Assembly (NCBI GenBank): GCA_963668425.1 | Contig: OY764332.1 | Span: forward strand, 188,943-252,942 | Origin: Minisyncoccota bacterium | Lineage (GTDB): Bacteria; Patescibacteriota; Minisyncoccia; Phycocordibacterales; JABAAK01 | Length of the DNA stretch: 64,000 nucleotides | Direction of reading: 5' to 3' | Shown: in pieces, positions 1 through 64,000 of the stretch | Layout: every line of letters begins with the position of its first letter | How positions within the stretch are numbered: position 1 is the stretch's first letter | Program-made: the position numbers and the translations under genes | Notes under the pieces: model-generated | What the model was told of the DNA's origin: nothing | The model's database searches: none | What the model saw: only the letters and a program-made list of their open reading frames with translations

Positions 1-1012
1 CTGTAATAGAACGTGTCCAATTTGGGTATTTTTTTTGTTTTAAAAGAAAGTTGCCGAGGTCTTTTGTTTCATAGGTCGGTAAATCTTGTGAGTTAATAAA
101 TACTCGTGTATGTAACCCGTTTTTTTCTCCTTGGAAAATTATTGCTCCATCGTCTTTTTCAAAAATGCCGTACTTGCCACCGGTATGTTTGTGTACTAAT
201 GCATATCCGATTGGGCTCGCTTCACTTTCAAAAATTACTGCATCAAACCGTGTCCCCAGTTGACGGCATAGTTTATCTAAATGTGCAAGTGATGTCTCTT
301 TGCCCTGCTGCCATAGAGCGGTAATCTTTGTATTATCATTTGTATACAATGACTGGTTCACTGCCTCAATACCTCCCTTTGCTTCCTCGTCAAGTTCATA
401 TGTTTCATTTCCAAAGCGATATGCAGACCCTAGGTCGTTAATGCTTTTTGGATCACCGTCTGATTCCTGGAGACCCCATACGCTTTTTGCAACTGTTAGT
501 CCGATATCAGATGGGTAGTTGATCCGCCGTAGAGTTGCCCCCTGTGTCTCAAACAAGCGTGCTATTGACTCTCCAATGATATTACCGACTAGATTTCCGA
601 CATGTAACGGTTTGAATAAATTCGGACTTGTGTACTCAAGCAATATCTCTTCTCCCGCAAAACTGTCTCCCCACCCCCATCGCTCAGACAACGCATGCAC
701 TCGCATAATTTGCCTTGAGAAAAACTTTCTTTTTGCATAAAAATTCAAAAAACCTGGACCTGCAATCTCAATTCGATCAATTTCTGAAAATTTTCCTTCC
801 AGTTGTTCTTGAAACTCTTTTGCGATTTCTAATGGATTTTTTCTAATTTTTTTTCCGACTTCCATTGCTATGGCACTCGCATAGTCACCGTGCTCGTTGT
901 TTTTTGGGTAGTTTAGTTTTGTGTTTGTAATATCTGTATCAAAATTACTTCTCACCACACTCATAATTTCTCGTACTATTATTTCCTTGATCGTTGTATT
1001 ACTTGTACTCAT
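1..1012 (-). CDS. argS: arginine--tRNA ligase, N-terminal ~337 aa (gene continues beyond window start)
   Basis: Reverse-strand ATG at 1012 reads MSTSNTTIKEIIVREIMSVVRSNFDTDITNTKLNYPKNNEHGDYASAIAMEVGKK... then ...EYTSPNLFKPLHVGNLVGNIIGESIARLFE... (class I HVGH-type motif, here HVGN) and ...HTRVFINSQDLPTYETKDLGNFLLKQ... The frame is open to position 1 with no stop, which is why it is missing from the supplied ORF track. Confidence 0.75.
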   Translation of the reverse strand, partial: MSTSNTTIKEIIVREIMSVVRSNFDTDITNTKLNYPKNNEHGDYASAIAMEVGKKIRKNPLEIAKEFQEQLEGKFSEIDRIEIAGPGFLNFYAKRKFFSRQIMRVHALSERWGWGDSFAGEEILLEYTSPNLFKPLHVGNLVGNIIGESIARLFETQGATLRRINYPSDIGLTVAKSVWGLQESDGDPKSINDLGSAYRFGNETYELDEEAKGGIEAVNQSLYTNDNTKITALWQQGKETSLAHLDKLCRQLGTRFDAVIFESEASPIGYALVHKHTGGKYGIFEKDDGAIIFQGEKNGLHTRVFINSQDLPTYETKDLGNFLLKQKKYPNWTRSIT

Positions 1013-1084
1013 ATGCCAATAACCTACGGTGAGCAACAGTAGGGTTCCCTACTGTTGCTCTGTTTTCATGTCGCGATAACAACA

Positions 1085-3784
1085 CTATTCAACTACTATT
1101 GCTGTAGGGACGTTGCCAGAAGGAGTGTCACTGGAAGCGGGAAGGATGTTGCTATCACTGCTTTCTGTGGTAGTGTCTCTGGTGGTACTGCTTACTTCTT
1201 CAGTTCCTGCTGATGAATCTTGAGTGGGCACAGTTGGTGGTGCAGGAGGGGTGGTAGAAGTAGGAGGAGATGTACTATCTATAGCGACCACTATAGAAAG
1301 TAGCTCGAGTGCCTGTTGTAACAATGAAAGTGCCTCTTGGAGCCTTGCCTCTCGGAACTCTTCACTAGCTTGGATAGATGGATTTGACGTATTGACAATG
1401 ACTGATGAAGTCAGTAACGCGAAAGGAGAGGTTGCCATGAGATGAGAAAAGAAGTCATCAAGTGGTGGTGGTGTTCCTGTGTCTACTGAGAAGGTGGCAT
1501 TGAAGGATACCCCTCGTGCTTTGTCAGCGTTGTAATAATCGCCTGAGATAGCTACATATACCGCACCATCTTGTAGTGTATTCATCGGATTAATGGTTAT
1601 GGTCATGTTGTCATTGCTCATATTTGCTTCAAACGGTATGCCATATCCGTATACGTCATCGGTACGTAACACTACAAAACTTGCTAGGTCATTTGTAGTA
1701 AATAGTGTTTTATTGATATCTCTATATGCTGCTTGATTAAAGGTTATGGTAATGTTTACTGCATTGTCCTCAATAATTGTGCCATCTTCGGGAGTAGAAG
1801 TTACAACAAACCCTGTTGAAACTGCAATAGTGAATGTGTTAGTAGCTGTGGCACCCTGATTGTCAGCAGCATCGTAGTAGCCATTGCTTACAGCGACATA
1901 TACTGTACCATTTGCTAGGTCATTAGTCGGATCAATGGTAACCTTCGTGTTACCTGCATTTATGGAAGCGCTGAACGGAATGTCTGTTCCGTTTGCGTCA
2001 GTGCTTTTTAGTGTTATGAGGCCTGAGAGTGCAGTGGTGTCAAATGCTGTCTCGCTGGTGTCCTGATATATCGCTTCATCAAATGTAAGCACTACATCGG
2101 TACCTGCATCAACAACCGTAGCACCACTTACTGGAGAGAATGACACTGTTGGTGCGGTGGTGTCTGCTATTGGAACTGCAATAGTGAATGTGTTAGTAGC
2201 TGTGGCACCCTGATTGTCAGCAGCATCGTAGTAGCCATTGCTTACAGCGACATATACTGTACCATTTGCTAGGTCATTAGTCGGATCAATGGTAACCTTC
2301 GTGTTACCTGCATTTATGGAAGCGCTGAACGGAATGTCTGTTCCGTTTGCGTCAGTGCTTTTTAGTGTTATGAGGCCTGAGAGTGCAGTGGTGTCAAATG
2401 CTGTCTCGCTGGTGTCCTGATATATCGCTTCATCAAATGTAAGCACTACATCGGTACCTGCATCAACAACCGTAGCACCACTTACTGGAGAGAATGACAC
2501 TGTTGGTGCGGTGGTGTCTGCTATTGGAACTGCAATAGTGAATGTGTTAGTAGCTGTGGCACCCTGATTGTCAGCAGCATCGTAGTAGCCATTGCTTACA
2601 GCGACATATACTGTACCATTTGCTAGGTCATTAGTCGGATCAATGGTAACCTTCGTGTTACCTGCATTTATGGAAGCGCTGAACGGAATGTCTGTTCCGT
2701 TTGCGTCAGTGCTTTTTAGTGTTATGAGGCCTGAGAGTGCAGTGGTGTCAAATGCTGTCTCGCTGGTGTCCTGATATATCGCTTCATCAAATGTAAGCAC
2801 TACATCGGTACCTGCATCAACAACCGTAGCACCACTTACTGGAGAGAATGACACTGTTGGTGCGGTGGTGTCTGCTATTGGAACTGCAATAGTGAATGTG
2901 TTAGTAGCTGTGGCACCCTGATTGTCAGCAGCATCGTAGTAGCCATTGCTTACAGCGACATACACTGCACCATTTGCTAGGTCATTAGTCGGATCAATGG
3001 TAACCTTCGTGTTACCTGCATTTATGGAAGCGCTGAACGGAATGTCTGTTCCGTTTGCGTCAGTGCTTTTTAGTGTTATGAGGCCTGAGAGTGCAGTGGT
3101 GTCAAATGCTGTCTCGCTGGTGTCCTGATATATCGCTTCATCAAATGTAAGCACTACATCGGTACCTGCATCAACAACCGTAGCACCACTTACTGGAGAG
3201 AATGACACTGTTGGTGCGGTGGTGTCTGCAGGACCTACCGTAGGCACCACATCGGTACCTGAATTAATAACACCAACAACACCAACAGCACCATTTACTG
3301 GAGAGGGTAATGCCGTTGGTACGGCGGTGTCTACAGGTTCTACTACTGTAGCAATAGAGAAAATTGCGCTTGCAGCATCACCTTGCAAGCCATTTTTGTC
3401 ATAATACGCATCACTTATCGCAATATATACTGCCCCACCTGAAAGAGTGTCAGTCGGATCAATAGTAATTTCTGTGTTGCCTGCATCTATAGAAGCAGCG
3501 AACGGGATAGCGGTGCCGTCTGCATCGGTGGTGTGTAGTGAAACTACATTTTTAAGTGTTGTGTCAGTAAACACTCCTCCTTCAGCATCTACATACACTG
3601 CCCGATCAAATGAGATAGTAATAGTAGTATTTGCATCCTGCTCTACTGCATCCGCTGCAGGAGAAAATGAAGCATTGAAGTCAGCGGCGTATACAGAACT
3701 CACCATCACTAAGAACGACGCTGTGAAAGCAGCTATACCGATTACAATGGTATACAAACTCCTTGATATTTTTTTTGGTCTCAT
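1085..3784 (-). CDS. large secreted cell-surface protein with six Ig-like domains (SbsA/Big-like; S-layer- or adhesin-like), four of them near-identical
   Basis: ORF 1085..3841. The likely start is the internal Met at 3784 (MRPKKISRSLYTIVIGIAAFTASFLVMVSSVYA, a signal peptide). A ~118-aa unit (TAPTVSFSPVSGATVVDAGTDVVLTFDEAIYQDT...NTFTIAVPIAD) recurs four times, flanked by diverged copies. The C-terminal tail is PT-rich. Confidence 0.8.
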   Translation of the reverse strand: MRPKKISRSLYTIVIGIAAFTASFLVMVSSVYAADFNASFSPAADAVEQDANTTITISFDRAVYVDAEGGVFTDTTLKNVVSLHTTDADGTAIPFAASIDAGNTEITIDPTDTLSGGAVYIAISDAYYDKNGLQGDAASAIFSIATVVEPVDTAVPTALPSPVNGAVGVVGVINSGTDVVPTVGPADTTAPTVSFSPVSGATVVDAGTDVVLTFDEAIYQDTSETAFDTTALSGLITLKSTDANGTDIPFSASINAGNTKVTIDPTNDLANGAVYVAVSNGYYDAADNQGATATNTFTIAVPIADTTAPTVSFSPVSGATVVDAGTDVVLTFDEAIYQDTSETAFDTTALSGLITLKSTDANGTDIPFSASINAGNTKVTIDPTNDLANGTVYVAVSNGYYDAADNQGATATNTFTIAVPIADTTAPTVSFSPVSGATVVDAGTDVVLTFDEAIYQDTSETAFDTTALSGLITLKSTDANGTDIPFSASINAGNTKVTIDPTNDLANGTVYVAVSNGYYDAADNQGATATNTFTIAVPIADTTAPTVSFSPVSGATVVDAGTDVVLTFDEAIYQDTSETAFDTTALSGLITLKSTDANGTDIPFSASINAGNTKVTIDPTNDLANGTVYVAVSNGYYDAADNQGATATNTFTIAVSTGFVVTSTPEDGTIIEDNAVNITITFNQAAYRDINKTLFTTNDLASFVVLRTDDVYGYGIPFEANMSNDNMTITINPMNTLQDGAVYVAISGDYYNADKARGVSFNATFSVDTGTPPPLDDFFSHLMATSPFALLTSSVIVNTSNPSIQASEEFREARLQEALSLLQQALELLSIVVAIDSTSPPTSTTPPAPPTVPTQDSSAGTEEVSSTTRDTTTESSDSNILPASSDTPSGNVPTAIVVE
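1822..3237. repeat. 4 x 354-bp near-perfect tandem direct repeats inside the surface-protein gene
   Basis: Identical 60-aa shadow ORFs on the plus strand at 1884, 2238, 2592 and 2946 (period 354). Long identical DNA blocks such as ctgcaatagtgaatgtgttagtagctgtggcaccctgattgtcagcagcatcgtagtagcc recur at 1827, 2181, 2535 and 2889. Confidence 0.9.
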
Positions 3785-4011
3785 AAATATAATTAACGTA
3801 TAAAAGATAATAATGAAAATATCTGAACACAAAACACACACACCAGATATGTCTGTAGTGTACCAACATAAAATGCTTTATATTGCTTCCTATGGCGTAT
3901 TTTGTGTATAAGTCGTGGAAATATTAGAGCCCTTACTAGAATAGGGGAAGAAATCCTCAAACAAGTGGAAATATGCTGAAGGTGGGACGTATGTGGTGCT
4001 GTGTCGGGAGG

Positions 4012-4587
4012 TTATCCAAGCATTACCCCTTCCTGTTGTAGTACTGTCAATAGTGCTTGGAATACTTTTAAATGTAACTCCGCATCATATAGTGCTGAAT
4101 GTCGCTTTTCTTCTTCTTCTTCAATCCCCAATGCCTCCAATGTGCTACTCATCCCTGCCACACCCAATGCTGCCAGAGACAAGGTGGTGACATCCATCAT
4201 TCGGCGTGATAGTGGTAGTGCGGTATCATTCCGATAGGTGTCCCACAAACGCTCTAACATTATATAATCAAAATGCGCGTTTGCGGCGACGATGTGTAGT
4301 TCAATATCTTCAGCAATACCATACTGCTTCACGATTTCTTGCTCAAACTCTTTTAAGAAAACTTCTGGATTAACCCCATGTGTCTTTGCCTGTTCCATAC
4401 TGATGCCGTGTACCTCTTCTGCTGCACTATCCCATGAAAACCTCTCTGGCATATAGGTGATATTCCATTCTCGTGTGTTGACCGGCTGTATTTTTTCATC
4501 TAAAAATATTGCTCCACATTGAATCACTTGCGATGAGCAAAAATCTACGCCTGTTGATTCCACATCTAATGCTATAAATCTGTGCAT
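4012..4587 (-). CDS. DEDDh 3'-5' exonuclease (DnaQ / DNA pol III epsilon-like)
   Basis: The Exo I motif FIALDVESTG lies close to the N-terminus. The start was chosen at Met13 (MHRFIALDVE...) so it does not overlap proS. An acidic EEEEE stretch lies near the C-terminus. Confidence 0.7.
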   Translation of the reverse strand: MHRFIALDVESTGVDFCSSQVIQCGAIFLDEKIQPVNTREWNITYMPERFSWDSAAEEVHGISMEQAKTHGVNPEVFLKEFEQEIVKQYGIAEDIELHIVAANAHFDYIMLERLWDTYRNDTALPLSRRMMDVTTLSLAALGVAGMSSTLEALGIEEEEEKRHSALYDAELHLKVFQALLTVLQQEGVMLG

Positions 4588-4591
4588 ATAT

Positions 4592-5845
4592 CTATGATAT
4601 AGCGTGTAGTAACCCTTCAACAACGGTATCCAGCATTTTTTTCTCGTCTGTCGCCCGGTCTTTGTATTCTATTTTTCCTTCTGCGCATGTTTTCTCTGAT
4701 ACTATCAATTGTTGCGGAATACCGACAATATCACTCTCAGCGAATTTTTCTCCGGCAGATATGTTTCGATCATCGTACAGCACTTCAATCTTTCGCTCGG
4801 TTAGCTGTGTGTACACATCATCTGCTGCCTTTGCTACTGTATCAGAATTTCCTAATGCAATAAGATGCACATCAAACGGCGCGATACTTGCGGGCAACAC
4901 CATCCCTGTATCTGATCCAACCATCTCAACCACAACTCCGAGCAGTCGTGCTGGGCCGATGCCATATGATCCCATATACACTGGCACTTGAGTACCCGTG
5001 CCGTCTGTATATAGTAATCCAAGCGCGTCAGAAAACCGCATTCCGAGTGTGAAAATATTCCCCACCTCACACGCAGGATGTTCCTCAAGCTCCTCCCGTT
5101 GCAATTCCAGTCGTGCAAGCACTTCATCTGTATACACTTCTTTATTTAAAGCAATCTTTTTACCTTTGTGTACATAAATAACATCCTCACCCGCAGGCAC
5201 TATGGTTTGAAACTCGTCACTGAATTCAGAAAACGCTCCTCCGCTTGCAAATGTCCGATAGGTATTTTTGCCGATACCAACCCGTTCAAACACGCGCAGA
5301 TATGCTTCCGCGCATTGTTCATAAAACACCTTGTGTTGCTCTTCATCAGTGCAAAAAGAGTATAAATCTTTCATAATAAATTCTCGTGTTCGCAAGATCC
5401 CGCTCTTTGCTCGCTCTTCATTACGAAATTTTGTTTGAAACTGATACAAATAAAATGGCACATCACGATATGAGTTGACATGCTGTCGTGCCAAATCAGT
5501 AATCGGCTCTTCGTGCGTCCATCCAAGCCCTAATTCACCGCCAACTCGTAGCTGTGTCCGAAACCACACCTCATCGGCATCACCCTTCCACCGTCCTGAC
5601 TGCTCCCACACTTCTGGATTTTGTAACCCGTTCAGCAGTACTTCCTGCCCACCGATGCTGTCCATTTCTTCACGAATAATTTTGATAATCTTATTTAATG
5701 ACCGTAATCCAAGCGGTAGAAAACTATACACTCCTGCCATTGCCTTGTGGATGTACCCTGCCCGTATCAGTAGCTGTGCATTCAGTGCCATCTCATCAAC
5801 TGGCACTTCTTTTCGCACCCGTGTCGCCAAAAATGATTGTCGCAT
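4592..5845 (-). CDS. proS: proline--tRNA ligase (compact form, no large editing insertion)
   Basis: MRQSFLATRVRKEVPVDEMALNAQLLIRAGYIHKAMAGVYSFLPLG... matches the ProRS N-terminus. Class II motif 2 is FRNEERAKSGILRTREFIMKDLYSF. The ORF track starts 6 codons upstream at 5863. Confidence 0.85.
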   Translation of the reverse strand: MRQSFLATRVRKEVPVDEMALNAQLLIRAGYIHKAMAGVYSFLPLGLRSLNKIIKIIREEMDSIGGQEVLLNGLQNPEVWEQSGRWKGDADEVWFRTQLRVGGELGLGWTHEEPITDLARQHVNSYRDVPFYLYQFQTKFRNEERAKSGILRTREFIMKDLYSFCTDEEQHKVFYEQCAEAYLRVFERVGIGKNTYRTFASGGAFSEFSDEFQTIVPAGEDVIYVHKGKKIALNKEVYTDEVLARLELQREELEEHPACEVGNIFTLGMRFSDALGLLYTDGTGTQVPVYMGSYGIGPARLLGVVVEMVGSDTGMVLPASIAPFDVHLIALGNSDTVAKAADDVYTQLTERKIEVLYDDRNISAGEKFAESDIVGIPQQLIVSEKTCAEGKIEYKDRATDEKKMLDTVVEGLLHAIS

Positions 5846-6030
5846 ATATACAAAGTATACCACCTACATGCAGTAGTAAAATTGCGTATGCTACACCATA
5901 CAATGCCTACACATCATAACCCCTTATGGCAAAGTCCGCTGTATTTTGTTATACTACAGGCAGTATCGGAAATGTTTTCCGAATTGCTATTTGTTGAGCT
6001 ATATACATCTAATTGTATTGGAGATTTGAA

Positions 6031-6768
6031 ATGATGCAAAAAAATTTTGTGGTACTTGTTGCGTTTTTGGCAGTGAATATGGTCACGCCATTTGTTGGGT
6101 ATGCGGACACTCTTGATGTGTACCTTGGTGTGTTTTCCGAAAGTAAGGGTGTTTCAGGATACCTAACACCACATTTTTCAAGTGATCCTGCTGTTGGAGG
6201 ATCTCTTGCAGCAGAGTGGCGTGAGTATGTGTTTGGTGTTGAAACCGCAAAGTTTGTCGGACTGCGCTCTATGTTAAGCACTTCTGGGCATACAACAATT
6301 TTTGTTAACACACAAAGAAAGATTCGTGGCTATGATGCGGATGTACAGTACAACTATATTCGTATGCAATCTATGATGCCGAGCTGGTGGCCGTGGAATG
6401 ATAATAACTGCCACGAAGTGGCTGTGAAAATAAGATACCCTAAAACAGATAAGTGGCATCCATATGCCCTCACTGGAATTGCAGTTGCTGAGGATGCTTG
6501 GCTGGACACCTTTACAATAGTTGGTGGGGCTGGATCTACAGCAACCTTTCCGGTTACTCAGCGTATCAACTTTGTTGTAGATGCATTTGTTGCTACCTTT
6601 TTGTTCTCAGTTAGTCAGGATTGGAAAGTTTTTGGGAAGGCGGATGGGTCTTTCTTATTTGATCTTAAAACACTACCACTCTCGTTTGAAGCCGGGTTGC
6701 ATGCATTTAAAGAGCTTGGCGATAAACACAGAACATGGACTGATCTTTCTCTGCTATACACTTTTTGA
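6031..6768 (+). CDS. secreted hypothetical protein (signal peptide)
   Basis: A GGAGAT SD lies 6 nt before ATG 6031. The N-terminus MMQKNFVVLVAFLAVNMVTPFVGYA is signal-like. An intrinsic terminator follows. Confidence 0.6.
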   Translation: MMQKNFVVLVAFLAVNMVTPFVGYADTLDVYLGVFSESKGVSGYLTPHFSSDPAVGGSLAAEWREYVFGVETAKFVGLRSMLSTSGHTTIFVNTQRKIRGYDADVQYNYIRMQSMMPSWWPWNDNNCHEVAVKIRYPKTDKWHPYALTGIAVAEDAWLDTFTIVGGAGSTATFPVTQRINFVVDAFVATFLFSVSQDWKVFGKADGSFLFDLKTLPLSFEAGLHAFKELGDKHRTWTDLSLLYTF

Positions 6769-6788
6769 TAGTGTAATCGTTTTCATTG

Positions 6789-6827
6789 TCGGGATACCTA
6801 AAGGTATCCCGACTTTCTTTTTTTATT
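6789..6827 (+). terminator. rho-independent terminator
   Basis: The stem is gtcgggatacc / ggtatcccgac with loop taaa, followed by tttctttttttatt. Confidence 0.8.
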
Positions 6828-6856
6828 AGGATTGGGCATCTCAAACATACTGTTTT

Positions 6857-7951
6857 TTAATGCTCGCTACTGTGCGGTTTATCTAATAACTCTCGACTAT
6901 ACTCACCTCCCTTTCCGGTAATTTTAAATACATCCTTATCAATTAAATCGTATTTCTGTTCCGCGCTGTTGTAATGATTTACTGCCGCAGAAAGTGATTT
7001 TCCGACACCGTGAAATGCTTGCATATGGTTTTCAAGTCGCTTCCGCAACACCTCAACTCGTTTAATAATCTCCTGTGCATGTTCTTCAACTTTGAGTGAT
7101 CGTAATCCGAGATTCACCGTTTGTAAATATGCTAACAGAGTAGTTGGTGAGACGATTACTACTTTGTGTTGCTTAAACGCATACTCCAACATATTTTCCG
7201 CACTCTCTCCAGTACCAATTTTTTGTGTCAACAGGTCATAATACAATGACTCAGATGGAATAAACATAAACGCATAATCAAGTGTTCCTTCTTTCGGCAA
7301 AATATACTTTTCTGTCTCCTGAATCCGTGCCTTAATATCCTCTTTTAACCTGCGCTCTGCTTCAGTGACTTCGGCATTTTTAAGATCACCATCTAACAGC
7401 TTCGTATAGTTATCGAGTGAGAACTTTGCGTCAATACTGATCATCTGCTTGTCCCGTAAAAATACCACTGCATCCGCCCGTGCACCATTTTTGAATGAGT
7501 GCTGCATTGCGTATGTATTTGGCGGTAGTACATTAGCAATCACCTGCTCTAATACATACTCTCCGACTACACCCCGCCGTTGTGGATTTTTTAGTGTCCG
7601 CTCAAGTGACTGTAGCTGATCTGTGAATGACAGCATCTCCCGCCCAGTTGTCTTCACCTCCGTTAACTCTTTCGTGATATCCTCCACCAACTGCTTTGAT
7701 GAGTCAAACTGTGCGCGCATTTGTTTGTGCATCACTTCTGCTTGTGACTGCATCTGTTTGTTCACCATCTCAGACCCCTGGTGTAGTCGTGTATCAAGGG
7801 TCTCACGAAAATCACGCAATTGTGCTTCAAGTGTTTTTGTGTCATTAGCTGATTTTTCCCGACGTATAATTAGCCATATCATCACCCCAAGCACAATACA
7901 TGTGATAAGTAGGGATACTAAGCTAAGCAATATACTGACCTCCATTGTCAA
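6857..7951 (-). CDS. rmuC: DNA recombination protein RmuC
   Basis: N-terminal TM segment, coiled-coil region, then a conserved RmuC-like core (GEYVLEQVIANVLP...AFMFIPSESLYYDLL...VVIVSPTTLLAYL). Confidence 0.75.
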   Translation of the reverse strand: MTMEVSILLSLVSLLITCIVLGVMIWLIIRREKSANDTKTLEAQLRDFRETLDTRLHQGSEMVNKQMQSQAEVMHKQMRAQFDSSKQLVEDITKELTEVKTTGREMLSFTDQLQSLERTLKNPQRRGVVGEYVLEQVIANVLPPNTYAMQHSFKNGARADAVVFLRDKQMISIDAKFSLDNYTKLLDGDLKNAEVTEAERRLKEDIKARIQETEKYILPKEGTLDYAFMFIPSESLYYDLLTQKIGTGESAENMLEYAFKQHKVVIVSPTTLLAYLQTVNLGLRSLKVEEHAQEIIKRVEVLRKRLENHMQAFHGVGKSLSAAVNHYNSAEQKYDLIDKDVFKITGKGGEYSRELLDKPHSSEH

Positions 7952-8042
7952 GTAGTATACAACGGCTTGCCAAACGTGTATACTGCATGCGAGGGTTATA
8001 TTTTTGTAAAACTACACATCAGTCACTATCAGGAGGTTACAC

Positions 8043-8705
8043 ATGAAATTGTTACCCCATTTTGCTTCTTTGTTACTCATTGTTTCCGTAGGGTTACTCC
8101 CCTCTGTTGCGCAGGCGACTCATGCTACAGAAGGACGTCCCACTGCCTGGGAAAGTGCAGTTGTTGCGGTTGAGTCAAATGTCCTGAAAAGCATGCATGA
8201 TCTCGCCTCAAAGAAACAATGGGATTCGGCAAAGGCACACCTCATTGTATATCGAGACATTGGTTCTTGCTCGAACGCAGCAGAAACAATTGGCAAAATG
8301 CTCATTACTAAGAATAAAGACGGAGCCCTTGCAGTTATTCAACTTACTCTCGATGAGTTAATCAATCCACATAGAGGTCCGATAACCTCTACGCGACAGG
8401 TGAAGCGCTCATTTATTCGGGCAATACAGGCGTCAAAAGGTGAAAAATCAAAAACTACCCTGATTGTAACTTTTTTTAATGTGTTTTCTTTAGATGGCTT
8501 AACGCCATCAGAGAAAGTTACCATTAATGAACTTCAAAGAATGGTCGGGGAAGGTCTTCTAAAAACCGCTGCTACTATAGAGAAAATATTTGCAGTGGTG
8601 ATTGAGGAAGTCGGAAATCTTTCTCCTTTGGATGAGAGAGGAATGCTATCCCCGATATCCCATTTGACTACTGAACCTCAACAACCTGTAGAACCTAATC
8701 CATAG
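8043..8705 (+). CDS. secreted hypothetical protein
   Basis: A caggagg SD precedes the ATG. The N-terminus carries a signal peptide (MKLLPHFASLLLIVSVGLLPSVAQA). No recognisable domain. Confidence 0.55.
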   Translation: MKLLPHFASLLLIVSVGLLPSVAQATHATEGRPTAWESAVVAVESNVLKSMHDLASKKQWDSAKAHLIVYRDIGSCSNAAETIGKMLITKNKDGALAVIQLTLDELINPHRGPITSTRQVKRSFIRAIQASKGEKSKTTLIVTFFNVFSLDGLTPSEKVTINELQRMVGEGLLKTAATIEKIFAVVIEEVGNLSPLDERGMLSPISHLTTEPQQPVEPNP

Positions 8706-8714
8706 CCCTGCTTA

Positions 8715-8754
8715 AAGGTTGCACGACACTATACTTGCGTGCAACCTTTTATTC
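8715..8754 (+). terminator. rho-independent terminator
   Basis: The stem is aaaggttgcacg / cgtgcaaccttt with a 12-nt loop, followed by tttattc. Confidence 0.65.
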
Positions 8755-8772
8755 ATACTTAAAACATACTGT

Positions 8773-9636
8773 ATGTTTACAGATTTCCCTATTCAAACAC
8801 TTGCCCGAGAACACTATCCGGCACCTCTCATAGAGATACCGCAAGTGCCGGAAAAACTATATGTCCGAGGTGAGCCGATAGATGCCACGAAACGAATGAT
8901 TGCCGTGATTGGTGCTCGCCGTTACTCAGAGTATGGCAAAAAATCGTGTGAAAAAATTATTGCTGATCTCGCTCCTTACCCTATCACCATCGTTTCTGGG
9001 CTTGCTATCGGTATAGATGGCATAGCGCACCAGGCGGCTCTCAGCGCAGGACTTACTACTATTGCTGTCATCGGTTCTGGACTTGATGAAGATGTTATGT
9101 ACCCGAGCACTAACAGAATGCTCGCTAAATGTATTTTGGAGCAAGGTGGCACTCTTATATCAGAACTTGAGCCACATGTTCGCGGCGCGAAATATACTTT
9201 CCCCTCTCGCAATAGGATAATGGCTGGGCTTTCAGAAGTCGTTATAGCCGTAGAATGCACAGAGAAATCTGGTACTCGTATTACCACCCGTCTTGCTCTT
9301 GACTATAACAAAGAAGTCGGCGCTGTCCCTCATGTTATTTTCTCAGAAACTGGGGCTGGGGCTAATGCCCTTATACATGCAGGTGCACACGTCATCAGGA
9401 GTGGTCAAGATATCGTAGAAATTCTTGGATTAGAACCTGTGGAACAACAAACACTTGATCTCACCACCCTTACTGACGATGAGCAGAAAATATACCGCTT
9501 GCTCACTAGCCCAAAAACGAAAACCAACCTTTCTCAAGAGAGTAACCTACCCCCTCACAAACTTTCCGCCGTTCTTGCCGGGCTGGAGATGAAAGGACTT
9601 ATTACCGAAATTCTTGGCACCATTCAACGCATATAA
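8773..9636 (+). CDS. dprA: DNA processing protein DprA (Smf), competence / recombination mediator
   Basis: Rossmann-fold DprA signature ...RMIAVIGARRYSEYGKKSCEKIIADLAPYPITIVSGLAIGIDGIAHQAAL...GSGLD.... The start is moved to Met19 of the ORF (8773), downstream of the terminator. Confidence 0.8.
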   Translation: MFTDFPIQTLAREHYPAPLIEIPQVPEKLYVRGEPIDATKRMIAVIGARRYSEYGKKSCEKIIADLAPYPITIVSGLAIGIDGIAHQAALSAGLTTIAVIGSGLDEDVMYPSTNRMLAKCILEQGGTLISELEPHVRGAKYTFPSRNRIMAGLSEVVIAVECTEKSGTRITTRLALDYNKEVGAVPHVIFSETGAGANALIHAGAHVIRSGQDIVEILGLEPVEQQTLDLTTLTDDEQKIYRLLTSPKTKTNLSQESNLPPHKLSAVLAGLEMKGLITEILGTIQRI

Positions 9637-9659
9637 ATATTTGCATGTGTCATAGTCAC

Positions 9660-10661
9660 TCAAGATAGCAAAGGATACTCAAGTGGCAAGGTCTTAATGT
9701 AGGATCGTTGAATGTCGTATGATGCGTCAATGAGGGTTTTTAGAAGGTCAAGCGTTACCATTTCTTTCTTGGATAAATGTGTGATAAAGGATGCATCCTC
9801 CTCACTATACTCATTTATTATATTTGCAATACCGCCGCGTAGTAATAGTGCTGATCGTAGCTTACGAATGCATAACTTCGCGAAAAGTGGCACATTTGCC
9901 CCTGTCTCGGCAATGGTCTCTAATGCGGCAATTCCTTTGGTAACATCTTTCTCGGACAACGCTTCTAAATACTCATTTACCACTTGATGTCGTGGCGCGC
10001 CAAGTACCTCTTCAACTGTCTCGTGTGCGATCTCTCCTGTATCTGCTACAAATAATACTTTTTGTACCAATGTTAACGCGTCTCGAAATGATCCTTCTGC
10101 CATTAAGGCGATTAGTGCCGCTGATTGTTCATTTATTTTGTATGTTTCTTTTTCTGCGACTGATTCAACTACTTTTTGCAATGCGGTGAGGGAGGGCTGT
10201 CGAAATTGTAGTGAAATGCACCGTGATACAATGGTATCTGGCACCTTGTCTGCCTCAGTTGTTACCAGCATAAAAATAGCATATGCTGGTGGCTCTTCAA
10301 GTGTTTTTAAGAAAGCATTAAATGCTGCTTTTGATAACATATGCACCTCATCCAAGATATACACCTTATACTCTGATTCAACCGGCTGTGTATATACCGA
10401 TTCTGTTATCTCCCGTATGTGTTCAACACTCGTATGTGATGCCGCATCAATTTCAAACATATCTATACCCTTACACCCTAATGATTGCGCAAATATGCGT
10501 GCGACACTCGTCTTACCGATTCCTCTCGGTCCGGTGAATAGGTAGGCATGTGCAACCGTGCCTCCGGCGACTGCCTTTTCAAGCACCGATACTACTTGTG
10601 GCTGCTCTATAATATCTTTGAAATGTTGTGGTCTGTGTTTCTGATATAATGCTCGCTCCAT
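9660..10661 (-). CDS. dnaX: DNA polymerase III subunit gamma/tau (short form)
   Basis: AAA+ clamp-loader motifs: HAYLFTGPRGIGKTSVARIFAQSL, YKVYILDEVHMLSKAAFNAFLKTLEEPP, SRC. Confidence 0.85.
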   Translation of the reverse strand: MERALYQKHRPQHFKDIIEQPQVVSVLEKAVAGGTVAHAYLFTGPRGIGKTSVARIFAQSLGCKGIDMFEIDAASHTSVEHIREITESVYTQPVESEYKVYILDEVHMLSKAAFNAFLKTLEEPPAYAIFMLVTTEADKVPDTIVSRCISLQFRQPSLTALQKVVESVAEKETYKINEQSAALIALMAEGSFRDALTLVQKVLFVADTGEIAHETVEEVLGAPRHQVVNEYLEALSEKDVTKGIAALETIAETGANVPLFAKLCIRKLRSALLLRGGIANIINEYSEEDASFITHLSKKEMVTLDLLKTLIDASYDIQRSYIKTLPLEYPLLS

Positions 10662-10744
10662 ACCCTCTATAGTACCCTACCTATATCAAACACAACATGG
10701 ATTTTACCTTGTGCCACATTATATCTGGTTATACTACTTACCTG

Positions 10745-11293
10745 CTATACCTCTTCCTGCTCCGTCCGTTTTTTTACCTTCTGTACACCGTCTAAAATTG
10801 TTCTGCGAACTTTTGCATACTCTGGCAATTCTTCAACTTGCTGTATGCCCAGATGTAATAAAAATTCAACAGAAACTGATAGTAATCGCTTCCGTGCATT
10901 CGGCGTATCCTGAATTAACCCTCGCATCATTAATCGTCGCAGTGTGTACTGCGTGTTCACTCCGCGCAGAAAATCTAAATCTACCTTTGCAATTGGCCCT
11001 GCGTATGCGATGATGGATAGTGCTTCCTGCATTGCCCTGGAGAGTGGAGCCGCCTCCTCCTCTTTTCGTAACCCTTCTATAACATCCACCAGTGATGGAT
11101 TTGTCGCTAATGCTACCTGTGTGCCATCATCAACTATAATCACTCCACTGTCTGCCCGTTGTTGCCGTAGATGCCCTAACAGTCGCTCCAACTCTTTGCT
11201 GTCACACTTAACTTGCTTTGCGAGTTGTTTTTTTGTTACTCTGGCACCGCTGGTAAATAATATCGCCTCTAATTTTTGCAGTGCATCCTTCAT
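10745..11293 (-). CDS. scpB: segregation and condensation protein B
   Basis: LEAILFTSGARVTKKQLAK...LSRAMQEALSIIAYAGPIAKVDLDFLRGVN is typical of ScpB winged-helix repeats. Confidence 0.75.
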   Translation of the reverse strand: MKDALQKLEAILFTSGARVTKKQLAKQVKCDSKELERLLGHLRQQRADSGVIIVDDGTQVALATNPSLVDVIEGLRKEEEAAPLSRAMQEALSIIAYAGPIAKVDLDFLRGVNTQYTLRRLMMRGLIQDTPNARKRLLSVSVEFLLHLGIQQVEELPEYAKVRRTILDGVQKVKKRTEQEEV

Positions 11294-11566
11294 GTGCTAT
11301 CAGTATACTCTGTGTGAGCAATATCTTGCTGCGCTTTATGCGCTCCAACCTGCGCCATGAACATTAAGCATTGGGCTGGATATACCTCTTTTGAGCATCT
11401 CCACTCTTTCTGCAAATTGCTTTTGTAACTTTTCTGGTAATTTTTTATAACACAAATAGAAAACCGAACCGATGCACAATCTCTTTCTTGTATGTTCTGA
11501 TATCTACAGATGTCTTCATGTCGTTAATGATATACAGCCCCCATAAAAACATCAATTGCGACACTC

Positions 11567-12277
11567 TTACCTCTTACTAACAACAATATCGTCAAAATGC
11601 TTGTTTTGTGTTGCTGTTAACATATCTTTTCGTATCAATTCTAATACCGCAAGAAAAGAAATAATTTTTTCCTGCTTGTCTGCTTTTGCGGATAACGACT
11701 GAAACGATACTGACACCCGTTTTGTTACTGCGGCAAGCACTCGCTCAATTATCTCCTCTATCCGCACTTTTGCTCTGACTTTTTTCTGTGGTGGCTCCCG
11801 CAGAAATGATAATCCTTGTAATACAGCATCCGCATTGCGTTGTAACCCTTTCACGGTACATGAGTTATCAGGAAGAAACATAACCTGTTTTGTCGTGCTC
11901 TGTATTGCTACTACGGATGACCGTTTTTTCCAGCTGTTCAGTGCCGGCACTACTTGCATGCGGATGAAGTCAAATAATTTCATTCTGTCTTCTAGCTCGG
12001 CAACATCCACCTCTTCTTCTTCAGTATATTCCAAAACTGGCAACAGTGACCTTGACTTGATTACTATCAAGATAGATGCGATATGAATAAAGCGCGCCAC
12101 TTCCTCTGCCGGTACTGCTGCCATCTCACGAACATATCTCATATAGTCAGCTGTTATTTTTGCTAATGAGATCGTGTTGATTTGCAGTTTTCGTTTTTCT
12201 ATTAACTGGTGCAGTAAGTCCAGCGGACCTTCAAACTGCTCCAACGACACGATGTACTCCTGCTGTTCATTGCTCAT
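11567..12277 (-). CDS. scpA: segregation and condensation protein A (kleisin)
   Basis: LEQFEGPLDLLHQLIEKRKLQINTISLAKITADYMRYV is an ScpA N-terminal signature. The start was chosen at Met20 of ORF 11567..12334; it overlaps the 3' end of aspS by ~10 nt. Confidence 0.75.
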   Translation of the reverse strand: MSNEQQEYIVSLEQFEGPLDLLHQLIEKRKLQINTISLAKITADYMRYVREMAAVPAEEVARFIHIASILIVIKSRSLLPVLEYTEEEEVDVAELEDRMKLFDFIRMQVVPALNSWKKRSSVVAIQSTTKQVMFLPDNSCTVKGLQRNADAVLQGLSFLREPPQKKVRAKVRIEEIIERVLAAVTKRVSVSFQSLSAKADKQEKIISFLAVLELIRKDMLTATQNKHFDDIVVSKR

Positions 12278-13607
12278 ATAGACGAGTATCAATTCGGTTT
12301 CTGTCTCTCGGGAAAATCGCCGCTTCTTTTGCATTTGCTAATCCGAGTATCTTTGCGGTAAGCCGTTCTAGCCCAAGTCCCATACCTCCATGTGGTGGCA
12401 TTCCGTACTTGAAAGATTGTAAATAAAATCCGAATTCTTTTTCTGGATCTATGTTCGGTAACTTTTCTTTGATTTTTCGCACCAATTCTTCGTATTCGTG
12501 CACTCGCTGTCCGCCGCTTGTAATTTCCACCCCACGAAACAACAAATCAAAACTTTTTGTGTACCCTGGGTCATCCGCATCGTCATAGGTGTACCATGGT
12601 CGTTTTTCAGTTGGATAGTGTGTTACAAAAATAAAATCTGAATTGTGTTCTTTTAGGGCATGCTCGCACAACTGTCGCTCATGTTCTGGTGTTAAGTCCG
12701 GCTCCCCTACGCAGTCATCTCCAAATTGCGTCTTAATAATCTCCTGTGCTTCAAGTAACTTTATAATTGGAAACGGCTTTTCAGGTAGTGTCGGCATAGT
12801 TGCGCCGAGGATGGCAGTTTCCCGTTTCGCCTTTTCCGCGATAGAGGTGACAATATGTCGCACACACCCCTCTAACATGTTCGTGACATCAGTGTGATCG
12901 GTAATATATCCCATCTCAAAGTCCATACTTGTATACTCATTCAAATGTCTTGAGGTGCTGTGTTTTTCCGCGCGAAACACGTTCCCAATACAAAATGCTC
13001 GTTCAAACACTCCTACCAATATTTGCTTATATAGTTGCGGACTTGTCGCCAATGATGCTTTAATATCAAAATAATCAACTGGAAATACCTCTGCACCACC
13101 TTCCGCATCACCTCCGACAATCTTCGGTGCCTGAAACTCAACAAATCCTTGTGAGGTCAGATACTCCCGAAACCCTTGTGCAATTAACGCTTGCACCCGA
13201 AAAACCGCTCGGTCATCATCTCGCCGCAGTGTCAGTGGACGATAGTCAAACCGTGTGTCTAAGTTCAAGTCCGCCATTTCTAAATCAAATGGCAATTCTT
13301 GTGCTTTTGCTAACACCGTCAGTGTCTTCACTACAAATTCAATGTCCCCGTTTTCTCCTTCAGTGCGATTCTTTTCCGGTCGCTCCTGCACCTCCCCAGT
13401 CAGAGAAAGTACGCTTTCTGGTGATAGTTTCTGTGCATCGGCAAACTTGTCGTGTGCACTCGGCACAAAGCACTGTACTGACCCTGTCCGGTCGTATAGG
13501 TCAATAAACAATAATTTGCCGTGATCCCGCACCGCCGCAATTTTCCCACTGACAAGAACCTCCTGCCCCTTTTTCTCACCAAGATTTTCCATCAAACACC
13601 GCTCCAT
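12267..13607 (-). CDS. aspS: aspartate--tRNA ligase, archaeal/eukaryal-type (possibly non-discriminating) class IIb synthetase
   Basis: Length 446 aa. N-terminal OB fold (VLVSGKIAAVRDHGKLLFIDL). Motif 2 is FRAEKHSTSRHLNEYTSMDFEM and motif 3 is GMPPHGGMGLGLERL. AsnRS cannot be fully excluded. Confidence 0.65.
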   Translation of the reverse strand: MERCLMENLGEKKGQEVLVSGKIAAVRDHGKLLFIDLYDRTGSVQCFVPSAHDKFADAQKLSPESVLSLTGEVQERPEKNRTEGENGDIEFVVKTLTVLAKAQELPFDLEMADLNLDTRFDYRPLTLRRDDDRAVFRVQALIAQGFREYLTSQGFVEFQAPKIVGGDAEGGAEVFPVDYFDIKASLATSPQLYKQILVGVFERAFCIGNVFRAEKHSTSRHLNEYTSMDFEMGYITDHTDVTNMLEGCVRHIVTSIAEKAKRETAILGATMPTLPEKPFPIIKLLEAQEIIKTQFGDDCVGEPDLTPEHERQLCEHALKEHNSDFIFVTHYPTEKRPWYTYDDADDPGYTKSFDLLFRGVEITSGGQRVHEYEELVRKIKEKLPNIDPEKEFGFYLQSFKYGMPPHGGMGLGLERLTAKILGLANAKEAAIFPRDRNRIDTRLYEQ

Positions 13608-13823
13608 ATATGTATTTTATGTATATAACAGAAATAGTATATCACACTATCTTATCTACCTTTAATCTCCTATTTTGTCATCTTGAGTGTTCTGATTGCT
13701 GTTGTGATAAGTTTGGGGATTGGGATGCCTGCTTGCACGGTTAATACTCCACCGAGTAATAATCAGTATCTGACAACTCTTCCAGATCTATTGGACTTCC
13801 ACCTGCATTTCGGAAACCTGTTG

Positions 13824-14084
13824 TTATATTTTCTTGAGTGTAGTCTTATATCCAAAATAATCTTCTATCGCCTTCAGCATTCTTTTTGCCGATACAACAC
13901 TACCACTCATAATGTATTCGTCAGTGTTCCGTGATTCAAATACATCGTCAATAATAATATCAACCCCTTGTTTAATTTCTTCTATAATTACTTGCGATAA
14001 CAGATCACGCTCTTCCCGCCTAAAAGGGCTAGTCGCACATATAGTCATTGAAAATTTCTTTTCTAGTTTCTTTTTATACTCCAT
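13824..14084 (-). CDS. hypothetical protein (island cargo)
   Basis: 86-aa ORF in an AT-rich block with no recognisable motif. Confidence 0.35.
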   Translation of the reverse strand: MEYKKKLEKKFSMTICATSPFRREERDLLSQVIIEEIKQGVDIIIDDVFESRNTDEYIMSGSVVSAKRMLKAIEDYFGYKTTLKKI

Positions 14085-14118
14085 ATGCCTTCGCTTACTA
14101 TAATTTTACCCTGTCTTT

Positions 14119-14301
14119 TTAGAGTTTGCTGAGCACCTCTAACCAAATGCTTCCATTTTTTTCATCACTAAGCATATTCATTTTATCAATGCATTCTTTC
14201 ACTGTTTTACAACCATACTCTTTTTTCATCTCTTCCATAAAGGCATCTTTGTAATTTTTAACATGTAAGAAATATAGTAAAAGCGGAACTGCCTCCAGCA
14301 C
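14119..14301 (-). CDS. hypothetical small protein (island cargo)
   Basis: 60-aa ORF; weak. Confidence 0.25.
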   Translation of the reverse strand: MLEAVPLLLYFLHVKNYKDAFMEEMKKEYGCKTVKECIDKMNMLSDEKNGSIWLEVLSKL

Positions 14302-14347
14302 CCGCCTTACCTGAATATAACCCTCATTTTATTGCTATACTAAAAAC

Positions 14348-15208
14348 ATGACCAAAATGACAAGCACTGCCGGCAAGCAGAAAGTGTGTCGGGAAAGGAA
14401 GGTGTTGATAAATGAAGTGTTGTGTGGGCGGGCGGAAATTGTGTTGAATGATATCCCTAATAATGCGGTAGACATTGTTGTAACATCACCGCCGTACGAT
14501 GGTATCAGGGATTATAATGGCTTTGATCTTGATTTGCATGCAATTGGACGGGAAGTGTTCCGTGTTTTGAAGGATGGTGGTATTGCAGTAATGGTGATAC
14601 AAGACCAAACGAAAAATTTTGGGAAGACACTGACCTCTTTTAAGACAATTATAGACTGGTGCGACAATATCGGCTTTAAGTTGTTTGAGACGGCTATTTA
14701 TAGAAAACACGGGGCGGAAGGTGCGTGGTGGAATAAGCGGTTTCGTGTTGACCATGAATACATACCAATTTTTTTGAAAGGAGAAAGACCTGCTTTTTTT
14801 GATAAGGAGAGCTTAAAGATACCATCAAAGCATGCCGGCAAGACAATACGAGGTGGCGGGACGAGGTTGACCAACGGTAAGAGGATTGATACGCGACATA
14901 TAACAATCAACCCAACAAAATGTCGTGGTACTGTGTGGGAATACTTGACTGCTGGAGATGGCACACGATTGAAGCATAAACATCCTGCAACATTCCCTGA
15001 TAAATTACCGATTGATTTCATACAATGCTTTTGTCCGGAAGAAGGTGTTGTCTTGGATCCGATGTGTGGCAGTGGCACCACTCTCATGGCGGCAAAAATG
15101 TTGGGGAGGGACTATATAGGTGTAGATGTATCGCCAGAATATTGTGATTTATCTCGGAAACGATTGTTGGAAGAACTACCTAATCAAACACTCCGCTTTG
15201 AGGAATAG
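14348..15208 (+). CDS. beta-class DNA methyltransferase (N4-cytosine or N6-adenine)
   Basis: Motif IV VVTSPPY comes before motif I VLDPMCGSGTT (beta permutation). HPATFPDKLPIDFI precedes motif I. The SPPY form favours N4C. Confidence 0.85.
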   Translation: MTKMTSTAGKQKVCRERKVLINEVLCGRAEIVLNDIPNNAVDIVVTSPPYDGIRDYNGFDLDLHAIGREVFRVLKDGGIAVMVIQDQTKNFGKTLTSFKTIIDWCDNIGFKLFETAIYRKHGAEGAWWNKRFRVDHEYIPIFLKGERPAFFDKESLKIPSKHAGKTIRGGGTRLTNGKRIDTRHITINPTKCRGTVWEYLTAGDGTRLKHKHPATFPDKLPIDFIQCFCPEEGVVLDPMCGSGTTLMAAKMLGRDYIGVDVSPEYCDLSRKRLLEELPNQTLRFEE

Positions 15209-16154
15209 TGTACTCAACCCTGTTTGTTGCCGTTATTGCAAAAGAAATGGGATTTTTTGTTAATAATTCGTTTCTTCTCCTGAAACTCGTTGTGTTGTCT
15301 AAGACACTTTTGGAAAACTGTATGCATTCAAAATTGTCCCAACACCAGGACTGACTGTTGTATTCCCAACCTGTAAGATCAGATAGCATTTGTAAAATCC
15401 CTTCGCTTTTTTTGACCTCCTCCTTCTCTATATATGCTTGGTTATCACTTCTCACAATGTTTGCCGTCTCTCCGCCACCTCTCTCGGATATCTTTACTTT
15501 TTCTCTACCTCTTCCACCACCTATCTTCTTTATTTTACCGAATAGTTCTTTCATCAATTCCATACTTTCTGCTATAGGTGTGTGTTGTGTGAAAAATACA
15601 TCGTTCAATATGTCATTTCTTGTTGCTTGTAGGAAGTGAAACCAACTTAAACTATTTTCTGGGTATCCGAATATGTTCTTGAAGGTACCGTCGGCATACA
15701 GTAGCGGTGCAACAATACTTGGACTCTTCTCTAACTGCATGGCACTGCCGACAATCGCAATGAGCAGATGTATTGTTCCAAATGGGTATTTGTTTTGAAA
15801 GTCATTTTTAGCGTCAAATCCTCTTAGGTTGTTTGCGGAAATGCAGTTTTTAAAATTATCCCAATTTTCTGGAATCTCATTTTTGTTTGGCAGTAGCATG
15901 TGTTGCCCAACACTGCGTATATTTTTTCTGTACATCTCTACGTCAAGATACACAACAGAAGATGGATCTGTGTTTTTTTCTATTAGCAAAACTTTGCCGT
16001 CATACAATCCTTTTACTTTCCAGTTTAAGTGCTGAGACATGAAAAGTGCGCCTAACAATCCGTCGCAATCAGGGCTTATTACACAGCTTTCTTCTTTTGA
16101 GACAATCCATGGAAACTGTTGTATTATTTTTTGATAGTTAAGAGCATTATCCAT
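15180..16154 (-). CDS. hypothetical protein convergent with the methyltransferase (candidate restriction-nuclease partner)
   Basis: ORF 15180..16247. The first 31 codons of the track ORF read through the tRNA-Ser gene, so the start was moved to Met32 (MDNALNYQ..., 16154). Its 3' end overlaps the MTase 3' end by 29 bp. It contains SPDCDG...VYLDVEMYRK, loosely PD-(D/E)xK-like. Confidence 0.45.
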   Translation of the reverse strand: MDNALNYQKIIQQFPWIVSKEESCVISPDCDGLLGALFMSQHLNWKVKGLYDGKVLLIEKNTDPSSVVYLDVEMYRKNIRSVGQHMLLPNKNEIPENWDNFKNCISANNLRGFDAKNDFQNKYPFGTIHLLIAIVGSAMQLEKSPSIVAPLLYADGTFKNIFGYPENSLSWFHFLQATRNDILNDVFFTQHTPIAESMELMKELFGKIKKIGGGRGREKVKISERGGGETANIVRSDNQAYIEKEEVKKSEGILQMLSDLTGWEYNSQSWCWDNFECIQFSKSVLDNTTSFRRRNELLTKNPISFAITATNRVEYTIPQSGVFD

Positions 16155-16198
16155 GTTGTTTTTGATATGACTTACTCTTGAAATGCAAATATTTTTAT

Positions 16199-16290
<92 letters not shown>

Positions 16291-16338
16291 TGTATCTATA
16301 CGATACCACAATGCAACGCATTGGTCAGTTTGCCTTAC

Positions 16339-16734
16339 TCAATCAAAATCAATATCTTCTTCTTTTCCTCTATTTTTTTGATCAAGATAGCTTTGTAAAA
16401 TGATTGTTGCCGCTTCTGCATCAGTTCCTTTTCCGAGTCGTTTTGCTGCTTGTGTGGAGAACTGTTCCGGCTCAAATAGCACTTCTGCTTTTTCGCGCAC
16501 CGCATTTGCAACTTTCTGTACATCTGTCATAATTGGGTTTTTTTTACCATCTAAATCAAGTGACTCACCAAACACCACTGCTTTAATACCCCGTTCGGTA
16601 ATTAATGCCAGCAACTGTTCAATACATCTCTGACGTTTCAATGCTGTAAGTGGAAATGCTATAGACCCTTCGTCGTCGGAAATCGCCACTCCGACTCGTT
16701 CCTGTCCGATATCAACACCCAGGTATTTTTGCAT
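16339..16734 (-). CDS. ruvX: Holliday junction resolvase-like RuvX/YqgF
   Basis: MQKYLGVDIGQERVGVAISD is the canonical YqgF N-terminus. The start is Met24 of ORF 16339..16803. Confidence 0.8.
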   Translation of the reverse strand: MQKYLGVDIGQERVGVAISDDEGSIAFPLTALKRQRCIEQLLALITERGIKAVVFGESLDLDGKKNPIMTDVQKVANAVREKAEVLFEPEQFSTQAAKRLGKGTDAEAATIILQSYLDQKNRGKEEDIDFD

Positions 16735-16744
16735 GTGCTCACTG

Positions 16745-17008
16745 TTAGGACTGGACATCAATTGTAACTTTGCCGGCGGCGCGCACCACTCGTCCTTCAG
16801 CATCTTTCATGTTGCCGGAGACAATGATAATCAGATCAACAAGCCACCAAACCCCAAAGCCACCTAAAGTAATAAGTTTTAGTACGCCGGTGCCGATTTT
16901 GCCTAGATAAAATCGATCAATGCCAAGACCACCGATGAAAATTGATAATAAAAGTAAAATAATAAAATTTTTGTCACTTGTGTTTGACGTAGTATTTTTT
17001 TCATTCAT
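16745..17008 (-). CDS. TM2 domain membrane protein
   Basis: GGLGIDRFYLGKIGTGVLKLITLGGFGVWWLVDLI matches the TM2 domain signature. Confidence 0.7.
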   Translation of the reverse strand: MNEKNTTSNTSDKNFIILLLLSIFIGGLGIDRFYLGKIGTGVLKLITLGGFGVWWLVDLIIIVSGNMKDAEGRVVRAAGKVTIDVQS

Positions 17009-17046
17009 ATGCTTTCACTATACCACAATGTATACCATGTCAAACC

Positions 17047-18039
17047 CTATACAATACCGAGAACCTGCTTTACTTTTGTTAGCTGTTTAGTGAAAAGGGT
17101 GCTTACTTTTTTCCTGTTGCGTTCTAGCACTTTCTCAAGATATCTTGTATCTTTGCTGATTTTTTCATATTTTTCTCGTGCATCTTTAAAGTATGTCAGA
17201 TACTGCTCCACCAACACCTCTTTTAGCTCTTTATAGGTACTGTCCCCCTTGCTACAGCGATTTGCTATCGTGCCATACTCCTCTCGTGGCATTATTTTCT
17301 CAAGATATATACACGGCAAGCAGGTTTCTGTATTGATGGGCTGACCCTGTGGCGTTGAATCGGTAACAATGCTCATTATCCGTTTGCGTATTGTTTCCTC
17401 ATCAGCAAAAATTGGTAGAGTGTTTCCTTTTGATTTACTCATCTTTTCACCATCAAGACCGGGAATAATAGCAACCTCCTTCTGTATTTGCTCCTGTGGC
17501 TCTGTAAAATAGTCCTCATGAGCAATATGATTAAATTTTCGTGCTATTTCTCGGGTTAATTCTACATGCTGTGCCTGATCCTGCCCTACTGGCACCACCT
17601 GTGCGTCGGCGATTAAAATGTCTGCCGCCATCAATGCAGGGTATAAAAATACTCCTAACCCAACATCTTGTTTTTCTTGCGCTGCATCTTTATATGCGTG
17701 TCCTGTTGTTAAAAAATTATGTTTCAACATACAACTGATAATCCACATCAGCTCTGCAATCTGTGGAAAATCTGACTGTCTATACACAATTGATTTTTTC
17801 GGATCTATTCCTAATGCAATACTCGCGGCGAGCAGATGTTGGCTGTTTTCTTTTCGCTCTGTGGCACTGTGCTGCGCCTGCTCGTTACTTATATCTGTTA
17901 GTGCGTGCAAATCAGCAATAAAAAAATACATTTCCCCTTCATCCTGCGCATCAGTCATTTGTCTGAGAGCACCAAAGTAATTTCCCATATGCAGTGCCCC
18001 TGTCGGCTGCAATCCTGTTAAAATCCTTTTTTTATTCAT
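17047..18039 (-). CDS. trpS: tryptophan--tRNA ligase
   Basis: LTGLQPTGALHMGNYFGA (HIGH-type) and KMSKSKGN (KMSKS). Confidence 0.9.
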   Translation of the reverse strand: MNKKRILTGLQPTGALHMGNYFGALRQMTDAQDEGEMYFFIADLHALTDISNEQAQHSATERKENSQHLLAASIALGIDPKKSIVYRQSDFPQIAELMWIISCMLKHNFLTTGHAYKDAAQEKQDVGLGVFLYPALMAADILIADAQVVPVGQDQAQHVELTREIARKFNHIAHEDYFTEPQEQIQKEVAIIPGLDGEKMSKSKGNTLPIFADEETIRKRIMSIVTDSTPQGQPINTETCLPCIYLEKIMPREEYGTIANRCSKGDSTYKELKEVLVEQYLTYFKDAREKYEKISKDTRYLEKVLERNRKKVSTLFTKQLTKVKQVLGIV

Positions 18040-18065
18040 ACTACAAGTTAGTATAGCACCGCCTG

Positions 18066-20417
18066 TTACTCAATTTTGTATATTTTTTCTGCTACATATA
18101 TCCCTTCTTCAGTATTGGCGACAACACGAACAGTTGTTTCCTGTTCATTTTTATCCAATAACTTACTTGGATCAAAGCTCAGCATCGGCAAGTGTGATGA
18201 TCCGATAAGTGTGCCATTCACATAAAATTCATACTGTACTCTTTCTGCCGGTATTTTCTTCACTGCAATGGTGGTTATTTCATCTATATATATTTTTGAT
18301 TGTGGTGATTGTATAGAAAAGTTCTTCACCAAGCTTTCTCTGTTGCGACTATACTCCTCCTGTATCTCATTTCCCTCAAGCCAGTACTGTACTCCATACT
18401 CCCAATGCTCATACTGCGGCTCTTTAGAAGGATCATGAGCGTGCTGTGTTGGCTTATTCCTTTGAATGTAGTGCAATATTGTGTGTGGATCATCAGTATC
18501 TATCCTACCGAGCACTATATCTGGAGACAATTCTGGTGGAATGGTGTTTCGTGTAAAGTACGTCCCTTGCTCGCCATATTGCTCGGATACTGTTGTAACA
18601 ATTTGTCTTAGTAGTGGCGCAAGATGAAATCCGGCAGCGTTGTTCTCCAGCGGCGTGTTATCTGAATTCCCTGCCCACACCAGTACTACAATATCTGGAG
18701 AATATCCAACTATCCAAATATCACGAGCGTTGTTTGTGGTGCCGGTTTTTACTGCAACCGGTGGGTTGGTTATATACATTGCTGAACCCCTGCCGAACAC
18801 CGGTGCTCGTGCATCATCATCAAAGAGCATGTCAGTGATGTCTTGTGTTACATGTCGCTCCAGCACTTGTTTTTCAGATTTCTCTTCTCCATATTGCCAT
18901 ATGTACGGCACAAGCGTGCCTTCATTTGCAAATACACTATATGCCTGTGCCATTTCCAGTGGTGTTATATCTGCTCCGCCGAGTACTAAACTTAACCCGT
19001 AGTGGTTTTGGTTTTGCGTCAATGATGTGATGCCCATTTTTCTTGCCTGTTGAATTACATTTGCCACACCTGCTATATACAGCACTTTTACTGCTGGTAT
19101 GTTGATGGATTGTGCAAGCGCATCACGTAACGATATTGGTCCCACAAACCTTCCAGTGTAGTTAACTGGTGCATAACAACCGCGCTTGGTACTTTCAAAT
19201 CTATCTTTCTCACAATTCGCGTTGAATTGAGTCGGCGTATCATAAATAATAGTTTGTGGCGTGAGTCCTTTTTTAATTGCCTCTGCATATGCTATCGGTT
19301 TAAAGGTTGAGCCTGGTTGTCGAAGTGAGGTAATGATGTTTACCCGCCCGTCAATTTCATTGTCAAAGAAATCTCGCGAACCGACCATTGAAAGAACCTC
19401 GCCGGTCTTTGCTGAAAGTACGACGGATGCGATATTGCCAACCTTAAATTGCTCTTCCAGTTTTGTCTCTAAAAATTCCTGCGTCATTTTTTCAATTTCT
19501 TCCTGCATCTCAATATCAATAGTTGTTTGTACACGCTGCCCTTCAAGATTTCTCAGTCCGGCGCCATGCTCTTTTTCCAGCTGTTCTTTTGCAAAAAATA
19601 CAAAATGCGGTGCGCGGATTGAAAAGGTGTCCTGACTTTGGAAATACACCTCTTCTGCTCGTGCTCTGCGATATTCGTCCCTCGTTATTAAATTGTGTTT
19701 TAACATTAGTTGGAGTGTATGATTTTTTCTTGCCTCAAGTGCCCTTCTGTTTTGCCCATATGGTGAATAGTACGTTGGCGCTTTTGGAATTGCTGCGAGA
19801 TATGCTGACTCTGCGATTGTTAGCTCGCTTGGCTTTTTGCCGTAAAATGATTTGCTCGCTTCTGCTATACCATATGACACTCCGCCGTATGGTATGGTAT
19901 TAAGATACATCTCAAGAATTTCCTCTTTGTTTAATTGTTTCTCTAACTTTATTGCAAGTAAAAACTCTTTCATTTTTCGTTCTATTTTTTTCTCTGTGGT
20001 GAGGAATACATTTTTAATCACCTGCTGTGTGATTGTTGACCCTCCTTGGCTAAAAGACAGTGTGCGTATGTTGTTAATAAGCGCGCGTAAAAATGCATCA
20101 ATGCGAACACCGCCATGCTCAAAAAAGAGATGGTCCTCTATTGCAATGGTTGCGTTGATAACATTTTTTGATATTTCCTCATATGGAACAAAGGTTCTTT
20201 TTTCATTCACTGAAAAATCAAATAGAAACTTGTCATTCCGATCAGTCAATATGATGGACTGCTTAGATACGACGTTTTGTATGTCTACACCCGGCAGTGG
20301 GGTGAAGGTGTAAAAAAGTGTTATGTATCCTGCAGTAAAAAATGCCACTGACAGTGACAAGAGAATGATATTTTTTATTGTAAAAAAATTTTTCACAGTA
20401 TTAACAGGATACTCCAT
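18066..20417 (-). CDS. class A penicillin-binding protein (glycosyltransferase + transpeptidase) with C-terminal extension
   Basis: N-terminal TM. GT51 motifs (EDHLFFEHGGV, GGSTITQQVIKN). TP motifs (STFKP, SIN, KTGT). ~170-aa C-terminal domain of unknown function. Confidence 0.85.
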   Translation of the reverse strand: MEYPVNTVKNFFTIKNIILLSLSVAFFTAGYITLFYTFTPLPGVDIQNVVSKQSIILTDRNDKFLFDFSVNEKRTFVPYEEISKNVINATIAIEDHLFFEHGGVRIDAFLRALINNIRTLSFSQGGSTITQQVIKNVFLTTEKKIERKMKEFLLAIKLEKQLNKEEILEMYLNTIPYGGVSYGIAEASKSFYGKKPSELTIAESAYLAAIPKAPTYYSPYGQNRRALEARKNHTLQLMLKHNLITRDEYRRARAEEVYFQSQDTFSIRAPHFVFFAKEQLEKEHGAGLRNLEGQRVQTTIDIEMQEEIEKMTQEFLETKLEEQFKVGNIASVVLSAKTGEVLSMVGSRDFFDNEIDGRVNIITSLRQPGSTFKPIAYAEAIKKGLTPQTIIYDTPTQFNANCEKDRFESTKRGCYAPVNYTGRFVGPISLRDALAQSINIPAVKVLYIAGVANVIQQARKMGITSLTQNQNHYGLSLVLGGADITPLEMAQAYSVFANEGTLVPYIWQYGEEKSEKQVLERHVTQDITDMLFDDDARAPVFGRGSAMYITNPPVAVKTGTTNNARDIWIVGYSPDIVVLVWAGNSDNTPLENNAAGFHLAPLLRQIVTTVSEQYGEQGTYFTRNTIPPELSPDIVLGRIDTDDPHTILHYIQRNKPTQHAHDPSKEPQYEHWEYGVQYWLEGNEIQEEYSRNRESLVKNFSIQSPQSKIYIDEITTIAVKKIPAERVQYEFYVNGTLIGSSHLPMLSFDPSKLLDKNEQETTVRVVANTEEGIYVAEKIYKIE

Positions 20418-20906
20418 TTATCCTTGGTCCGTAAGAAATGGCACCGCCGCCAGATGAGTAATGCCAATGGCAATGGCATCATACTCATCATCATGTCGCT
20501 TCTTCTCATTTAATGCAATGAGCCGTGGCACCATACGAATAATATCTTTTTTGGTGGCGTTGCTGTTCCCGGTAATTGCGTTCTTTACCTGATTTGGTGT
20601 GTATTCAATTACCGTTAAACCATACTCTTTTGTGGTGTAGATACATACTCCGCGCACTTCTGCTGTCTGCAAGGCGGTCTTTTTATTTTTTGAAAAAAAA
20701 AGTCGTTCTATTGCTGCACAGTTCGGCTGATATGCTTGTATAATACTTCGTATCCGACCACCTATCTGGGTCAATCGGCTTTCAAATGCCGTTTCCTTCT
20801 CGGTCTCAAAACATTCTGAAAAAAGTAGGTTGGTTTTCCCGTCTTTTTTTGCTACTACTGCAAACCCTATGCGTCCGTATCCTGGATCTATGGCGAGCAC
20901 TTTCAT
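20418..20906 (-). CDS. ruvC: crossover junction endodeoxyribonuclease RuvC
   Basis: MKVLAIDPGYGRIGFAVV, RNase H-like fold. Confidence 0.85.
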   Translation of the reverse strand: MKVLAIDPGYGRIGFAVVAKKDGKTNLLFSECFETEKETAFESRLTQIGGRIRSIIQAYQPNCAAIERLFFSKNKKTALQTAEVRGVCIYTTKEYGLTVIEYTPNQVKNAITGNSNATKKDIIRMVPRLIALNEKKRHDDEYDAIAIGITHLAAVPFLTDQG

Positions 20907-20907
20907 A

Positions 20908-21438
20908 CTATGCTTTGTTTGTAACTATTTCTTGTGTGTCCTCCTGTTCATGCAGATCAGCCACAAGTGTATTCAGTTTTGCTGCATCTGTTTCTGATAA
21001 TGATACTGTTGTGTTCGGTGTGATGCTACTTCCCTGGTTGCTGAATACCCATGCTGCTGATCCTGGTGCGCCAACGGTGTATCCGTTTTTTGTGGCAATG
21101 TGCCGAATCTCTGCCGCGGTGCGGTTTTTGTTGTCAGTTAATGCCTTGATGAGAATGGCACACCCACCTGGACCGTACATCTCATAGGTAATTGTTTCTG
21201 ATGATTCCGCATCATTTTCAATGCCTCGCTTAATTGCTCGGTCTATGTTTTGTGACGGCATGTTCGCTGCTTTTGCCTGCTCTATTGCCGATTTTACTGC
21301 TGGTGCGTTGCGATTGCCATCATGTTTTTTTGATTCTACTGCCAGCAGTTTTGCCAGCCGAGAGAATGTCTTACTCTTTTGTGCATCAGTCCCTGCTTTT
21401 TTATGCTTAATTTTAGACCATTTATTATGTCCCGCCAT
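20908..21438 (-). CDS. yebC: YebC/PmpR family DNA-binding regulator (short)
   Basis: MAGHNKWSKIKHKKAGTDAQKSKTFSRLAKLL is the YebC N-terminus. At 176 aa it is shorter than the usual ~240. Confidence 0.75.
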   Translation of the reverse strand: MAGHNKWSKIKHKKAGTDAQKSKTFSRLAKLLAVESKKHDGNRNAPAVKSAIEQAKAANMPSQNIDRAIKRGIENDAESSETITYEMYGPGGCAILIKALTDNKNRTAAEIRHIATKNGYTVGAPGSAAWVFSNQGSSITPNTTVSLSETDAAKLNTLVADLHEQEDTQEIVTNKA

Positions 21439-21449
21439 ACGATATGATA

Positions 21450-22442
21450 TTAAAGAGATCTCAGATATGCTGCTCCTTTTTCGGTGATACTTCTGCCGCG
21501 AGGGGTGCGCTCTATGAGTCCTGCTTGAATGAGGAAAGGTTCGTATACTTCTTCAATGGTACCCACATCCTCTGAGAGAGTGGTGGCGAGCGCTTGGATA
21601 CCGACTGGACCACCATTAAACGATTCCTGGATTGTTCTGAGCATTGCCCTATCTTCTGCAGTAAGCCCATATTCATCTATATCACGCTCTGAGAGAGCGC
21701 TCTGCACTATATCAGATGTAATATCTACAGTATGCACTTGTGCGTAATCTCGCACTCGCTTAAGAAGGTAGTTAGCGATTCGTGGTGTGCTGCGCGCTCG
21801 CCCTGCAATATTGCTCGCGGCTTTCTCTGGCAGGGTAATGCCCAGCACTGATGCCGATCGCATGATGATCTGCGCAATCTCATCTTCTGTGTACGGGATC
21901 AATCGCATAACGCCGCCGGAAAATCGTGTGCGCAGTGGCGTAGACAATCTTCCCACTTGCGTTGTCGCGGCAATGATAACAATCGGTGGCAAATTGATCT
22001 CGACTGAGCGAGCGGTCGGCCCTTTTCCGACAATGATAGAAATATTACCGCTTTCCATTATTGGATATAACACCTCTTCTATATTTTTGCTCAATCTATG
22101 TATTTCGTCTATAAACAATACGCCGCCATTTTCCATTGCTGATGCAAGAGAAACAATATCTCCTGCACGCTCTATCATTGGTCCGGATGTAGTGTGTACT
22201 GGCACTTCCAACACTGAGCCGATGATATACGCTAATGTTGTTTTCCCTAAACCTGCGGGGCCGTATAACAGGATATGTTCTGGCATTTGCCCTCTTTCTT
22301 TTGCTGCCTCTATAAGGATGTGTAGGTTTTTCTTTATCATCTCCTGTCCGATATAGTCATCCCAGTGCTTAGGACGCAGCAAACTATCCAAAGAATGCTC
22401 TAGTGATTGTTTATTTTCTATAGCAATATCATTTATACTCAT
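21450..22442 (-). CDS. ruvB: Holliday junction branch-migration helicase RuvB
   Basis: ILLYGPAGLGKTTLAYIIG (Walker A), IDEIHRL, C-terminal winged helix. Start at Met4 of the ORF. Confidence 0.9.
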   Translation of the reverse strand: MSINDIAIENKQSLEHSLDSLLRPKHWDDYIGQEMIKKNLHILIEAAKERGQMPEHILLYGPAGLGKTTLAYIIGSVLEVPVHTTSGPMIERAGDIVSLASAMENGGVLFIDEIHRLSKNIEEVLYPIMESGNISIIVGKGPTARSVEINLPPIVIIAATTQVGRLSTPLRTRFSGGVMRLIPYTEDEIAQIIMRSASVLGITLPEKAASNIAGRARSTPRIANYLLKRVRDYAQVHTVDITSDIVQSALSERDIDEYGLTAEDRAMLRTIQESFNGGPVGIQALATTLSEDVGTIEEVYEPFLIQAGLIERTPRGRSITEKGAAYLRSL

Positions 22443-22451
22443 ATATAACAA

Positions 22452-24137
22452 TTAGATAACAATACCAATAACACGTGACACCTCTTCTAAGGAGGTCATA
22501 CCTTTCAATACCTTCCACAACGCGTCATCTTCCATAAAAGGAAACCCTTGTTTGCGTACCTCTGTGCGTAATGCGGTAATGCCGCCCTCTTCACGAATAA
22601 CTCGCTCAATTTCATCATTAACCTCAAACACCTCAAATACACCGATTCTTTTTTTGTATCCGTCATTACACTCCTGACAATTTTGTGACGCCTCACTTGG
22701 TCTTCTGATGGCATTCAAGTCAAAATCTTCTTTATATTGCTCTGGAAACTTTTCTATCATTTGCTGTATTACTGTTTTCTGACTGTCCGTTAACGGGTGT
22801 TGCTCTGAACAGGTCGGGCATATTCGTCGTACCAGTCGTTGCGCAATAATAATGTTAATTGCCCGTGAAAATGTTTGTGGATCTGTGTCAAATTGCAGAA
22901 GTCGTGGTAGTGCTCCGAGCGCATCATTGGTGTGTAATGTTGAAAAAACCAAATGCCCGGTTAGTGCCGCCTGTATAGCGACTTGTGCGACTTCAGCGTC
23001 GCGAATCTCCCCCACTAAAATGACATCAGGGTCCTGCCGAAGGATAGCACGCAATCCTGTGGCAAATGAGTACTCTCCATCAATCTCTGTTTGCACGATA
23101 CCTTCAAGGCGGTATTCTATTGGGTCTTCCAGTGTAACGGTCTTGATGTGCTCACCTTTTACTATACTAAGAAATGAGTATAGCGTTGTTGTTTTTCCTG
23201 AGCCAGTTGGTCCGGTGTTTAAGATCATGCCATTCGGTCGTTTGATATGCTTCATAAAAACCTCAAGCATCATTGGATGAATCCCTAATCGCTCAATACT
23301 ATGCACAATATTCTTCGGATCAAGGAGCCGTATCACAAATGAGCCACCTTCGTCCTCTGGTATCACAGATGAACGAACACTGAGTGTTCTCTTCGGAAGA
23401 TGCACCACAAAACCTCCGTCTTGTGCCCCTTTCGCAGTTATTTTCATACTGGAAACCAATTTCATTCTGGTAACCACCTGTTTATACTCTAGTTCTCCGA
23501 GTTCAGTTATATCAGTGAGTACACCATCTATACGATACCGCACCACTCCACCGTCTGATGACGGTTCAATATGTATGTCTGATGCGTTTACCGCAATTGC
23601 AGTCGCCACAATATATTCAACATTCTTTGATATTCGCCGTGTCCGGCTCATTTTTTTGAGATCACGCAACATATCGCGAACTGCCTCAATTGATTCTATG
23701 CTTTTTATTTTTTGTTCTAATTCTTCGTTTGCGATAGAGAGTGTTCCTGGTGAAGTTGCACTCGTTGTAATAATATCTTTGTAATACATCCATATTTGCT
23801 CCAGCGTTTTTGTTGAAGCAAGGGTTAATTCGTGTGAATATCCTTTCTCCTCAAGATTGCGAAGTATTTCTGCTAGTTTCTTATTATTAGGCTCATTCAC
23901 TGCTATTGTCAATACTCCTTTTAATCGCTTATATGCCGCCATTTTTGCTTCTCGCGCATCAACCTCTTTGACGAGCTGGAGTGCATTAGGATTTACTTGT
24001 ATATCGGCAATATGAATGGCAGGGTGGTGATATTTACCAGAAAGATATTCCATCAATCGTTCTTCTTCCTCTTCCTTGTACTCTTTCAAGTCCTTTTGAA
24101 ACTCTTGTACTGGTGTATTAGTAACAGTCATTGTCAT
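22452..24137 (-). CDS. pilB: type IV pilus assembly ATPase PilB (GspE family)
   Basis: NGMILNTGPTGSGKTTTLYS (Walker A), TLEDPIEY, tetracysteine CPTCSEQ...CQEC. Start at Met17 (MTMTVTNT). Confidence 0.85.
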   Translation of the reverse strand: MTMTVTNTPVQEFQKDLKEYKEEEEERLMEYLSGKYHHPAIHIADIQVNPNALQLVKEVDAREAKMAAYKRLKGVLTIAVNEPNNKKLAEILRNLEEKGYSHELTLASTKTLEQIWMYYKDIITTSATSPGTLSIANEELEQKIKSIESIEAVRDMLRDLKKMSRTRRISKNVEYIVATAIAVNASDIHIEPSSDGGVVRYRIDGVLTDITELGELEYKQVVTRMKLVSSMKITAKGAQDGGFVVHLPKRTLSVRSSVIPEDEGGSFVIRLLDPKNIVHSIERLGIHPMMLEVFMKHIKRPNGMILNTGPTGSGKTTTLYSFLSIVKGEHIKTVTLEDPIEYRLEGIVQTEIDGEYSFATGLRAILRQDPDVILVGEIRDAEVAQVAIQAALTGHLVFSTLHTNDALGALPRLLQFDTDPQTFSRAINIIIAQRLVRRICPTCSEQHPLTDSQKTVIQQMIEKFPEQYKEDFDLNAIRRPSEASQNCQECNDGYKKRIGVFEVFEVNDEIERVIREEGGITALRTEVRKQGFPFMEDDALWKVLKGMTSLEEVSRVIGIVI

Positions 24138-24231
24138 AATTGTACCATGCTTGCCTCTGGTACCCGAAGAGAGCCATTTTTGCATGTGGTGTTATGCGTT
24201 TTGCAGATTGCTTCGTGTGGTGGTGTGTGCA

Positions 24232-25569
24232 CTATAATCGTAGCATCCAAAGAGCCATGTCATATTTATTTATAAAAAACAGAAATTCTCCGTCTGTGCT
24301 TATTTGAGGGTGAACAACGTCAAATGTAGTGTTGTTAGAAAGGAGTTGAATTTCATCCTGATCAGGTGAGAGTGGTAATTGCTTTTCTCCTGTTGCTGCA
24401 TTCACTAATATAATCACATCGTTCAAAGAAATGTCCCCCTGGTACCACGAGTCAGGAAACATTGTTTCATACCCAGAAAGGGTTTCTGCAGGGACAGATT
24501 TCGGCACGGCACATACAAATACTCCATTCACTGTATCACATTTTTCAGGTAGCGTTATTGGTAGGTCAATAGAAACGCTTCGGTCTCGATTAGTAATGGA
24601 TGCTTTTCCGGCGAAATTATCCGCCTTTGTTTCAAACAACATAAAATATCCTGTTGTTGTGTCCATCAAAGCCGATCCACCTGAGTCAAGAGAAACGAAT
24701 TGCTCATCGGGCAGAACACCTTTCGGATCAATAAGATACACAAACCCTTTCATGAGATCAGTGACAGGGGTGTGCAATGTGATGTGCGTGCCATTACCCC
24801 ATCGCGGAATCCAAGAGGTGAAATCTGATCGCCAAATCACTTGTGTCTTTGATGGATTTGAGACATCAACAATGACACCAACTGATTTGTCATCAATCAC
24901 CTGAATAAAAAAGAGGAGGTTTTTATTATTTGTTGCGACACGAATGTTGTCCTCAAACCGCTGGACACTTGGACTGGTGTTGACTGTAGAAAAAGGAACA
25001 AATGCAGATCGTATTACGGATTCGTCATCGGCACTTTCATATAGCACAAGCACCTCACCATTTTCAAACGGATACCCCTCAACCGCTCGGGTAAATTCAC
25101 CACGCGCAGTCAGTGTTAAAGAGTACGGAATAGCTTGTACTGCATACCGATTTCCCCGCCCTTGCTCAACAACCTGCACTTCCCAGCCATCTCCTTTCTT
25201 CGCGACACGATACCCTGCTGTTGGACCCTTAAAGAGTCGTATTAGCCGTGGTATGTTTTCCTTGTCTTCGGTGATAGTGTCATTAATATCATTACGCTCA
25301 TCGGATAGTGGAATTGTACGCACCCGATCATCCCGCTGCCCCACCTCATCATTAGAAACAGAGCGCTCAAAAGAGATTTGATTCGGTTGTGTTGCTTCAA
25401 GGTTATTAAGACCGAGAGATGGCACTTGTGGAAGAGTGGGTGTAGTTGTTTCCGGCGGCGCAGGAGTAGGTGGCTCTGCGGAGAAATATACATAAATACC
25501 GGCGAAAAGTAATGCGAGAAACACTAAAAAAACAATTACAGCAATAGTAAACCTTTTTATAGGAGTCAT
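24232..25569 (-). CDS. membrane-anchored hypothetical protein (PT-rich linker, beta-propeller-like C-terminus)
   Basis: N-terminal TM MTPIKRFTIAVIVFLVFLALLFAGIYVYF, then PPTPAPPETTTPTLP. C-terminal PQISTDGEFLFF resembles TolB-type blades. Confidence 0.5.
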   Translation of the reverse strand: MTPIKRFTIAVIVFLVFLALLFAGIYVYFSAEPPTPAPPETTTPTLPQVPSLGLNNLEATQPNQISFERSVSNDEVGQRDDRVRTIPLSDERNDINDTITEDKENIPRLIRLFKGPTAGYRVAKKGDGWEVQVVEQGRGNRYAVQAIPYSLTLTARGEFTRAVEGYPFENGEVLVLYESADDESVIRSAFVPFSTVNTSPSVQRFEDNIRVATNNKNLLFFIQVIDDKSVGVIVDVSNPSKTQVIWRSDFTSWIPRWGNGTHITLHTPVTDLMKGFVYLIDPKGVLPDEQFVSLDSGGSALMDTTTGYFMLFETKADNFAGKASITNRDRSVSIDLPITLPEKCDTVNGVFVCAVPKSVPAETLSGYETMFPDSWYQGDISLNDVIILVNAATGEKQLPLSPDQDEIQLLSNNTTFDVVHPQISTDGEFLFFINKYDMALWMLRL

Positions 25570-25595
25570 ATGATACTAGTATATCGCGACAAGAA

Positions 25596-27215
25596 CTATT
25601 TATCACACTTAATCCCACCCTCATATGTTTTATCGCCTTGTGTTATATCTCCCCATGTAATATCAAAGCAGTGTGTTGTACTAAGAGGTATTTGTATGGC
25701 ACTGTCTTTATCAAGTAGCGGACCTGTATTTGCCGGTATTATGAATACCATACAAAACTTTTGAACATTCTTGTTAAAGTAAAAATCAACAGTAAACCCA
25801 TCTCCTAGTTTTTTCACCCTATTTTGAATTGAAAAAGCAAAATCACTATTAACGACCTTTGATGATTTATCGTATGCTGTGTATTCTGCAAGAATACCAT
25901 TTGTACCATTGTAGGTGTGATCAATAAAGTGAATCTTTTGATCAGACCTTGCACTCTTAAGATTGTCTACACCACTAATTTTAAAATTAAATTGAGCGCC
26001 GTGCTTTTTTCCGTAAGCAGCACTTAACTCCTCCCCTTTGGGTGGATGAATAAGGTATTGTGTATTTGGACAATTTGTAACAGATGATTTGATGAATGAT
26101 TGTATCTGAGAGGTTAGGTGTGCATCTTCATTTTTATTTTTCCATGGTAGTCCATGCCAAAATTTCTTCTGCACAACTTTTGTTTCAGTTTGGTCTGTAT
26201 TTGGTACTTTCTCAGATTCTTCAACTCCAATAGATACAGCAGGAAAAGCAACAACAATCTCTACGTCATCTGGTAGTTGTATTACTGATTCATCGGGTTT
26301 GTTTGGTGGCGTGCAGTTAATAACCTTCGCCCCTTCATTTTCATTCTCCTCATTATAGGTATATACCCTATCACTCACCGCTCTTGTATATAAAACCTGA
26401 TAAGAATACTGCAATGGAATGGGTGATGTGTCATGCTGCAAAGATTTTTTAATGCTATTTAATTGATCTCTAAAATTAGTGTCAACGATTTCAGGGCAGC
26501 GAGTTATGGTTAGTTTTTTACTTGATTTGTCAAATTCAATACCATTTTCTGGAATTTCCAGATTGTTTGAGTATAATTCAGAACCTTGTCCGACTTCCTG
26601 TAGACCTGTGATTGTTTGAAATAACCTAGGTCGCAGGAGGGATGGAGCAATAAAGTTTAAGATAACCCAAGAAAGTAGCAGAATAGCGGTGCCGATTGCA
26701 GCACTTTTTACTCGCCCTTTTGCGTCAGAAAAAACTGCAACATTGCCTCCAAACTCGGCATAGATCATCCGAGTGCCATGCACTGCCAGCAGTATGACCA
26801 TAAGTATCCCAGAAAGTGTGAAAATGATACTAAAAAAACGACCAAAAATTCCTTGGATTGTTCTACTTACAGACTCCCTGTCATTGTTACTTGCTTTAAT
26901 TTCTTTTCCTGCGCCAAAAATACTGCTGTATAGGTGTAATCTCAACGGCTCTTTCCCTGCTATACTCTGCTGAGCAGGATTAACGGTTGTTGGTGGCGAT
27001 GTTTCGTTTTCATTATCTTCGCCATCTTTGTCATCTTCGCTATCTTTGTTATCGTTGGTGTTTCCTAGATTATCAGGTAATTCAACATCGGCTGCATTGG
27101 TTTCCTGTATGTCAACTATCGGACCTTGTGCAAACAAGACACCACCAAAAAGACCCCCTATACTACAGACGAAAAGTAAACTGAATATCAGATTGTTGTA
27201 AATCTTTGTTTTCAT
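25596..27215 (-). CDS. membrane protein with acidic low-complexity region and a VirB2/TrbC-like two-helix hairpin, plus a large extracytoplasmic domain
   Basis: The start was moved to Met20 (27215). The hairpin is IQGIFGRFFSIIFTLSGILMVILLAVHGTRMIYAEFGG...AKGRVKSAAIGTAILLLSWVIL. There is a paralogous hairpin in the CDS at 44701..45870. Confidence 0.5.
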   Translation of the reverse strand: MKTKIYNNLIFSLLFVCSIGGLFGGVLFAQGPIVDIQETNAADVELPDNLGNTNDNKDSEDDKDGEDNENETSPPTTVNPAQQSIAGKEPLRLHLYSSIFGAGKEIKASNNDRESVSRTIQGIFGRFFSIIFTLSGILMVILLAVHGTRMIYAEFGGNVAVFSDAKGRVKSAAIGTAILLLSWVILNFIAPSLLRPRLFQTITGLQEVGQGSELYSNNLEIPENGIEFDKSSKKLTITRCPEIVDTNFRDQLNSIKKSLQHDTSPIPLQYSYQVLYTRAVSDRVYTYNEENENEGAKVINCTPPNKPDESVIQLPDDVEIVVAFPAVSIGVEESEKVPNTDQTETKVVQKKFWHGLPWKNKNEDAHLTSQIQSFIKSSVTNCPNTQYLIHPPKGEELSAAYGKKHGAQFNFKISGVDNLKSARSDQKIHFIDHTYNGTNGILAEYTAYDKSSKVVNSDFAFSIQNRVKKLGDGFTVDFYFNKNVQKFCMVFIIPANTGPLLDKDSAIQIPLSTTHCFDITWGDITQGDKTYEGGIKCDK

Positions 27216-28167
27216 TTTGAGCAAATACACGAATAGGTATTTCGGTGTTCTCACCCTGAACAGAAATATCAAGCTTTCTACCCTCCTTTAGATGGCTTGT
27301 TTCGTTATTTACAAACCACCTGTATTGTATCGCATTTTTTTCAAAATCGGACTGATTGAAGTAAAATGGGTACACTGAAGCCGTAATTTCCTCACTCCCG
27401 AGAGAAAGATTTTTGGAGAAAACCCGATCTCGAGCAAGTCCATATAGTAAGGTGTGTGGATATACTAATAATCGCGGTTCAATGATAGGAACATTAATGA
27501 TTTTTTCAAAGGCAACCTTGCCGCTTTTAATGAGTGTTGCTTCAACCTGTACAATGATATACCTATTCAAATAACTTCCACCATCTTCATACACCACACT
27601 ACTAACTCCGGGACCCCGACTGCTATGATATCGTGATTCAATCATCCAACGAAATGAAAAGTCCCTCTCGGTATATATAACACCATCTTGGTCAACATAC
27701 TGTATTTTTGCTGAAAGCTTTATCGGTGTCTGTGGTCCTGCGAGCCGATGTCCCCGATATAGTGGCGTGACTACTGAATCCGCCTCCCACAACACATCAA
27801 AAATAACTGGTCGTATCCATCTGGAAATATCTATAAATCTTTTGTCGCCTTGTGAATCAAAGTAATGTATTCGTGCGTTCACTCGCTTTGGTGCGCTGCT
27901 GGCAATTTCGGTAATCTCCATCTTGTTTGTGTACTCTGCCCGCTCAGTGCCGTCAACATACCATGTGACCAATTGAATACTGGAGATAAATGATTTGTTA
28001 GATCTGATGGTGAAATCAACATACTTACCTGGTGACGGGTACGACTCACTTACAACAATTTCATATGCATCATAACTCCCTTGCACTTGCGCGAATGCAG
28101 TGTGAGAAAGCATTAAAAATCCACTCAAAAAAACAATGTATGCATAGAAAAGAAATAGCGTTCGCAT
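27163..28167 (-). CDS. secreted hypothetical protein
   Basis: Signal peptide MRTLFLFYAYIVFLSGFLMLSHTAFAQ. No recognisable domain. Confidence 0.5.
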   Translation of the reverse strand: MRTLFLFYAYIVFLSGFLMLSHTAFAQVQGSYDAYEIVVSESYPSPGKYVDFTIRSNKSFISSIQLVTWYVDGTERAEYTNKMEITEIASSAPKRVNARIHYFDSQGDKRFIDISRWIRPVIFDVLWEADSVVTPLYRGHRLAGPQTPIKLSAKIQYVDQDGVIYTERDFSFRWMIESRYHSSRGPGVSSVVYEDGGSYLNRYIIVQVEATLIKSGKVAFEKIINVPIIEPRLLVYPHTLLYGLARDRVFSKNLSLGSEEITASVYPFYFNQSDFEKNAIQYRWFVNNETSHLKEGRKLDISVQGENTEIPIRVFAQNENKDLQQSDIQFTFRL

Positions 28168-28228
28168 ATGGTGTCAAGTATACCCTGAAAAACCACTACC
28201 ACACGCATAAGGTGCTTGACCTGTGCTG

Positions 28229-28969
28229 TTATAGGAATTTTTGTAAAAACTCTGGCGGCCCTATCTTACTGAAAACCGACAGATCTCCGATGAGGAAAAA
28301 TACCCCTAGCGCAATAAACAATAATCCGCCGATAATTCGCATGCTTGGGAGAAATTTTGGTATGTCTTGTAGCCGTTCAGCAGCTTTTGTGTATATGAGT
28401 GCAAGGATAGTGAGCGGTAGCATAATACCTAGAGCAAATGCAGATAATAGCAACATTCCTGTTATTGTTGACCCTGAACTTGCTGCTAATGTTAGTACGC
28501 CACCAAGTACTGGACCGATACATGGCGACCATCCGGCGGCAAATATTGCACCGATCAGCACAATGCCCCACCACGAATGTACCGAGAGTGCTTTCGGTAT
28601 TGGAAATGATTTATTGTTGAGCAACCTTTCTGGCAGTGGTACCGCACGTAATAATACCAGTCCGACAATGATAAAAAATATTGCCCCAACAATTATTACT
28701 ATCGGCTTTATTTCGTTGAATAGCGCCGTCGTCTCACTAAACTGCCCAAATAAGCCAGCAACGCCACCAAATATGGCGTATGTTATTGCAAAACCGATAA
28801 AAAACCAGGTTGTTGTGGTGAGTGTGTACGGGATGTTATTACTATCTTCATCGCCGATGATAAGCGCAATGTATCCTAACACCATCGGATATGTACATGG
28901 CAGAAAGACGGTGATAATTCCTGCAAATATGGTTACTGCAAAACTTATTAAGGATAATTGCTCTATCAT
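28229..28969 (-). CDS. ccdA: cytochrome c-type biogenesis / thiol-disulfide transporter CcdA (DsbD family)
   Basis: Six TM helices with the two conserved Cys motifs FLPCTYPM and GWSPCIGP. Confidence 0.8.
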   Translation of the reverse strand: MIEQLSLISFAVTIFAGIITVFLPCTYPMVLGYIALIIGDEDSNNIPYTLTTTTWFFIGFAITYAIFGGVAGLFGQFSETTALFNEIKPIVIIVGAIFFIIVGLVLLRAVPLPERLLNNKSFPIPKALSVHSWWGIVLIGAIFAAGWSPCIGPVLGGVLTLAASSGSTITGMLLLSAFALGIMLPLTILALIYTKAAERLQDIPKFLPSMRIIGGLLFIALGVFFLIGDLSVFSKIGPPEFLQKFL

Positions 28970-29676
28970 TGTATTGCCTTCAGCATATTTCGCACCTGGT
29001 CTACTGGCAGTGCACCTGGTATAGATTGTACTCCTTTGGTTTTTGTATTGACTAAGAATGATCCCGGCGTACCATTGACACCCATTTTCTGTGCATCTTG
29101 TATATCCTGTTCAACACTTCTTTGCTCATTACTATCTGTCGCGAGACAGCCGTCTATTTGCGCTTCAGAAATGCCAATATCCTGCGCAAGCGCTTTATAT
29201 GTTTCAAGATTTAAGGTGCTTGCAGCAAATACATTATTTGTGTATGTCCAGAATGCTTCCGATCCTCTGTGTGTTTTAACACATTCCCCAAGTACCGCAC
29301 CATCTTTGGCGGTTGCGTGAAATGGTAATGGTAGGTGTCGATATATCCATGTTACTTCCCCACTGTCTACTAGTGCCTGTGCTGTCTTGTGGAATTGTTG
29401 GCAGAACGGACATTCATAATCTGAATACTCTATCAATACTATATCTCCATTGCCCTGGGGTGCATCGCTGTCACGTATCGCTAATATGTTAAGATCCGGT
29501 GCTACTTGTGGCTCAGATGGCGCTACTTCTCCTCCTCCTCCACCTGCAGGAGGTGCTACTGCTACAGTTCCGCTTTTTCCATGCATTAGTCCAGCGTAGA
29601 AGACCGCTGCTATAGCAATGAGTACCGCAAAGGCAGTGATCATACTATTAGTGGTATTTTCTTTTTCTTTGTTCAT
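28966..29676 (-). CDS. membrane-anchored DsbA-family thiol:disulfide oxidoreductase
   Basis: N-terminal TM, GGGGG linker, thioredoxin-fold active site YECPFCQQF. Confidence 0.8.
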   Translation of the reverse strand: MNKEKENTTNSMITAFAVLIAIAAVFYAGLMHGKSGTVAVAPPAGGGGGEVAPSEPQVAPDLNILAIRDSDAPQGNGDIVLIEYSDYECPFCQQFHKTAQALVDSGEVTWIYRHLPLPFHATAKDGAVLGECVKTHRGSEAFWTYTNNVFAASTLNLETYKALAQDIGISEAQIDGCLATDSNEQRSVEQDIQDAQKMGVNGTPGSFLVNTKTKGVQSIPGALPVDQVRNMLKAIQ

Positions 29677-29741
29677 ATTGTTTATGTATTATATAACTTA
29701 CTAAATAATTATGTCTATACTATACCATATTTTTAATGCGG

Positions 29742-30449
29742 TTATGGCCTTGCTTTTGCCACCAATACTTTCACCCGTTCCAAAAATTTGCTGTATTCGT
29801 TTGCGTATGAAATCCCAACTGGTCGATCTTTGTACACTACCACGATATATGGTGTTCCGCGAGAACCTAACCGCCACCCCTCACTGCTGTCCTCTTCTAT
29901 GCGATCACGCACTTTCATATCAGTTGCTATGCACTCCTGAAACTCCTGTGCATCCGCTCCGAGGTCAATCGCCTTGCTTTCCAACATTTTTGTATCGCTA
30001 ATATTTCTTTGATTTTTGTATACATATTGAGTAAATAGGAAAAAGGGTTCTTCACCGGCATGCTTTGCTACACATTCAGCAGCAACTGCCGCTTCAAATG
30101 CAGCTCCTTTTTTATGTGGATAGAGGTGCCGTGACACCAACATAATACCTTCTTCCCGTACAATTTTCTTAAAATTTTCCTGCATTGCCGCGCACATGAT
30201 ACAACCCAGGTCTGAGTACTCAATGAGTACTACGTCAGCATCAGCATCTCCTCGAACATGGTCAACAGAGCGGATATCTTGCATACCAACTACCGTGTGT
30301 TGTGAATCAACAATGCCGACACCTGCTGCAACGTGTTTTACTGAACGCAGTATCGGGTGCTCCACATATAGCAGCACTCCTATTACCATCACTATGGCAA
30401 TACCTATCACTACTCTCCGTCTGATATTCATACCTTGCTTGCTTTGCAT
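29742..30449 (-). CDS. second DsbA-like thioredoxin-fold protein (atypical CIMC active site)
   Basis: N-terminal TM, then VVLIEYSDLGCIMCAAM, parallel to VLIEYSDYECPFCQQF in its neighbour. Confidence 0.65.
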   Translation of the reverse strand: MQSKQGMNIRRRVVIGIAIVMVIGVLLYVEHPILRSVKHVAAGVGIVDSQHTVVGMQDIRSVDHVRGDADADVVLIEYSDLGCIMCAAMQENFKKIVREEGIMLVSRHLYPHKKGAAFEAAVAAECVAKHAGEEPFFLFTQYVYKNQRNISDTKMLESKAIDLGADAQEFQECIATDMKVRDRIEEDSSEGWRLGSRGTPYIVVVYKDRPVGISYANEYSKFLERVKVLVAKARP

Positions 30450-30515
30450 ATAGTTATAGTATATCTTTATAAACTATCCCTCAGCATATCCCTCTTTGTG
30501 CTCTTGTGGCGATCT

Positions 30516-31634
30516 CTACCCTTCCAGAGCTCGTAGCGCTGCCCCCACTGCCACTGAAAACTCCGACCCGCTCTCTTTTAATGTCTCAGACAGCAGTGCT
30601 GGATGCCGCAGGCGCGCGAACGGGTTTGCTATCTCAACGCCGATTTTCGTTTTTGCTTTTACCTCCTCCAGCAGCCCTGTCATAGATGCACCACCTCCGG
30701 TTAGTATAACCTTAGAAACGGACTGATGATATCGCTGTTCAAAATCAATGATTGCATTATTTGCTTCTGTGAAAATTTCATCAACAATAAGTGCCATAGC
30801 ATGTCGTGTGTCCTTATCTTCTATCTTGAAACCAAACTCTCGTTTTCTGTGTTCTGCCTCTTTGAACGGTATGTTTTCTGTTCTTGCTATTGCCTGTGAA
30901 ATACTTTGTCCTCCTTGGTTGATAAAGAATGACCGAAGAATAATACCGTGTTCAACAACATACAACTTTGTGGATCGCGCCCCTATATCAATAATAATAA
31001 TCGGTAATCCACCATCATACACTGAAGAGCGCAATGTGCTGAATATCTCAATCTCAAAGTATTGCGTGTTTAGTTTTGTTTTGTTTAAAATATTTTTATG
31101 TTTGATGAGTTCGTGATTGTGAATGGCAATCAAAAGCACCTTTCGTTTATCGTCTTGTTGGCTAATGGGTGTAATATCATCTTCAAAAATAGGTGCGTTA
31201 TCTTTGCTCAGCAATGCTTGCGGCACCACAAACCAATCCAGTGATACATCTTCAAGTGGTACCGGTATATATCGTTTTGCTTCAAACGGAATTGTCTGTG
31301 CTATTTTTTCATCAGAGAGTGCTGGTACCTCAATAAGCGATATTAAACTGGAGTGAAATGGTATAGAAACACACGCCAATGATGTAGTAACTTTTGCTTC
31401 CTGTAATAATGCTGATAGCACAGTATATAAAACTTCTTCACTAGCGTTTGCGTGCTGTCCAATCTCCGCACCTTCAACATAGGGCCCTATTGCTAATGAT
31501 CCGTAGGTTTCCAGAACGGCAATTCCTTTTTCTTGTCGAATCTGTACTACCTTTATTGAGGATGATCCAATGTCTATCCCTATAACACTATGCTTTCCTC
31601 CCTTTAAGAATGAAAGAAATTTTGGTATTGGCAT
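30516..31634 (-). CDS. pilM: type IV pilus assembly protein PilM (actin-like ATPase)
   Basis: VIGIDIGSSSIKVVQI...; ASKHA-fold segments throughout; no TM helix. Confidence 0.8.
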   Translation of the reverse strand: MPIPKFLSFLKGGKHSVIGIDIGSSSIKVVQIRQEKGIAVLETYGSLAIGPYVEGAEIGQHANASEEVLYTVLSALLQEAKVTTSLACVSIPFHSSLISLIEVPALSDEKIAQTIPFEAKRYIPVPLEDVSLDWFVVPQALLSKDNAPIFEDDITPISQQDDKRKVLLIAIHNHELIKHKNILNKTKLNTQYFEIEIFSTLRSSVYDGGLPIIIIDIGARSTKLYVVEHGIILRSFFINQGGQSISQAIARTENIPFKEAEHRKREFGFKIEDKDTRHAMALIVDEIFTEANNAIIDFEQRYHQSVSKVILTGGGASMTGLLEEVKAKTKIGVEIANPFARLRHPALLSETLKESGSEFSVAVGAALRALEG

Positions 31635-31671
31635 TGTATTTAAAAGTATTTAGTATATAGTATACATCATA

Positions 31672-32331
31672 ATGACAGTAAAATATCGGCTCATTGCGTG
31701 TTTGAAGGTGTTGTTTGAGATAGTATTTCCGAAGAAAAAACACAGTGCCGCAGTAGAGAAACGAGGTGTTCTGATGATCACTCGTCAGAAAGAGCCAATA
31801 CAAAACAAGGGGCATTTTGCTTTGCTGTCGTACAATAGTGCTTCAGTGAAAGATTTCCTGTACGCGATAAAATATGAGCAGCACAGAGAGAGTATTGAAG
31901 TGGCAGCGGATATGTTGCGGGAATATATATACGATGAAATACAAGAGATGGAGGTGCTTCAGAAAATGCATTATGCGCTCTGTGCTATCCCAATAACGGA
32001 AGAACGAAAAGTGAGTAATGGCTATAACCACCTACATGTCATATTTGATGTACTTTATGCACATCTGTCGGACAGTACACTGCCCATACAGGACAAAAGG
32101 GATTTGCTCACATGGACACGGCAGGTCAATAGGCAAAGCAGGTTGCGAAATCGGTCCGATCGGTTCAAAAATGTGAGTGGTGCTATGGCTACAACTGATC
32201 AACTTTTTTCAAATACGATTTATTTTGTTATAGATGACATAACCACTACCGGTGCAACACTCGCTGAGGCTCGTCATGTACTTATCGCAAACGGTGCGCA
32301 TACTGTTATCACCCTTGCCCTTGCACATTAG
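31672..32331 (+). CDS. comFC: ComF family protein (phosphoribosyltransferase domain; ComFC-like)
   Basis: C-terminal PRTase motif YFVIDDITTTGATLAEARHVLIANGA. Confidence 0.7.
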   Translation: MTVKYRLIACLKVLFEIVFPKKKHSAAVEKRGVLMITRQKEPIQNKGHFALLSYNSASVKDFLYAIKYEQHRESIEVAADMLREYIYDEIQEMEVLQKMHYALCAIPITEERKVSNGYNHLHVIFDVLYAHLSDSTLPIQDKRDLLTWTRQVNRQSRLRNRSDRFKNVSGAMATTDQLFSNTIYFVIDDITTTGATLAEARHVLIANGAHTVITLALAH

Positions 32332-32497
32332 GCACCATATGAACATATAAATCCTGCATTTGTGTCGGTGTAGCGAATTTTCTCTGGTGCACAGACTAGA
32401 AAGACGATATCCATAGATTCAATGCGTGGCATCAATGTTCCTCCCTTTACATTTTAGATTCTTTTAGCAGTATACAAAAAAGCAAAGAATAGGCAGC

Positions 32498-34825
32498 TCA
32501 TCGAACCTCATACCCATTTTGTTTTAACGCCTCATACACGATGTTCATCTGCTTGTTTACCACTTCGTCGTCAAGGGTTTTGCTGTCTGACTGAAACACC
32601 AAACGGAACGCGTGTGACTGCTTGCCATCTTTTTCAAATGAATCAAACAAGTTTATTTTTTGTAAGTAGTCCCCACCGCTCTTCTGTAGCAGTGCTTCAG
32701 TGTTTGTTACGCTTGCTCCATTTGGTACAAACACTGCCACATCCCGTAATATAAATGGATACTTTGATGGTGATACATATTGCACCGTGCTGATAGGCGA
32801 TATGGTGCTGTCAGGTTTATGTACTTGCACTTCTTCCAGAGCCACCTCCCATACCCCATTTTCAAAACTGCCGGGCATGCTTACTACTTGTCGTATCATC
32901 TTTTCAATAGTAGTTATATTTGCCTTTGCTCGTCCTACTGTTTCCTGAACCCCAAGCGCAAGGTGCACTTTTTCACCCTCTTCAGTAAATATGCTTCCGA
33001 TTTCTGCGATTTGTATTGTGTCCAAACCTACTAGTTCGCCATTGTATGCATTCTGTACTAATGCTCTTTCTATTCCTGGTCGCAGTGATGACCGCAAACA
33101 CCCTTTATCTTTTGCGACTGGATAGGAGACACATATCTTATCTTTCACACAAAATGATGAGGTCATCACCTCAGAAAACCCGATTTTTTGCAGCGCTCGC
33201 AACACTAAAAATCGTTTTGTATGTGTCTCGCTGCTCTTCGGGAAAAAACGATTACGTATTTGTATCCACATTGAATGCAACCCACCACCTGTGGGTGTAG
33301 TACTTGGTATTGCATCATATCCAAGTATACGCCCTACTTCTTCAATTACATCGTTTTCATCTTGTATATCAGGCCGTTCAACTGGAACAGTAACGGCAAA
33401 TCGTTTTTTATCATCCCAAATTTGTCCGAACCCGACAATATTTTCATCAGTAATTTTAGAAATCATGACTTTTTTACCCCCTTGGGCACCAATATATGAA
33501 TCAGTGTCAAGTAGGATACCGACGTGACTTATTCCTGCGTCACTCTTTCCTGGCAGTACTGGAAACCCTTCCTCAAACACACTTTCATTGCGTGTAATTG
33601 CCTTTTTATCAGATGAAACAGAAAATACGATATCCCCTGGTTGTGGATCAGTGGTTGGTGTGGCAAAAAAGTACTGATTAATTGACATTCGTGGTATTGA
33701 CTTTCCCGCTTGCGCCGCACACCAGCATACAAATGAAGAGCAATCAAACGTGTCGGGGGCATCTCGAGAAACAGACGCACCCCATTTGTATGGTTTGCCG
33801 CTTTGTTTTTTTGCAGCTGTAATAAATTGTTTTCGTGGATCAACATATTCATATGAAAAACCGAGTCGATCCAGGACACTGGCAATTTCTTTTTGTGTGT
33901 AGGTGCTGCCAAGTAGATTATTTACTTCTGTTATTGAAACACCAGTTTTTCGTTGTTTCGGTAATGACACACGGTGGTGATCTACAGAGTTAATGATGGA
34001 GCCGTATGCACCAAACACCTCAGCCACTCGTTGTGCGGTATAGCCAATCACTACCGGAGGAAGTCCTTGCGAAAACCGTAGTGCGGCATCAGATGTGTGC
34101 CCTGTACGTCGCATTGTTCTTCGCACACTTACACTATCAAAAGAAGCGATTTCTATATATATATCTTTTGTGTTTTCATCTACTTTTGTCTTTTCTCCAC
34201 CTTTTATCCCAGCGAGTGCGATGGCACGATTGTCAGCCGCGTCAGCAATTACTACATCACCAACTTGCAATACTATCTCTTCATTGCCGAGTAGTACTAT
34301 CGTCTCTTCTTTTTGTGCCTGTCGCACTCTAAATTGTCCTGATGTTTTTTGTGCATCAAATGTGTGTATTGGTTGGCCAATGTCAAAAAGAATGTAATTT
34401 GATAAATCAACAATCGGATTGATGCATCGCTGTCCGATTGATTCAAGGTGTTTTTGTATTTCTGCCGGCGTCTCAGAAAGTGATATATTTTCAACTTTTA
34501 ATATTGTATATCTATCACATTTTTCTGTATGTATGTATTCTGCGGCACTGTTATATGAAAACTGTTCCTGAAAGTATTGCTTTTTGAGTGGTAGTGAAAA
34601 TATTGCTGCAATTTCTTTTGCAATACCGTAGTGTGCAAGGCAGTCAACAGATCGATCTGGCAGAATATCCAGTTCATACACCGCGTCATTACTGCCTGTT
34701 TTCCGCACTTCTTCTACTTCAAATGAGTGCTTTAGTAATTTTTCTGAAACCTCTTCTGGTGATGGCAATTGTTCATCAAAGAATGCTTGTAGCCATTGAT
34801 GGCTATATATACTTTTCATAGTCAA
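32498..34825 (-). CDS. pheT: phenylalanine--tRNA ligase beta subunit carrying an inserted NlpC/P60-like papain-fold domain
   Basis: Canonical PheT N-terminus (SIYSHQWLQAFF), B3/4 domain (INPIVDLSNYILFDIGQPIHTFD), B5 domain, then TVPVERPDIQDENDVIEEVGRILGYDAIP and a C-terminal FDX-ACB domain. Between B5 and TVPVERPDI sits a ~140-aa segment YKWGASVSRDAPDTFDCSSFVCWCAAQAGKSIPRMSINQ...PGDIVF...SHVGILLDTDSYIGA. Confidence 0.85.
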   Translation of the reverse strand: MTMKSIYSHQWLQAFFDEQLPSPEEVSEKLLKHSFEVEEVRKTGSNDAVYELDILPDRSVDCLAHYGIAKEIAAIFSLPLKKQYFQEQFSYNSAAEYIHTEKCDRYTILKVENISLSETPAEIQKHLESIGQRCINPIVDLSNYILFDIGQPIHTFDAQKTSGQFRVRQAQKEETIVLLGNEEIVLQVGDVVIADAADNRAIALAGIKGGEKTKVDENTKDIYIEIASFDSVSVRRTMRRTGHTSDAALRFSQGLPPVVIGYTAQRVAEVFGAYGSIINSVDHHRVSLPKQRKTGVSITEVNNLLGSTYTQKEIASVLDRLGFSYEYVDPRKQFITAAKKQSGKPYKWGASVSRDAPDTFDCSSFVCWCAAQAGKSIPRMSINQYFFATPTTDPQPGDIVFSVSSDKKAITRNESVFEEGFPVLPGKSDAGISHVGILLDTDSYIGAQGGKKVMISKITDENIVGFGQIWDDKKRFAVTVPVERPDIQDENDVIEEVGRILGYDAIPSTTPTGGGLHSMWIQIRNRFFPKSSETHTKRFLVLRALQKIGFSEVMTSSFCVKDKICVSYPVAKDKGCLRSSLRPGIERALVQNAYNGELVGLDTIQIAEIGSIFTEEGEKVHLALGVQETVGRAKANITTIEKMIRQVVSMPGSFENGVWEVALEEVQVHKPDSTISPISTVQYVSPSKYPFILRDVAVFVPNGASVTNTEALLQKSGGDYLQKINLFDSFEKDGKQSHAFRLVFQSDSKTLDDEVVNKQMNIVYEALKQNGYEVR

Positions 34826-35529
34826 AATTGAGTAACCAGTCGCATATCTCCTTTATACAGCAGTCGTACATCATCAACCGCATGTCGTAGCATTGCAATT
34901 CTGTCAACTCCCATACCAAATGCAAATCCGCGATATTTTTGTGAATCTATCCCAACTCGCGCAAGTACTTGTCGGTGTACCATTCCACATCCTAGTATCT
35001 CAAGCCACTTTTTGTCACTCTCCCGTTTCATATCCACTTCTAAGCTTGGTTCTGTAAACGGAAAGAAACTCGGACGGTACCGTATCTGCACCTTGTTGCC
35101 AAACAACTTTCGTAACAATACGCTGAGCACTCCTTTCATTTGTGCCAATGTTGCGTCTTCGGTAACACACAATCCCTCCACCTGATGAAATTGCACCTCA
35201 TGTGTTGCGTCAGTTGCTTCATTTCGAAATACCTTACCCGGTACCACTACTTGAATTGGTGGTTTGTGTTTTTCCATATATCGCACCTGCACTGGTGAAG
35301 TATGTGTCCGTAGTAATTTTTCTTCTTGCCCTTTAATCCAAAAGGTGTCCCACATCTCCTGTGCTGGATGCCCTTTGGGGATATTGAGTGCTTCAAAATT
35401 ATAATATGCTGTTTCTAGCTCAGGCCCTGAAGCAACTTCATACCCAAATCTCTTAAAAACACTCACAATTTCCTGCATCAGTGTTGAAATCGGATGCACG
35501 CTTCCGTATTTTTTTTTCCCGCCACTCAT
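34822..35529 (-). CDS. pheS: phenylalanine--tRNA ligase alpha subunit (core-only short form)
   Basis: Class II motifs FRNEATDATHEVQFHQVEG and GFAFGMGVDRIAML. It overlaps pheT by 4 nt. Confidence 0.9.
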   Translation of the reverse strand: MSGGKKKYGSVHPISTLMQEIVSVFKRFGYEVASGPELETAYYNFEALNIPKGHPAQEMWDTFWIKGQEEKLLRTHTSPVQVRYMEKHKPPIQVVVPGKVFRNEATDATHEVQFHQVEGLCVTEDATLAQMKGVLSVLLRKLFGNKVQIRYRPSFFPFTEPSLEVDMKRESDKKWLEILGCGMVHRQVLARVGIDSQKYRGFAFGMGVDRIAMLRHAVDDVRLLYKGDMRLVTQF

Positions 35530-35603
35530 GGCTCGTAGTATACCACATTACCCTTTCCTAAGATCTGTCATGTAGGACAGGCACATCTGTACTACTATAT
35601 AGT

Positions 35604-36071
35604 ATGGCAATTATTCTTTTGGAAAACGTCCGTAGTGTGTTGAATGTCGGTGGTGTGTTTCGAATTGCGGATGCTGTTGATGCAGAAACAGTTCTGTTGA
35701 TTGGTTATACTCCCGCACCAGTAGATAGGATGGGTCGGGAAAATAACAAGATTGCAAAAACCGCGCTTGGTGCGGAGCGATCTGTTTTATGGCAGCAGTA
35801 TGCAACAGCAAAAGATGCCCTTGATGCACACCCAAATCATACACCTGTAGTCGTGGAACAAACACCCACCTCTATTCTCTATACTGAACATTCTCCACTT
35901 GCAGATTCACTGTATATTTTCGGCAATGAAACAGAGGGTGTGTCATTTGCTATTCGTGATACTGTTTCAACGCATGTCCATCTTCCCATGCATGGCATTA
36001 AAGAGTCCCTTAACATTACAACTGTTACGGCAGTAATTCTCTATCACCACCTTGCTTACAAAAAAATATAA
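35604..36071 (+). CDS. SpoU/TrmH-family RNA 2'-O-methyltransferase (SPOUT)
   Basis: LLENVRSVLNVGGVFRIADAV...IFGNETEGVS...LPMHGIKESLNITTVTAVILYH. Confidence 0.75.
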   Translation: MAIILLENVRSVLNVGGVFRIADAVDAETVLLIGYTPAPVDRMGRENNKIAKTALGAERSVLWQQYATAKDALDAHPNHTPVVVEQTPTSILYTEHSPLADSLYIFGNETEGVSFAIRDTVSTHVHLPMHGIKESLNITTVTAVILYHHLAYKKI

Positions 36072-36099
36072 GGGGTCGTTTAATTATAGGGAGTATGTT

Positions 36100-37524
36100 T
36101 TACTCATTCTCTGGTTTTTCTTGGTCTGGAGCACATCTATGGTGAGTATGCTGTATCTCAATTTTTATTTTTTCTTTGTTTGCCGGCAGTGTATTGCGCC
36201 ATGCGGGAAATATCTCTGGTGTTGTGTGCTGTGCTACCTGTGAATATTCACTGGTTAGAATGTCTGCGACTTCTTTGCGATTTTTCCCCGCAATATCATC
36301 GGTGAGTAATGCTGTGTCAATGTCCCAGCAGAGATCTGCTGAACCGCTCAGGCGAAAGCTGAACTCTGTTGAAGAAACAATTTTAAATTCATCCCCCTTC
36401 TCAATTTTCACAGAAAAATCTTTTGGCTTAACGCGCGTTGGTGCTGCTGACTGTATTGACGACGGTGTGTATTTTGCCAGCAGTGCGGCAAGTTCTGTTT
36501 CTCTGAATGCTATCGCATGGAGTGTTCCTTTTTCACGAATCATTGCCACGTTGCCATTTTGCTCATCTTCCAAGGACTCAAATTCAATAAATATTCCTTC
36601 TTCAAATACTGTTCGCTTAGTAAGTTGGTTTTCTGCTACTGATTGTGTCAACTCATCGCGAAGATTTTTCTCTATATCTCTTCGTAATTGTTGTCGTATT
36701 TTTGCTTCTTCATCTTGGTCAGGAATAAACCGTTCGCCACTGAAACCACCAACAATTCTACTTGAGGTTACGGCATATGTTTCTGCAAACTCTTTCCATT
36801 TTGCAAGCCCCGGTATAGAGAGTCGCGTACCTTTATTCGGCAAATTAAAGTCATCACCAAAATCATTTGCCTCTATTTTTACTTCTTTGCTGCCTGGCAC
36901 AAATGTACCTCCTGTTGTTTTGCCTCCTGGAATAATGTGTTTTCCGATGAGGCGATATATCTTGCCGTTTTCAGATTGTAGTCGTGTGCGATTGATCAAA
37001 TCCAAGCTTTCACCAGAAGGGTTGACATTGTACAGTAGTACAGTGCCCTCTGCTCGTGTATTTTGTCGCTCTCGTGTCCCATTTGTTATTGGTGCTTCTT
37101 GTGTGACATCAAACGCACCAAGTCGTTGATATGAGATATCTTTTGATTGTGCCGGTTCACGAACTGCATGGAATACTCCATCTACAGAAACTTCAGCGCT
37201 GGAAAGTATTATGTCCAATCGTGCTGTTGCAAATACTGTTGTCAGTAAGAATACTACAATGATTGCAAGCAGTGTGAAGAATATTGCTGCTTTTTTTCCG
37301 GCGTTGGATTTTTTTCCTCGTTTCGGTTGTTTTTGAGCAGTCCTTACACTGATATTACTTTTTTTTCTTGCCTTTACTGACCGTCTTTTTTTTATGCCTG
37401 ATCGTGAAGTGGCTCCACGTAAACCAGATCGCTCAATGGCGTGCAGATTCTTATTTTCTTCTTCATTTTCATTTTCTTCATTTGATTTCATCTCTTCGTT
37501 TTCTTCGTTTATTTCTTCTTCCAT
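36100..37524 (-). CDS. membrane-anchored hypothetical protein with highly charged cytoplasmic N-terminus
   Basis: MEEEINEENEEMKSNEENENEEENKN..., then a K/R-rich stretch, a TM (AAIFFTLLAIIVVFLLTTVFA), and a ~380-aa outside domain. Confidence 0.5.
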   Translation of the reverse strand: MEEEINEENEEMKSNEENENEEENKNLHAIERSGLRGATSRSGIKKRRSVKARKKSNISVRTAQKQPKRGKKSNAGKKAAIFFTLLAIIVVFLLTTVFATARLDIILSSAEVSVDGVFHAVREPAQSKDISYQRLGAFDVTQEAPITNGTRERQNTRAEGTVLLYNVNPSGESLDLINRTRLQSENGKIYRLIGKHIIPGGKTTGGTFVPGSKEVKIEANDFGDDFNLPNKGTRLSIPGLAKWKEFAETYAVTSSRIVGGFSGERFIPDQDEEAKIRQQLRRDIEKNLRDELTQSVAENQLTKRTVFEEGIFIEFESLEDEQNGNVAMIREKGTLHAIAFRETELAALLAKYTPSSIQSAAPTRVKPKDFSVKIEKGDEFKIVSSTEFSFRLSGSADLCWDIDTALLTDDIAGKNRKEVADILTSEYSQVAQHTTPEIFPAWRNTLPANKEKIKIEIQHTHHRCAPDQEKPENE

Positions 37525-37617
37525 ATATACTTTTTATTATATAGGTAAAATTGCCGTTTGCACACCTGCTGTGGAATATAATTGGGTGATTTTAAGGCAC
37601 TATGCAGCAAAGATGCT

Positions 37618-39780
37618 TTATATATCTACTGTCGCATATGTTGCATTTTCCTGTATAAATGCTTTTCGTGGGGCAACTTCACTACCCATCAACATATCAA
37701 ATGTTCTATCTGCATTTTCAGCGTCTTCTATAGATACTCGTTTGAGCACCCTGTTTTCAATGTTCATAGTAGTGTCTCGTAATTCCTCAAAATTCATTTC
37801 ACCAAGTCCTTTGTACCGTTGCACTGTTGCACCACTTGTGTTTGCCTCTTCTCCATCGGCAGGGCTTGTTTTTTTACTTGCTGTTTTTGTTGTTTTCTTC
37901 TTTACAAACTCTTTAAGTGTTTCATCCCGTTCCTGATCTGAATATACATACCGTACTTCCTTTCCTTTTACTACTTTGTAAAGCGGTGGTTGTGCGAAAT
38001 ATACATTTCCATTATCAATGAGCGGTTTAAAGTGGCGGAAAAACAAAGTCAACAGCAGTGTACGAATGTGTGCTCCATCAACATCTGCATCTGTCGCAAT
38101 AATGATTTTATCATACCGTAATTTTTCTATATCAAATGAGTCACCGATAGAGGTTCCTAATGCGATGGCAAGTGCTTTTATTTCTTCTGAGGACATCATT
38201 CGGTCTATGCGTACCCGCTCTACATTCAGTATTTTACCGCGTAATGGTAATACCGCCTGTATCCTTCTATCTCGCCCTTGCTTTGCCGTACCTCCTGCCG
38301 ACTCTCCCTCAACAATAAATAATTCAGAATCACTTCTATTTCTTGATTGACAATCTGCCAGCTTGCCCGGTAAAGTCATTCCGTCAAATGCGCCTTTTCG
38401 CAAAATACTGTCTTTCACTGCCCGCGCTGCTTTCCGTGCTTGTAGTGCTAATGACACCTTTGTTATAATGTTTCTTGCATCAGCAGGGTGTTCTTCTAAA
38501 AATGTATTGAATGCTTTATTGAACACACTCTGCACAGCTGATCTTGCTTCTACACTTCCTAATTTTGCTTTTGTCTGTCCTTCAAATTGAATTTCTGGTA
38601 ATTTTACTGAGATAATAGCAGTGATGCCTTCAAGCACATCTTCGGCAGTAAAACTGTCGGTATCTTTGGTTAACTTTTTATCTTTTGCGTATGCGTTGAT
38701 AGTTCGTGTTAGTGCGGTCTTAAAGCCGGTTACATGTGTTCCTCCTTCGGCGTTTGGGATGGTGTTTCCGAACGCGAATACCCTTGGTGATATGTCATCT
38801 ACATACTGTAGCGCAACTTCAACTCCGACATCACCAACCTGTTCTTCAATGTAGAAAATGTTTTGGTGTATCGGTTTTTGACGATTGTTGTAGTGTCGTA
38901 CAAATGAGGTTAAACCGCTATCATAGAAAAATGAGTAGGTCGGTGCCTCTGGTAATTCTTCATGTATAAAGAGTGAATCTTCCAGAATGTTTTTTGTTTC
39001 TGCTTGTCGTGCATCAATGATTCGGATATGTAGTGATTTTACCAGAAATGCTTGGTTGCGCATATGGTCTTTGATTCGTTTTGTATCAAATACTTCTCCA
39101 TTAAAATCTGTGCTGGTAAAAATTGATGCGTCCGCGCGAAACTGCACTACTGTCCCCTGTTTGTTTGTGGAGCCGACTTGTTTTACTTTTGCGATTGGTT
39201 TTCCGAGGTGATATTCCTGTTGGAATAATGTTTTTTCCCGATGCACCTTCACCGACACCTCAGTTGAAAGTGCGTTTACAACCGACACACCCACTCCATG
39301 TAATCCGCCAGACACCTTGTATCCTCCGTCACCAAACTTTCCCCCTGCGTGTAGTGTGGTCATGATTGTCTCAAGTGCAGAAACTTTTGTCTTTGGGTGG
39401 GTGTCAGTTGGGATACCTCGTCCATTGTCTGCAACCCGCACCACGTCCTCTGGCAGTAAGGTGATTTCAATCTCGCTTGCGTGCCCTGCCATTGCTTCGT
39501 CTCGTGAATTGTCAAAAACCTCCCAAATTAGATGATACAGACCGTCAACTCCGGTTGTCCCGATATACATCCCGGGTCGCCGTCGTACTGCTTCAAGTCC
39601 TTCTAATACTGTAATATCACTTGCGCTGTATCCATTTTTTTTACTACTGCTTTCGGCAGATGTCTTGTGTGTCGTTTTTTTGACTGCACTTTTCTTTTTG
39701 ATCGCCTTTGTTGTTGGTTTTTTAACTGTTTTTTTGCTGATTACCTTTTTCTTTTTCGGCATATGGTAGGAGTATACCAC
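37618..39780 (-). CDS. gyrB: DNA gyrase subunit B (type IIA topoisomerase ATPase subunit) with lysine-rich N-terminal tail
   Basis: GHKL ATPase (LHAGGKFGDGGYKVSGGLHGVGVSVVNALS), Toprim (LFIVEGESAGGTAKQGRDRRIQAVLPLRGKILNVE), and a ~50-aa K-rich N-terminal extension. parE cannot be excluded. Confidence 0.8.
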   Translation of the reverse strand: MVYSYHMPKKKKVISKKTVKKPTTKAIKKKSAVKKTTHKTSAESSSKKNGYSASDITVLEGLEAVRRRPGMYIGTTGVDGLYHLIWEVFDNSRDEAMAGHASEIEITLLPEDVVRVADNGRGIPTDTHPKTKVSALETIMTTLHAGGKFGDGGYKVSGGLHGVGVSVVNALSTEVSVKVHREKTLFQQEYHLGKPIAKVKQVGSTNKQGTVVQFRADASIFTSTDFNGEVFDTKRIKDHMRNQAFLVKSLHIRIIDARQAETKNILEDSLFIHEELPEAPTYSFFYDSGLTSFVRHYNNRQKPIHQNIFYIEEQVGDVGVEVALQYVDDISPRVFAFGNTIPNAEGGTHVTGFKTALTRTINAYAKDKKLTKDTDSFTAEDVLEGITAIISVKLPEIQFEGQTKAKLGSVEARSAVQSVFNKAFNTFLEEHPADARNIITKVSLALQARKAARAVKDSILRKGAFDGMTLPGKLADCQSRNRSDSELFIVEGESAGGTAKQGRDRRIQAVLPLRGKILNVERVRIDRMMSSEEIKALAIALGTSIGDSFDIEKLRYDKIIIATDADVDGAHIRTLLLTLFFRHFKPLIDNGNVYFAQPPLYKVVKGKEVRYVYSDQERDETLKEFVKKKTTKTASKKTSPADGEEANTSGATVQRYKGLGEMNFEELRDTTMNIENRVLKRVSIEDAENADRTFDMLMGSEVAPRKAFIQENATYATVDI

Positions 39781-39782
39781 AT

Positions 39783-40436
39783 TTATAGTTGTACAGTAAT
39801 CTGTACAATTTCATCAGATACTGCATCATCTTTATAAAATTCAGGGTGGTGCTGTACTGGCTTGTTGGTGTTGGTGTCTATGTCTATAATTTCTGCCAGG
39901 ATTCTCTCCTGCTGTGTTTGGTTATTTTTTGCGTCATAGGGTGGGTATCCGTTTAACCACACTACACCGTTGTTGGTTTCTGCTATCTTTGCCATGTAAC
40001 TTATGAGTGTATTACCTGTATTGGCATATCCCTCTTTGTCTCTGATACTAGAGAGTGGGATGGTTATCTCTTGTGTTGTTCCTGGCTCAATTGCGGCGAT
40101 CTCAAACACGTTACTTACACCAGAGGTTTCTGTTAGTAGTGCGATAGTTGCGTACGGATCACCAATTTCGGCGAGCGATTCGTATGCTTTCGGTGGTCGT
40201 GTTCCCAAAAAATTCATAGAGAAGTCGCGATTGTGTACTACAAGCACGCCCGGAGAGATGGAGTATTCGGAGATATTTGCAAAACGAATAACCGGATCGG
40301 ATTCTTGTTGTGTTACTGTTTCGCTGTTGGTAGGGTCAACTTTATATGAAGAGGCATAGTTTGTAAAAAGGTTTGCACCCACGCCGATCACAGAAACCAC
40401 TATAACAACGATGATAAAAATAATCCACTTATTCAT
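39783..40436 (-). CDS. membrane-anchored hypothetical protein
   Basis: N-terminal TM MNKWIIFIIVVIVVSVIGVGANLF. No recognisable domain. Confidence 0.45.
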   Translation of the reverse strand: MNKWIIFIIVVIVVSVIGVGANLFTNYASSYKVDPTNSETVTQQESDPVIRFANISEYSISPGVLVVHNRDFSMNFLGTRPPKAYESLAEIGDPYATIALLTETSGVSNVFEIAAIEPGTTQEITIPLSSIRDKEGYANTGNTLISYMAKIAETNNGVVWLNGYPPYDAKNNQTQQERILAEIIDIDTNTNKPVQHHPEFYKDDAVSDEIVQITVQL

Positions 40437-40584
40437 ACATACTGATAAGGAACGTTAGTAATGATGTAGTTAGTATATCACATTTTAATTGATCGGATGG
40501 ACTTTTGATACAAGCCCCTGTGCAATAGTAGGTATTGTGTTTGTTTGGTGAGATCTCAGTTTGGTGGATGATTCTGTATCACCA

Positions 40585-41844
40585 TCACCCTATTCTTTCT
40601 TTCGTCTTCCGACATACATCTAAAATAATATGCACGATAATCAGAGCCCCTGTTCCGCTGATTGCGAATATAAAGGTTCCCGTTGTTGAGCCGGTTATCA
40701 TGTATGGCAATGCTGCAACTGCAACTAAAAAGATTGCTGCATATAGCAGGATGTGCTTCAATACCTTGTTAAAGTGTGCTTCGGTTTCCTCTCCTGGACG
40801 TACGCCGGGAATAAATGCTCCCTGGTTTTGCAGATTTTCAGCAATCTTTTTTGTATTGAATACAATCGGCGTATGAAAATAGGTGAAGAATAGGGTGAGT
40901 AGTGCTACTGGTATTGCGTAATAGAAACCGTTTGCCAGCAGCCCGTCTACATGTGCACTTATTGACTGTACTATACCCCATCCCTCAAGATCACTTAGAA
41001 ACTTGAAGCCGTATTGAAAAAATGCCATTACTGTCAGTGCAAAAATGATTGACAATACGCCGATTGGGTTTACTTTAATAGGAATGTAGGTTTTTGCTCG
41101 TCGTTCGCCTGATCCATATCCCATGCCATACCGGGCATAGGTTATCGGTATCGGTCTATCTGCCTCATTCATCCATACCGCAATCATGCAGCCGATCAGA
41201 ATACCAATTGCGCCGAGCACGTATGAAACAATTAATGCCGGTGAGTAGGTTGTTATCATTTGTGTTATTAATGTTGGAATATTTATCACAATGCTGGCGA
41301 ATATAATAAATGATATGCCATTTCCTATGCCAAACTCAGTGATTAATTCTCCAATCCACATTGTCAGTATGGTACCTGCGACAATGAACAACACGCTGAG
41401 TGTGAAATCAGGAATGGGGAGATTTGTGATTGCTCCCTGTGTTTGTAAATAGTAGAGAATACCTATCGCATTTACTGTCGCCACCGGAACGGTAATAATC
41501 CGAGTCCATTGTCCTATTTTTTTTCTGCCGATTTCCCCTTCTTCATGGTAGAGCGAATGTATTTTAGCAGACACCGAAGTTAATAATTGCACCACGATTG
41601 AAACGGTAATGTACGGAAACACGCCGAGCATAGCTATGGAGAAGTTTGATAACCCGCCGCCGGAAAATATATTAAACGCTCCAAGAATTTGGTTTTGATG
41701 TAGTAGAGCACTGATAGTTGATTGATCTATCTGTGGTATCGGCACCGATGCTATTAAACGAAATACTACTAGACCGATGATAACTGCTGCATAGCGTTTT
41801 AACAGTACTGTATCAGAGAAAAAAGATTTGAGTCCCTTAAGCAT
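40585..41844 (-). CDS. secY: preprotein translocase subunit SecY
   Basis: 10-TM protein; N-terminal LKRYAAVIIGLVVFRLIASVPIPQID and SecY-like segments throughout. Confidence 0.9.
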   Translation of the reverse strand: MLKGLKSFFSDTVLLKRYAAVIIGLVVFRLIASVPIPQIDQSTISALLHQNQILGAFNIFSGGGLSNFSIAMLGVFPYITVSIVVQLLTSVSAKIHSLYHEEGEIGRKKIGQWTRIITVPVATVNAIGILYYLQTQGAITNLPIPDFTLSVLFIVAGTILTMWIGELITEFGIGNGISFIIFASIVINIPTLITQMITTYSPALIVSYVLGAIGILIGCMIAVWMNEADRPIPITYARYGMGYGSGERRAKTYIPIKVNPIGVLSIIFALTVMAFFQYGFKFLSDLEGWGIVQSISAHVDGLLANGFYYAIPVALLTLFFTYFHTPIVFNTKKIAENLQNQGAFIPGVRPGEETEAHFNKVLKHILLYAAIFLVAVAALPYMITGSTTGTFIFAISGTGALIIVHIILDVCRKTKERIG

Positions 41845-41846
41845 GT

Positions 41847-42284
41847 TTATTGTATTGTACCACCTGCCGCCTCTACCTTTTGTTTTGCGTTTGCTGAAAT
41901 TTTACATTTTTTGAGCGTTATCGGAGTGGTTATGTCTCCACGTGCGACTATCTTTACTGATGGCACACGCCCCTTTACTTTTGTGACAATTTTTCTTTCA
42001 GTCAGTACTTTCGGTGTAATGATACTCTTTTCCTGAAAGTTTTTTTCTAGCACCCCTAAGGTTACACTTCGTACTGCATCCCTGTTCCGCACACCTCGTG
42101 CACGATTTTTGTTGTGACCTCGTCGTTTCGGTATGCGTGCTAATTCATCCCGTATAGCAGGGCGAATGCGTCGCCCTGCGCGTGACCGTTGCCCTTTATT
42201 ACCCCGCCCGGACTTTGCGCCGCGTGCACCACCTCGCCCTATTTTCTTTTTCTTTTTCTTTTTTGTTGAGAGTTCGTGAAGCAT
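41847..42284 (-). CDS. rplO: 50S ribosomal protein L15
   Basis: KKKKKKKIGRGGARGAKSGRGNKGQRSRAGR. Start at Met14 of the ORF (MLHEL...). Confidence 0.85.
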   Translation of the reverse strand: MLHELSTKKKKKKKIGRGGARGAKSGRGNKGQRSRAGRRIRPAIRDELARIPKRRGHNKNRARGVRNRDAVRSVTLGVLEKNFQEKSIITPKVLTERKIVTKVKGRVPSVKIVARGDITTPITLKKCKISANAKQKVEAAGGTIQ

Positions 42285-42315
42285 ATGCCTTTTAGTATGT
42301 TGCCTGTAGTATATT

Positions 42316-42990
42316 TTACCCATTCATCAACGCGAATGCTTTTAGTGTTGCACGTGCATTATTGAGATGGCACTTGCTTCTGGATTGTATCTTTGCATTC
42401 ATATGTTCAATGCCGGCAAGTTCTGCAATAGTTCGTACCGCACCACCAGCGACAAATCCTCTATTCGGACGAATATGCACTACAGAAGCACAGTACTTAC
42501 CGGTCGCCTCGCTTGGAATACTTTTTTCATCTGTTATTCGCACTTCAATCATATTTTTTTGTGCTTGATTTCTCGCCTTTTCCATAGCTGCTGCCATATC
42601 AATCCCTTTACCGGTACCGATGCCAACCTTGCCTTTCCGATTACCAACTGCTACTGCAACAGACAAGCTGAATCGTCTACCTCCAGCAACCACACGAGAC
42701 ACTCTTCTTGCGGAGAGGACTCGTGTTTCAAATTCTGATTTTGGCTTGTCTCTACCGCGACCTTTTCCAGATCGCCCAAATGCGGATCGTCGTTTTTTTC
42801 CGCGACCGCCTTGACCGCCTTGACCGCCTTTGTTGCCCTCACCTCTTCTTTGTTGCCCTCTCCTGTTTCCACCCCTATCTCTATCACTGTTTTGTGATTT
42901 TTGAGGTTTCTCTTGTGTATCGGCACCACTTCTGCTATCGGTGACACTCTTTGTATCCTGTTGTGGTGTTTGTTTTGTATTTTCTTCCAT
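42316..42990 (-). CDS. rpsE: 30S ribosomal protein S5 with R/G/Q-rich N-terminal extension
   Basis: Core RVSRVVAGGRRFSLSVAVAVGNRKGKVGIGTGKG...GAVRTIAELAGI; ~70-aa low-complexity N-terminus. Confidence 0.9.
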   Translation of the reverse strand: MEENTKQTPQQDTKSVTDSRSGADTQEKPQKSQNSDRDRGGNRRGQQRRGEGNKGGQGGQGGRGKKRRSAFGRSGKGRGRDKPKSEFETRVLSARRVSRVVAGGRRFSLSVAVAVGNRKGKVGIGTGKGIDMAAAMEKARNQAQKNMIEVRITDEKSIPSEATGKYCASVVHIRPNRGFVAGGAVRTIAELAGIEHMNAKIQSRSKCHLNNARATLKAFALMNG

Positions 42991-42992
42991 AG

Positions 42993-43343
42993 TTAAAATT
43001 CTAACCCACCTTCTCGTGCAGCATCAGCAAATGCCTTTACTGAGCCAGTGTACATAAAACCACCCCTGTCAAATACTACTTTTTTTATTTTTTTCTCTTC
43101 TGCCTGATTTGCCAGATTACTACCCATTTGCTTTGCGTTCTCCATTGCACCTTTTTTGTTGCTTTTAAGGGAGGAAATGCCAATGAGTGTTTTGCCGACA
43201 GTGTCATCAATAATTTGTGCATAGAGATGTTTGTTTGAGCGAAAAAATGCGAGGCGTGGTTTCTCCTGCGTTCCGAATATTTTTGCGCGAACTCTGCGGT
43301 GTCGCTGTACTCTCCTCAACATTTTTTTTGCTGTTTGTTTCAT
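42993..43343 (-). CDS. rplR: 50S ribosomal protein L18
   Basis: [31 protein letters not shown]. Confidence 0.9.
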
Positions 43344-43355
43344 ACTTTGTTTTTA

Positions 43356-43898
43356 TTAATCTGCTGTTTCAGCTTTTTTACCCTGTTTTCTTCGTACCAC
43401 CTCACCAACATATCGTATGCCCTTGTCTTTATATGGATCAGGTTTTTTCACCCGTCGTACCTTTGCGGCAAATTGTCCGACTTTTTCTTTGTCAAAACCT
43501 TCAATGGTTATAGTAACATCTTGTACCTGTACCTGCAAACCTTCTGGCACATCAAATACTACTGGGTGTGAAAAGCCGACATGGAGTACCAGTTGCGCCC
43601 CCTTCATTTCGGTTCGGTAGCCGATACCTCGCACCTCCAGTTCTTTTTTATATCCTTCAGTCACACCGGCAATCATATTCTTTGCGTGTGAAGCGTAGGT
43701 ACCCCATAGCTCGTCTGCAAGTCGGGTTTTTGCTTTTTTCTCTACACCTATTTCTTTATCTTTGATAGTGAATGAGATTTCATCCCGCACTTTTCGTGTT
43801 AATTCTCCTTTCGGACCCTTTACAGTTAGCATACCTTCCTGAAAGGCGACCTGCACGCTGTCGGGTATTATTATTTTTTGTGATCCTATTCTTGACAT
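43356..43898 (-). CDS. rplF: 50S ribosomal protein L6
   Basis: MSRIGSQKIIIPDSVQV...VKGPKGEL. Confidence 0.9.
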   Translation of the reverse strand: MSRIGSQKIIIPDSVQVAFQEGMLTVKGPKGELTRKVRDEISFTIKDKEIGVEKKAKTRLADELWGTYASHAKNMIAGVTEGYKKELEVRGIGYRTEMKGAQLVLHVGFSHPVVFDVPEGLQVQVQDVTITIEGFDKEKVGQFAAKVRRVKKPDPYKDKGIRYVGEVVRRKQGKKAETAD

Positions 43899-43906
43899 AC
43901 TAGTAA

Positions 43907-44302
43907 TTACCAAATTGAAAAAAGCACTTCCCCGCCGACATGTCCTTTACGTGCTTCGCCTCCAGTTAGGATTCCTTTTGGCGTTGAAAGAAATAAGGTG
44001 CCGTGATTGTTTCGAATTGGATGAATGTCTTGTACTTTGAGATACACCCGTCGTCCTGGCTTTGAAATTCTTTTCACATCGTTTACTTTATGTCTACCCT
44101 CTTCGTTGTACGCCAAGGTAATAACCAATTGTTTTTTTGTACCGTGTCCCTGTGTTTCAATATTTTCAACATAGTTTGTAACACGCAATTTTTGCGCTAT
44201 GCTGTTTCTTTTTTTTGAATACGGTACTTCAATTTTTTCTTTACGCACCATACCGGCGTTTTTTATTTGGATGATGAGATCCGCGACAATGTCTGTTACC
44301 AT
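43907..44302 (-). CDS. rpsH: 30S ribosomal protein S8
   Basis: [30 protein letters not shown]. Start at Met38 of the track ORF. Confidence 0.9.
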
Positions 44303-44565
44303 GATGATTTCTTTAATCCGGGAATGTATCCTTTCTGCACTTGTTCCCGTACACATATTCGTGATAATCCGAATGCCCGAATGTATCCGCGAGATCGCCC
44401 GGTGATGAAACAACGATTACGCACTCGGACTGGAGAAGCATTCTTCGGTAATTTTTGTAATCCCTCCCAGTCACCTGCTGCCTTGAGCTCTGTCCGTTTT
44501 TTCGCGTATTTTTTTGCTAATCGTATTCTTTTTTGATTACGTGCTATAAGTGATTTTCTTGCCAT
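44296..44565 (-). CDS. rpsN: 30S ribosomal protein S14 (long, non-zinc type)
   Basis: [24 protein letters not shown]...[24 protein letters not shown]. Confidence 0.9.
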
Positions 44566-44700
44566 ACTTCCTATATAACCGAAGCAATATCACACAACGT
44601 TGTCTTTGTCCAACATTCAGCAATGACATAGGACATAGAAAACCTTGTGGATTAACTCCGTGGTGGTAGTATAGCATACTCTATGCTATGAAAAAGTGTC

Positions 44701-45870
44701 TCATTGACTATATAGTGAAAAATGATCCGCGCCTATAGTGGAAATGTGATCAATCCTTTTTTGGGCTTCACTTTCACTAAACCCTTCTGCCTCTAATCCT
44801 TTTGTCACAGGACCTTTGAGGTTATCATATCTACTTTTATTTTTTACTTCATATACAGCCTTGAATCCGCTGTCTTTTGCTGCTCGTATGAACGCAACGA
44901 TGTTTGTCGCGTTCGGGGTTGTGGTGGTAAAGTTTGCGTCAACACAGGTGCAGTTTTCTGGTTTATGGCAACTGTTCTGGTGAGTGAGTGTTGGTGGACA
45001 CGCTTCAGTAACACGCCATTTCGCACTACTCTGCCCGGCAAGTTTCTGTAACTTTTCCCCAACACCCTTACTGACCCAGCATGCGTCTGTTTGATTGAAC
45101 TCATTATTTGGTTTATTTTTTTTATTGGTACACAGCTCGTGGGCATCCTTAAAACTCACCCCAAGAATACTTGCTGTTTCTGTCTGACAGCCGGGACATC
45201 TCTGCAAACTTGTAGGTTGTTGCTGTTGACCCGGATCTGGTCCCGTGGACTCTGTTGGCTCTATCGGATCATCTGTGGCTTCTGTTGGTTCCGCTGGCTC
45301 AGGTGCTGTAGGTTCTGTTGCAGGCGTTGTATCTACGGGCTCTGTTGGTGTAACTGGATCAGGAGTTGGGGACTTTGTCAGATTTGCAACATCTGGGGTT
45401 GGTAGTGATGACTCATCATATTTAAATGGATCACCATCGTTTAGATTGTAGCCGATAATATCAAAGCCGGCCTTGACAATGAGATATGCGCTGAGAATGA
45501 AGAGAAGTCCTACTAATGTTGCTCTGAGTGCATCCTGCACCTCTTTTCTTGCCTGCTGATGCCCACCTTTTGTAAACACATTGACTGCTAATTTTGTTCC
45601 TTTGTAGAAAATAAGCAACCCTGCCCCGGTAATTGCGACCCAAAGAAGTAGTTTCATCACATTATTTGCCAATTGAAAAAAATGCTTAATACTACAATCC
45701 TCCTTTCCACTTTCACCAAAACTACAATCTATTATTAGATTTGACTGTTCTGGTGTTTTTGTCACTAATGCGTTGTTTGTTTGACCAAGTACGACTGTAC
45801 TACTTATGATTGAACTTGCCACAAACACTACCGCCACAACAAGAAAATATGCCGTCTTTTGTTTGTACAT
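44701..45870 (-). CDS. membrane protein with VirB2/TrbC-like hairpin, PT-rich linker and Cys-rich extracytoplasmic domain
   Basis: Start at Met25 (MYKQKTAYFLVVAVVFVASSII). Hairpin NVMKLLLWVAITGAGLLIFYKGTKLAVNVFTKGG...ARKEVQDALRATLVGLLFILSAYLIV. PT-rich PTPDPVTPTEPVDTTPATEPTAPEPAEPTE. At least 12 Cys in the C-terminal domain. Confidence 0.5.
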   Translation of the reverse strand: MYKQKTAYFLVVAVVFVASSIISSTVVLGQTNNALVTKTPEQSNLIIDCSFGESGKEDCSIKHFFQLANNVMKLLLWVAITGAGLLIFYKGTKLAVNVFTKGGHQQARKEVQDALRATLVGLLFILSAYLIVKAGFDIIGYNLNDGDPFKYDESSLPTPDVANLTKSPTPDPVTPTEPVDTTPATEPTAPEPAEPTEATDDPIEPTESTGPDPGQQQQPTSLQRCPGCQTETASILGVSFKDAHELCTNKKNKPNNEFNQTDACWVSKGVGEKLQKLAGQSSAKWRVTEACPPTLTHQNSCHKPENCTCVDANFTTTTPNATNIVAFIRAAKDSGFKAVYEVKNKSRYDNLKGPVTKGLEAEGFSESEAQKRIDHISTIGADHFSLYSQ

Positions 45871-45950
45871 GCTGCTGTCAGTATACCGCACGTCAACGTT
45901 CCTTATTCTGCTCTTGTGGTGTCTATACGGCTGTGTTATCATGTACTCTA

Positions 45951-46634
45951 ATGATATTAACTGATCAACAAATAGCTCCGATAGATGTAGAAAAGCGGCG
46001 TAAGAGTGGTTTTGATGTGGGAGATACTGTTCGTGTCCATCAAAAAATTACTGAAAAGGATAAAATTCGTATACAGGTTTTTGAGGGTACTGTTATAGCC
46101 CGCAAACATGGCACTGAGCCGGGTGCAACATTTACTGTCCGTCGTGTTGGTACTGACGGCATAGTGGTGGAAAAGATATTCCCTCTGTATACCCCCACCA
46201 TAGATCGCATAGAAATATCACAAAAAATTAAAACTCGACGTGCAAAATTGTACTTCCTTCGCGGAAGAACACCAAAACAAATCCGAGAAAAACTTCGTAA
46301 TACCGTGGCATCTATAAAAGATGCTGTGGTGCCAGAGCCAAGACAGCAGGAGAAGACGAAGGAGGGGCGTGAAGTACAACAGCATGAAGGTGAAGAAGGG
46401 TCGGAAAAACAACCTACAGCACAGCAAGAAGATCTGCCAGAGCAGGAGAAGGAGGAAGAAGTGGAAAAACAACCTACAGCACAGCAAGATGAACAACAAA
46501 AACAAGGAAAGGAAAGTGCTTCAAAGCAGCAGGAAGAGGTGCCGAAGGCACAGTCAGATGTACATAGCGCTTCGGAATCTGAACAAACAAAACAAACGGC
46601 AACACCTCAACAACCTGGTACTACTGATGCATAA
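45951..46634 (+). CDS. rplS: 50S ribosomal protein L19 with ~110-aa E/K/Q-rich C-terminal extension
   Basis: MILTDQQIAPIDVEKRRKSGFDVGDTVRVHQKI...RRVGTDGIVVEKIFPLYTPTIDRIEI. The tail has tandem EKQPTAQQ(E/D) units. The track ORF starts at 45810, but that extension overlaps the divergent gene. Confidence 0.85.
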   Translation: MILTDQQIAPIDVEKRRKSGFDVGDTVRVHQKITEKDKIRIQVFEGTVIARKHGTEPGATFTVRRVGTDGIVVEKIFPLYTPTIDRIEISQKIKTRRAKLYFLRGRTPKQIREKLRNTVASIKDAVVPEPRQQEKTKEGREVQQHEGEEGSEKQPTAQQEDLPEQEKEEEVEKQPTAQQDEQQKQGKESASKQQEEVPKAQSDVHSASESEQTKQTATPQQPGTTDA

Positions 46635-46645
46635 ATGGTCAGTTG

Positions 46646-47617
46646 TTATTGTTGCAAAAATGCATCCACAATCTGCTCAACATCGGTGGCGTTTTGTGCT
46701 TCGTCCATGAGTTTCATGCGGAGTTGTTTAGCACCGACAAAGCCCTCAATATATGCTTTGTAATGTTTTTTCATCAGGTTAAATGATTTTGTTGGCAGTT
46801 TTTCTTCAAACAGCTTGGTGTGTTCAACCATTACCCGCAACTGCTTTTTGATTGGTACTGCGCTTCGTGAAACCTTTTTGTTAAAAAGCCATGGATTACC
46901 AAACATACCCCTTCCTATCATGATTCCGTCGCACCCGCTCTCCTGTGCTTTCTGCTCACCATCTGCTCTATCCATCACATCACCATTACCAACCAACAGT
47001 GTCTTTGGCGCGAGTGTGTCTCGCAGAGCAACAATACGACTCATTGCCTCCCAGTGTGCTGGCACTTTTGACATTTCTTTTCTTGTGCGTAGATGTACTG
47101 ATAGTGCAACAATGTTTGTTTGTAGTAATGTTGGTATCCATGAGTCAATTTCATCTTGATTGTAGCCCATTCTAGTTTTTACCGACACAGGCAAACCGGT
47201 TTGCATTGCCGCCTCTATAATGGTAGTTGCTGCTTTTGGGTTTCTAATCATATCGCATCCACATCCTTGTTTTTCAATTTTTCGATCAGGGCACCCCATA
47301 TTAATATCTAATCCGTCAAAACCAAGCTCTTTTACCAGCATTCCTGCTTTATACATATTCTTTGGATCGCTTGTAAATAATTGTGCAACAATCGGTCGCT
47401 GATTTTCTTCAAATAGCAAATCAATTTTAAGTGACTCCCGCCCAGGTGAACACAATCCATCAGCAGATACAAACTCTGTCCAAAATACATCTGGCTTTCC
47501 ATACTTTGCAAACATCGTGCGGAAAGAGGTATCTGTTACATCTGCCATGGGTGCAAGCGCAAAAAACGGGCGTGGTAATGTATCCCAGAAAGAATCTTTT
47601 TTTTCATATTTTTTCAT
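46646..47617 (-). CDS. dus: tRNA-dihydrouridine synthase
   Basis: FALAPMADVTDTSFR...DINMGCP...TIM barrel, Dus family. Confidence 0.85.
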   Translation of the reverse strand: MKKYEKKDSFWDTLPRPFFALAPMADVTDTSFRTMFAKYGKPDVFWTEFVSADGLCSPGRESLKIDLLFEENQRPIVAQLFTSDPKNMYKAGMLVKELGFDGLDINMGCPDRKIEKQGCGCDMIRNPKAATTIIEAAMQTGLPVSVKTRMGYNQDEIDSWIPTLLQTNIVALSVHLRTRKEMSKVPAHWEAMSRIVALRDTLAPKTLLVGNGDVMDRADGEQKAQESGCDGIMIGRGMFGNPWLFNKKVSRSAVPIKKQLRVMVEHTKLFEEKLPTKSFNLMKKHYKAYIEGFVGAKQLRMKLMDEAQNATDVEQIVDAFLQQ

Positions 47618-48422
47618 ACAGAATACTTAATGGATTGCGGACATCAACGGATATAATTTCCGCCAGTTTTTCTGGATTAGAAAACACTTCTTCAAACACG
47701 ATGTGGAGTGCTCGGGTTGTGTCGTGTGTTGACTCACTGATATCAAGCCAAATACCAATACTGTTTTCAAGTTCAATATGTACCACCTTTGTATCCCGTC
47801 GTAGTGATATCTTTTTTACTAAAAAACCACCATTTTCAAGATACTGCACTATCTCAGGTATTTTTTGAAAATCTGTTATCGCTGAGATACCGTCATCAAA
47901 TATCTGATCACTGAGATGTAGTGTATTAGAGACGGCAATGGTAGTGCCAACCTGTATGTCTGTCTTCATAAAGGCAACTCCTTCTGTGTCAATAATGAGA
48001 CACTGTGTGTCTGAGCAATAGGTACCGAACGATGTTCTTTTTTTTGCCACGATCTGCCATTTATTTAAGAAATTTGATTTTACACTAACGGCGTCTGCCT
48101 GTAAAAAATTTGTTCGTACCATATTTTCAAATTCTTGTTTTTTGAAAAAGTATCGTGTTTTTCCCGGCACTCCATAGACCTTATCACTGAGCGCTTTCTT
48201 TGCATACGTAAGTATTTTTGTTCGTACTGTCTGATCTATATCAGATTCTGGCGCTATAGCAATTGACTGCACTGAAATAAATGGTAGATGTAATGCAGTT
48301 GCTGCAATGATGATTATGATTGCTGTCCCTAGCACAATGCGAATAGTTATCCGTAGCAATTTTTGTGTTGACTTACGGAGAAACCAAATTTTTATTTTAC
48401 TCTTTAGTCCTCTCTTCCTCAT
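47604..48422 (-). CDS. cell division protein FtsQ/DivIB-like (POTRA)
   Basis: Basic N-terminus, single TM (IVLGTAIIIIIAATAL), then a POTRA-like region. Confidence 0.5.
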   Translation of the reverse strand: MRKRGLKSKIKIWFLRKSTQKLLRITIRIVLGTAIIIIIAATALHLPFISVQSIAIAPESDIDQTVRTKILTYAKKALSDKVYGVPGKTRYFFKKQEFENMVRTNFLQADAVSVKSNFLNKWQIVAKKRTSFGTYCSDTQCLIIDTEGVAFMKTDIQVGTTIAVSNTLHLSDQIFDDGISAITDFQKIPEIVQYLENGGFLVKKISLRRDTKVVHIELENSIGIWLDISESTHDTTRALHIVFEEVFSNPEKLAEIISVDVRNPLSILYEKI

Positions 48423-48564
48423 TACTTAAATGGTACAGCACATCTTCACGTATCCAAACAATGAGTATCGTTTGTTAAAACTGTGGTGTACTCATTGCAG
48501 AAAGAGATGGGTACCATCTTTACTTTTGTGTTCTGCGGTATGTAGTACTGCATGTGAACAATTC

Positions 48565-50631
48565 TTATGGTGTCGGTCTTTTGTCCCGAAACCCTACCCC
48601 GTGCAATCGCACTATATCAAGCCCTCCAGTTGGTCCGGCTGTTGTCGGAAGGTGGTATCGCTCAATGTGGTCAGTATCGCTGCAAACGGTATTTAACTCT
48701 ATGCCGCTATATTGTTCTTTTGCTCCTGTCGTTGGCTCCAGGAGATACACTTCGTCAACCTTCCCAGAAATGAGCGAGGTTCCTATCACAGCTACAATAT
48801 TTTTACTTGGGTGCTTATTGGAAAGACGGTTAAAGACAACCTGCTGATCATTTTCTGCGGTTGTATCACACAAGACTCTTTGCTTGTTGTTTGGTGCCTC
48901 GTTTTTGTTGAACACTGAGATGACTGTCGCGGTATCCGATGCTCTCACACCGCTAAAATATACCAGTCGCCCATTTTTATTAATAGCTATAGGTAGGTTC
49001 CTGAAATGCAGATGATCAGTGAGTGGTGATGTATCACTTGTTGCGATTGTGGTTACTGTGGTATCAAGTATGCTGTCAATGGCACAAAGGGCGGTGCCAT
49101 CTGAGCATAGTATGGTGTATGTATTCAACCCATTGCCGTATGCAAAAATATTTCCGTTGGCAATTGCGTCACTTCGCTTTAATTTTGATGCTCTTGAGCC
49201 GGCCGATACCACGTGCTTACCGGCGCTGTCCCGATACCAGAGTGAAACTGTGTTGTTGATAACCTGCAATGCATCAAGGAATCTGAAAGACACATTGTTA
49301 ATTTCACTCGGTGTGATGTTGGTGTTGTTGTCTGGGTTTGGGTCTGGGTATATCTGTCGACAACGATTACTGGATGTGTTGTTCGGCACATACTCAAATT
49401 CACTACACCCGCCGTTAATATCACCTGAGGAGATAGGGGCGTTGCCACTGAATAGGCGAACCGTTCGATTGCCGGCAGTATTTCTGAAGTATATAAGCAC
49501 TCGATTAGCATCACTGTATATGTGTCGTACGGTGTTCTTGCTGACACCACCCTCTACGATACGGGTTGAGGAAGCATTATCAATTCTATAGAGCACACCA
49601 CTGTATGATCGTGCGTATAGGAGCCCTCCTGAAGGGTGGATGGACACAATGCTTCGCGGATCGTTTGTGCAAAAGCGACAGGTGCTGAGGTTTGACTTCC
49701 CCAGTACCCGAACAACAGCATCCTGTATCCTGGAAGACACTTTATACACCGCATCTTTTACTCCAACAGACCCGCTTGCAGTTAGCGCTTCATCTATGGA
49801 TGTCTGTGGAATGAAAAAGAGTAGTCCATTATCTCCGAGGATATAGAGCCCATCGTTAGTAAATTCAGCTGCGATTATTTTTGCACTCTCTTCACAAAAA
49901 CTATCCACAAAGGTGTTTCCTAATCCATCCCGACATACGATTTCAGCATTCTCTGGATTAGTGACGATACTGCCGTTCTCATCAAGGTACTGCCCTGACT
50001 CATCCACTCTTGGGCCATATGCATAGTGATACACAACTGAGGCATCTTCATTTTCGGAGCTGCTGACAAAGGTGCTCAGAATATTTTGACCTGGCTCAAG
50101 TATGCGGCTGGTAATCTGTGTCTTGAATGAGATTTGTTTTGTATTGCCGTCAATGACATATTCCGCATCAATTTGTGCCTGTACTCTCGGTTGCTTTGTA
50201 GTGTCATTTTCTAGTTCAAAGGAGAGGTTTGTTACCGAAACGGACTTGTCAGTAAACGGCACCCATCCATCAGAGGAGCTGCATGTATTCGGGTCTGGAT
50301 CAAATAGTTTTTTTGCTCGCTTTACCTGCTTATTTGTACTGTCATACCAAATTTTTATTCGTGCATTTAATTGATCAGTAAATGCCAGGCAGTGGCATGT
50401 GTTTCCTACCGTTTGCCCACAGGTGTAGTCATACCCGAAATAGGTCTCGCGTGATAACTCAGAGAACAGAAACCGAACGGTCTCAAGTGCAACTCTCTCA
50501 TCCTGTACCCGCACTTGCTGCCCAATAAATGTGGTAAAAAAGCTTAACATAGTGGTCAACACAATACTCGCCAATCCGATAGCGACAATGAGTTCAATGA
50601 GTGTAAAGCCCCGTGTATGTGAAGACCTCAT
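48565..50631 (-). CDS. very large type IV pilin-like protein (prepilin N-terminal methylation motif + ~650-aa domain)
   Basis: Start at Met14. RGFTLIELIVAIGLASIVLTTMLSFF is a class III signal / N-methylation site (G|FTLIE), followed by a large Cys-containing domain. Confidence 0.75.
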   Translation of the reverse strand: MRSSHTRGFTLIELIVAIGLASIVLTTMLSFFTTFIGQQVRVQDERVALETVRFLFSELSRETYFGYDYTCGQTVGNTCHCLAFTDQLNARIKIWYDSTNKQVKRAKKLFDPDPNTCSSSDGWVPFTDKSVSVTNLSFELENDTTKQPRVQAQIDAEYVIDGNTKQISFKTQITSRILEPGQNILSTFVSSSENEDASVVYHYAYGPRVDESGQYLDENGSIVTNPENAEIVCRDGLGNTFVDSFCEESAKIIAAEFTNDGLYILGDNGLLFFIPQTSIDEALTASGSVGVKDAVYKVSSRIQDAVVRVLGKSNLSTCRFCTNDPRSIVSIHPSGGLLYARSYSGVLYRIDNASSTRIVEGGVSKNTVRHIYSDANRVLIYFRNTAGNRTVRLFSGNAPISSGDINGGCSEFEYVPNNTSSNRCRQIYPDPNPDNNTNITPSEINNVSFRFLDALQVINNTVSLWYRDSAGKHVVSAGSRASKLKRSDAIANGNIFAYGNGLNTYTILCSDGTALCAIDSILDTTVTTIATSDTSPLTDHLHFRNLPIAINKNGRLVYFSGVRASDTATVISVFNKNEAPNNKQRVLCDTTAENDQQVVFNRLSNKHPSKNIVAVIGTSLISGKVDEVYLLEPTTGAKEQYSGIELNTVCSDTDHIERYHLPTTAGPTGGLDIVRLHGVGFRDKRPTP

Positions 50632-50949
50632 GTACTTATAATACCACCCTGCTGTGGTGGCATAGGACACTGTATTGCCATTATAATTAGGTAGATATAT
50701 TCTAATGTGTATGCAAAAAGGGACTTAATTTGCCCTTAAACATGCTCTGCAGTTATCAAAAAACCCTATAAAATAAGGATTTTTCTTATATTTTCTCTTA
50801 AAATTGACGAAATTTGATAAATATTGTATACTATATATAGTTTTTCTTTGACACACAATCCACATAAGGCAATCTATATCTGATACAAATGGTTGTTTTG
50901 TGTGGGTTGTGTGTTGTAATTTAACTAAATAACTAAAAAAGGAGAATGT

Positions 50950-51273
50950 ATGTTAGGAACTGGAATTTCTGTAAATGGAGAGCGTGTGTTGCTGAGCCCT
51001 GAACCTCAGGAAACGGAAGCGATTGATGGTTCCGCTGATCGTGGGATCATTTTGGTTGACAACCTCGGCAAGAGATCGGTTTTTATGCCGAAGGGCACCT
51101 CCCGGAGAGATCGTGCACGACATAGGAGCAAGAGACCGATCCGATCTTGGGTGTCCCGCTTTTGCTCAGAGGCACGTGGGCAGATATCTGCCCACACGTA
51201 CTTGCGGGTAAATGGCACTGTAACCATATATCCCGCCTCTGAAGATCTTAGACGAATGCTCCTAAGTGATTAA
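50950..51273 (+). CDS. small hypothetical protein (or non-coding structured RNA) in a GC-rich block
   Basis: AAGGAG lies 6 nt upstream of ATG 50950. The 107-aa ORF is Arg-rich, local GC is ~55-58% against ~42% for the surroundings, and a strong terminator follows. Confidence 0.3.
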   Translation: MLGTGISVNGERVLLSPEPQETEAIDGSADRGIILVDNLGKRSVFMPKGTSRRDRARHRSKRPIRSWVSRFCSEARGQISAHTYLRVNGTVTIYPASEDLRRMLLSD

Positions 51274-51308
51274 ACTTTAAAGGCAGTGAGGATTTGCCTG
51301 AAACCTCA

Positions 51309-51350
51309 ACCCAGCAGTTTACTAAACACTGCTGGGTTTTTTGTTTTTTA
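51309..51350 (+). terminator. rho-independent terminator
   Basis: aacccagcag / ctgctgggtt stem followed by ttttttgtttttt. Confidence 0.85.
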
Positions 51351-51379
51351 TACAAACTGTGCTCAGTACGTTGCTCTGT

Positions 51380-52966
51380 TTATATCGGTGGTGTTCGGTA
51401 GGTAACCGCTTCCAGAATATGATCCGGCAAAATATCTGCACTTTCCGCTAAGTCGGCAATGGTTCTTGCACATTTGATTGTGCGATGATAGCCACGTGGA
51501 GACAGTGAGAGTTTTGTTGCAGCTGATTGAAGTATAGAGACCGATTCAGATGGCATCGCAAGATGACTTTCAATAATCCGTGCATCGGCTTCACTGTTGA
51601 GATGTATGTGGGTGTTCGTATACCGATTTGCCTGTGCTTTCCGTGCTTTATGTACTGCTGCTTTGATACTGTTTGTTTTTGTGGCATCTTGTGGCACCTG
51701 CTTCTTTTCTAGTTCATCAAAGTTGCTTGCCTCCACTGCTATCCATACATCAATACGGTCGGCGATTGGTCCGGTGAGTTTTCGGCGATATGCTGTTTTT
51801 GACGATGGCGAACAAGAACATATTTTATCGGTACCTGTATTGCCGCACGGACATAGATTAAATGCAATCACCAGAGTGCATGATGCTGGGAATCTGACCG
51901 ATCCACTTGTTCTGGTGACAGTGATAGCATGCTCTTCAAGTGGCTCTCGTAGTGATTCAATAACCCGTCTATCAAACTCAGGAAACTCATCTAGGAACAG
52001 CACACCACGATGTGCAAGGGATATCTCGCCTGGACGTAGCGCTCTGCCACCACCTGTAATTGATGCATATGAAGAGGTGTGGTGTGGGTTGCGAAATGGT
52101 GGTGTACTAATCGGCTCGGAAGGGATGCTATGAGAGATTGAATGTAGAGATGTCACTTCAACACATTCATTTTTTGTGAGTGGTGGTAGGATACTGATAA
52201 GTGCTTTTGCTAGTAATGTTTTACCGGCACCTGGTGGTCCGTATAGTGCGATATTGTGTCCGCCTGCGCCGGCAACGGTAAGTGCTCGTTTCACACTTTC
52301 CTGCCCTTTTACACACTCAAAGTCAACATAGTTGTTGGTGTTTTTCTCGGGGATATATGATGGCATAGTTGGGGGTATGTTTGTCTCGGACTGCAGGTGT
52401 GCTATAACTACCTGCAACGATTTACATGGAATGATGCTTATGCCGTCAATCAGTGCTGCTTCTTTTGTATTGCCGAAAGGGATGTATACTTCTTCAAATC
52501 CATTTTTCTTTGCGTGTTGCAGGATTGGTAGTATCCCTCGTGTTGATTGAATACTGCCGTCTAATGCTAATTCGCCGATGAATAGTTTTTTCTCTGGGTT
52601 AAAATAGAGTTTTTTTATGGCAAGTAAATAGGTGAGGGCGACTGGAACATCAAATAGCGTGCCGGTTTTTTTCAGATCACCTGGTGCAAGTGAGACAACA
52701 ATTTTATGATTTTGTTGTTTTGGTGAGATGAGTCCAGAATGTTTGATTGCCGCGGCTACTCGTTCTCGTGCCTCATCAACTGCTTTATCAGGCAGCCCGA
52801 TGATGGAGAATGTATGAATACCGGGGGAGATATCAACCTCAACTCGCACTGTTTGTGCTGCCAGAGATATTCGTTGGGCACTGTAGGTGTATGCGTGTGT
52901 TGTGTTTTGTGTATTTTTTTTCACATACTCACTATAGTACAGTCGCGTGAAAAAGTAAAAAATCAC
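51380..52966 (-). CDS. comM: YifB/ComM family Mg-chelatase-like AAA+ ATPase (competence protein ComM)
   Basis: N-terminal Lon-protease-like domain (VEVDISPGIHTFSIIGLPDKAVDEARERV). Walker A (IALYGPPGAGKTLLA), Walker B (VLFLDEFPEF). The start codon is uncertain. Confidence 0.8.
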   Translation of the reverse strand: MIFYFFTRLYYSEYVKKNTQNTTHAYTYSAQRISLAAQTVRVEVDISPGIHTFSIIGLPDKAVDEARERVAAAIKHSGLISPKQQNHKIVVSLAPGDLKKTGTLFDVPVALTYLLAIKKLYFNPEKKLFIGELALDGSIQSTRGILPILQHAKKNGFEEVYIPFGNTKEAALIDGISIIPCKSLQVVIAHLQSETNIPPTMPSYIPEKNTNNYVDFECVKGQESVKRALTVAGAGGHNIALYGPPGAGKTLLAKALISILPPLTKNECVEVTSLHSISHSIPSEPISTPPFRNPHHTSSYASITGGGRALRPGEISLAHRGVLFLDEFPEFDRRVIESLREPLEEHAITVTRTSGSVRFPASCTLVIAFNLCPCGNTGTDKICSCSPSSKTAYRRKLTGPIADRIDVWIAVEASNFDELEKKQVPQDATKTNSIKAAVHKARKAQANRYTNTHIHLNSEADARIIESHLAMPSESVSILQSAATKLSLSPRGYHRTIKCARTIADLAESADILPDHILEAVTYRTPPI

Positions 52967-52980
52967 CGAACAACGTTGTC

Positions 52981-54693
52981 TTAAAAGGTATTTGTGGAAC
53001 GGATTCTTGCGTTTATGAGTGGTATAACGGATTCTTCACCGGCAATAAACACTAGGATGGATCGGCCAAAGAAGTAATAGAAAATCTCTTTTTGACTTGA
53101 CGGGTTTCGTATCACACGAACATCTTGGTTATCAATAATACGAGATTCAACAATCACATTACTTACTTTTGACTGTTGGAAGAAGTTCGGAAAAACAGCA
53201 AGGAAGGCGTTGATTGCATTCTTTTCCCAGTTCCGTATCCACACAAATGCATCACCGTATTTTTTTACTGATGCAATGAATATGCCGTTTACTTCAGTTT
53301 GTGTCAGATATTTTCCGACGAAATAGTAATCGTCAAAGGCGTTTTGTAACCCTCCTGGAAAACGCACATTGAAAGTGTCGGAAAAATCCTCAAAGCTGAT
53401 TTGCAATTCTTTTTCTTCAACCGGCTTATACGGCACATACTTTGTTATTGTGTCCTGTTCACCTTTTTTTTCTGTGATAGATTGCCATGTATCAGATAGG
53501 GCTATTGTATCTGATGTATCTACAAATACTTGATTTTCACTGTTGAGCACATCGGATACCAGAGTTATATCTGCTGTGCCGTTGCTGTTTTCGATCGGTT
53601 TTTCTGCAGGAGACAGTGCGAGGAATATAATAGAAAAAAGCAACCCGGCGAGTAGGAAAAAGACGATGGCAAGTAATAACATATTTTGTCTCCGAAGTGG
53701 CTTGTTCGGTACCGGCTCATCCGAAGAAGTGGCATATGACCGGACATCCCGTGCTTTTAATCCTATTTGTTGTAATTTTTTCTTTTTTTGCTTGAAATCT
53801 TTCCATGCGTCCTGGATTGCTCCCTTTTCAATAACTTCCTGCTGCTTCTGCTTTAGTGACTCCCTTTTTTCTTTTGTAAAAACATCTTTGGGGCGTATTC
53901 TGCCTTGGGCTCGTGCAAAAATACCCTTCCTTTCTGCTGTTGGATCGCTTGATTTTTCTGTGCTGCTTGGTGCCCTTGTATCAGGACTCTTAGTTGGCGT
54001 GGCAGGTTTTGACTGTTCTCCTTTTGGGGTACTTGCTGTACCGGAGACAGGTTTTCCTGATGGCTCTTTTTGTTGTTCTTTGGTAGCATCATGCGCTGAT
54101 TGCATGTATGCAGTTGCTCCAGAGAGAATACGAGTTATGTTTTCTTGATCGATGGATTTTGCATCGGCATTAATGGTGGATGCTTTTGGTGTTTGTGTGC
54201 CAACGCCCTGCTTTTGTTTTCCTTGGACGAAATTTTTATACCTGTCCCGCAACACCACTGACTCCTTCATGACGTCTTTAGTTTTTCTGAGATACTCTTC
54301 CTGCGCTTGTCGCTTTTCTTCTGCCTCTTTTGCTAGTATGGTGCGTAATTCGGCACCACCTTTTGTTTGTGCCATGTCTCTTGTGTCCTGATGATAGGTT
54401 CGCAAGACGGGTACCATGTACTCTTTTTTGTTTTCTTTGTCTTTTTTTGGAAGTTTTTCTGTCGTTGTGTTTTTATTTTGTATCTCTTGCTCAACGGTAT
54501 TTTTTTTGTGCTCATTTTTTTTACCCTCTCGCATAAATTCACCGGACTCATCAACAGCTGAAGCGTTAATAGACGCGAGGTCAATGGTGTCTTTTTGCGG
54601 CAGGTTTGTCGCTTTCTCATTACCTTGCAAGGAAGATGTGTCAGATTTTACTTTATTTTTATCACTGGGTATCTGTTTTTTATCTTGTGCCAT
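52981..54693 (-). CDS. membrane-anchored hypothetical protein with long K/E/Q-rich cytoplasmic N-terminus
   Basis: ~340 aa of low complexity, a TM (LLLAIVFFLLAGLLFSIIFLAL), and a ~200-aa outside domain. Confidence 0.5.
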   Translation of the reverse strand: MAQDKKQIPSDKNKVKSDTSSLQGNEKATNLPQKDTIDLASINASAVDESGEFMREGKKNEHKKNTVEQEIQNKNTTTEKLPKKDKENKKEYMVPVLRTYHQDTRDMAQTKGGAELRTILAKEAEEKRQAQEEYLRKTKDVMKESVVLRDRYKNFVQGKQKQGVGTQTPKASTINADAKSIDQENITRILSGATAYMQSAHDATKEQQKEPSGKPVSGTASTPKGEQSKPATPTKSPDTRAPSSTEKSSDPTAERKGIFARAQGRIRPKDVFTKEKRESLKQKQQEVIEKGAIQDAWKDFKQKKKKLQQIGLKARDVRSYATSSDEPVPNKPLRRQNMLLLAIVFFLLAGLLFSIIFLALSPAEKPIENSNGTADITLVSDVLNSENQVFVDTSDTIALSDTWQSITEKKGEQDTITKYVPYKPVEEKELQISFEDFSDTFNVRFPGGLQNAFDDYYFVGKYLTQTEVNGIFIASVKKYGDAFVWIRNWEKNAINAFLAVFPNFFQQSKVSNVIVESRIIDNQDVRVIRNPSSQKEIFYYFFGRSILVFIAGEESVIPLINARIRSTNTF

Positions 54694-54808
54694 ACACTTA
54701 TCATACCTTGATTTTGCGGTATGTATTGGTGATGTATATCATATACCAATGACTTGTGTTGTGTAGTTATTTTGGTATACTGTTTCTGATTACGGTATAC
54801 ATCTATAC

Positions 54809-55429
54809 ATGTTTCAATACAAAAAAGCAGTCCAAGTACTTAATTTTTTTGCTCGCAAGGCAGAGGAGGAGGGGGTTTCGCTGTATAAGACGAATATGCT
54901 GAAGTTGGTATACTTTGCTGACAAAAAACACCTCAGGGAATCATTGCGGACTATTACCGCGGACAGTTATATTGCAAAACAGAAGGGACCTGTGGCACGA
55001 GATACCTGCGCCCTCATTGAAACTCAGGCAGGTACTACAGAACAGGAATCGGAAACTGTGCAATATGCGAATACATTTATTATTTCTGAGGAAAAATGGC
55101 GACCATGGAATAGGAAAAAAGGTATAAAAATAATGTCAAAAAAGGAAGTTGATAAAAAGGTGCTTTCAGCGTCAGACATAGAAACACTTACTTTTATATG
55201 GAGTGTATGCAAAGCGGACTTGCGGGACTTATGGAAAAAAACTCATTTATATCCGGAAGGGAAAAAAGCAGAGGGAGGGAGGGCATGGGCGGAAATTAAG
55301 GAAGAAGAGCTTTTCAGTACAATTGAGAATGATCCACTCGGTGAGCAAACTGTTGCAGAGATTAAAAATGCTGAAGAGTTGTACCGAGAGCGGAAGGAGG
55401 CGAAAATGGCATTCGGAATAACAACCTAA
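54809..55429 (+). CDS. Panacea/DUF4065-domain protein (SocA/GepA-like putative antitoxin)
   Basis: MLKLVYFADKKHLRESLRTITADSYIAKQKGPVARDTCALIE fits the DUF4065 core (KLqKLLYyA...GPV). Confidence 0.65.
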   Translation: MFQYKKAVQVLNFFARKAEEEGVSLYKTNMLKLVYFADKKHLRESLRTITADSYIAKQKGPVARDTCALIETQAGTTEQESETVQYANTFIISEEKWRPWNRKKGIKIMSKKEVDKKVLSASDIETLTFIWSVCKADLRDLWKKTHLYPEGKKAEGGRAWAEIKEEELFSTIENDPLGEQTVAEIKNAEELYRERKEAKMAFGITT

Positions 55430-55455
55430 ATGGCAGTATGAAGGTAGGAAGTGTT

Positions 55456-55770
55456 ATGGTCTCAAGTTTGGGTGGCAAGCAGCATAGGGCGGTCTGTGTT
55501 GGGGTGGATTCAAACGGTTTTGTTGCTCTGGTATTAGCGACATCAAAAGTAGCGAAAGTAAAAGAGCTTGCATCCCGTAGGCAAAATTTGCGTACTGCGG
55601 AATCTGTCGTTGAAGTTACGCAGGAGGAGTATCAAAGCGGTCTACATCCAGATATTTGCTCACTTACCAAACATACTTGTTTTGATTGTAATGAAATAAT
55701 TACTCATCATGTTGACTTATTACTTGAAAAAATACCCCCCCTTGTGATCCACTGCCGATGGATATTTTAG
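55456..55770 (+). CDS. small protein downstream of the Panacea gene; candidate toxin (weak MazF/PemK-like pattern)
   Basis: An AGGAAG SD lies 4 nt before ATG 55456; the track ORF starts at 55438. GGKQHRAVCVGVDSNGFVALVLATSK loosely resembles the MazF RPALVLS...VIVAPITS pattern. Confidence 0.4.
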   Translation: MVSSLGGKQHRAVCVGVDSNGFVALVLATSKVAKVKELASRRQNLRTAESVVEVTQEEYQSGLHPDICSLTKHTCFDCNEIITHHVDLLLEKIPPLVIHCRWIF

Positions 55771-55893
55771 ATACAATCCGACAAGTGATTATTCTTTCTC
55801 CTGAGATAGAGACATATACTAAAGAACGATTCAAAATAACATGATCATTTTCCTCCTCTTTACAATGTCTGTCGTGCAGTAGCTATGTGCATA

Positions 55894-58188
55894 TTAGTTT
55901 CGTCCGTGCCTCCTTTCTTTTTTGCCAAAAAATCCTCTATCTTTACCTCCCCTATCTCCTCCACCTCCCCTGCCCCCTCTACTATCTCCTCTGTCTCCTC
56001 TGCCCCCTCTACTATCTCCTCTGCCCCCTCTGTCTCCTCTACCTCGCCTATTGTTGTGTGATTTTTGATTTGGCGATTGAGTATGGTCAGCATTCTTCAG
56101 TACTGCATCAAAAAATGACGGATCTCTATCTTTTACACTAAGTGCAATTCGTCCATCAGGACGAACCTCTTTTACTACAACTGGCACTATATCTCCAGAG
56201 GAAACCACACTATCTACCGTATCAATTCTCTGTGGAGAGAACTCAGACACATGAATCATGCCATCTTTACTCGGTGAGAGCTCCGCAAACGCGCCAAAGT
56301 CGGTAATATTCTTGATGGTGGCATCAATTGTGTCACCAACTTCAAATGAGCGAGTCATGTCGTGTATTTTCTGTATTACTGAGGCAACTGCTTCTTTGTT
56401 GCCACTCACTGAAACTGTTCCGTCGTCTTCAATATCAATACTATCAACACCAGTATCAGTACGAATCTGCTTGATGGTTTTTCCTCCAGTGCCAATAACC
56501 ATACCGATACAGTCAGGATCAATAGTAATTGTTTCTATATGTGGCGCGTGTGGTGAAAGTGAAGTACGTGGTTCAGGTAACTCTTGCGTGATAGTTTCCA
56601 AGATGTGTAGTCGCGCATCTTGCCCTTTTTTCAGTGCCTCAGAAAGGATCGGGAGTGTGATACCTTCAATTTTTACATCCATTTGGATTGCAGTTATACC
56701 ATTTTTTGTGCCGGCGACTTTAAAATCCATAGCACCGTGATGATCTTCTGGGCCCTGTATGTCAGTAAGCAAAACGTGCTTATCCCCTTCTTGCATCAGC
56801 CCGATGGCAATACCGGCAACCGGCGCGGTAATCGGTACACCACCGTCCATTAGTGCGAGCGTAGAAGCACAAACAGAACCCATTGAGGTGGAACCATTTG
56901 ACGCGAAGCATTCAGAAACTAGACGCATTGTATATGGAAAATCATTCTGAGAAGGCAATACGTTACGTAGTGCCTTCTCAGCAAGTGCTCCGTGTCCGAT
57001 TTCTCGTCGCTTTGGACTGCCGATCCGCCCAACTTCACCCGTTGAATATGGTGGAAAGTTATAATGATGCATAAATCGCTCATCAGTTTCTGGGTCTTCA
57101 ATAGTGTTCAGTGATAACGCGTCTCCCGGACTGCCGAGCGTTAATGCAGTAAACACATGTGTGCCTCCTCGGTAAAAGATACCGCTGCCGTGCAATCGCG
57201 TGGACATACCACCAGCTTGTGCATATAGTGGCCTTACTTCGTCCATACTTCTTCCGTCGACACGCCGGCTATTTTTGACTGCCTCACTGTGTACCAGAGC
57301 ATCAGTCATCTCCTCAAAATATGAATCGGTGACCTTTCTTTCGTCAGGGATGCCTTTTTCCTCAAGGAGTTTCATCCATTCTTCCTGTACTGAGCCCAAA
57401 CTCATTTCAGAAGAAAACATTGCCTGCTCTATTTTTGGGCGGATGATGGTATCAAAAATTTGTTTTGCCTCGGCGGACAGTTCGGTGACGGAAATTTCTT
57501 TTTTCTCCTGTCCGACCTGTGTGATGATATCTTGCTGAAATTTTTGTAAGTCGGCAAGTGTGTGCACTGCCTGTTCGCTGACCTGCATAATCTGTTCTTC
57601 TGAAACCTCTTTACCCTCCATCTCTATCATGGTGATTGTATTTTCTTTGCCGCACAAAAGAATATGGTCGGTTAGATCTTTTGCTTCTTCAAAGTTGGTG
57701 AATGGTTGCCAGTTATTCGTGGTTTGTGAAAACCGAACAGCGGATATCGGTCCGTTCCACGGGATAGATGAGGTGCCGAGTGCAAGCGATGCTCCAATGA
57801 CCGCAAGTACATCGGGGTTGTATGAGCCGAATGAAAGTACCATTGCCACAACCTGTACTTCTTTGTGGAGTTCCTTCGGGAAGAGAGGGCGGATGGTTCG
57901 GTCTATAATCCGTGCGTTCAGCACTGCTTCCTGTGATGGTCGCCCTTCCCGTCGCACAAAGCGACTACCTAATATCGCGCCGACTGAGTAGAATCGCTCT
58001 TCAAACTCAACAGAGAGTGGAAAATAATTTTGTGTTGCTTCATGTTCTGACATAGTTGCTGATACAAACACAACTGTATCTCCTGCTTCTATAAAGACAG
58101 AGCCGCCGGCATTTTCGGCGAGGTTAGTGAATGTTGCAGTTATGGCAACATCGTTGATTGTTGTAGTAAAGGATTTTTTTTGTTGCAT
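55894..58188 (-). CDS. pnp: polyribonucleotide nucleotidyltransferase (PNPase) with RG-rich C-terminal tail
   Basis: Two RNase PH domains, KH and S1 domains. The tail is RRGRGDRGGRGDSRGGRGDRGDSRGGRGGGGDRGG. Confidence 0.9.
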   Translation of the reverse strand: MQQKKSFTTTINDVAITATFTNLAENAGGSVFIEAGDTVVFVSATMSEHEATQNYFPLSVEFEERFYSVGAILGSRFVRREGRPSQEAVLNARIIDRTIRPLFPKELHKEVQVVAMVLSFGSYNPDVLAVIGASLALGTSSIPWNGPISAVRFSQTTNNWQPFTNFEEAKDLTDHILLCGKENTITMIEMEGKEVSEEQIMQVSEQAVHTLADLQKFQQDIITQVGQEKKEISVTELSAEAKQIFDTIIRPKIEQAMFSSEMSLGSVQEEWMKLLEEKGIPDERKVTDSYFEEMTDALVHSEAVKNSRRVDGRSMDEVRPLYAQAGGMSTRLHGSGIFYRGGTHVFTALTLGSPGDALSLNTIEDPETDERFMHHYNFPPYSTGEVGRIGSPKRREIGHGALAEKALRNVLPSQNDFPYTMRLVSECFASNGSTSMGSVCASTLALMDGGVPITAPVAGIAIGLMQEGDKHVLLTDIQGPEDHHGAMDFKVAGTKNGITAIQMDVKIEGITLPILSEALKKGQDARLHILETITQELPEPRTSLSPHAPHIETITIDPDCIGMVIGTGGKTIKQIRTDTGVDSIDIEDDGTVSVSGNKEAVASVIQKIHDMTRSFEVGDTIDATIKNITDFGAFAELSPSKDGMIHVSEFSPQRIDTVDSVVSSGDIVPVVVKEVRPDGRIALSVKDRDPSFFDAVLKNADHTQSPNQKSHNNRRGRGDRGGRGDSRGGRGDRGDSRGGRGGGGDRGGKDRGFFGKKERRHGRN

Positions 58189-58209
58189 ATAGTGCTAGTA
58201 AGTATATTA

Positions 58210-58716
58210 TTAACGATTGCGAATAAGGTATTTCTTAGAGGCGCATAAATCTACAAAGTCATCAGCGGATTCCTGCAATCTTTGTGAGCAGGTCTTGCCG
58301 AATGCGACCACTTCAACCTGGCAGCCAAACTTTTTGACATATTCAAGTGCTGGCACAAAGTCGCCATCACCGGAAACCAGTGCGATGACATCCAACTTTG
58401 GAGCAAGACCGATCATATCAACCGCAAGACCAACATCCCAATCTGCTTTTTTTGCATTATCTTTGAAGACCTGCAGTTCTTTACTCTTGGTCTCTATCCC
58501 CATATTCACCAACGCATCAAGAAAGGCGGCTTCATCACCAGATTCGGTGTGTATCACATATGCGATTGCGCGAATAAGTGTGCGGCTGGCTACAATATTT
58601 TTCACAACGGCTTCAAAATTTACACGCGCACCATACAGGTTTTTTGCGCTGTGGTAAAGATTTTGTACGTCTAAAAATATGCCGACCCGCTGGTTAGCGT
58701 GTTTGATGATTACCAT
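58210..58716 (-). CDS. NYN-domain (LabA-like, PIN-related) predicted ribonuclease
   Basis: RVGIFLDVQNLYHSAK...DVGLAVDMIGLA...IALVSGDGDF matches the NYN signature. Confidence 0.7.
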   Translation of the reverse strand: MVIIKHANQRVGIFLDVQNLYHSAKNLYGARVNFEAVVKNIVASRTLIRAIAYVIHTESGDEAAFLDALVNMGIETKSKELQVFKDNAKKADWDVGLAVDMIGLAPKLDVIALVSGDGDFVPALEYVKKFGCQVEVVAFGKTCSQRLQESADDFVDLCASKKYLIRNR

Positions 58717-58872
58717 ATTGAAAGAAAGTTAGATACATAATGTGTTTAGAGGACCTGACTGTCGCAAGAGATATTGTAAACAGTTTGTAAAATGAAGCAG
58801 TTACATGCATTCGCTTTGATAAAAATGTGACTATAAAAATTCTGATGGTTGCTGACTGAGAAAGATTGCCAT

Positions 58873-59139
58873 CTATTTTCGTAAACCAAGTTTTTCAACA
58901 AGACCCTCGTATATTTTAGGATTTCTTCTTTTTAAGTAAGAAAGATGCTTACGTCGTTGTTCAACAAGTCCAACAAGTCCACGGCGGGAATGTTTATCCT
59001 TGTGGTTGCCTTTTAGGTGCTCGTTCACCTGTTGTATACGACTTGATACTATAGCGACCTGCACAGCAGACGACCCAGTGTCTGAGGTGTGCATCCGCCC
59101 TGTTTCAATTTGCTTTTGCTTTTCTTCTTTTGTAAGCAT
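58873..59139 (-). CDS. rpsO: 30S ribosomal protein S15
   Basis: MLTKEEKQKQIETGRMHTSDTGSSAVQVAIVSSRIQQVNEHLKGNHKDKHSRRGL. Confidence 0.9.
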   Translation of the reverse strand: MLTKEEKQKQIETGRMHTSDTGSSAVQVAIVSSRIQQVNEHLKGNHKDKHSRRGLVGLVEQRRKHLSYLKRRNPKIYEGLVEKLGLRK

Positions 59140-59180
59140 GCATATAGTATACAGGTTGAATGAATGCTCTGCAATAGAGC

Positions 59181-59211
59181 AAAAGAAAAGCCACGGCTGA
59201 GAAGCCGTGGC
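59181..59211 (-). terminator. rho-independent terminator of the 59226..59903 gene
   Basis: Minus-strand hairpin gccacggct-tctc-agccgtggc followed by ttttcttttgc. Confidence 0.75.
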
Positions 59212-59225
59212 GTTAAAGAAAGATC

Positions 59226-59903
59226 CTATTGCAAAACGTCATTAAAGTGCATACTCACCCCTAGCCACATTTTTGACCTTTGCTTGTCGGTCATGGTGCT
59301 AAAGGTGAGCTTGTAGAACTCCATCTCCTTGGACAATGTCCCGGTTACAGTTGAGGTTTCTCCCTTCCAGACATTGACACCCAGGTTGCACGTCAGTATG
59401 TCTATTGAGACACCGACTCTAACCAAAAACAGTGATGTGTGAAGAGGGTTGTAATTATAGCCCCCGCTTATCCTTCCTTCCATCACTCTTCCTATCACTC
59501 TCCATTTCTTTACGACACTTAAGGACGAAGCAAGGTAATTCATTCCCTGCCCCTCCTCACCATCCATTACTTCAAGGACATTTTCTACTTCTACGGCGAT
59601 ATTGGTGCCGTATGTTCTTTTGAGGGCATTTGACCCTCGGAGCCCTTGAGACATTTCCCCTTCATAGGAGGAGTAACCGATGAGATCAACCCTCCCTAAT
59701 AGGAAGCTGGAAAATGCCTCCCCATCTACCTGCAGTCCCATACTTGTCTGCATGGACTGCTTTTGCACCTCAATTGGGTACTGTGGGTGCATAGAGCTGG
59801 ACCTTATTCCGATCCCTATACCTGTCCCTATACCTGTGGTTTGAGATTGAATGTCTGTTGCCACAAATGCCGTTATTATTAAACAAAAAAGTATTTGTTT
59901 CAT
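59226..59903 (-). CDS. secreted hypothetical protein (Gly-rich N-terminal region)
   Basis: AAGGAGAGAGAA SD before ATG at 59903. Signal peptide MKQILFCLIITAFVATDIQSQ, then TGIGTGIGIGI. Confidence 0.55.
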   Translation of the reverse strand: MKQILFCLIITAFVATDIQSQTTGIGTGIGIGIRSSSMHPQYPIEVQKQSMQTSMGLQVDGEAFSSFLLGRVDLIGYSSYEGEMSQGLRGSNALKRTYGTNIAVEVENVLEVMDGEEGQGMNYLASSLSVVKKWRVIGRVMEGRISGGYNYNPLHTSLFLVRVGVSIDILTCNLGVNVWKGETSTVTGTLSKEMEFYKLTFSTMTDKQRSKMWLGVSMHFNDVLQ

Positions 59904-60003
59904 TTCTCTCTCCTTAAAGATTTTGCTGGTATAAATTATACCATAAAACTGTATTTTTATCAAGTTACGTGTTACGTACATAATAGACGTATATACTGGT
60001 GGT

Positions 60004-60885
60004 ATGAGGTTTACTCAGGCAAAACACTTGTTTTTAGAGCACATTGAGCTTGGGCTCGGAAGATCACTGAAAACGGTAGAAAATTACGATCGCTATTTGA
60101 GTCACTTTGCTGATCTCGTCGGCATAGAACACATTGGGCAGATAACTGAGCCGGCAGTGCACACCTTTCGTCTTAAGCTTAATCGCAAAGGAGCACTTAA
60201 AAAAACTACGCAGAACTACTACCTTATCGCGTTGCGAATGTTTCTGAAATATCTTGAGACCACTGGAAGAGAATGCCTTTCACCGAATGCAGTGGTGTTG
60301 GCAAAAACCGGCACACGGGAAATAGATATTATCACTGCGGATGAATTACAGCGGCTGTTTGATGTCACGAATGGAAAAACTATACAAGAGTTGCGCGATC
60401 GTGCAATTATTGAAACCCTCTTTTCAACGGGCTTACGTGTTTCAGAGCTGACAACGCTTAAGCGGGATATTGATCTGACAGCAAAAGAGGTGGCGGTTCG
60501 TGGCAAGGGAGAGAAGGTGCGAGTGGTATTTTTTTCTGACCCTGCAATAGCGGCAATACATACCTACCGAGACAAGAGGGAGGATATGTCTCCGGCATTA
60601 TTTGTGGGACGAGATGGCAACGGACATCTTACTACTCGCACTATAGAGCGTATCATTGCTAATCGTGCACGGCAGGCGGGTATTTCAAAAAAGGTGACCC
60701 CACATATTCTTCGCCATATGTTTGCTACCACCCTTTTGTCAAATGGCGCGGATATTCGCTCGGTTCAGGAAATGCTTGGACATGCTAATATTCAAACTAC
60801 ACAGGTCTACACACACATTACCAACAAGCGACTCAAAGAGGTGCATAAAAACTTTCATCAGAAGCCGAGTGATATGAGGAAATAA
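60004..60885 (+). CDS. xerD: tyrosine recombinase XerC/XerD family
   Basis: C-terminal catalytic box HILRHMFATTLLSNGADIRSVQEMLGHANIQTTQVYTHI (R...HxxR...Y). Confidence 0.85.
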   Translation: MRFTQAKHLFLEHIELGLGRSLKTVENYDRYLSHFADLVGIEHIGQITEPAVHTFRLKLNRKGALKKTTQNYYLIALRMFLKYLETTGRECLSPNAVVLAKTGTREIDIITADELQRLFDVTNGKTIQELRDRAIIETLFSTGLRVSELTTLKRDIDLTAKEVAVRGKGEKVRVVFFSDPAIAAIHTYRDKREDMSPALFVGRDGNGHLTTRTIERIIANRARQAGISKKVTPHILRHMFATTLLSNGADIRSVQEMLGHANIQTTQVYTHITNKRLKEVHKNFHQKPSDMRK

Positions 60886-60915
60886 AAAGGGGCAGGAATA
60901 CTCCTGCCCCAATGC
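60880..60915. terminator. bidirectional intrinsic terminator
   Basis: ggggcagg-aatact-cctgcccc, with an A-tract 5' (a T-tract on the minus strand) and cttttatc 3'. Confidence 0.7.
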
Positions 60916-61205
60916 ACTCTTTTATCTCTAATCTCTATTCGTCATCATCTGTGATAACGTCTATGAGCTCTTCAAAGGTCAGCTCTTTAAGCCTTGCCAT
61001 GATTTCTTTAGAGAGAAGTCTCTCAAGGCCATTTATTAGAGTGATTCTTAATCTTCTCTTTTTGATCATCATCAAGCGGGATTTCTTTCCCCCGCTTGAG
61101 AAAGGACTTAAAATCAATCGTAACACTCTCATCTTTCATGGCGACTTTATCTCCTTCACAATACTTATGTTGTAATTGTACCACAGAAAAAGGTATACTA
61201 CAACT

Positions 61206-62000
61206 ATGAACGTATATTCTTGGAATGTGAATGGCCTTCGGGCGGTATACAACAAGGGTGCGCTCGCGCAGTTTATTGCAAAAGAAGATCCTGACATTAT
61301 TCTTTTTCAAGAGATTAAGGCAAAAGAGGAGCAGTTGCCGGAAGAGTTGCAAAATGCTGAGTACATTCATTTTTATAACTCAGCGGAGAAACCCGGCTAC
61401 TCTGGCACTGCAATGTGGGTGCATGATCGGCATAAAAAGATTGTTACAGGTTTTTCAAAAGGAATGCCAAAATGGAGTGACACTGAAGGCAGAATAGTAC
61501 AATGTGCATTCGCTGATAAAAAAGTCATTATCACGGTGTATGTGCCGAACGGAGGAAAATCAGAAGAGGCGTATCAGGAAAAACTGCAGTTTCTCACTAC
61601 GCTTGCGAGCTATGCAAAAAAATTACAAAAAGACGGTTACCAGGTCATTATTGGCGGTGACTTCAATGTCGCCCGTAGTGAGCTTGACCTTGCCAAGCCA
61701 GAAAAGCATCGCGACCACACTCACTTTAATGACGAAGTGCGCTCCCACATGGAAAAACTCATAGCAGTAGATCTTGTGGACACATACCGTAGTCGCAATC
61801 CAGAAGAGGAAGGGGCGTATACCTACTGGGATAACTTTAGTTTTTCTCTCCCCCGTGGCACTAAACCTCGTGATGTTAATGAAGGGTGGCGACTTGATTA
61901 CCTCCTTGTAGATCCGAACACTGACGCAAAAATAAAACGGGTGTCCATTCATCAAAACATCTTCGGCTCCGACCACTGCCCTGTTTCTATTAGTGTATAA
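61206..62000 (+). CDS. xth: exodeoxyribonuclease III / AP endonuclease (EEP fold)
   Basis: MNVYSWNVNGLRA...ILFQEIK...SDHCPV. Start at Met11 of the track ORF. Confidence 0.85.
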   Translation: MNVYSWNVNGLRAVYNKGALAQFIAKEDPDIILFQEIKAKEEQLPEELQNAEYIHFYNSAEKPGYSGTAMWVHDRHKKIVTGFSKGMPKWSDTEGRIVQCAFADKKVIITVYVPNGGKSEEAYQEKLQFLTTLASYAKKLQKDGYQVIIGGDFNVARSELDLAKPEKHRDHTHFNDEVRSHMEKLIAVDLVDTYRSRNPEEEGAYTYWDNFSFSLPRGTKPRDVNEGWRLDYLLVDPNTDAKIKRVSIHQNIFGSDHCPVSISV

Positions 62001-62081
62001 CCTTGTTTGAGTGCAGGGATTCTGCATTGGAAAAGAATGTTTCTTGAAATATTGTTAATGTAAGGTATACTGTAAGGTATT

Positions 62082-62345
62082 ATGGCAGATGTCTCAACAG
62101 AAAAAATAGAGGAAGAGGTGAGGGAGAATTACACTTTCTTCAAGAAAAATCTTCCTGAACTTATTAAGGAACATAGAGATAAGTTTCTTATCATACGTGA
62201 TAAGAAGGTTGAGGATGTTTGCGACACTGGCGAGGAGGCAATAGTAAAGGCAAAAGAAAAGTTTCCAGACGAATTATACTCAATCCAACAAGTTAGTGAG
62301 AGAGAAGTTGACCTCGGCTCTATATCAGCGTATGCCGTATTTTAA
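62082..62345 (+). CDS. small acidic hypothetical protein, translationally coupled to the downstream protease
   Basis: 87 aa, KFLIIRDKKVEDVCDTGEEAI. Its last 14 nt overlap the next start (gtATGccgtattttaa). Confidence 0.5.
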   Translation: MADVSTEKIEEEVRENYTFFKKNLPELIKEHRDKFLIIRDKKVEDVCDTGEEAIVKAKEKFPDELYSIQQVSEREVDLGSISAYAVF

Positions 62346-62859
62346 AGTACCACTGAAAGATAATAGATTTATTATACGATCGGTGATTTTAGACATTCGG
62401 TCATTATCACCTAAAGAGGTAAAATCTTATATTGAACGTGTTAATTTCGAGGGTGAGAACCGGTCCGTAGTGAGTGCACTTATTGACACTGGTGCTACTA
62501 ATTGCAGTATAACCGAAGATCTTGCAGAACGATTATGCCTAAAACCAACAGGGCAATGTACTGTTGGTACTGCTGGTCATCCGATAGAATGCAATCAATA
62601 TTTCATTCTTCTTGGTATACCAGTATCAGAAGTGTATGGAATGCAAAAAATTTATGATGAGAAAAGTGGTCAACAAAGAGAAGTTCCCTATGGTGTTACT
62701 CACTTTAAAGCACATTTTGCTCAGGTAAGCAGTATGCCGAAACAGGAAAAGGTAAGGGGTTTTGACGTTATTATTGGCATGGACCTTCTCGGAAAAATGA
62801 TTTTTCACTATTCAGGTAACCCTGCTACCTCTCAAGGGGAATTGACTATAGGATTTTAA
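62332..62859 (+). CDS. retropepsin-like aspartic protease (clan AA)
   Basis: SALIDTGATNCSITEDLAERL (a D-T/S-G-A active-site loop) and later VIIGMDLLGKM, a retropepsin flap/dimer region. Confidence 0.6.
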   Translation: MPYFKVPLKDNRFIIRSVILDIRSLSPKEVKSYIERVNFEGENRSVVSALIDTGATNCSITEDLAERLCLKPTGQCTVGTAGHPIECNQYFILLGIPVSEVYGMQKIYDEKSGQQREVPYGVTHFKAHFAQVSSMPKQEKVRGFDVIIGMDLLGKMIFHYSGNPATSQGELTIGF

Positions 62860-62911
62860 GACACTAATTCAAAATATATACTGTTACTTGTTGTTGTGCG
62901 GGTGCCTTGGG

Positions 62912-64000
62912 TCACCTTTTTTGTATGACTTTTAGGAAGGTGTCGTGCGATACTGTTACTCGTCCCGCTGCTCCCATTTTCTGTTTTCCCTTTTTTTGTT
63001 TTTCTCGCAGTTTCATTTTTCTGGTGATGTCACCACCGTAGAGTTTTGCTGTAACATCTTTGCGTAGAGCAGGTAAGGTTTTAGAGGCAACGATACGCCC
63101 ATCCATTTTTGCCTGTATTTTGATAACAAATAATGCTCTGGGTATTGTTTCATGCAGGATGTTTACCATATCCCGCGCTTCACGCTCACCTCGCAAACGC
63201 GATACAATACTTGCAAATGCTGGAAATTCTTCCTCAGCAAGCAGTATGTCCAGCCGTGTAACATCCGCTTCCCGCTGCCCTATCCGTTTGTATGAGAGTG
63301 ATGCGTATCCGGAACTCACACTTTTTAACCTGTCAAAAAACTGTCGCATCATTTCTCGCAATGGCATTTCACCCTGTACGATAAAGCGATTGTTTTTAAA
63401 ATCATTAACCTGTAGCACATATCCTTCATATTCCTGCAATAGTTGTGATACTGTTGGTACATATTCCGCAGGAGCAATAATGTCTACCGCCACCCACGGC
63501 TCGGCTACCGCTTTTATTTCGTGTGTATCAGGAAACTTGGATGGTGTTGCGATGATCACTGTCTCATCTTTTTTTGTTGTTACGGAAAAATCAGTGCTCG
63601 GTGCAGTGACTACCAGATCTATTCCTGCCTGTCTTCGTACCCGCTCGGTAATAATTTCAAAATGTAGCATTCCTAAAAATCCACACCGAAATCCTTTTCC
63701 CAGCGCTGTTGACCGCTCCTCTTCATATGAAAATGCTGCATCTGTTAACCGCATTTCCTGAAGAGCATGGTGTAGTGCGTTATACTCATTCGCATTTTGT
63801 GGGTAGAGTGATACCCATATTACCGGCACTGCCTCCTGATACCCAGGAAACGGTGGTGCATTTGAGCGGGCGTGGGCAATGGTATCACCGACAATCGCAA
63901 TGCCCGGCTCTTTAATACCTGTGGTGAAATAGCCGATCATTCCTTCTTGTATGGATTCGGTAGATACCATATCTGGCTTGAATATACCAACATCTTTCAG
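62912..64000 (-). CDS. lepA: elongation factor 4 (LepA), C-terminal ~360 aa (5' part beyond window end)
   Basis: GFRCGFLGMLHFEIITERVRRQ and the LepA-specific C-terminal domain. The reading frame stays open through 64000 (LKDVGIFKPDMVSTE). Confidence 0.85.
   Translation of the reverse strand: MKDVGIFKPDMVSTESIQEGMIGYFTTGIKEPGIAIVGDTIAHARSNAPPFPGYQEAVPVIWVSLYPQNANEYNALHHALQEMRLTDAAFSYEEERSTALGKGFRCGFLGMLHFEIITERVRRQAGIDLVVTAPSTDFSVTTKKDETVIIATPSKFPDTHEIKAVAEPWVAVDIIAPAEYVPTVSQLLQEYEGYVLQVNDFKNNRFIVQGEMPLREMMRQFFDRLKSVSSGYASLSYKRIGQREADVTRLDILLAEEEFPAFASIVSRLRGEREARDMVNILHETIPRALFVIKIQAKMDGRIVASKTLPALRKDVTAKLYGGDITRKMKLREKQKKGKQKMGAAGRVTVSHDTFLKVIQKR

Follow-up and report, generated by a model that had tools for sequence, protein, structure and literature searches.

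The question raised by this locus is why a single gene, located in a window of 64,000 nucleotides (the whole stretch of DNA that was analyzed), carries four almost identical copies of a 354-bp sequence, and what such an array does to the length of the protein encoded. The array consists of 4 × 354 bp, in frame, on the minus strand at positions 1814–3229, inside the gene of an 899-aa protein (Table 1). Tandem Repeats Finder reported a single array at 1816–3229 (period 354, 4.0 copies, 99% matches, 0% indels, score 2807), which was the sole tandem repeat with a period longer than 30 bp in the 64-kb window. The repeated span estimated by self-comparison at a lag of 354 was 1810–3234, and the span given in a preliminary description of the locus (1822–3237) was thus correct to about 10 nt. 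The pairwise differences among the four copies amounted to 0–4 nt. Unit 1 departs from units 2 and 3 at unit position 261 (G/A, giving Ala/Thr) and, synonymously, at position 266; in unit 4 the two departures, at 348 and 352, fall where repeat gives way to unique sequence. The preliminary description had called the copies nucleotide-identical, which holds for copies 2 and 3 but goes a little too far for copies 1 and 4 (2 nt each), while its wording of almost perfect repeats with a few SNPs, including the one seen in ANG[A/T]VYVAVS, agrees with the Ala/Thr exchange at position 261. A periodic match of 1.4 kb at 99% identity cannot be a product of chance.

The mechanical open reading frame runs over 1085–3841 from a GTG, and the conserved start is the ATG given in Table 1. 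The 899-aa product matches exactly the database protein P0002. It is rich in acidic residues (106 Asp plus Glu versus 23 Lys plus Arg) and contains no Cys. No other gene in the window encodes a Big_5 domain. A sigma-70-like promoter was not found in the scan at the gene, and the sole notable feature of the promoter and terminator scan was a palindrome at 1031–1060, without a T-run on the strand of the gene. The locus is set in a conserved housekeeping neighbourhood. Two repeat units used as a query matched nothing in phage DNA, which gives no hint of a mobile or phage origin.

Table 1. Features of the gene and of its predicted product, in window coordinates.
Feature	Positions	Strand	Remarks
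Gene, secreted multi-Big_5 protein, 899 aa	1085..3784	-	ATG at 3784; stop codon 1085-1087
Signal peptide, residues 1-33 (MRPKKISRSLYTIVIGIAAFTASFLVMVSSVYA↓ADF)	3686..3784	-	Predicted SPase I site (↓); sole hydrophobic segment
Big_5 domain 1, residues 34-150	3335..3685	-	hmmsearch envelopes; position-specific, not homogenized
Linker, Pro/Val/Thr-rich, residues 151-185	3230..3334	-	Between the envelopes of domain 1 and the array
Repeat unit 1, residues 186-303	2876-3229	-	Ala at unit residue 88; 2 nt off units 2 and 3
Repeat unit 2	2522-2875	-	Identical to unit 3 over 354 nt
Repeat unit 3	2168-2521	-	Identical to unit 2 over 354 nt
Repeat unit 4	1814-2167	-	2 nt off units 2 and 3, at the 3' end
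Big_5 domain 6, residues 658-775	1460..1813	-	Position-specific; invariant VLRTxDxYGY motif
C-terminal module, residues 776-836	1277..1459	-	Lineage-specific; invariant columns in alignment A1
Acidic Ser/Thr/Pro-rich tail, residues 837-899	1088..1276	-	Predicted disordered; ends AIVVE-COOH; from composition and orthologue C-termini

Concerning the nature of the repeat unit, the top Pfam family was Big_5 (PF13205), with a score of 180.5 bits (gathering cut-off 23.6), E 1.4e-53 and six stretches covering profile positions 1–103 of 105. Big_2 and SbsA_Ig, which the preliminary description had named next to Big_5 as families to be compared with the unit, gave no match in the Pfam search, and no domain other than Big_5 was detected in the 899-aa protein with either Pfam or NCBIfam. 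CopC, another beta-sandwich, was the sole secondary Pfam family with significant stretches. The remaining secondary families (DCX, DUF1410, Peptidase_S24 etc.) were rejected, as none had a significant individual stretch and their scores came from repeat summation; the NCBIfam matches were all sub-threshold and inflated by the repeats, and a PDB sequence match (8qty, E 0.0016) was taken as spurious, being weak and with a query stretch that covers more than one repeat unit. The AlphaFold2 model of two consecutive units (pLDDT 96.4, pTM 0.68) displayed two seven-strand beta-sandwiches, joined by a linker of about 11 residues with two Pro that leads from the last strand of one unit to the first of the next. 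When this model was compared with the PDB using Foldseek, tandem Ig-like domains were retrieved with probability 1.0 and E 1e-7, the best structural matches being Ldt BIg domains, titin Z1Z2, SiiE and the S-layer proteins SbsC, SbsB and Sap. The Ig-like character attributed earlier to the unit is in agreement with these three lines of evidence. So, an Ig-like fold can be predicted for each unit with high confidence, and each repeat is predicted to be an independently folding globular domain, one unit being one Big_5 domain; the in-frame period of 118 aa thus corresponds to one Ig-like domain, as had been proposed. The array as a whole may have a rod-like shape.

The first and last Big_5 domains, in turn, are conserved position by position. 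Domain 1 is just 46% identical to the middle units, and its nearest relative is always domain 1 of the protein of another genome. Domain 6 was modelled with pLDDT of about 85–90. These two domains may play the role of a projected functional domain. In the C-terminal module that follows, an FFSxLL motif is accompanied by a linker predicted with low quality and by a long amphipathic helix (approximately residues 808–835, EALSLLxQALExL). The helix (152–179 in the modelled construct) reached a pLDDT of only 54–66 in a C-terminal model of 37–66 overall, and the tail fell below about 50 over its modelled first 15 residues or so (approximately 836–850 of the protein), as the construct ended before residues 851–899. 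A profile through the C-terminal module was matched by only about 7–8 clusters out of 1.84 billion representatives, the other matches being mostly generic Big_5 proteins. The module is a possible oligomerization or attachment element.

With respect to the location of the protein, a signal-peptide motif, (S/A)x(Y/H)A↓(A/V)D(F/V/M), is conserved in all the full-length orthologues, and hydropathy (KD19) has its maximum at residue 13, with no second hydrophobic segment. Judging from this motif, the signal peptide is probably cleaved by SPase I, which is in line with the export implied by the surface protein of the preliminary description; S-layer protein and adhesin, the roles named there as probable, would be no more than possible ones. 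The means of attachment are less evident. The hydropathy of the 899-aa protein revealed no C-terminal transmembrane helix; there is no LPXTG/sortase signal at the C-terminus, where the acidic Ser/Thr/Pro tail closes with AIVVE; and no SLH, CWB2 or other wall-binding or S-layer anchoring domain was found in Pfam or NCBIfam. The 899-aa protein may be retained at the surface, but because it has no recognized anchor, this retention is unproven, and the protein could alternatively be released from the cell. Candidates for a tether are the helix of the C-terminal module and the (V/I)(V/I/T)E-COOH terminus, both of them conserved.

The strongest evidence on the behaviour of the array comes from a sister locus (L001, encoding P0001), which is syntenic with that of the window and 98.08% identical to it over 7971 + 3229 aligned bases. 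The sole structural difference is one extra unit: L001 has five copies, and its protein has 1017 aa, i.e., 899 + 118. The preliminary description had anticipated that copy number could change without breaking the frame and had suggested a comparison between strains; the former point was borne out by the four copies of the window versus the five of L001, a within-species comparison made up of two genomes (assemblies). Units 1–4 of L001 are 100% identical. Four substitutions are fixed, distinguishing every window copy from every L001 copy, and the boundary variants of the last copy are common to window unit 4 and L001, so the array is older than the split of the two loci. The chance that four units stayed independently free of substitutions, at the divergence rate of the locus, is about 1e-6. 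The Thr variant (A at position 261) occurs in window units 2–4 and is absent from unit 1, with L001 having G in all units, a distribution that suggests homogenization in progress. For the gene itself, nonsynonymous and synonymous codon changes stood at 23:16, and the four housekeeping genes compared from its neighbourhood gave 17:45 (Fisher p = 0.003, from crude codon counts and small numbers). Together with the conserved signal peptide, the acidity and the lack of Cys, this can be read as the signature of a surface protein.

The same features recur across the family. At locus L002 the flanks are 77% identical to those of the window, and the array has 3–4 × 360 bp, with three units 100% identical and a perfect self-match of 1082 nt; P0019 has two repeat copies, and P0017/L003 has 2 × 348 at 92%. 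The 18 orthologues carry 2–8 domains in total, with 0–6 middle domains. Apart from P0013, a marginal case (0.59 versus 0.56), the closest relatives of their first and last domains are those at the corresponding positions in the proteins of other genomes. The middle domains are in most cases (43/57) nearest to a domain of the same protein, typically with 0.92–1.00 identity, the exceptions being found mainly in P0004, P0005 and P0012, and in P0022 and P0023, which have a single middle domain. P0004 and P0005 both have eight domains, with domains 2 and 4 being 100% identical only in P0004 and domains 3 and 6 about 95% identical only in P0005, a pattern that points to conversion without change in copy number. 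As domain numbers are equal in this pair and in another close pair of orthologues (P0017/P0020), copy-number change is not constant. Read from the sequences, the family pattern is one of concerted evolution with copy-number change, and the concerted evolution considered earlier for the array of the window agrees both with the four array-wide fixed substitutions relative to L001 and with the nearest neighbours of the middle domains. Concerning the reach of the family, scans of genome and metagenome contigs with alignment A1 yielded two relatives and no more, L003, which is a MAG of Paceibacterota, and L004, an orthologue truncated at the contig end, and the scans run with the single protein as query yielded none.

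These results are best explained, with a probability of roughly 78%, by a variable-length, secreted protein of Candidatus Paceibacterota, built as a string of Big_5 domains, in which the middle array is turned over by recombination and its copies evolve together. The host would be a bacterium of Candidatus Paceibacterota (Minisyncoccota, CPR) having a genome size near 0.7 Mb, and the product would be very acidic and secreted. The unique, position-conserved first and last domains and the C-terminal helix module would be its presumed functional or attachment ends. Whole domains would be gained or lost by misaligned homologous recombination or replication slippage between copies, since the repeats offer hundreds of bases of perfect in-frame homology. 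New variants would spread through the array by gene conversion and unequal exchange, so that the copies would evolve together and the length would change in steps of one Ig domain. Each such step amounts to about 4–5 nm if the array is extended. The recombination pathway is a proposed one, and a length change of this kind might have adaptive value.

Recombinational turnover has to be weighed against three other explanations. That the identity of the copies, or their count of four, arose during assembly, through polishing of the consensus or through collapse or expansion of the repeat, the true copies being diverged or of another number, is very unlikely. It is true that the window belongs to a metagenome-type genome, P0002 being encoded on a contig of 696,550 bp, that the sole relative with a taxonomic name (L003) is a MAG and that a perfect repeat of 1.4 kb exceeds the length of short reads. 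However, at least five independently assembled genomes (window/P0002, L001, L002, P0019 and P0017/L003) have the same design, each with its own unit sequence and number, array-wide fixed substitutions would not be produced by collapse, and the contigs measure 0.65–0.70 Mb, one of them being marked circular at 465x. The contig names are in what we take to be the style of long-read assemblers. On the strength of the independent assemblies, the caveat of assembly collapse, already voiced in the preliminary description, appears weakened. Even less probable is that each lineage underwent a fresh, independent duplication, with no continuing homogenization or turnover. A recent duplication would look just as identical, and a single copy-number difference, that between the window and L001, was observed directly; yet the array was already present in the ancestor of these two loci, as indicated by their shared boundaries and last-copy variants, and the four later substitutions are found in every copy of one array. 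The same state recurs, moreover, in lineages from 98% to about 50% identity, and P0004 and P0005 homogenized different domain pairs while their domain count stayed unchanged. Repeated collapse and re-expansion would itself count as turnover by unequal exchange.

A more serious alternative, though still an unlikely one, is that the protein is an S-layer subunit, that is, a lattice-forming protein in which the Big_5 domains serve as tiles, or as a stalk below the lattice, and the differences in copy number are neutral. The signal peptide, the multiple Ig-like domains, the strong acidity and the lack of Cys would fit this role, and the same criteria were used to report a new class of S-layer proteins in Paceibacterales (preprint 10.1101/2024.05.28.596244). 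The long C-terminal helix could make a coiled-coil stalk, as in PS2 of C. glutamicum (10.1101/2024.05.28.596244), and SbsC, SbsB and Sap are among the Foldseek matches, although these reflect the generic Ig fold only (TM about 0.3). Lattice contacts normally want distinct and fixed domains, whereas here the middle domains are alike and their number ranges over 0–6 in the orthologues; being identical and variable in number, they fit a spacer better than a tile. Furthermore, SLH and other S-layer anchoring domains are absent from the Pfam matches.

Among known systems, the closest kind is the class of the Periscope Proteins, whose length varies with the number of repeats (Whelan et al. 2021, PMC8201768; review PMC9704523). 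Examples of this type are SasG/Aap (G5-E), Rib/alpha C (Rib domain), Sgo_0707 (SHIRT), SAP077A_019 (Big_6) and the inverse autotransporters of the intimin/invasin type with BIg repeats (PMC8201768, PMC9704523). The window protein shares with them a single secreted chain, tandem domain-sized repeats of very high DNA identity, a beta-sandwich in each repeat (here predicted), short Pro-containing linkers, unique conserved terminal parts, and a repeat number that differs between close strains (here 4 versus 5, in two genomes). It differs from them in its repeat, which is Big_5, and in its host, which is no cultured pathogen but an uncultured member of the CPR/Minisyncoccota whose genome measures about 0.7 Mb. 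Unlike them, it has no sortase LPXTG signal, beta-barrel or other known anchor, and it has a module of C-terminal helix and acidic tail limited to its own lineage; unlike the typical members, it has no head of a different fold, both ends being again Big_5. Its rod shape and surface attachment are, for their part, putative. Other Big_5 (PF13205) proteins, such as the 1439-aa Ig-like domain-containing proteins of Pelagibacterales, are of the same domain family, multi-domain and secreted, but these relatives (about 31% identity) have no near-identical tandem copies, whereas the family studied here homogenizes its middle domains. The S-layer proteins SbsB, SbsC and Sap and the predicted Paceibacterales class, the latter set beside the window protein by description only (10.1101/2024.05.28.596244), likewise have a signal peptide, strings of Ig-like domains and an acidic character; they differ from the window protein, which has no SLH or other anchor and has middle domains that are identical and variable in number. 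In a literature search that was not exhaustive, no paper was found that deals with Patescibacteria in connection with either Periscope Proteins or tandem Ig repeats.

The genomes of the CPR/Patescibacteria are tiny, and most of these bacteria live in attachment to other cells; the building and variation of their surfaces are barely known. At the level of sequence, the locus offers a clear case of a candidate variable-length surface protein in this group. Because of its conserved neighbourhood and its natural 4-copy and 5-copy alleles, it can serve as a marker by which surface variation between strains is followed in metagenomes sequenced with long reads; short-read assemblies of such genomes will miscount the copies in the array region. 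Length variation by repeat number is a well-known bacterial mechanism, so the gain lies in scope and not in principle: what is new is the uncultured lineage, and a mechanism of the Periscope type would be extended to a phylum beyond the cultured pathogens where it was defined. A further possibility, put forward tentatively and on balance doubtful, is that the family serves episymbiotic Paceibacterota as a host-contact or spacing protein, held by a new C-terminal anchor, with recombination of the stalk tuning the distance to the host or helping to escape recognition by host or phage. The amphipathic helix, the acidic Ser/Thr/Pro tail and the conserved (V/I)(V/I/T)E-COOH end may together form that anchor. 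If this were true, the family would be an instance, within the Candidate Phyla Radiation, of a Periscope-type system anchored on a new principle.

Tandem Repeats Finder detected a single long array (1816-3229, period 354 bp, 4.0 copies, 99% matches, no indels), contained in the minus-strand ORF 1085-3841; all the other tandem arrays of the 64-kb window had periods of 30 bp or less, and none was comparable. When read in frame, the array resolves into the four copies listed in the table. The repeat coordinates and period of the preliminary description were correct, as were the protein length of about 900 aa (899 aa from the ATG at 3784) and the A/T polymorphism, which is located at unit position 261 (Ala in copy 1 versus Thr). 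The observation of the array is therefore confirmed, and the interpretation given to it is supported. Elsewhere in the window, three copies of a 30-bp repeat (86% matches) occupy 55952-56042, close to the 3' terminus of the minus-strand PNPase gene (55894-58188), and would give its product a short, repetitive C-terminal extension.

Copies of the 354-bp unit in the Big_5 gene, numbered in the coding direction
Feature	Coordinates	Strand	Remarks
Repeat copy 1, in frame	2876-3229	-	Two differences from copies 2 and 3: unit position 261 (Ala/Thr) and unit position 266 (silent)
Repeat copy 2, in frame	2522-2875	-	Identical to copy 3
Repeat copy 3, in frame	2168-2521	-	Identical to copy 2
Repeat copy 4, in frame	1814-2167	-	Two differences from copies 2 and 3, both at the end of the repeat (unit positions 348 and 352)

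The syntenic locus of a close strain (L001) encodes an orthologue, P0001, of 1017 aa, exactly 118 more than the 899 aa of the window protein. Over 7971 and 3229 bases flanking either side, the two loci are 98.08% identical, and their sole structural difference is one extra 354-bp unit in L001. This is direct evidence that 4-copy and 5-copy alleles exist within one species, as defined by the usual 95% criterion applied to the 11-kb locus only; it is one observed instance of such a within-species difference, with copy counts as assembled. Independent assemblies carry lineage-specific units, which argues strongly that the repeats are real and not made by assembly. The related genomes are presumably long-read assemblies, as suggested by their contig names and sizes.

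Units 1-4 of L001 are identical over 1416 bp, and at four sites (the amino-acid changes G22S, I33V and A58E, and one silent change) all the window units differ from all the L001 units. Both genomes have the variants that mark the last unit (positions 348 and 352), which dates the array to before the strain split. Under independent evolution at the rate of the locus (1.9%), two units would be expected to lie about 7 nt apart, and the chance of four units remaining unchanged would be about 1e-6 (rough Poisson estimate). At position 261, where all the L001 units have G, the window has A (Thr) in units 2-4 but has not acquired it in unit 1, a case of homogenisation caught halfway. In L002, a more distant locus on a circular 647-kb contig with flanks 77% identical to the window, the array includes three 360-bp units that are 100% identical (1082-nt perfect self-match).

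Among the 18 orthologues, each with 2-8 domains, a first or last domain is closest to the domain at the same position in another genome, with a lone, marginal exception (first domain of P0013, 0.59 versus 0.56). The nearest relative of the middle domains is within the same protein in 43 of 57 cases, typically at 92-100% identity, the exceptions being concentrated in P0004, P0005, P0012 and the proteins with a single middle domain. Higher-order repeats, in which non-adjacent domains are 99-100% identical, occur in P0003 (2=5, 3=6), P0008 (2~4, 3=6), P0007 (3~6) and P0004 (2=4), so in these proteins the recombining unit can span two or three domains. P0004 and P0005 have eight domains each, but different pairs are homogenised, a contrast that argues for gene conversion besides unequal exchange. 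The claims that copy number can change in frame and that the copies evolve in concert are both borne out, the former by the comparison between strains asked for in the preliminary description (4 copies versus 5) and the latter by the array-wide fixed sites and the relationships of the middle domains.

Pfam identified six Big_5 domains (PF13205) in the window protein (E 1.4e-53, 180 bits versus a cut-off of 23.6). With an HMM made from the protein's own domains, the envelopes were residues 34-150, the four middle units and residues 657-773. For two units, AlphaFold2 (run on 21 aligned pairs of adjacent orthologue domains) gave a model of mean pLDDT 96.4 and pTM 0.68, in which a linker of about 11 residues, two of them prolines, connects two beta-sandwiches of seven strands and one short helix each. 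The Foldseek matches in the PDB were tandem Ig-like domains, among them the mycobacterial L,D-transpeptidase BIg domains (E 1e-7), titin Z1Z2, SiiE and the S-layer proteins SbsC, SbsB and Sap; the TM-scores of about 0.3 limit the likeness to the generic fold. Sequence searches of the PDB and NCBIfam yielded nothing meaningful. The Ig-like nature claimed for the repeat unit is thus confirmed at the level of prediction.

The N-terminus of every full-length orthologue is basic at first, then hydrophobic for about 20 residues, and then reads (S/A)x(Y/H)A|(A/V)D(F/V/M); this conserved element is a signal peptide with a predicted SPase I site. The hydropathy of the full protein sequence revealed no second hydrophobic segment, and neither Pfam nor sequence inspection found an anchor in it, whether an LPXTG signal, a transmembrane tail, an SLH domain or another kind. 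The protein contains 106 Asp+Glu versus 23 Lys+Arg, and no Cys or Trp. The sixth domain is followed by a module conserved only in this lineage, in which a variable linker separates FFSxLL from EALSLLxQALExL, two motifs with invariant columns in the orthologue alignment; AlphaFold predicts the second motif as a long helix with low confidence (pLDDT 54-66). A Ser/Thr/Pro-rich acidic tail comes next, not alignable except for its end, (V/I)(V/I/T)E-COOH in 13 of 18 orthologues. The variants include AIVVE, AVVVE, PIVTE, EVIE and EVVE (C-termini listed from P0001, P0006, P0019, P0022, P0025, P0011, P0004, P0005, P0008, P0012 and P0023), and the last five codons of the Big_5 gene in the window (1088-1102) encode this end. 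Such conservation suggests a putative recognition or sorting peptide.

Codon comparison of the window with L001 gave 23 nonsynonymous and 16 synonymous differences in the Big_5 gene, versus 17 and 45 for the neighbouring ProRS, exonuclease, RmuC and ArgRS genes taken together (Fisher p = 0.003, crude counts). These counts agree with a fast-evolving, exposed protein. Another gene (6013-6768, plus strand) has 11 nonsynonymous against 9 synonymous codon changes versus L001. Its product of 244-251 aa belongs to no Pfam family and has a hydrophobic, signal-like segment at the N-terminus, and the same neighbourhood may thus contain a second envelope protein that evolves fast.

The window derives from a CPR bacterium whose genome measures about 0.7 Mb. 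P0002, identical to the window protein, is on a 696,550-bp contig (NCBI/ENA), and the only relative found among species-representative genomes was OZ241963.1 ('MAG: Candidatus Paceibacterota bacterium', 661,662-bp chromosome), a taxon that NCBI places under the phylum Minisyncoccota. The neighbouring genes are of the housekeeping kind (RNase_T-type exonuclease, ProRS, RmuC, DprA, clamp-loader subunit, ScpA/B, AspRS/AsnRS-type synthetases), with PBP1, GyrB, PNPase and type IV pilus-like genes farther along. L001 and L002 both preserve the gene order DprA, hypothetical, RmuC, hypothetical, ProRS, exonuclease, Big_5 protein, ArgRS. The phage DNA search gave no match, and one tRNA was the only Rfam match in the window.

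Other features of the region were observed. The genes of the recombination-associated RmuC (6857-7951, minus) and of DprA (8719-9636, plus), a recombination mediator for incoming DNA, are less than 5 kb from the recombining array, a proximity conserved in L001 and L002 that is probably coincidental synteny. In the 72-nt gap from the Big_5 stop to the ArgRS start there is a perfect palindrome with a 13-bp stem (1031-1060; GAGCAACAGTAGG, loop GTTC, CCTACTGTTGCTC), followed by a T-run on the plus strand only, opposite to both genes. In L001 (11718-14665) and L002 (11095-14041), a conserved trio of PrgI-like, TraC-like and P-loop_TraG/VirB4-like genes, of type IV secretion or conjugation type, follows ArgRS at about 2 kb downstream from the Big_5 gene, in a part that lies beyond the left edge of the window. 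The pilus-type products are a T2SSE/PilB-like ATPase (22452-24185), a 558-aa protein with a T4SS_pilin match (25596-27272) and a 701-aa product whose N-terminus bears a prepilin methylation motif (48565-50670), all on the minus strand. The phenylalanyl-tRNA synthetase beta subunit (32498-34825, minus; B3_4, B5 and FDX-ACB domains) has an unexpected peptidase-like insertion between B3_4 and B5 (NlpC/P60, E 2.3e-13, residues 343-404).

Perfect in-frame repeats would be substrates for misaligned homologous recombination or slippage, by which whole domains would be gained or lost and variants spread through the array, while the unique end domains would be shielded from this recombination and remain orthologous. 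The outcome would be a secreted chain of Ig-like modules that lengthens or shortens by one domain at a time. We infer that the protein is retained on the cell, with its array serving as a spacer of adjustable length. A role in an S-layer is possible. A preprint (10.1101/2024.05.28.596244) predicts a new S-layer class in Paceibacterales from the same kind of features; however, middle domains that are identical and variable in number are a better match for a spacer than for a lattice tile.

This design was named Periscope Proteins by Whelan et al. (PMC8201768), a class recognised from long-read genomes of cultured bacteria; its Ig-like repeats include those of Big_6 type and, in inverse autotransporters, BIg repeats (PMC8201768, PMC9704523). 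The window protein resembles it in its identical DNA repeats, its predicted folded domain units and its strain-level copy variation. The class is further marked by tethering to the surface, a rod-like shape and a separate head domain, which in the window protein are at most putative. So, it can be said that the Big_5 protein works like a Periscope Protein and is a probable, rather than a demonstrated, new member, and that a known design would now be found in an under-studied phylum.

Follow-up and report, generated by a model that had tools for sequence, protein, structure and literature searches.

A candidate type II restriction–modification module with a predicted DHH/RecJ-like nuclease at a tRNA-Ser/aspS site in a patescibacterial genome

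The superfamilies of restriction enzymes listed in a 2023 review are PD-(D/E)XK, HNH, GIY-YIG, PLD and the PabI HALFPIPE glycosylases (PMC10273834). A different group of phosphoesterases, the DHH superfamily, includes RecJ, the archaeal RecJ2/GAN/RecJ-Cdc45 proteins, Cdc45, NrnA, GdpP, PggH and family II pyrophosphatase. To our knowledge, all characterized DHH nucleases are exonucleases or enzymes acting on small phosphoesters, and none makes site-specific internal cuts in duplex DNA. Our literature searches likewise found no DHH/RecJ fold for restriction enzymes and no DHH protein in an anti-phage context.

We analyzed a 64,000-nucleotide stretch of contig OY764332.1 from a Minisyncoccota bacterium (hereafter the window). 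It contains an inserted island that is quite likely a two-gene type II restriction–modification (R-M) system with a new catalytic nuclease fold, its cleavage activity and specificity being predicted from the comparisons below. The features of the region are as follows.

12267–13607, minus strand: aspS, an aspartyl-tRNA synthetase whose homologues are named non-discriminating and carry PF01336 and PF00152; conserved flank of the island by synteny
13620–16172: inserted island of ~2.55 kb, with edges placed where homology to the empty site of the relative L084 stops (blastn and junction alignment)
13651–13720: 70-bp scar where the same-species contig L083 has a 1152-bp segment with ORFs of 108 and 288 aa
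13824–14084, minus strand: 86-aa ORF, no family match
14119–14301, minus strand: 60-aa ORF with a GTG start, no family match
14348–15208, plus strand: beta-class N6/N4 DNA methyltransferase of 286 aa (PF01555)
15180–15208: 29-bp overlap between the convergent 3' ends of the methyltransferase gene and the 324-aa gene
15180–16154, minus strand: 324-aa ORF, candidate restriction endonuclease
16199–16290, minus strand: tRNA-Ser(GGA), called by ARAGORN, with its CCA end towards the island
16339–16803, minus strand: ruvX, conserved flank (PF03652 on the L083 and L084 orthologues; blastn synteny)

An earlier sequence-only reading of this DNA had described an AT-rich block between aspS and the 3' (CCA) end of tRNA-Ser, with a methyltransferase gene and a convergent 324-aa gene overlapping by 29 bp. 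The coordinates bear out both points, and the same 29-bp overlap of both genes recurs in two other loci (L001 and L002). The drop in GC content is modest: 13608–16198 has a GC of 0.385, whereas the mean for the window is 0.4226 (sd 0.0128 among blocks of the same size). No block of the window is lower, although one near 25.5 kb equals it. The low value traces to the spacers and to three ORFs, the two small ones at about 0.335 and the 324-aa gene at 0.379. The second low-GC block (about 25–28 kb) contains pilin and secretion genes; as it has no R-M genes, we rejected it as a possible second island.

The start codon of the 324-aa gene lies 44 nt downstream of the tRNA-Ser 3' end on the same strand. 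Mechanical ORF calling also gives a 355-aa ORF with a GTG start that runs into the tRNA, which we regard as an artefact because homologues of the 324-aa protein begin with MDN. Scanning the island for promoters and terminators gave nothing above shuffled expectation. Transcripts of the 324-aa gene may arise by read-through from the tRNA.

We compared the aspS–tRNA-Ser–ruvX region across relatives, a check that the sequence-only reading had proposed. In L084, whose AspS is 94% identical, ruvX, tRNA-Ser and aspS are present with only about 114 bp in place of the ~2.55 kb (by blastn, window 18098–16181 corresponds to L084 3969–5885 and window 13608–11515 to L084 6000–8092). This empty site supports the horizontal acquisition that had been proposed from composition and position. 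A 93% relative (L085) carries different R-M genes at the same site, and because of this we consider the tRNA-Ser/aspS site a hot spot for R-M gene exchange.

The alternative that the block is native, and the methyltransferase an orphan with a housekeeping role, has next to nothing left of its probability. It would fit the GC of the methyltransferase gene (0.433, the native level) and the absence of both an integrase and an att repeat, but it is already refuted by the empty site in L084. The block is also missing from an 83% relative, the 93% relative has other R-M genes in its place, and the module occurs in unrelated phyla and in unrelated contexts.

As the sequence-only reading had noted, there is no integrase among the island ORFs (ORF and family searches). 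The tRNA-adjacent position gives no support to integrase-type insertion: the repeat of the tRNA 3' end for which it had suggested a search near 13620 was not found, the 25-nt tRNA 3' end occurring only once even when three mismatches were allowed, and no direct repeat was found at the island boundaries. With integrase gene and tRNA 3'-end repeat both absent, we rejected a tRNA-targeted integrative island. The module was gained horizontally at the hot spot and lacks an integrase.

The two small ORFs are present in the block, as described earlier, but they lie outside the conserved module and are confined to the same species. The 60-aa ORF has a counterpart in L083 only (97% amino-acid identity) and is missing from the other 82 loci; the 86-aa ORF is likewise found in L083 only (95%). 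Neither matched a family in Pfam, NCBIfam, PADLOC or PHROGs. L083 also defines the scar, whose edges by blastn place window 13721 at L083 4790 and window 13650 at L083 5943.

The protein encoded on the plus strand is a DNA methyltransferase with intact catalytic motifs. SPPY lies at residue 47, ahead of DPMCGSGTT at 237; motif IV thus precedes motif I, the beta order, which upholds the earlier assignment to the beta class. The protein matches PF01555 (E 4.9e-37), PADLOC MTase_II (E 2e-42) and, among PDB sequences, 2zie (E 4e-20), the N4-cytosine methyltransferases 8s9n and 1boo, and the N6-adenine enzymes 1g60 and 6pbd. By the rule of thumb that links SPPY to cytosine, it probably makes N4-methylcytosine. 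The SPPY motif is also found in M.PvuII.

Family searches of the 324-aa protein had a different outcome, and the earlier view of it as an uncharacterized candidate nuclease stands: no family library recognizes it (Pfam, NCBIfam, PADLOC and PHROGs). Twenty-eight aligned family members found no Pfam match even at E ≤ 10. Searches of PDB sequences, whether with the protein alone or with either of two profiles, returned chance matches only (a capsid protein, condensin and haemoglobin), and tblastn against plasmid and phage collections gave no match. The family itself is large, with 220 word-indexed homologues and 602 cluster representatives at E ≤ 1e-3.

We observed that the 324-aa gene and the methyltransferase gene are inherited together in unrelated genomes, in agreement with the type II R-M pair suggested by the sequence-only reading. 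Of 82 loci, 80 have an orthologue of the methyltransferase (57–80% identical) adjoining the 324-aa homologue; the remaining two are truncated by contig ends. Hosts include Patescibacteria, DPANN and other archaea, Bacteroidota, Planctomycetota and Chloroflexota, and the flanking genes differ wholly from locus to locus. The pair is convergent in 76 loci and tandem in four, and one protein of 623 aa (P0311) is a methyltransferase–nuclease fusion. At one locus (L076) the 324-aa orthologue is frameshifted beside an intact methyltransferase gene. Among 56 loci from more distant clades of the superfamily, 29 have another PF01555 methyltransferase (with DPPY, DPPF or SPPY) as the neighbouring gene, and part of the wider superfamily has no methyltransferase neighbour.

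We turned to structure prediction for the fold of the 324-aa protein. The AF2 model (pLDDT 92) has RecJ-Cdc45 as its best Foldseek match, and the predicted fold is DHH/RecJ-like, with an N-terminal catalytic domain at about residues 1–215 and a C-terminal alpha/beta domain at about 225–324. Alignment of the family by hhalign to 11 RecJ/DHH domains, ten of them taken from plasmid records, gave P 4.7e-4 and a score of 35.3 at a probability of only 33%, and motif I, motif II, NPN and KYPFG lined up with their RecJ counterparts; controls (reversed alignment, AspRS and the methyltransferase) gave P 0.06–0.39. Against the single E. coli RecJ sequence hhalign was too weak (probability 0.3). Pfam DHH and DHHA1 are unmatched by the family, and a regular-expression search for a bona fide DHH protein among the fetched loci found none. 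Judged by sequence, the case for DHH homology is weak.

D29, D31, D71, H85 and K122 are invariant among 41 sequences down to 21% identity, and D155 is kept in at least 90% of them. D29 and D31 follow the strand at 23–26, and D71 follows the strand at 68–70. DHH motifs I (DxD), II (D) and IV (D) are therefore recognizable, whereas motif III departs from Asp-His-His: it reads G83-Q84-H85 here and GHH in most relatives (superfamily consensus S-I-G-H-H), with Gly in place of Asp and only the last His invariant. From this pattern, D29, D31, D71, H85 and D155 would be the metal ligands.

The loose 'PD...D-x-E..K' pattern noted from the sequence proved to contain truly conserved residues (D29, D71 and E73), but the fold around them does not have a PD-(D/E)XK core, for which the earlier reading had proposed a fold prediction. 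A highly divergent PD-(D/E)XK endonuclease is thus very improbable. Such an enzyme would account for the conserved P28-D29 and D71-x-E73, and the fold is by far the commonest among restriction enzymes (PMC10273834); the model, which is DHH/RecJ-like instead, speaks against it.

We next considered which site the pair might recognize. AGNCT occurs 12 times in the window against 186 expected (P 5e-63). Across the carrier loci it is the most depleted gapped tetramer, ranking first among 136 in 28 of 82 loci and within the top three in 45, and for this reason we take it as the likely target. The pooled observed/expected ratio (O/E) is 0.35 in carrier loci (0.33 in flanks alone) and about 0.25 in hosts outside Patescibacteria and DPANN. 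Moderate depletion also occurs in relatives whose module status is not established: the ratio is 0.36 in L084, where this site is empty, and 0.41–0.79 in four Paceibacteria-like control contigs (L098–L101). As these four are not clean negatives, we added contigs with distant family members as a second control, where O/E is 0.78 and 0.60; E. coli has 0.64. TCGA, GGCC and GGNCC are likewise avoided in the window, which implies that other R-M systems act on this genome. We infer that the R-M pair is the probable cause of the AGNCT avoidance. We know of no characterized enzyme with AGNCT specificity, and the literature yielded nothing relevant on AGNCT or on Patescibacteria R-M motifs.

These results also bear on whether the 324-aa protein restricts DNA at all. 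It could instead be a methyltransferase-linked repair or processing nuclease (compare Vsr with Dcm), an exonuclease acting on DNA nicked by another enzyme, or a small-nucleotide phosphodiesterase. All known DHH enzymes, including every one matched here, are exonucleases or small-molecule phosphoesterases, and the solitary superfamily clades fit such a role. The pairing nevertheless persists across domains of life amid unrelated flanks, whether the genes are convergent, tandem or fused; the decayed L076 copy sits beside an intact methyltransferase; and carriers strongly avoid a short palindrome, as is usual under restriction pressure. As in restriction enzyme families, the clades differ in the methyltransferases with which they pair, and N4- or N6-methylation creates no need for mismatch repair comparable to that of 5mC deamination. 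On balance we consider a role outside restriction unlikely.

We therefore return to the R-M reading, which can be set out as a mechanism. The beta-class methyltransferase would shield host DNA, and the convergent 324-aa protein would be the restriction enzyme. Its catalytic domain would have a divergent DHH (RecJ/Cdc45/NrnA) phosphoesterase fold in which D29 and D31 (motif I), D71 (motif II), H85 (motif III) and D155 (motif IV) hold divalent metal ions that hydrolyze the phosphodiester bond. Sequence recognition would come from the more variable C-terminal domain, and the enzyme probably acts as a homodimer on a palindromic site, most likely 5'-AGNCT-3'.

A broader claim has, in our judgement, roughly even chances: that the protein founds a DHH/RecJ-like restriction endonuclease superfamily and is the first DHH enzyme to make internal, sequence-defined cuts in duplex DNA, with AGNCT specificity here, several clades with different methyltransferases and hence several specificities, and a particular abundance in Patescibacteria and DPANN archaea. 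If true, a DHH-based restriction enzyme would add a fold to the handful in PMC10273834 and would widen the chemistry of the RecJ/Cdc45 superfamily, known for end-processing, to include internal cleavage at specific sites. The family of 602 representatives is entirely unannotated. Once it is recognized, methyltransferases now called 'orphan' would become parts of complete R-M systems in many genomes of uncultured lineages, Patescibacteria and DPANN archaea among them, in which defence systems are thought sparse. AGNCT, if confirmed, might prove useful in practice as a new specificity, and the R-M reading can be tested directly with two synthetic genes.

In its organization the island resembles type II R-M systems with a beta-class N4-cytosine/N6-adenine methyltransferase, such as PvuII (M.PvuII is 1boo). 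Like these it is a two-gene module with a PF01555 methyltransferase in which motif IV (SPPY) comes before motif I, with convergent genes that overlap at their 3' ends, a patchy and horizontally transferred distribution and a putative short palindromic target avoided in hosts. It differs in that its candidate nuclease fits none of the superfamilies listed in PMC10273834 and in that the island has no controller (C) protein gene.

Compared with the DHH superfamily, the 324-aa protein lacks a Pfam DHH or DHHA1 match, its motif III is GQH or GHH rather than DHH, and its C-terminal domain is not recognizably DHHA1 and has no GGGH. Its genomic role is in methyltransferase-linked defence and not in replication, repair or nucleotide turnover, and the internal, site-specific duplex cut proposed for it is known for no DHH enzyme. 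From PabI (HALFPIPE) it differs in both fold and chemistry: PabI is metal-free and excises a base, whereas the 324-aa protein keeps the full acidic and histidine set typical of a metal-dependent phosphoesterase. The route to the two enzymes is nonetheless alike, PabI too having been recognized as a gene of unknown fold that moves with a methyltransferase gene between close genomes and whose target site is avoided in its hosts (PMC10273834).

The block between aspS and tRNA-Ser(GGA) holds every gene that the sequence-only reading had placed there.

Genes in and around the block (window positions; tRNA from ARAGORN, all others from the ORF list)
12267-13607, minus strand, aspS
13824-14084, minus strand, 86-aa ORF
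14119-14301, minus strand, 60-aa ORF
14348-15208, plus strand, 286-aa ORF, methyltransferase
15180-16154, minus strand, 324-aa ORF, candidate nuclease
16199-16290, minus strand, tRNA-Ser(GGA)
16339-16803, minus strand, ruvX

The 286-aa protein is a PF01555 N6/N4 DNA methyltransferase (Pfam E 4.9e-37; PADLOC MTase_II E 2e-42) in which SPPY at residue 47 precedes DPMCGSGTT at residue 237 – the order of the beta class to which it had been assigned. Its gene converges on that of the 324-aa protein, and the two share the 29 bp described earlier (15180-15208). Low GC content had also been proposed; the block is indeed the minimum of the window (0.385, versus 0.4226 +/- 0.0128 in equal-size blocks), but lies only modestly below the rest, and the gene of the methyltransferase, unlike the block around it, is at the native level. 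The two small ORFs (86 and 60 aa) are present as described but are found in the same species only and lie outside the restriction-modification (R-M) module. A second stretch of equally low GC, at 25200-27800, is not an R-M locus; it lies beside a T2SSE ATPase and includes a 558-aa ORF bearing a T4SS-pilin domain, plus others without a known function.

We compared the aspS–tRNA-Ser–ruvX region with contigs of close relatives, chosen through their AspS homologues. L084 (AspS 94% identical; a 647-kb contig, taken to be circular from the '_c' at the end of its record name) has ruvX, tRNA-Ser and aspS with ~114 bp between homology blocks where the window has ~2.55 kb. Homology ends at window positions 16181 and 13608, and the junction alignment bounds the island at ~13620-16172. 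The island is also absent from L086 (AspS 83% identical) and present in L083, a contig of the same species (98% nucleotide identity). The block is an insertion, in line with the horizontal acquisition proposed for it. L083 carries an extra 1152 bp (L083:4791-5942) that corresponds to a 70-bp scar in the window (13651-13720), and the window seems to derive from this longer form by deletion. The extra segment encodes two ORFs, one of 108 aa that has a GIY-YIG-like VYTGITNNPKARFFEHK stretch (match to a PHROG endonuclease, E 0.01) and one of 288 aa that belongs to no family. L085 (AspS 93% identical) has a different R-M gene set at this same site, upstream of aspS.

R-M gene set of L085 (L085:1298-5888)
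105-aa fragment of a MunI-like restriction enzyme (PF11407, E 4e-42)
MT-A70 methyltransferase
second PF01555 methyltransferase, 29% identical to that of the window, overlapping a 354-aa protein of unknown family
269-aa methyltransferase-like ORF

We looked for an integrase and for a repeat of the tRNA end at the island and found neither. The missing integrase agrees with the sequence-only reading. The locus behaves as a hot spot for R-M gene exchange rather than as an integrase-type tRNA island. A separate two-gene insert, absent from the window, lies between scpA and scpB in L084 (L084:8112-8612; ORFs of 79 and 85 aa, the latter weakly matching the YafQ toxin).

Searches of Pfam, NCBIfam, PADLOC, PHROGs and PDB sequences gave no match for the 324-aa protein, already described as lacking a recognised family. 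A word-indexed search returned 220 homologues, every one unnamed or 'hypothetical'; an exhaustive search returned 602 cluster representatives, and a scan with one genome per species gave 80 loci. Hosts include Patescibacteria, DPANN archaea, Methanobrevibacter, Chloroflexota, Planctomycetota, Bacteroidota, Alphaproteobacteria, Cloacimonadota and others. By tblastn, a methyltransferase orthologue (57-80% identical) directly adjoins the 324-aa homologue in 80 of 82 loci (76 convergent, 4 tandem), and the other two loci stop at a contig edge. Genes neighbouring the pair differ and are unrelated between loci. The 324-aa protein is linked to this methyltransferase, and the pair is very probably an R-M system, of the type II that had been proposed. 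At L076:6001-6949 the nuclease orthologue is frameshifted (two tblastn segments) beside an intact methyltransferase, which is how R-M systems usually decay. In a 2.17-Mb genome, a 403-aa methyltransferase orthologue (L002:6947-8158) has an N-terminal Peptidase_S24 (LexA-like) extension, which may be a built-in regulator, and a GmrSD type IV restriction gene (L002:9284-11131) lies two genes away.

The AlphaFold2 model of the 324-aa protein is confident (28-sequence alignment; pLDDT 92, pTM 0.92) and has RecJ-Cdc45 as its best Foldseek match, at a weak E of 6e-3. No PD-(D/E)XK nuclease, the fold for which the sequence-only reading had suggested looking, is among the Foldseek matches. In a 41-sequence alignment reaching down to 21% identity, D29, D31, G49, D71, H85, K122, P124 and W171 are invariant, and S81, G83, N108, D155, Y164 and N167 nearly so. 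The conserved residues sit at the places of the DHH motifs: DxD follows the first strand (23-26), D follows strand 68-70, (G)HH follows strand 80-83, and the motif IV counterpart is a D in a 'DGTF' context. The putative metal ligands would cluster in space. A profile-to-profile test against 11 RecJ/DHH domains from annotated records gave P 4.7e-4 (controls: reversed alignment 0.06, AspRS 0.39, methyltransferase 0.21), with motif I, motif II, the NPN motif and K-x-x-x-G in register; homology to DHH proteins at the sequence level is weakly supported. We are confident that the nuclease has the DHH-like fold predicted by the model. It shares the fold and motifs I, II and IV with the DHH superfamily, lacks the literal DHH triad and matches no curated DHH model, and is therefore named DHH-like rather than a Pfam DHH member. 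Catalysis through the DHH motif residues is likely. One cluster representative, P0311 (623 aa), joins a PF01555 methyltransferase (residues 20-255) to a DHH-like domain (residues 311-609) and is either a true fusion or a read-through gene call.

By palindrome counts, the gapped palindrome AGNCT is all but missing from the window (12 observed versus 186 expected; observed/expected [O/E] 0.06, Poisson P 5e-63). The deficit affects every one of the four central bases, and among all 512 pentamers none are as depleted as the two AGNCT 5-mer pairs. Pooled over the 82 carrier loci, AGNCT is the lowest of 136 gapped tetramers (706 versus 1995 expected, O/E 0.35; 0.33 in the flanks alone), ranking first in 28 loci and among the top three in 45. 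The deficit is strongest in hosts far from Patescibacteria – Flavobacteriaceae (0 versus 26.7 expected), Bacteroidetes (1 versus 31.5 and 1 versus 25.8) and Rickettsiales (0 versus 9.4); carrier loci outside Patescibacteria and DPANN sum to ~153 versus 604 expected (0.25). Control O/E values were higher, at 0.78 (189 kb) and 0.60 (135 kb) in contigs with distant superfamily clades and 0.64 in E. coli. Four Paceibacteria-like relatives, at 0.41-0.79, do not serve as clean negatives. TCGA (37 versus 162 expected), GGCC (23 versus 97) and GGNCC (43 versus 113) are avoided in the window as well, which suggests that further R-M systems, encoded elsewhere in the genome, exert pressure on it. We therefore only infer, with moderate confidence, that AGNCT is the target of this system. 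We know of no characterised enzyme for AGNCT, and a full-text literature search for the string returned nothing relevant.

Past gene anatomy, co-inheritance, fold, residue conservation and site avoidance, the steps of the mechanism are ones that we infer. The methyltransferase would modify AGNCT on both strands, with N4-methylcytosine as the modified base suggested only by SPPY. The 324-aa protein would bind unmodified sites, probably as a homodimer, and hydrolyse the backbone using metal ions held by D29, D31, D71, H85 and D155, with K122 and the NPN motif as probable phosphate contacts. On the strand of the tRNA, the start codon of the nuclease gene follows the tRNA 3' end by 44 nt. A comparison of window 16172-16201 with L084:5866-5895 shows that the tRNA-Ser CCA end is encoded in the window (...CTCCGCCA) and not in L084 (...CTCCGCAGG). 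The hairpin GGAAAAATATCTGTATTTTTCC, located behind the tRNA in L084, has decayed in the window, making it plausible that the nuclease gene would be transcribed by read-through from tRNA-Ser. Promoter scans of the island were uninformative, and the R-M module contains no controller protein.

A metagenome scan with a distant clade as query gave 80 loci. Among the 56 with a neighbouring ORF, 29 adjoin a PF01555 methyltransferase of a different subtype (DPPY, DPPF or SPPY), as phmmer and, for samples, Pfam confirmed. One clade (L102-L117, L138, L143, L145 and L154), which keeps all catalytic-motif residues, and some other metagenome loci lack a PF01555 methyltransferase next door; the genes found there instead include Endonuclease I with a dockerin domain, a chorismate-binding enzyme and MacB/FtsX. 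Such solitary proteins might be nucleases that depend on modification, or might serve some purpose other than defence. The 41-sequence alignment varies most in its C-terminal third, which fits a recognition domain on a common catalytic domain.

The sequence-only reading was essentially right, and the locus is of more interest than it stated: the family is large, unannotated and methyltransferase-linked, and would combine a RecJ-like catalytic domain with probable AGNCT specificity. The logic is that by which the PabI family was found, with the restriction gene spotted through its co-mobility with a methyltransferase gene (PMC10273834). In the literature that we searched, no DHH-type restriction enzyme is described. 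The island system would work like ordinary type II R-M pairs and is filed among them, but whereas the restriction enzyme folds listed in a 2023 review are PD-(D/E)XK, GIY-YIG, HNH, PLD and the PabI HALFPIPE (PMC10273834), the 324-aa protein, with its predicted DHH-like fold, falls outside that list.

Follow-up and report, generated by a model that had tools for sequence, protein, structure and literature searches.

Gene content of the locus

The window, i.e. the complete 64-kb stretch of DNA that was analysed, contains a run of twelve co-directional genes from position 31634 down to 18066, with gaps of at most 66 nt both in the window and in its closest relatives. These genes, and others in the window that bear on their interpretation, are listed below with strand and profile matches.

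8719-9636: dprA
18066-20417, minus strand: class A PBP (PBP1; Pfam)
20418-20906, minus strand: ruvC (Pfam)
20908-21438, minus strand: yebC (Pfam)
21450-22451, minus strand: ruvB (Pfam)
22452-24185, minus strand: PilB/GspE-type assembly ATPase (PF00437, 5.6e-102)
24232-25569, minus strand: unk445, 445 aa, with an N-terminal transmembrane (TM) helix and, after a disordered linker at aa 41-98, a 7-bladed β-propeller; third triad gene
25596-27215, minus strand: VirB2/TrbC-like T4SS pilin fusion, 539 aa (PF18895); middle triad gene
27163-28167, minus strand: unk334, 334 aa, secreted or anchored, with three tandem Ig-like β-sandwich domains and no Cys; first triad gene
28229-28969, minus strand: CcdA, DsbD transmembrane-domain family (PF02683, 6.6e-20; PF13386, 7.9e-15)
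28966-29676, minus strand: DsbA-like protein 2 (DsbA2) with TM anchor and CPFC active site (PF13462, 2.3e-16)
29742-30449, minus strand: DsbA-like protein 1 (DsbA1) with N-terminal TM anchor and CIMC active site (PF13462, 6.5e-19)
30516-31634, minus strand: PilM-like actin-fold protein, 372 aa (PF11104, 3.1e-37)
31672-32331, plus strand: ComF-like phosphoribosyltransferase-fold protein, 219 aa (TIGR00201 comF, 1.1e-17)
44701-45942, minus strand: second VirB2-like-anchored exported protein, 413 aa (PF18895, 2.8e-4, under cutoff)
48565-50670, minus strand: type IV pilin-like protein, about 690-700 aa, 14 Cys (PF07963 N_methyl, 6e-6)
51380-52966: comM

Profile matches bear out the gene identities and coordinates of the first-pass annotation in essentials (PilB/GspE ATPase, CcdA, two DsbA-like proteins, PilM, ComF-like protein). 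The dprA, comM and large type IV pilin genes that it had placed elsewhere in the window were also found. The ATPase probably starts near 24131, at MTVTNTP, and the start of the pilin fusion at 27215 agrees with database protein P0001.

Four conserved modules

Comparison of the window with 100 related loci showed that each junction between the modules described below is broken in at least one relative, and that the junctions within modules are kept. Opposite-strand genes intervene between pilM and dsbA1 in L007 and L010. The junction of ccdA and the triad is broken in L005 and L011-L024, that of the triad and the pilB-like gene in L005, where an additional gene intervenes, and in L011-L014, where the two lie on opposite strands 4-8 kb apart. 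The complete order is conserved in close relatives only, where synteny extends throughout from pheST to PBP1; because the entire region is syntenic there, conservation of the order is uninformative, and the claim that the genes form one neighbourhood as a unit is not supported.

The run is likely to consist of four separately conserved modules, juxtaposed only in this lineage, and not of one apparatus. The divergent comF and pilM genes would correspond to the head of the type IV pilus operon of other CPR, truncated here. dsbA1-dsbA2-ccdA would form an extracytoplasmic thiol-disulfide set, the triad the distal part of an origin-proximal Patescibacterial (monoderm-conjugation-like) T4SS, and the PilB-like protein a putative hexameric assembly ATPase within a CPR-wide block with ruvB-yebC-ruvC-PBP1. 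Neither promoter-like sites (31 versus 32.0 in shuffled controls) nor terminator-like sites (12 versus 10.1) are in excess, and none of the terminator-like sites is convincing. Given the tight co-directional gaps and the lack of a convincing terminator, the twelve genes may still be co-transcribed, and hence functionally coupled in this lineage.

The triad belongs to a type IV secretion system

The three ORFs at 24232-28167 on the minus strand, previously described as secreted or membrane proteins of unknown function, have no family match except one borderline match to PF18895; each protein does carry an N-terminal signal peptide or TM segment. Pilin-like N-termini and PilO/PilN folds had been suggested as search targets. 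A motif scan revealed no class III signal peptide in the three proteins, and no PilN, PilO or PilC fold was found in the triad, one protein consisting of three Ig-like domains and another containing a 7-bladed β-propeller.

The middle protein starts with a signal peptide, followed by an acidic linker and a 2-TM hairpin that is conserved (about aa 118-200); its C-terminal ectodomain is hypervariable and contains 6 Cys. The protein scores 26.7 bits against PF18895 in full length, which is borderline (cutoff 26.6), and 31.5 bits with the isolated hairpin. Orthologous hairpins match PF18895 in 18 of 19 cases and TrbC (PF04956) in 4 of 19, and a hairpin HMM recovers the middle gene of every triad. 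This HMM does not detect the second VirB2-like protein (44701-45942), which has a 2-TM hairpin, a Pro/Thr-rich linker and a Cys-rich C-domain. Homologs of the pilin fusion are 67-95% identical in the hairpin and 15-33% in the fast-evolving C-domain, and the number of Cys after the hairpin is even in 19 of 20.

Fifteen distant triad loci (L005 and L011-L024) lie outside the closest family, 14 of them with upstream sequence. In all 14, the triad is directly preceded by c14, PrgI (PF12666), a TraC/TrsD-like gene and VirB4 (PF19044, AAA_10, DUF87); downstream follow yidC, rnpA, dnaA and dnaN. None of the 15 has pilM or Dsb genes within ±10 kb of the triad. The triad is thus the 3' end of a Patescibacterial T4SS cluster and not a part of a type IV pilus, as it follows PrgI/VirB3, TrsD-like and VirB4 genes in every informative distant locus and contains the pilin domain. 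PMC12102498 describes the same arrangement beside yidC, rnpA, dnaA and dnaN for the T4SS that Paceibacteria carry near the origin.

Patescibacterial MPF-FATA-like T4SS with VirB2-like pilins (Quiñonero-Coronel et al. 2025, PMC12102498) share with the window the PF18895/TrbC-like pilin domain and the high variability of the pilins. In S. epibionticum, the T4SS cluster SEML1_0006-0019 is essential (Wang et al. 2023, PMC10633639). Unlike in these systems, the triad of the window appears detached from the VirB4, VirB3 and TrsD core in this lineage: no T4SS core genes were found in the window, nor within -24 kb or +36 kb of the triad. Its pilin also differs in bearing a Cys-bearing ectodomain of about 340 aa, and its immediate neighbours are Dsb genes and the gene of the PilB-like ATPase. 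Term searches of the main texts of PMC12102498 and PMC10633639 revealed no mention of the flanking Ig-like and β-propeller proteins.

The conserved hairpin may anchor or polymerise the VirB2-like pilin, whose C-terminus would display a rapidly diverging, disulfide-stabilised ectodomain, probably as a contact or host-recognition surface. A canonical VirB2 pilus would not easily accommodate an ectodomain of this size on each subunit. The third protein is a membrane-tethered β-propeller; its Cys344/Cys353 pair is invariant.

The Dsb and CcdA proteins

DsbA1 and DsbA2, which share 28% identity, both match Thioredoxin_4. DsbA1 has a T-P cis-Pro motif, and C126 and C173 make up a second Cys pair; among solved structures, Wolbachia α-DsbA1 (3f4r) is the closest to it. 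DsbA2 shows a second Cys pair (C132/C177) and a weak DsbG match; its PDB relatives include 4n30, C. diphtheriae DsbA, ScsC proteins and BdbD. The dsbA2 stop overlaps the ccdA start by 4 nt, and CcdA has two conserved Cys (25 and 150) in the motifs LPCTYP and SPCIGP. CcdA proteins pass electrons from the cytoplasm outward and thus act as reductant conduits. Since CcdA supplies reductant and no DsbB or VKOR gene is present within the window, the three genes are not the complete oxidative-folding set that had been proposed.

Judged from their sequences, DsbA1 and DsbA2 would be membrane-anchored DsbA-fold CxxC proteins that act on the cysteines of exported proteins. Most likely, CcdA maintains DsbA2, with which it is translationally coupled, in the reduced state, and DsbA2 would then most likely be an isomerase or reductase, like ScsC/ScsB or DsbC/DsbD. 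DsbA1 may be an oxidase; no re-oxidant for it is encoded in the window.

Cys counts of exported proteins are even (14 in the type IV pilin at 48565-50670, 10 in total in the second VirB2-like protein, 6 in the pilin-fusion ectodomain). Together with the invariant propeller pair, this makes extracytoplasmic disulfide chemistry plausible. Of the proposal that Dsb proteins oxidise Cys-rich pilins or adhesins, this part stands; a dedicated role is unsupported, as Cys-bearing pilin extensions also occur in distant triads without an adjacent dsb gene. A general role for exported even-Cys proteins is plausible: the probable clients of the Dsb set are all exported proteins that contain Cys, those of the triad and the type IV pilin with its 14 Cys among them, and dedication to a single machine is improbable. 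A general role also fits with Saccharibacteria, where a single DsbA-family gene, remote from the T4SS, is called essential at the later time points of a Tn-seq experiment (PMC10633639 supplement).

Two other explanations of the Dsb genes are unlikely to similar degrees. In the first, the trio moved beside the detached triad because the ectodomain Cys and the propeller Cys pair need it, and dsbA1 to unk445 form an operon. The genes are co-directional, only 61 nt separate ccdA from unk334, no terminator is predicted and nine related loci share the arrangement; the even Cys counts of the homologs and the invariant pair also speak for this reading. However, these nine relatives are syntenic over the whole region, the equally close L005 encodes a Cys-bearing pilin fusion with no dsb genes beside it, as do the distant triads, and the other Cys-rich exported proteins of the window are encoded 17-25 kb away.

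In the second, the DsbA2-CcdA pair or the whole trio performs extracellular reducing or antioxidant repair unrelated to filaments, on the model of pneumococcal CcdA-Etrx-MsrAB or ScsB/ScsC. The electron conduit, the dsbA2/ccdA overlap and the ScsC proteins among the solved relatives of DsbA2 point in this direction, and CcdA-Etrx, described in PMC3914529, provides a precedent. Against it, the window has no Msr or peroxiredoxin partner nearby, even-Cys exported proteins need an oxidase or isomerase, and both proteins are DsbA-type (Thioredoxin_4, T-cisPro motif, second structural Cys pair).

Filament-serving thiol-disulfide systems include BdbDC (B. subtilis ComGC/ComEC), MdbA-VKOR (actinobacterial sortase pili), the TrbB/DsbC-like proteins of F-type T4SS and ScsC/ScsB; our comparison with them rests on general knowledge and PDB sequence matches. 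Similar features are the DsbA-fold CxxC proteins, anchored outside the membrane, the Cys-containing filament or adhesin proteins encoded nearby and, as in ScsB/ScsC, a DsbD-family electron conduit beside one DsbA-like gene. Unlike BdbDC or MdbA-VKOR, the set comes without a DsbB or VKOR oxidase gene in the window, its CcdA pairing points to the isomerase/reductase arm, and only in one narrow lineage does it lie beside filament genes.

The PilB-like ATPase

The ATPase aligns in full length to TIGR02538 (388 bits, under the equivalog cutoff), with a sub-threshold MshEN match and a tetracysteine motif (CPTC...CQEC). It forms a block with ruvB-yebC-ruvC-PBP1 (18066-22451) that is conserved across CPR. 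Among metagenome homologs scoring at least 343 bits, ruvB lies immediately 3' of the ATPase in 31 of 42 and pilT/pilC lies beside it in none of the 42; homologs below 343 bits are without ruvB and often adjoin pilT. L064 carries both paralogs, the ruvB-linked ATPase and a pil-operon pilB. By these sequence criteria, the ATPase of the window is a member of the ruvB-linked ortholog group, distinct from pil-operon pilB.

Two hybrid readings are very improbable: this ATPase as the VirB11-like third ATPase that is missing from CPR T4SS, and the T4SS as a DNA importer of the ComB/Ced kind linked to comF and ruv genes. In many CPR loci no more than about 10 kb separates the ATPase block from the T4SS cluster, the two flanking dnaA/dnaN, and the block adjoins the triad in the window and in L005 (there with an extra gene between). 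In most loci, though, the ATPase is on the opposite strand from the T4SS with replication genes between, and the proximity is explicable by both being near the origin. The N-terminal extension and tetracysteine motif are PilB/GspE hallmarks, and the match to VirB11 reaches 38 bits versus the 388 bits to PilB. As for DNA import, comF, recG and radA are frequent in T4SS loci of class ABY1 (PMC12102498), most Patescibacterial T4SS clusters have no relaxase, and the T4SS of S. epibionticum is without recognisable coupling and relaxase proteins. The window resembles ComB (H. pylori) and Ced (Sulfolobales) in having a VirB2-like pilin of a relaxase-less T4SS in an organism with Com genes. It differs in that the VirB4 core is absent from the window, and DNA import is unsupported here; in S. 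epibionticum, the one CPR organism tested, the T4SS is essential but comEC is not (PMC10633639).

PilM, ComF and the type IV pilus

Of all genes in the array, pilM is the best conserved (95% identity to L001 and L006); its product scores 127 bits against TIGR01175 (cutoff 133). The pilin at 48565-50670 carries GFTLIEL, the sole class-III-signal motif of the window in a long ORF. Type IV pilus and Com machinery (pilMNO-pilB-pilT-pilC-pilD plus prepilins; ComGA-G) thus has counterparts in PilM, the tetracysteine PilB/GspE ATPase, this one pilin and the ComF, DprA and ComM homologs. Unlike the canonical systems, the window contains no PilC, PilN, PilO or PilT homolog, pilM is not followed by pilN/pilO, PilD, ComEC and ComEA were not found within the window, and pilM and pilB are separated by genes that do not belong to a pilus.

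The initial proposal had been a single natural-competence (DNA-uptake) apparatus, with pilM and pilB bracketing pilus proteins and Dsb proteins dedicated to pilins. PilM, a PilB-type ATPase and comF do lie within one 10-kb stretch, the window also has dprA, comM and a type IV pilin rich in Cys, and in B. subtilis ComGC and ComEC need BdbDC, but this model has largely been refuted and we give it hardly any probability: the presumed pilus proteins are a T4SS triad that accompanies VirB4 and not pil genes in 14 of 14 informative distant loci, the ATPase represents the paralog linked to ruvB, CcdA acts on the reductive side, and dprA, comM and comF are near-universal and here spread over 43 kb of a 0.7-Mb genome. 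A separate pil operon is suggested only by analogy with L064, where the pilM ortholog heads pilM-pilN-pilO-pilB-pilT-pilC with comF divergent.

The divergent orientation of comF and pilM described in the first-pass annotation was confirmed, with a spacer of 37 nt; the ComF-like protein scores 64.6 bits on TIGR00201, far under the cutoff of 233. The pair is kept in close relatives and in L064, a distant CPR contig. Type IV pili and Com proteins are known to be associated, and the pairing at the head of a real pil operon in L064 fits this link.

Gene content and setting

The region around the pilM and PilB-like genes is probably a lineage-specific juxtaposition of four modules, namely a truncated pil-operon head (comF/pilM), a general thiol-disulfide set, a detached distal triad of a T4SS and a ruvB-linked PilB-like ATPase. 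The genes concerned are the following:

31672-32331, divergent from pilM: ComF-like gene
30516-31634, minus strand: pilM, first gene of the co-directional run
29742-30449, minus strand: first dsbA-like gene (DsbA1)
28966-29676, minus strand: second dsbA-like gene (DsbA2)
28229-28969, minus strand: ccdA
27163-28167, minus strand: 334-aa ORF
25596-27215, minus strand: 539-aa ORF
24232-25569, minus strand: 445-aa ORF
22452-24185, minus strand: PilB/GspE-type ATPase, followed by ruvB, yebC, ruvC and a class A PBP gene

All gaps within the minus-strand run from pilM to the class A PBP gene are 66 nt or shorter, and a promoter and terminator scan gave no signal beyond shuffled controls; co-transcription across the run is possible in this lineage. 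The window has a GC content of ~42%, and its nearest named relatives are Candidatus Kaiserbacteria or Paceibacterota. Exact-sequence look-ups gave no record for proteins of the window. Housekeeping genes (pheST, gyrB, secY, ribosomal protein genes, tRNA synthetase genes, pnp) are scattered through it, as is typical of a very small genome.

Folds and signals of the triad proteins

The three proteins encoded between ccdA and the ATPase gene had been proposed for examination for pilin-like N-termini or PilN/PilO folds, and neither was borne out. A motif scan detected no prepilin leader (class III signal peptide) in any of them. AlphaFold2 models that used alignments with 45 and 40 homologs showed three Ig-like β-sandwich domains behind a signal peptide or anchor for the 334-aa protein (pLDDT 85) and a β-propeller for the third protein, in which a Cys pair is invariant. 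In the 539-aa middle protein a signal peptide and an acidic linker precede two hydrophobic helices, after which comes a ~340-aa C-terminal domain (hydropathy segments at aa 5-34, 122-152 and 168-196); this is an arrangement of a Sec-type signal peptide and a VirB2 hairpin. PDB sequence searches with both triad profiles, the C-domain of the pilin fusion and the hairpin profile returned nothing significant. The analysis adds two conserved extracytoplasmic partners to the Patescibacterial T4SS, a poorly understood and apparently essential system, namely a three-Ig-domain protein and a tethered β-propeller; T4SS-associated proteins of either type are undescribed in the main text of PMC12102498 and PMC10633639.

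A VirB2-like hairpin with variable ectodomains

The 539-aa protein scored 26.7 bits against PF18895 (T4SS_pilin; cutoff 26.6), and its isolated hairpin 31.5 bits. PF18895 matched 18 of 19 orthologous hairpins (best E-value 9.8e-10) and TrbC/VirB2 (PF04956) matched 4 of the 19. Signal peptide and two-helix hairpin are common to all orthologs (20/20), and a hairpin HMM picked out the middle gene in every distant triad (E-values from 3e-26 to 2.5e-6).

With its ~340-aa C-terminal domain the protein exceeds the ~100-130 aa of a small packable VirB2 pilin, and its orthologs extend from a bare hairpin of 124 aa up to 720 aa. Identity among homologs is 67-95% in the hairpin and 15-33% in the C-domain. 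The pilin fusion is the fastest-evolving gene of the array, with 42-59% identity over partial length; the values for neighbouring genes are 57-95%, most of them above 70%. An even number of Cys follows the hairpin in 19 of 20 homologs, the version analysed here having six ectodomain Cys. In L016, one of the distant triad loci, one protein (8286-9281; PF03734 6e-12, PF18895 3.2e-6) joins the VirB2-like hairpin to the catalytic domain of a YkuD L,D-transpeptidase; this protein would be a putative peptidoglycan cross-linking enzyme inside a T4SS cluster that uses a T4SS-pilin hairpin as its anchor. The conserved hairpin, the variable C-domain, the spread of ortholog sizes and the YkuD extension together show the VirB2-like hairpin to be a carrier of differing ectodomains, Cys-rich here and a YkuD L,D-transpeptidase in other Paceibacteria. 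For the pilin fusion of the window we infer a role in surface contact or host recognition.

Hairpin proteins of similar size to that of L016 occur in L018, L021, L022 and L023. The window also encodes a second exported protein with a VirB2-like anchor (44701-45942, minus strand, 413 aa). A Pro/Thr-rich linker leads to its Cys-rich C-domain (10 Cys, CPGC among them), and its gene is wedged between those for ribosomal proteins S8 and L19. It is missed by the triad-hairpin HMM and therefore belongs to a different subfamily.

The triad adjoins a T4SS core in other lineages

GTDB species genomes were scanned with the propeller family, which identified 16 loci, down to 23% identity, and ORFs of all loci were compared by clustering and phmmer. 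The nine close relatives (L001-L004, L006-L010) retain the full gene order, with 76-84% identical propeller proteins; since they keep everything from pheST to PBP1, their conservation of order is uninformative. The triad of Ig-like, hairpin and propeller proteins is present in 24 of 24 loci and its genes are adjacent in every one, with order or strand altered in L013, L019 and L024.

Of the 15 other loci (L005, L011-L024), 14 have upstream sequence, and in all 14 the genes directly 5' of the triad encode a large membrane protein, PrgI/VirB3 (PF12666), a TraC/TrsD-like protein of ~210 aa and VirB4 (P-loop_TraG, AAA_10, DUF87); yidC, jag, rnpA, dnaA and dnaN lie on the 3' side. This cluster is the MPF-FATA-like T4SS near the origin that Quiñonero-Coronel et al. 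2025 (PMC12102498) reported for Patescibacteria; a T4SS proved essential in Southlakia epibionticum (PMC10633639). Searches of the window for homologs of the core proteins of L005, L011 and L016 were negative, and no PilM, DsbA or CcdA lies within ±10 kb of the triad in these 15 loci.

Thiol-disulfide proteins

Both DsbA-like proteins are anchored by an N-terminal TM segment, match Thioredoxin_4/DSBA and share a CxxC motif (CIMC in DsbA1, CPFC in DsbA2), Thr-cisPro (GTP motifs) and an aligned second Cys pair. Wolbachia α-DsbA1 is the closest solved relative of DsbA1; for DsbA2, corynebacterial DsbA, BdbD and ScsC proteins are among the relatives with solved structures. CcdA (PF02683, 6.6e-20) has two conserved TM Cys (Cys25, Cys150), and the first 4 nt of its gene are shared with the end of dsbA2. 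CcdA, as is established for the DsbD/CcdA family, exports reducing equivalents, and the set is therefore not the complete oxidative-folding set that it had been called; neither of the membrane re-oxidants DsbB and VKOR was found in the window, CcdA being the membrane partner present. DsbA1 may serve as the oxidase and DsbA2-CcdA as an isomerase or reductase arm.

Exported Cys-bearing proteins are plausible Dsb substrates, the candidates by Cys content being the pilin fusion (six in the ectodomain), the type IV pilin (14), the second VirB2-like protein (10) and the propeller protein with its pair. The idea that dsb adjacency tracks Cys-bearing pilin extensions was rejected, as such extensions lack dsb neighbours in L005, L013 and L016-L023. 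The lone DsbA gene of Saccharibacteria, at a distance from the T4SS, was called essential at later Tn-seq time points (PMC10633639). On both counts a general role of the Dsb set is a better reading than a dedicated one.

The DsbA2 family comprises 23,791 representative clusters at E ≤ 1e-3, and many of the top relatives in the representative search have 3-6 DsbA-like domains in tandem and a length of 600-1,200 aa.

A ruvB-linked PilB-like ATPase

The ATPase (PF00437, 5.6e-102) matches PilB and GspE over its full length and carries a CPTC...CQEC tetracysteine. Its scores lie below all equivalog cutoffs (388 against 676 for PilB, 228 against 300 for ComGA), and an MshEN match was sub-threshold. 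A metagenome scan with this sequence revealed at least 80 loci, the listed relatives being 33-45% identical. Among the matches listed, 31 of the 42 homologs with at least 343 bits have ruvB immediately downstream, usually followed by yebC, ruvC, PBP1, dnaN and dnaA, while tsaE and polA, in some cases along with ruvA and fpg, precede the ATPase gene in the opposite orientation. The remaining 11 of these listed homologs are mostly on cut contigs or keep other block members, and neither pilT nor pilC adjoins the ATPase gene in any of the 42. Listed homologs below ~322 bits are without ruvB and often adjoin a PilT-like gene. Both ATPase types occur in the metagenome locus L064, which carries the ruvB-linked gene and then comF←→pilM-pilN-pilO-x-pilB-x-pilT-pilC (Pfam-confirmed).

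The ruvB linkage and the presence of both paralogs in L064 thus identify the window ATPase as a member of a CPR-wide ruvB-linked paralog group (here PilB*), which is now defined as distinct from the pil-operon ATPase and gives studies of host attachment and host exploitation by epibionts a concrete target. The window protein thus has assembly-ATPase hallmarks, scores under the equivalog cutoffs and falls in the ruvB-linked group, not with the pil-operon paralog.

The block PilB*-ruvB-yebC-ruvC-(x)-PBP1-dnaN-dnaA was seen in L025-L064, in L011-L014 and at 18066-24185 of the window, on CPR contigs of 27-55% GC; it stably links the gene of a type IV filament ATPase with Holliday-junction genes close to the origin. 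Some ruvB-linked ATPases of ~1005 aa are tandem duplications with two complete ATPase units per polypeptide, the halves aligning to residues ~30-574 and 125-573 of the window protein:

L055, 9902-12931
L058, 6772-9789
L062, 9941-12958
L079, 1152-4172

Type IV pilus and competence genes

The gene calls of the first-pass annotation hold: the run, the ComF-like gene divergent from pilM and, elsewhere in the window, dprA, comM and a large type IV pilin were all recovered. The pilin (48565-50670) is the only protein of the window with a class III signal peptide by motif scan, and a count of its Cys gave 14. As a rule the comF/pilM pair opens a pil operon, the remainder of which is missing from the window. 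PilM is followed by DsbA-like proteins and not by PilN/PilO; searches of the window with Pfam, and with phmmer using the L064 PilN and PilO as queries, detected neither. No window ORF of at least 100 aa matched PF00482 (PilC/GspF/ComGB platform), nor was a homolog of the L064 PilC found in the window. DprA and ComM are present and the ComF-like protein scores well under its cutoff; window ORFs gave no match to ComEC (Competence/ComEC family) or ComEA (HHH).

Modular organisation of the region

Comparative synteny, by which a single apparatus could be examined, revealed that every junction between modules is broken somewhere, with junctions within modules kept. Opposite-strand genes lie between pilM and dsbA1 in L007 and L010, and ccdA and the triad are separated in L005 and L011-L024. 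Between triad and pilB, L005 has an extra gene, and in L011-L014 the two are 4-8 kb apart, with pilB in the opposite orientation. Among the loci compared, dsbA1-dsbA2-ccdA and pilB-ruvB stay joined throughout.

Alternatively, the detached triad could form an autonomous surface device of the Kaiserbacteria lineage that is helped by the Dsb proteins and PilB*. The hairpin would polymerise or cluster to display a hypervariable, disulfide-locked host-recognition domain, assisted by the Ig-like and β-propeller partners and folded by the adjacent DsbA/DsbA/CcdA, and PilB* might energise the device; in a wider form, the scenario would cast the T4SS of CPR as a ComB/Ced-like importer of DNA tied to comF and ruv genes. 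Taken as a whole this scenario is improbable. A DNA-uptake pilus with a dedicated oxidative Dsb set, as first proposed, is mostly not supported. DsbA1 and DsbA2 were also weighed as substitutes for PilN and PilO because both pairs are bitopic, and no supporting feature was found.

Reading the region as juxtaposed modules corrects an attractive but wrong annotation, as the locus resembles a type IV pilus/competence cluster and automated pipelines would call it likewise. The novelty is modest and lies in two undescribed, conserved proteins associated with the T4SS, in a VirB2-like hairpin that carries a hypervariable domain with Cys and in a defined group of PilB paralogs. These findings sharpen the parts list and change no paradigm.

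Further observations in the window

PheT (32498-34825, minus strand, 775 aa) contains an in-frame insert of ~142 aa (~aa 331-472, ~nt 33410-33835) that is absent from the 630-648-aa PheT of the close relatives L001, L002 and L006. The insert matches PF00877 at 2.3e-13 and makes up an entire NlpC/P60 peptidase domain, with its Cys motif DCSSF and its His motif SHVG; a cell-wall-hydrolase fold within a cytoplasmic tRNA synthetase subunit suggests domain capture or mis-assembly. Between pheT and the ComF-like gene, close relatives have two genes that are absent from the window, encoding a ~340-aa protein and an AstE_AspA-family protein.

Relatives have the T4SS and PilB blocks beside dnaA; dnaA and dnaN are not in the window. 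The cumulative GC skew of the window reaches a minimum at ~46-50 kb and then rises, which may mark a replication-related switch.

Genes for a SocA/Panacea antitoxin-domain protein (54809-55429, plus strand), an NYN-domain nuclease (58210-58716, minus strand) and a tyrosine recombinase (Phage_integrase; 60004-60885, plus strand), and at 14348-16247 an N6/N4 DNA methylase gene adjoining an unassigned 355-aa ORF that overlaps tRNA-Ser, are possible remnants of toxin-antitoxin systems, restriction-modification systems or mobile elements.
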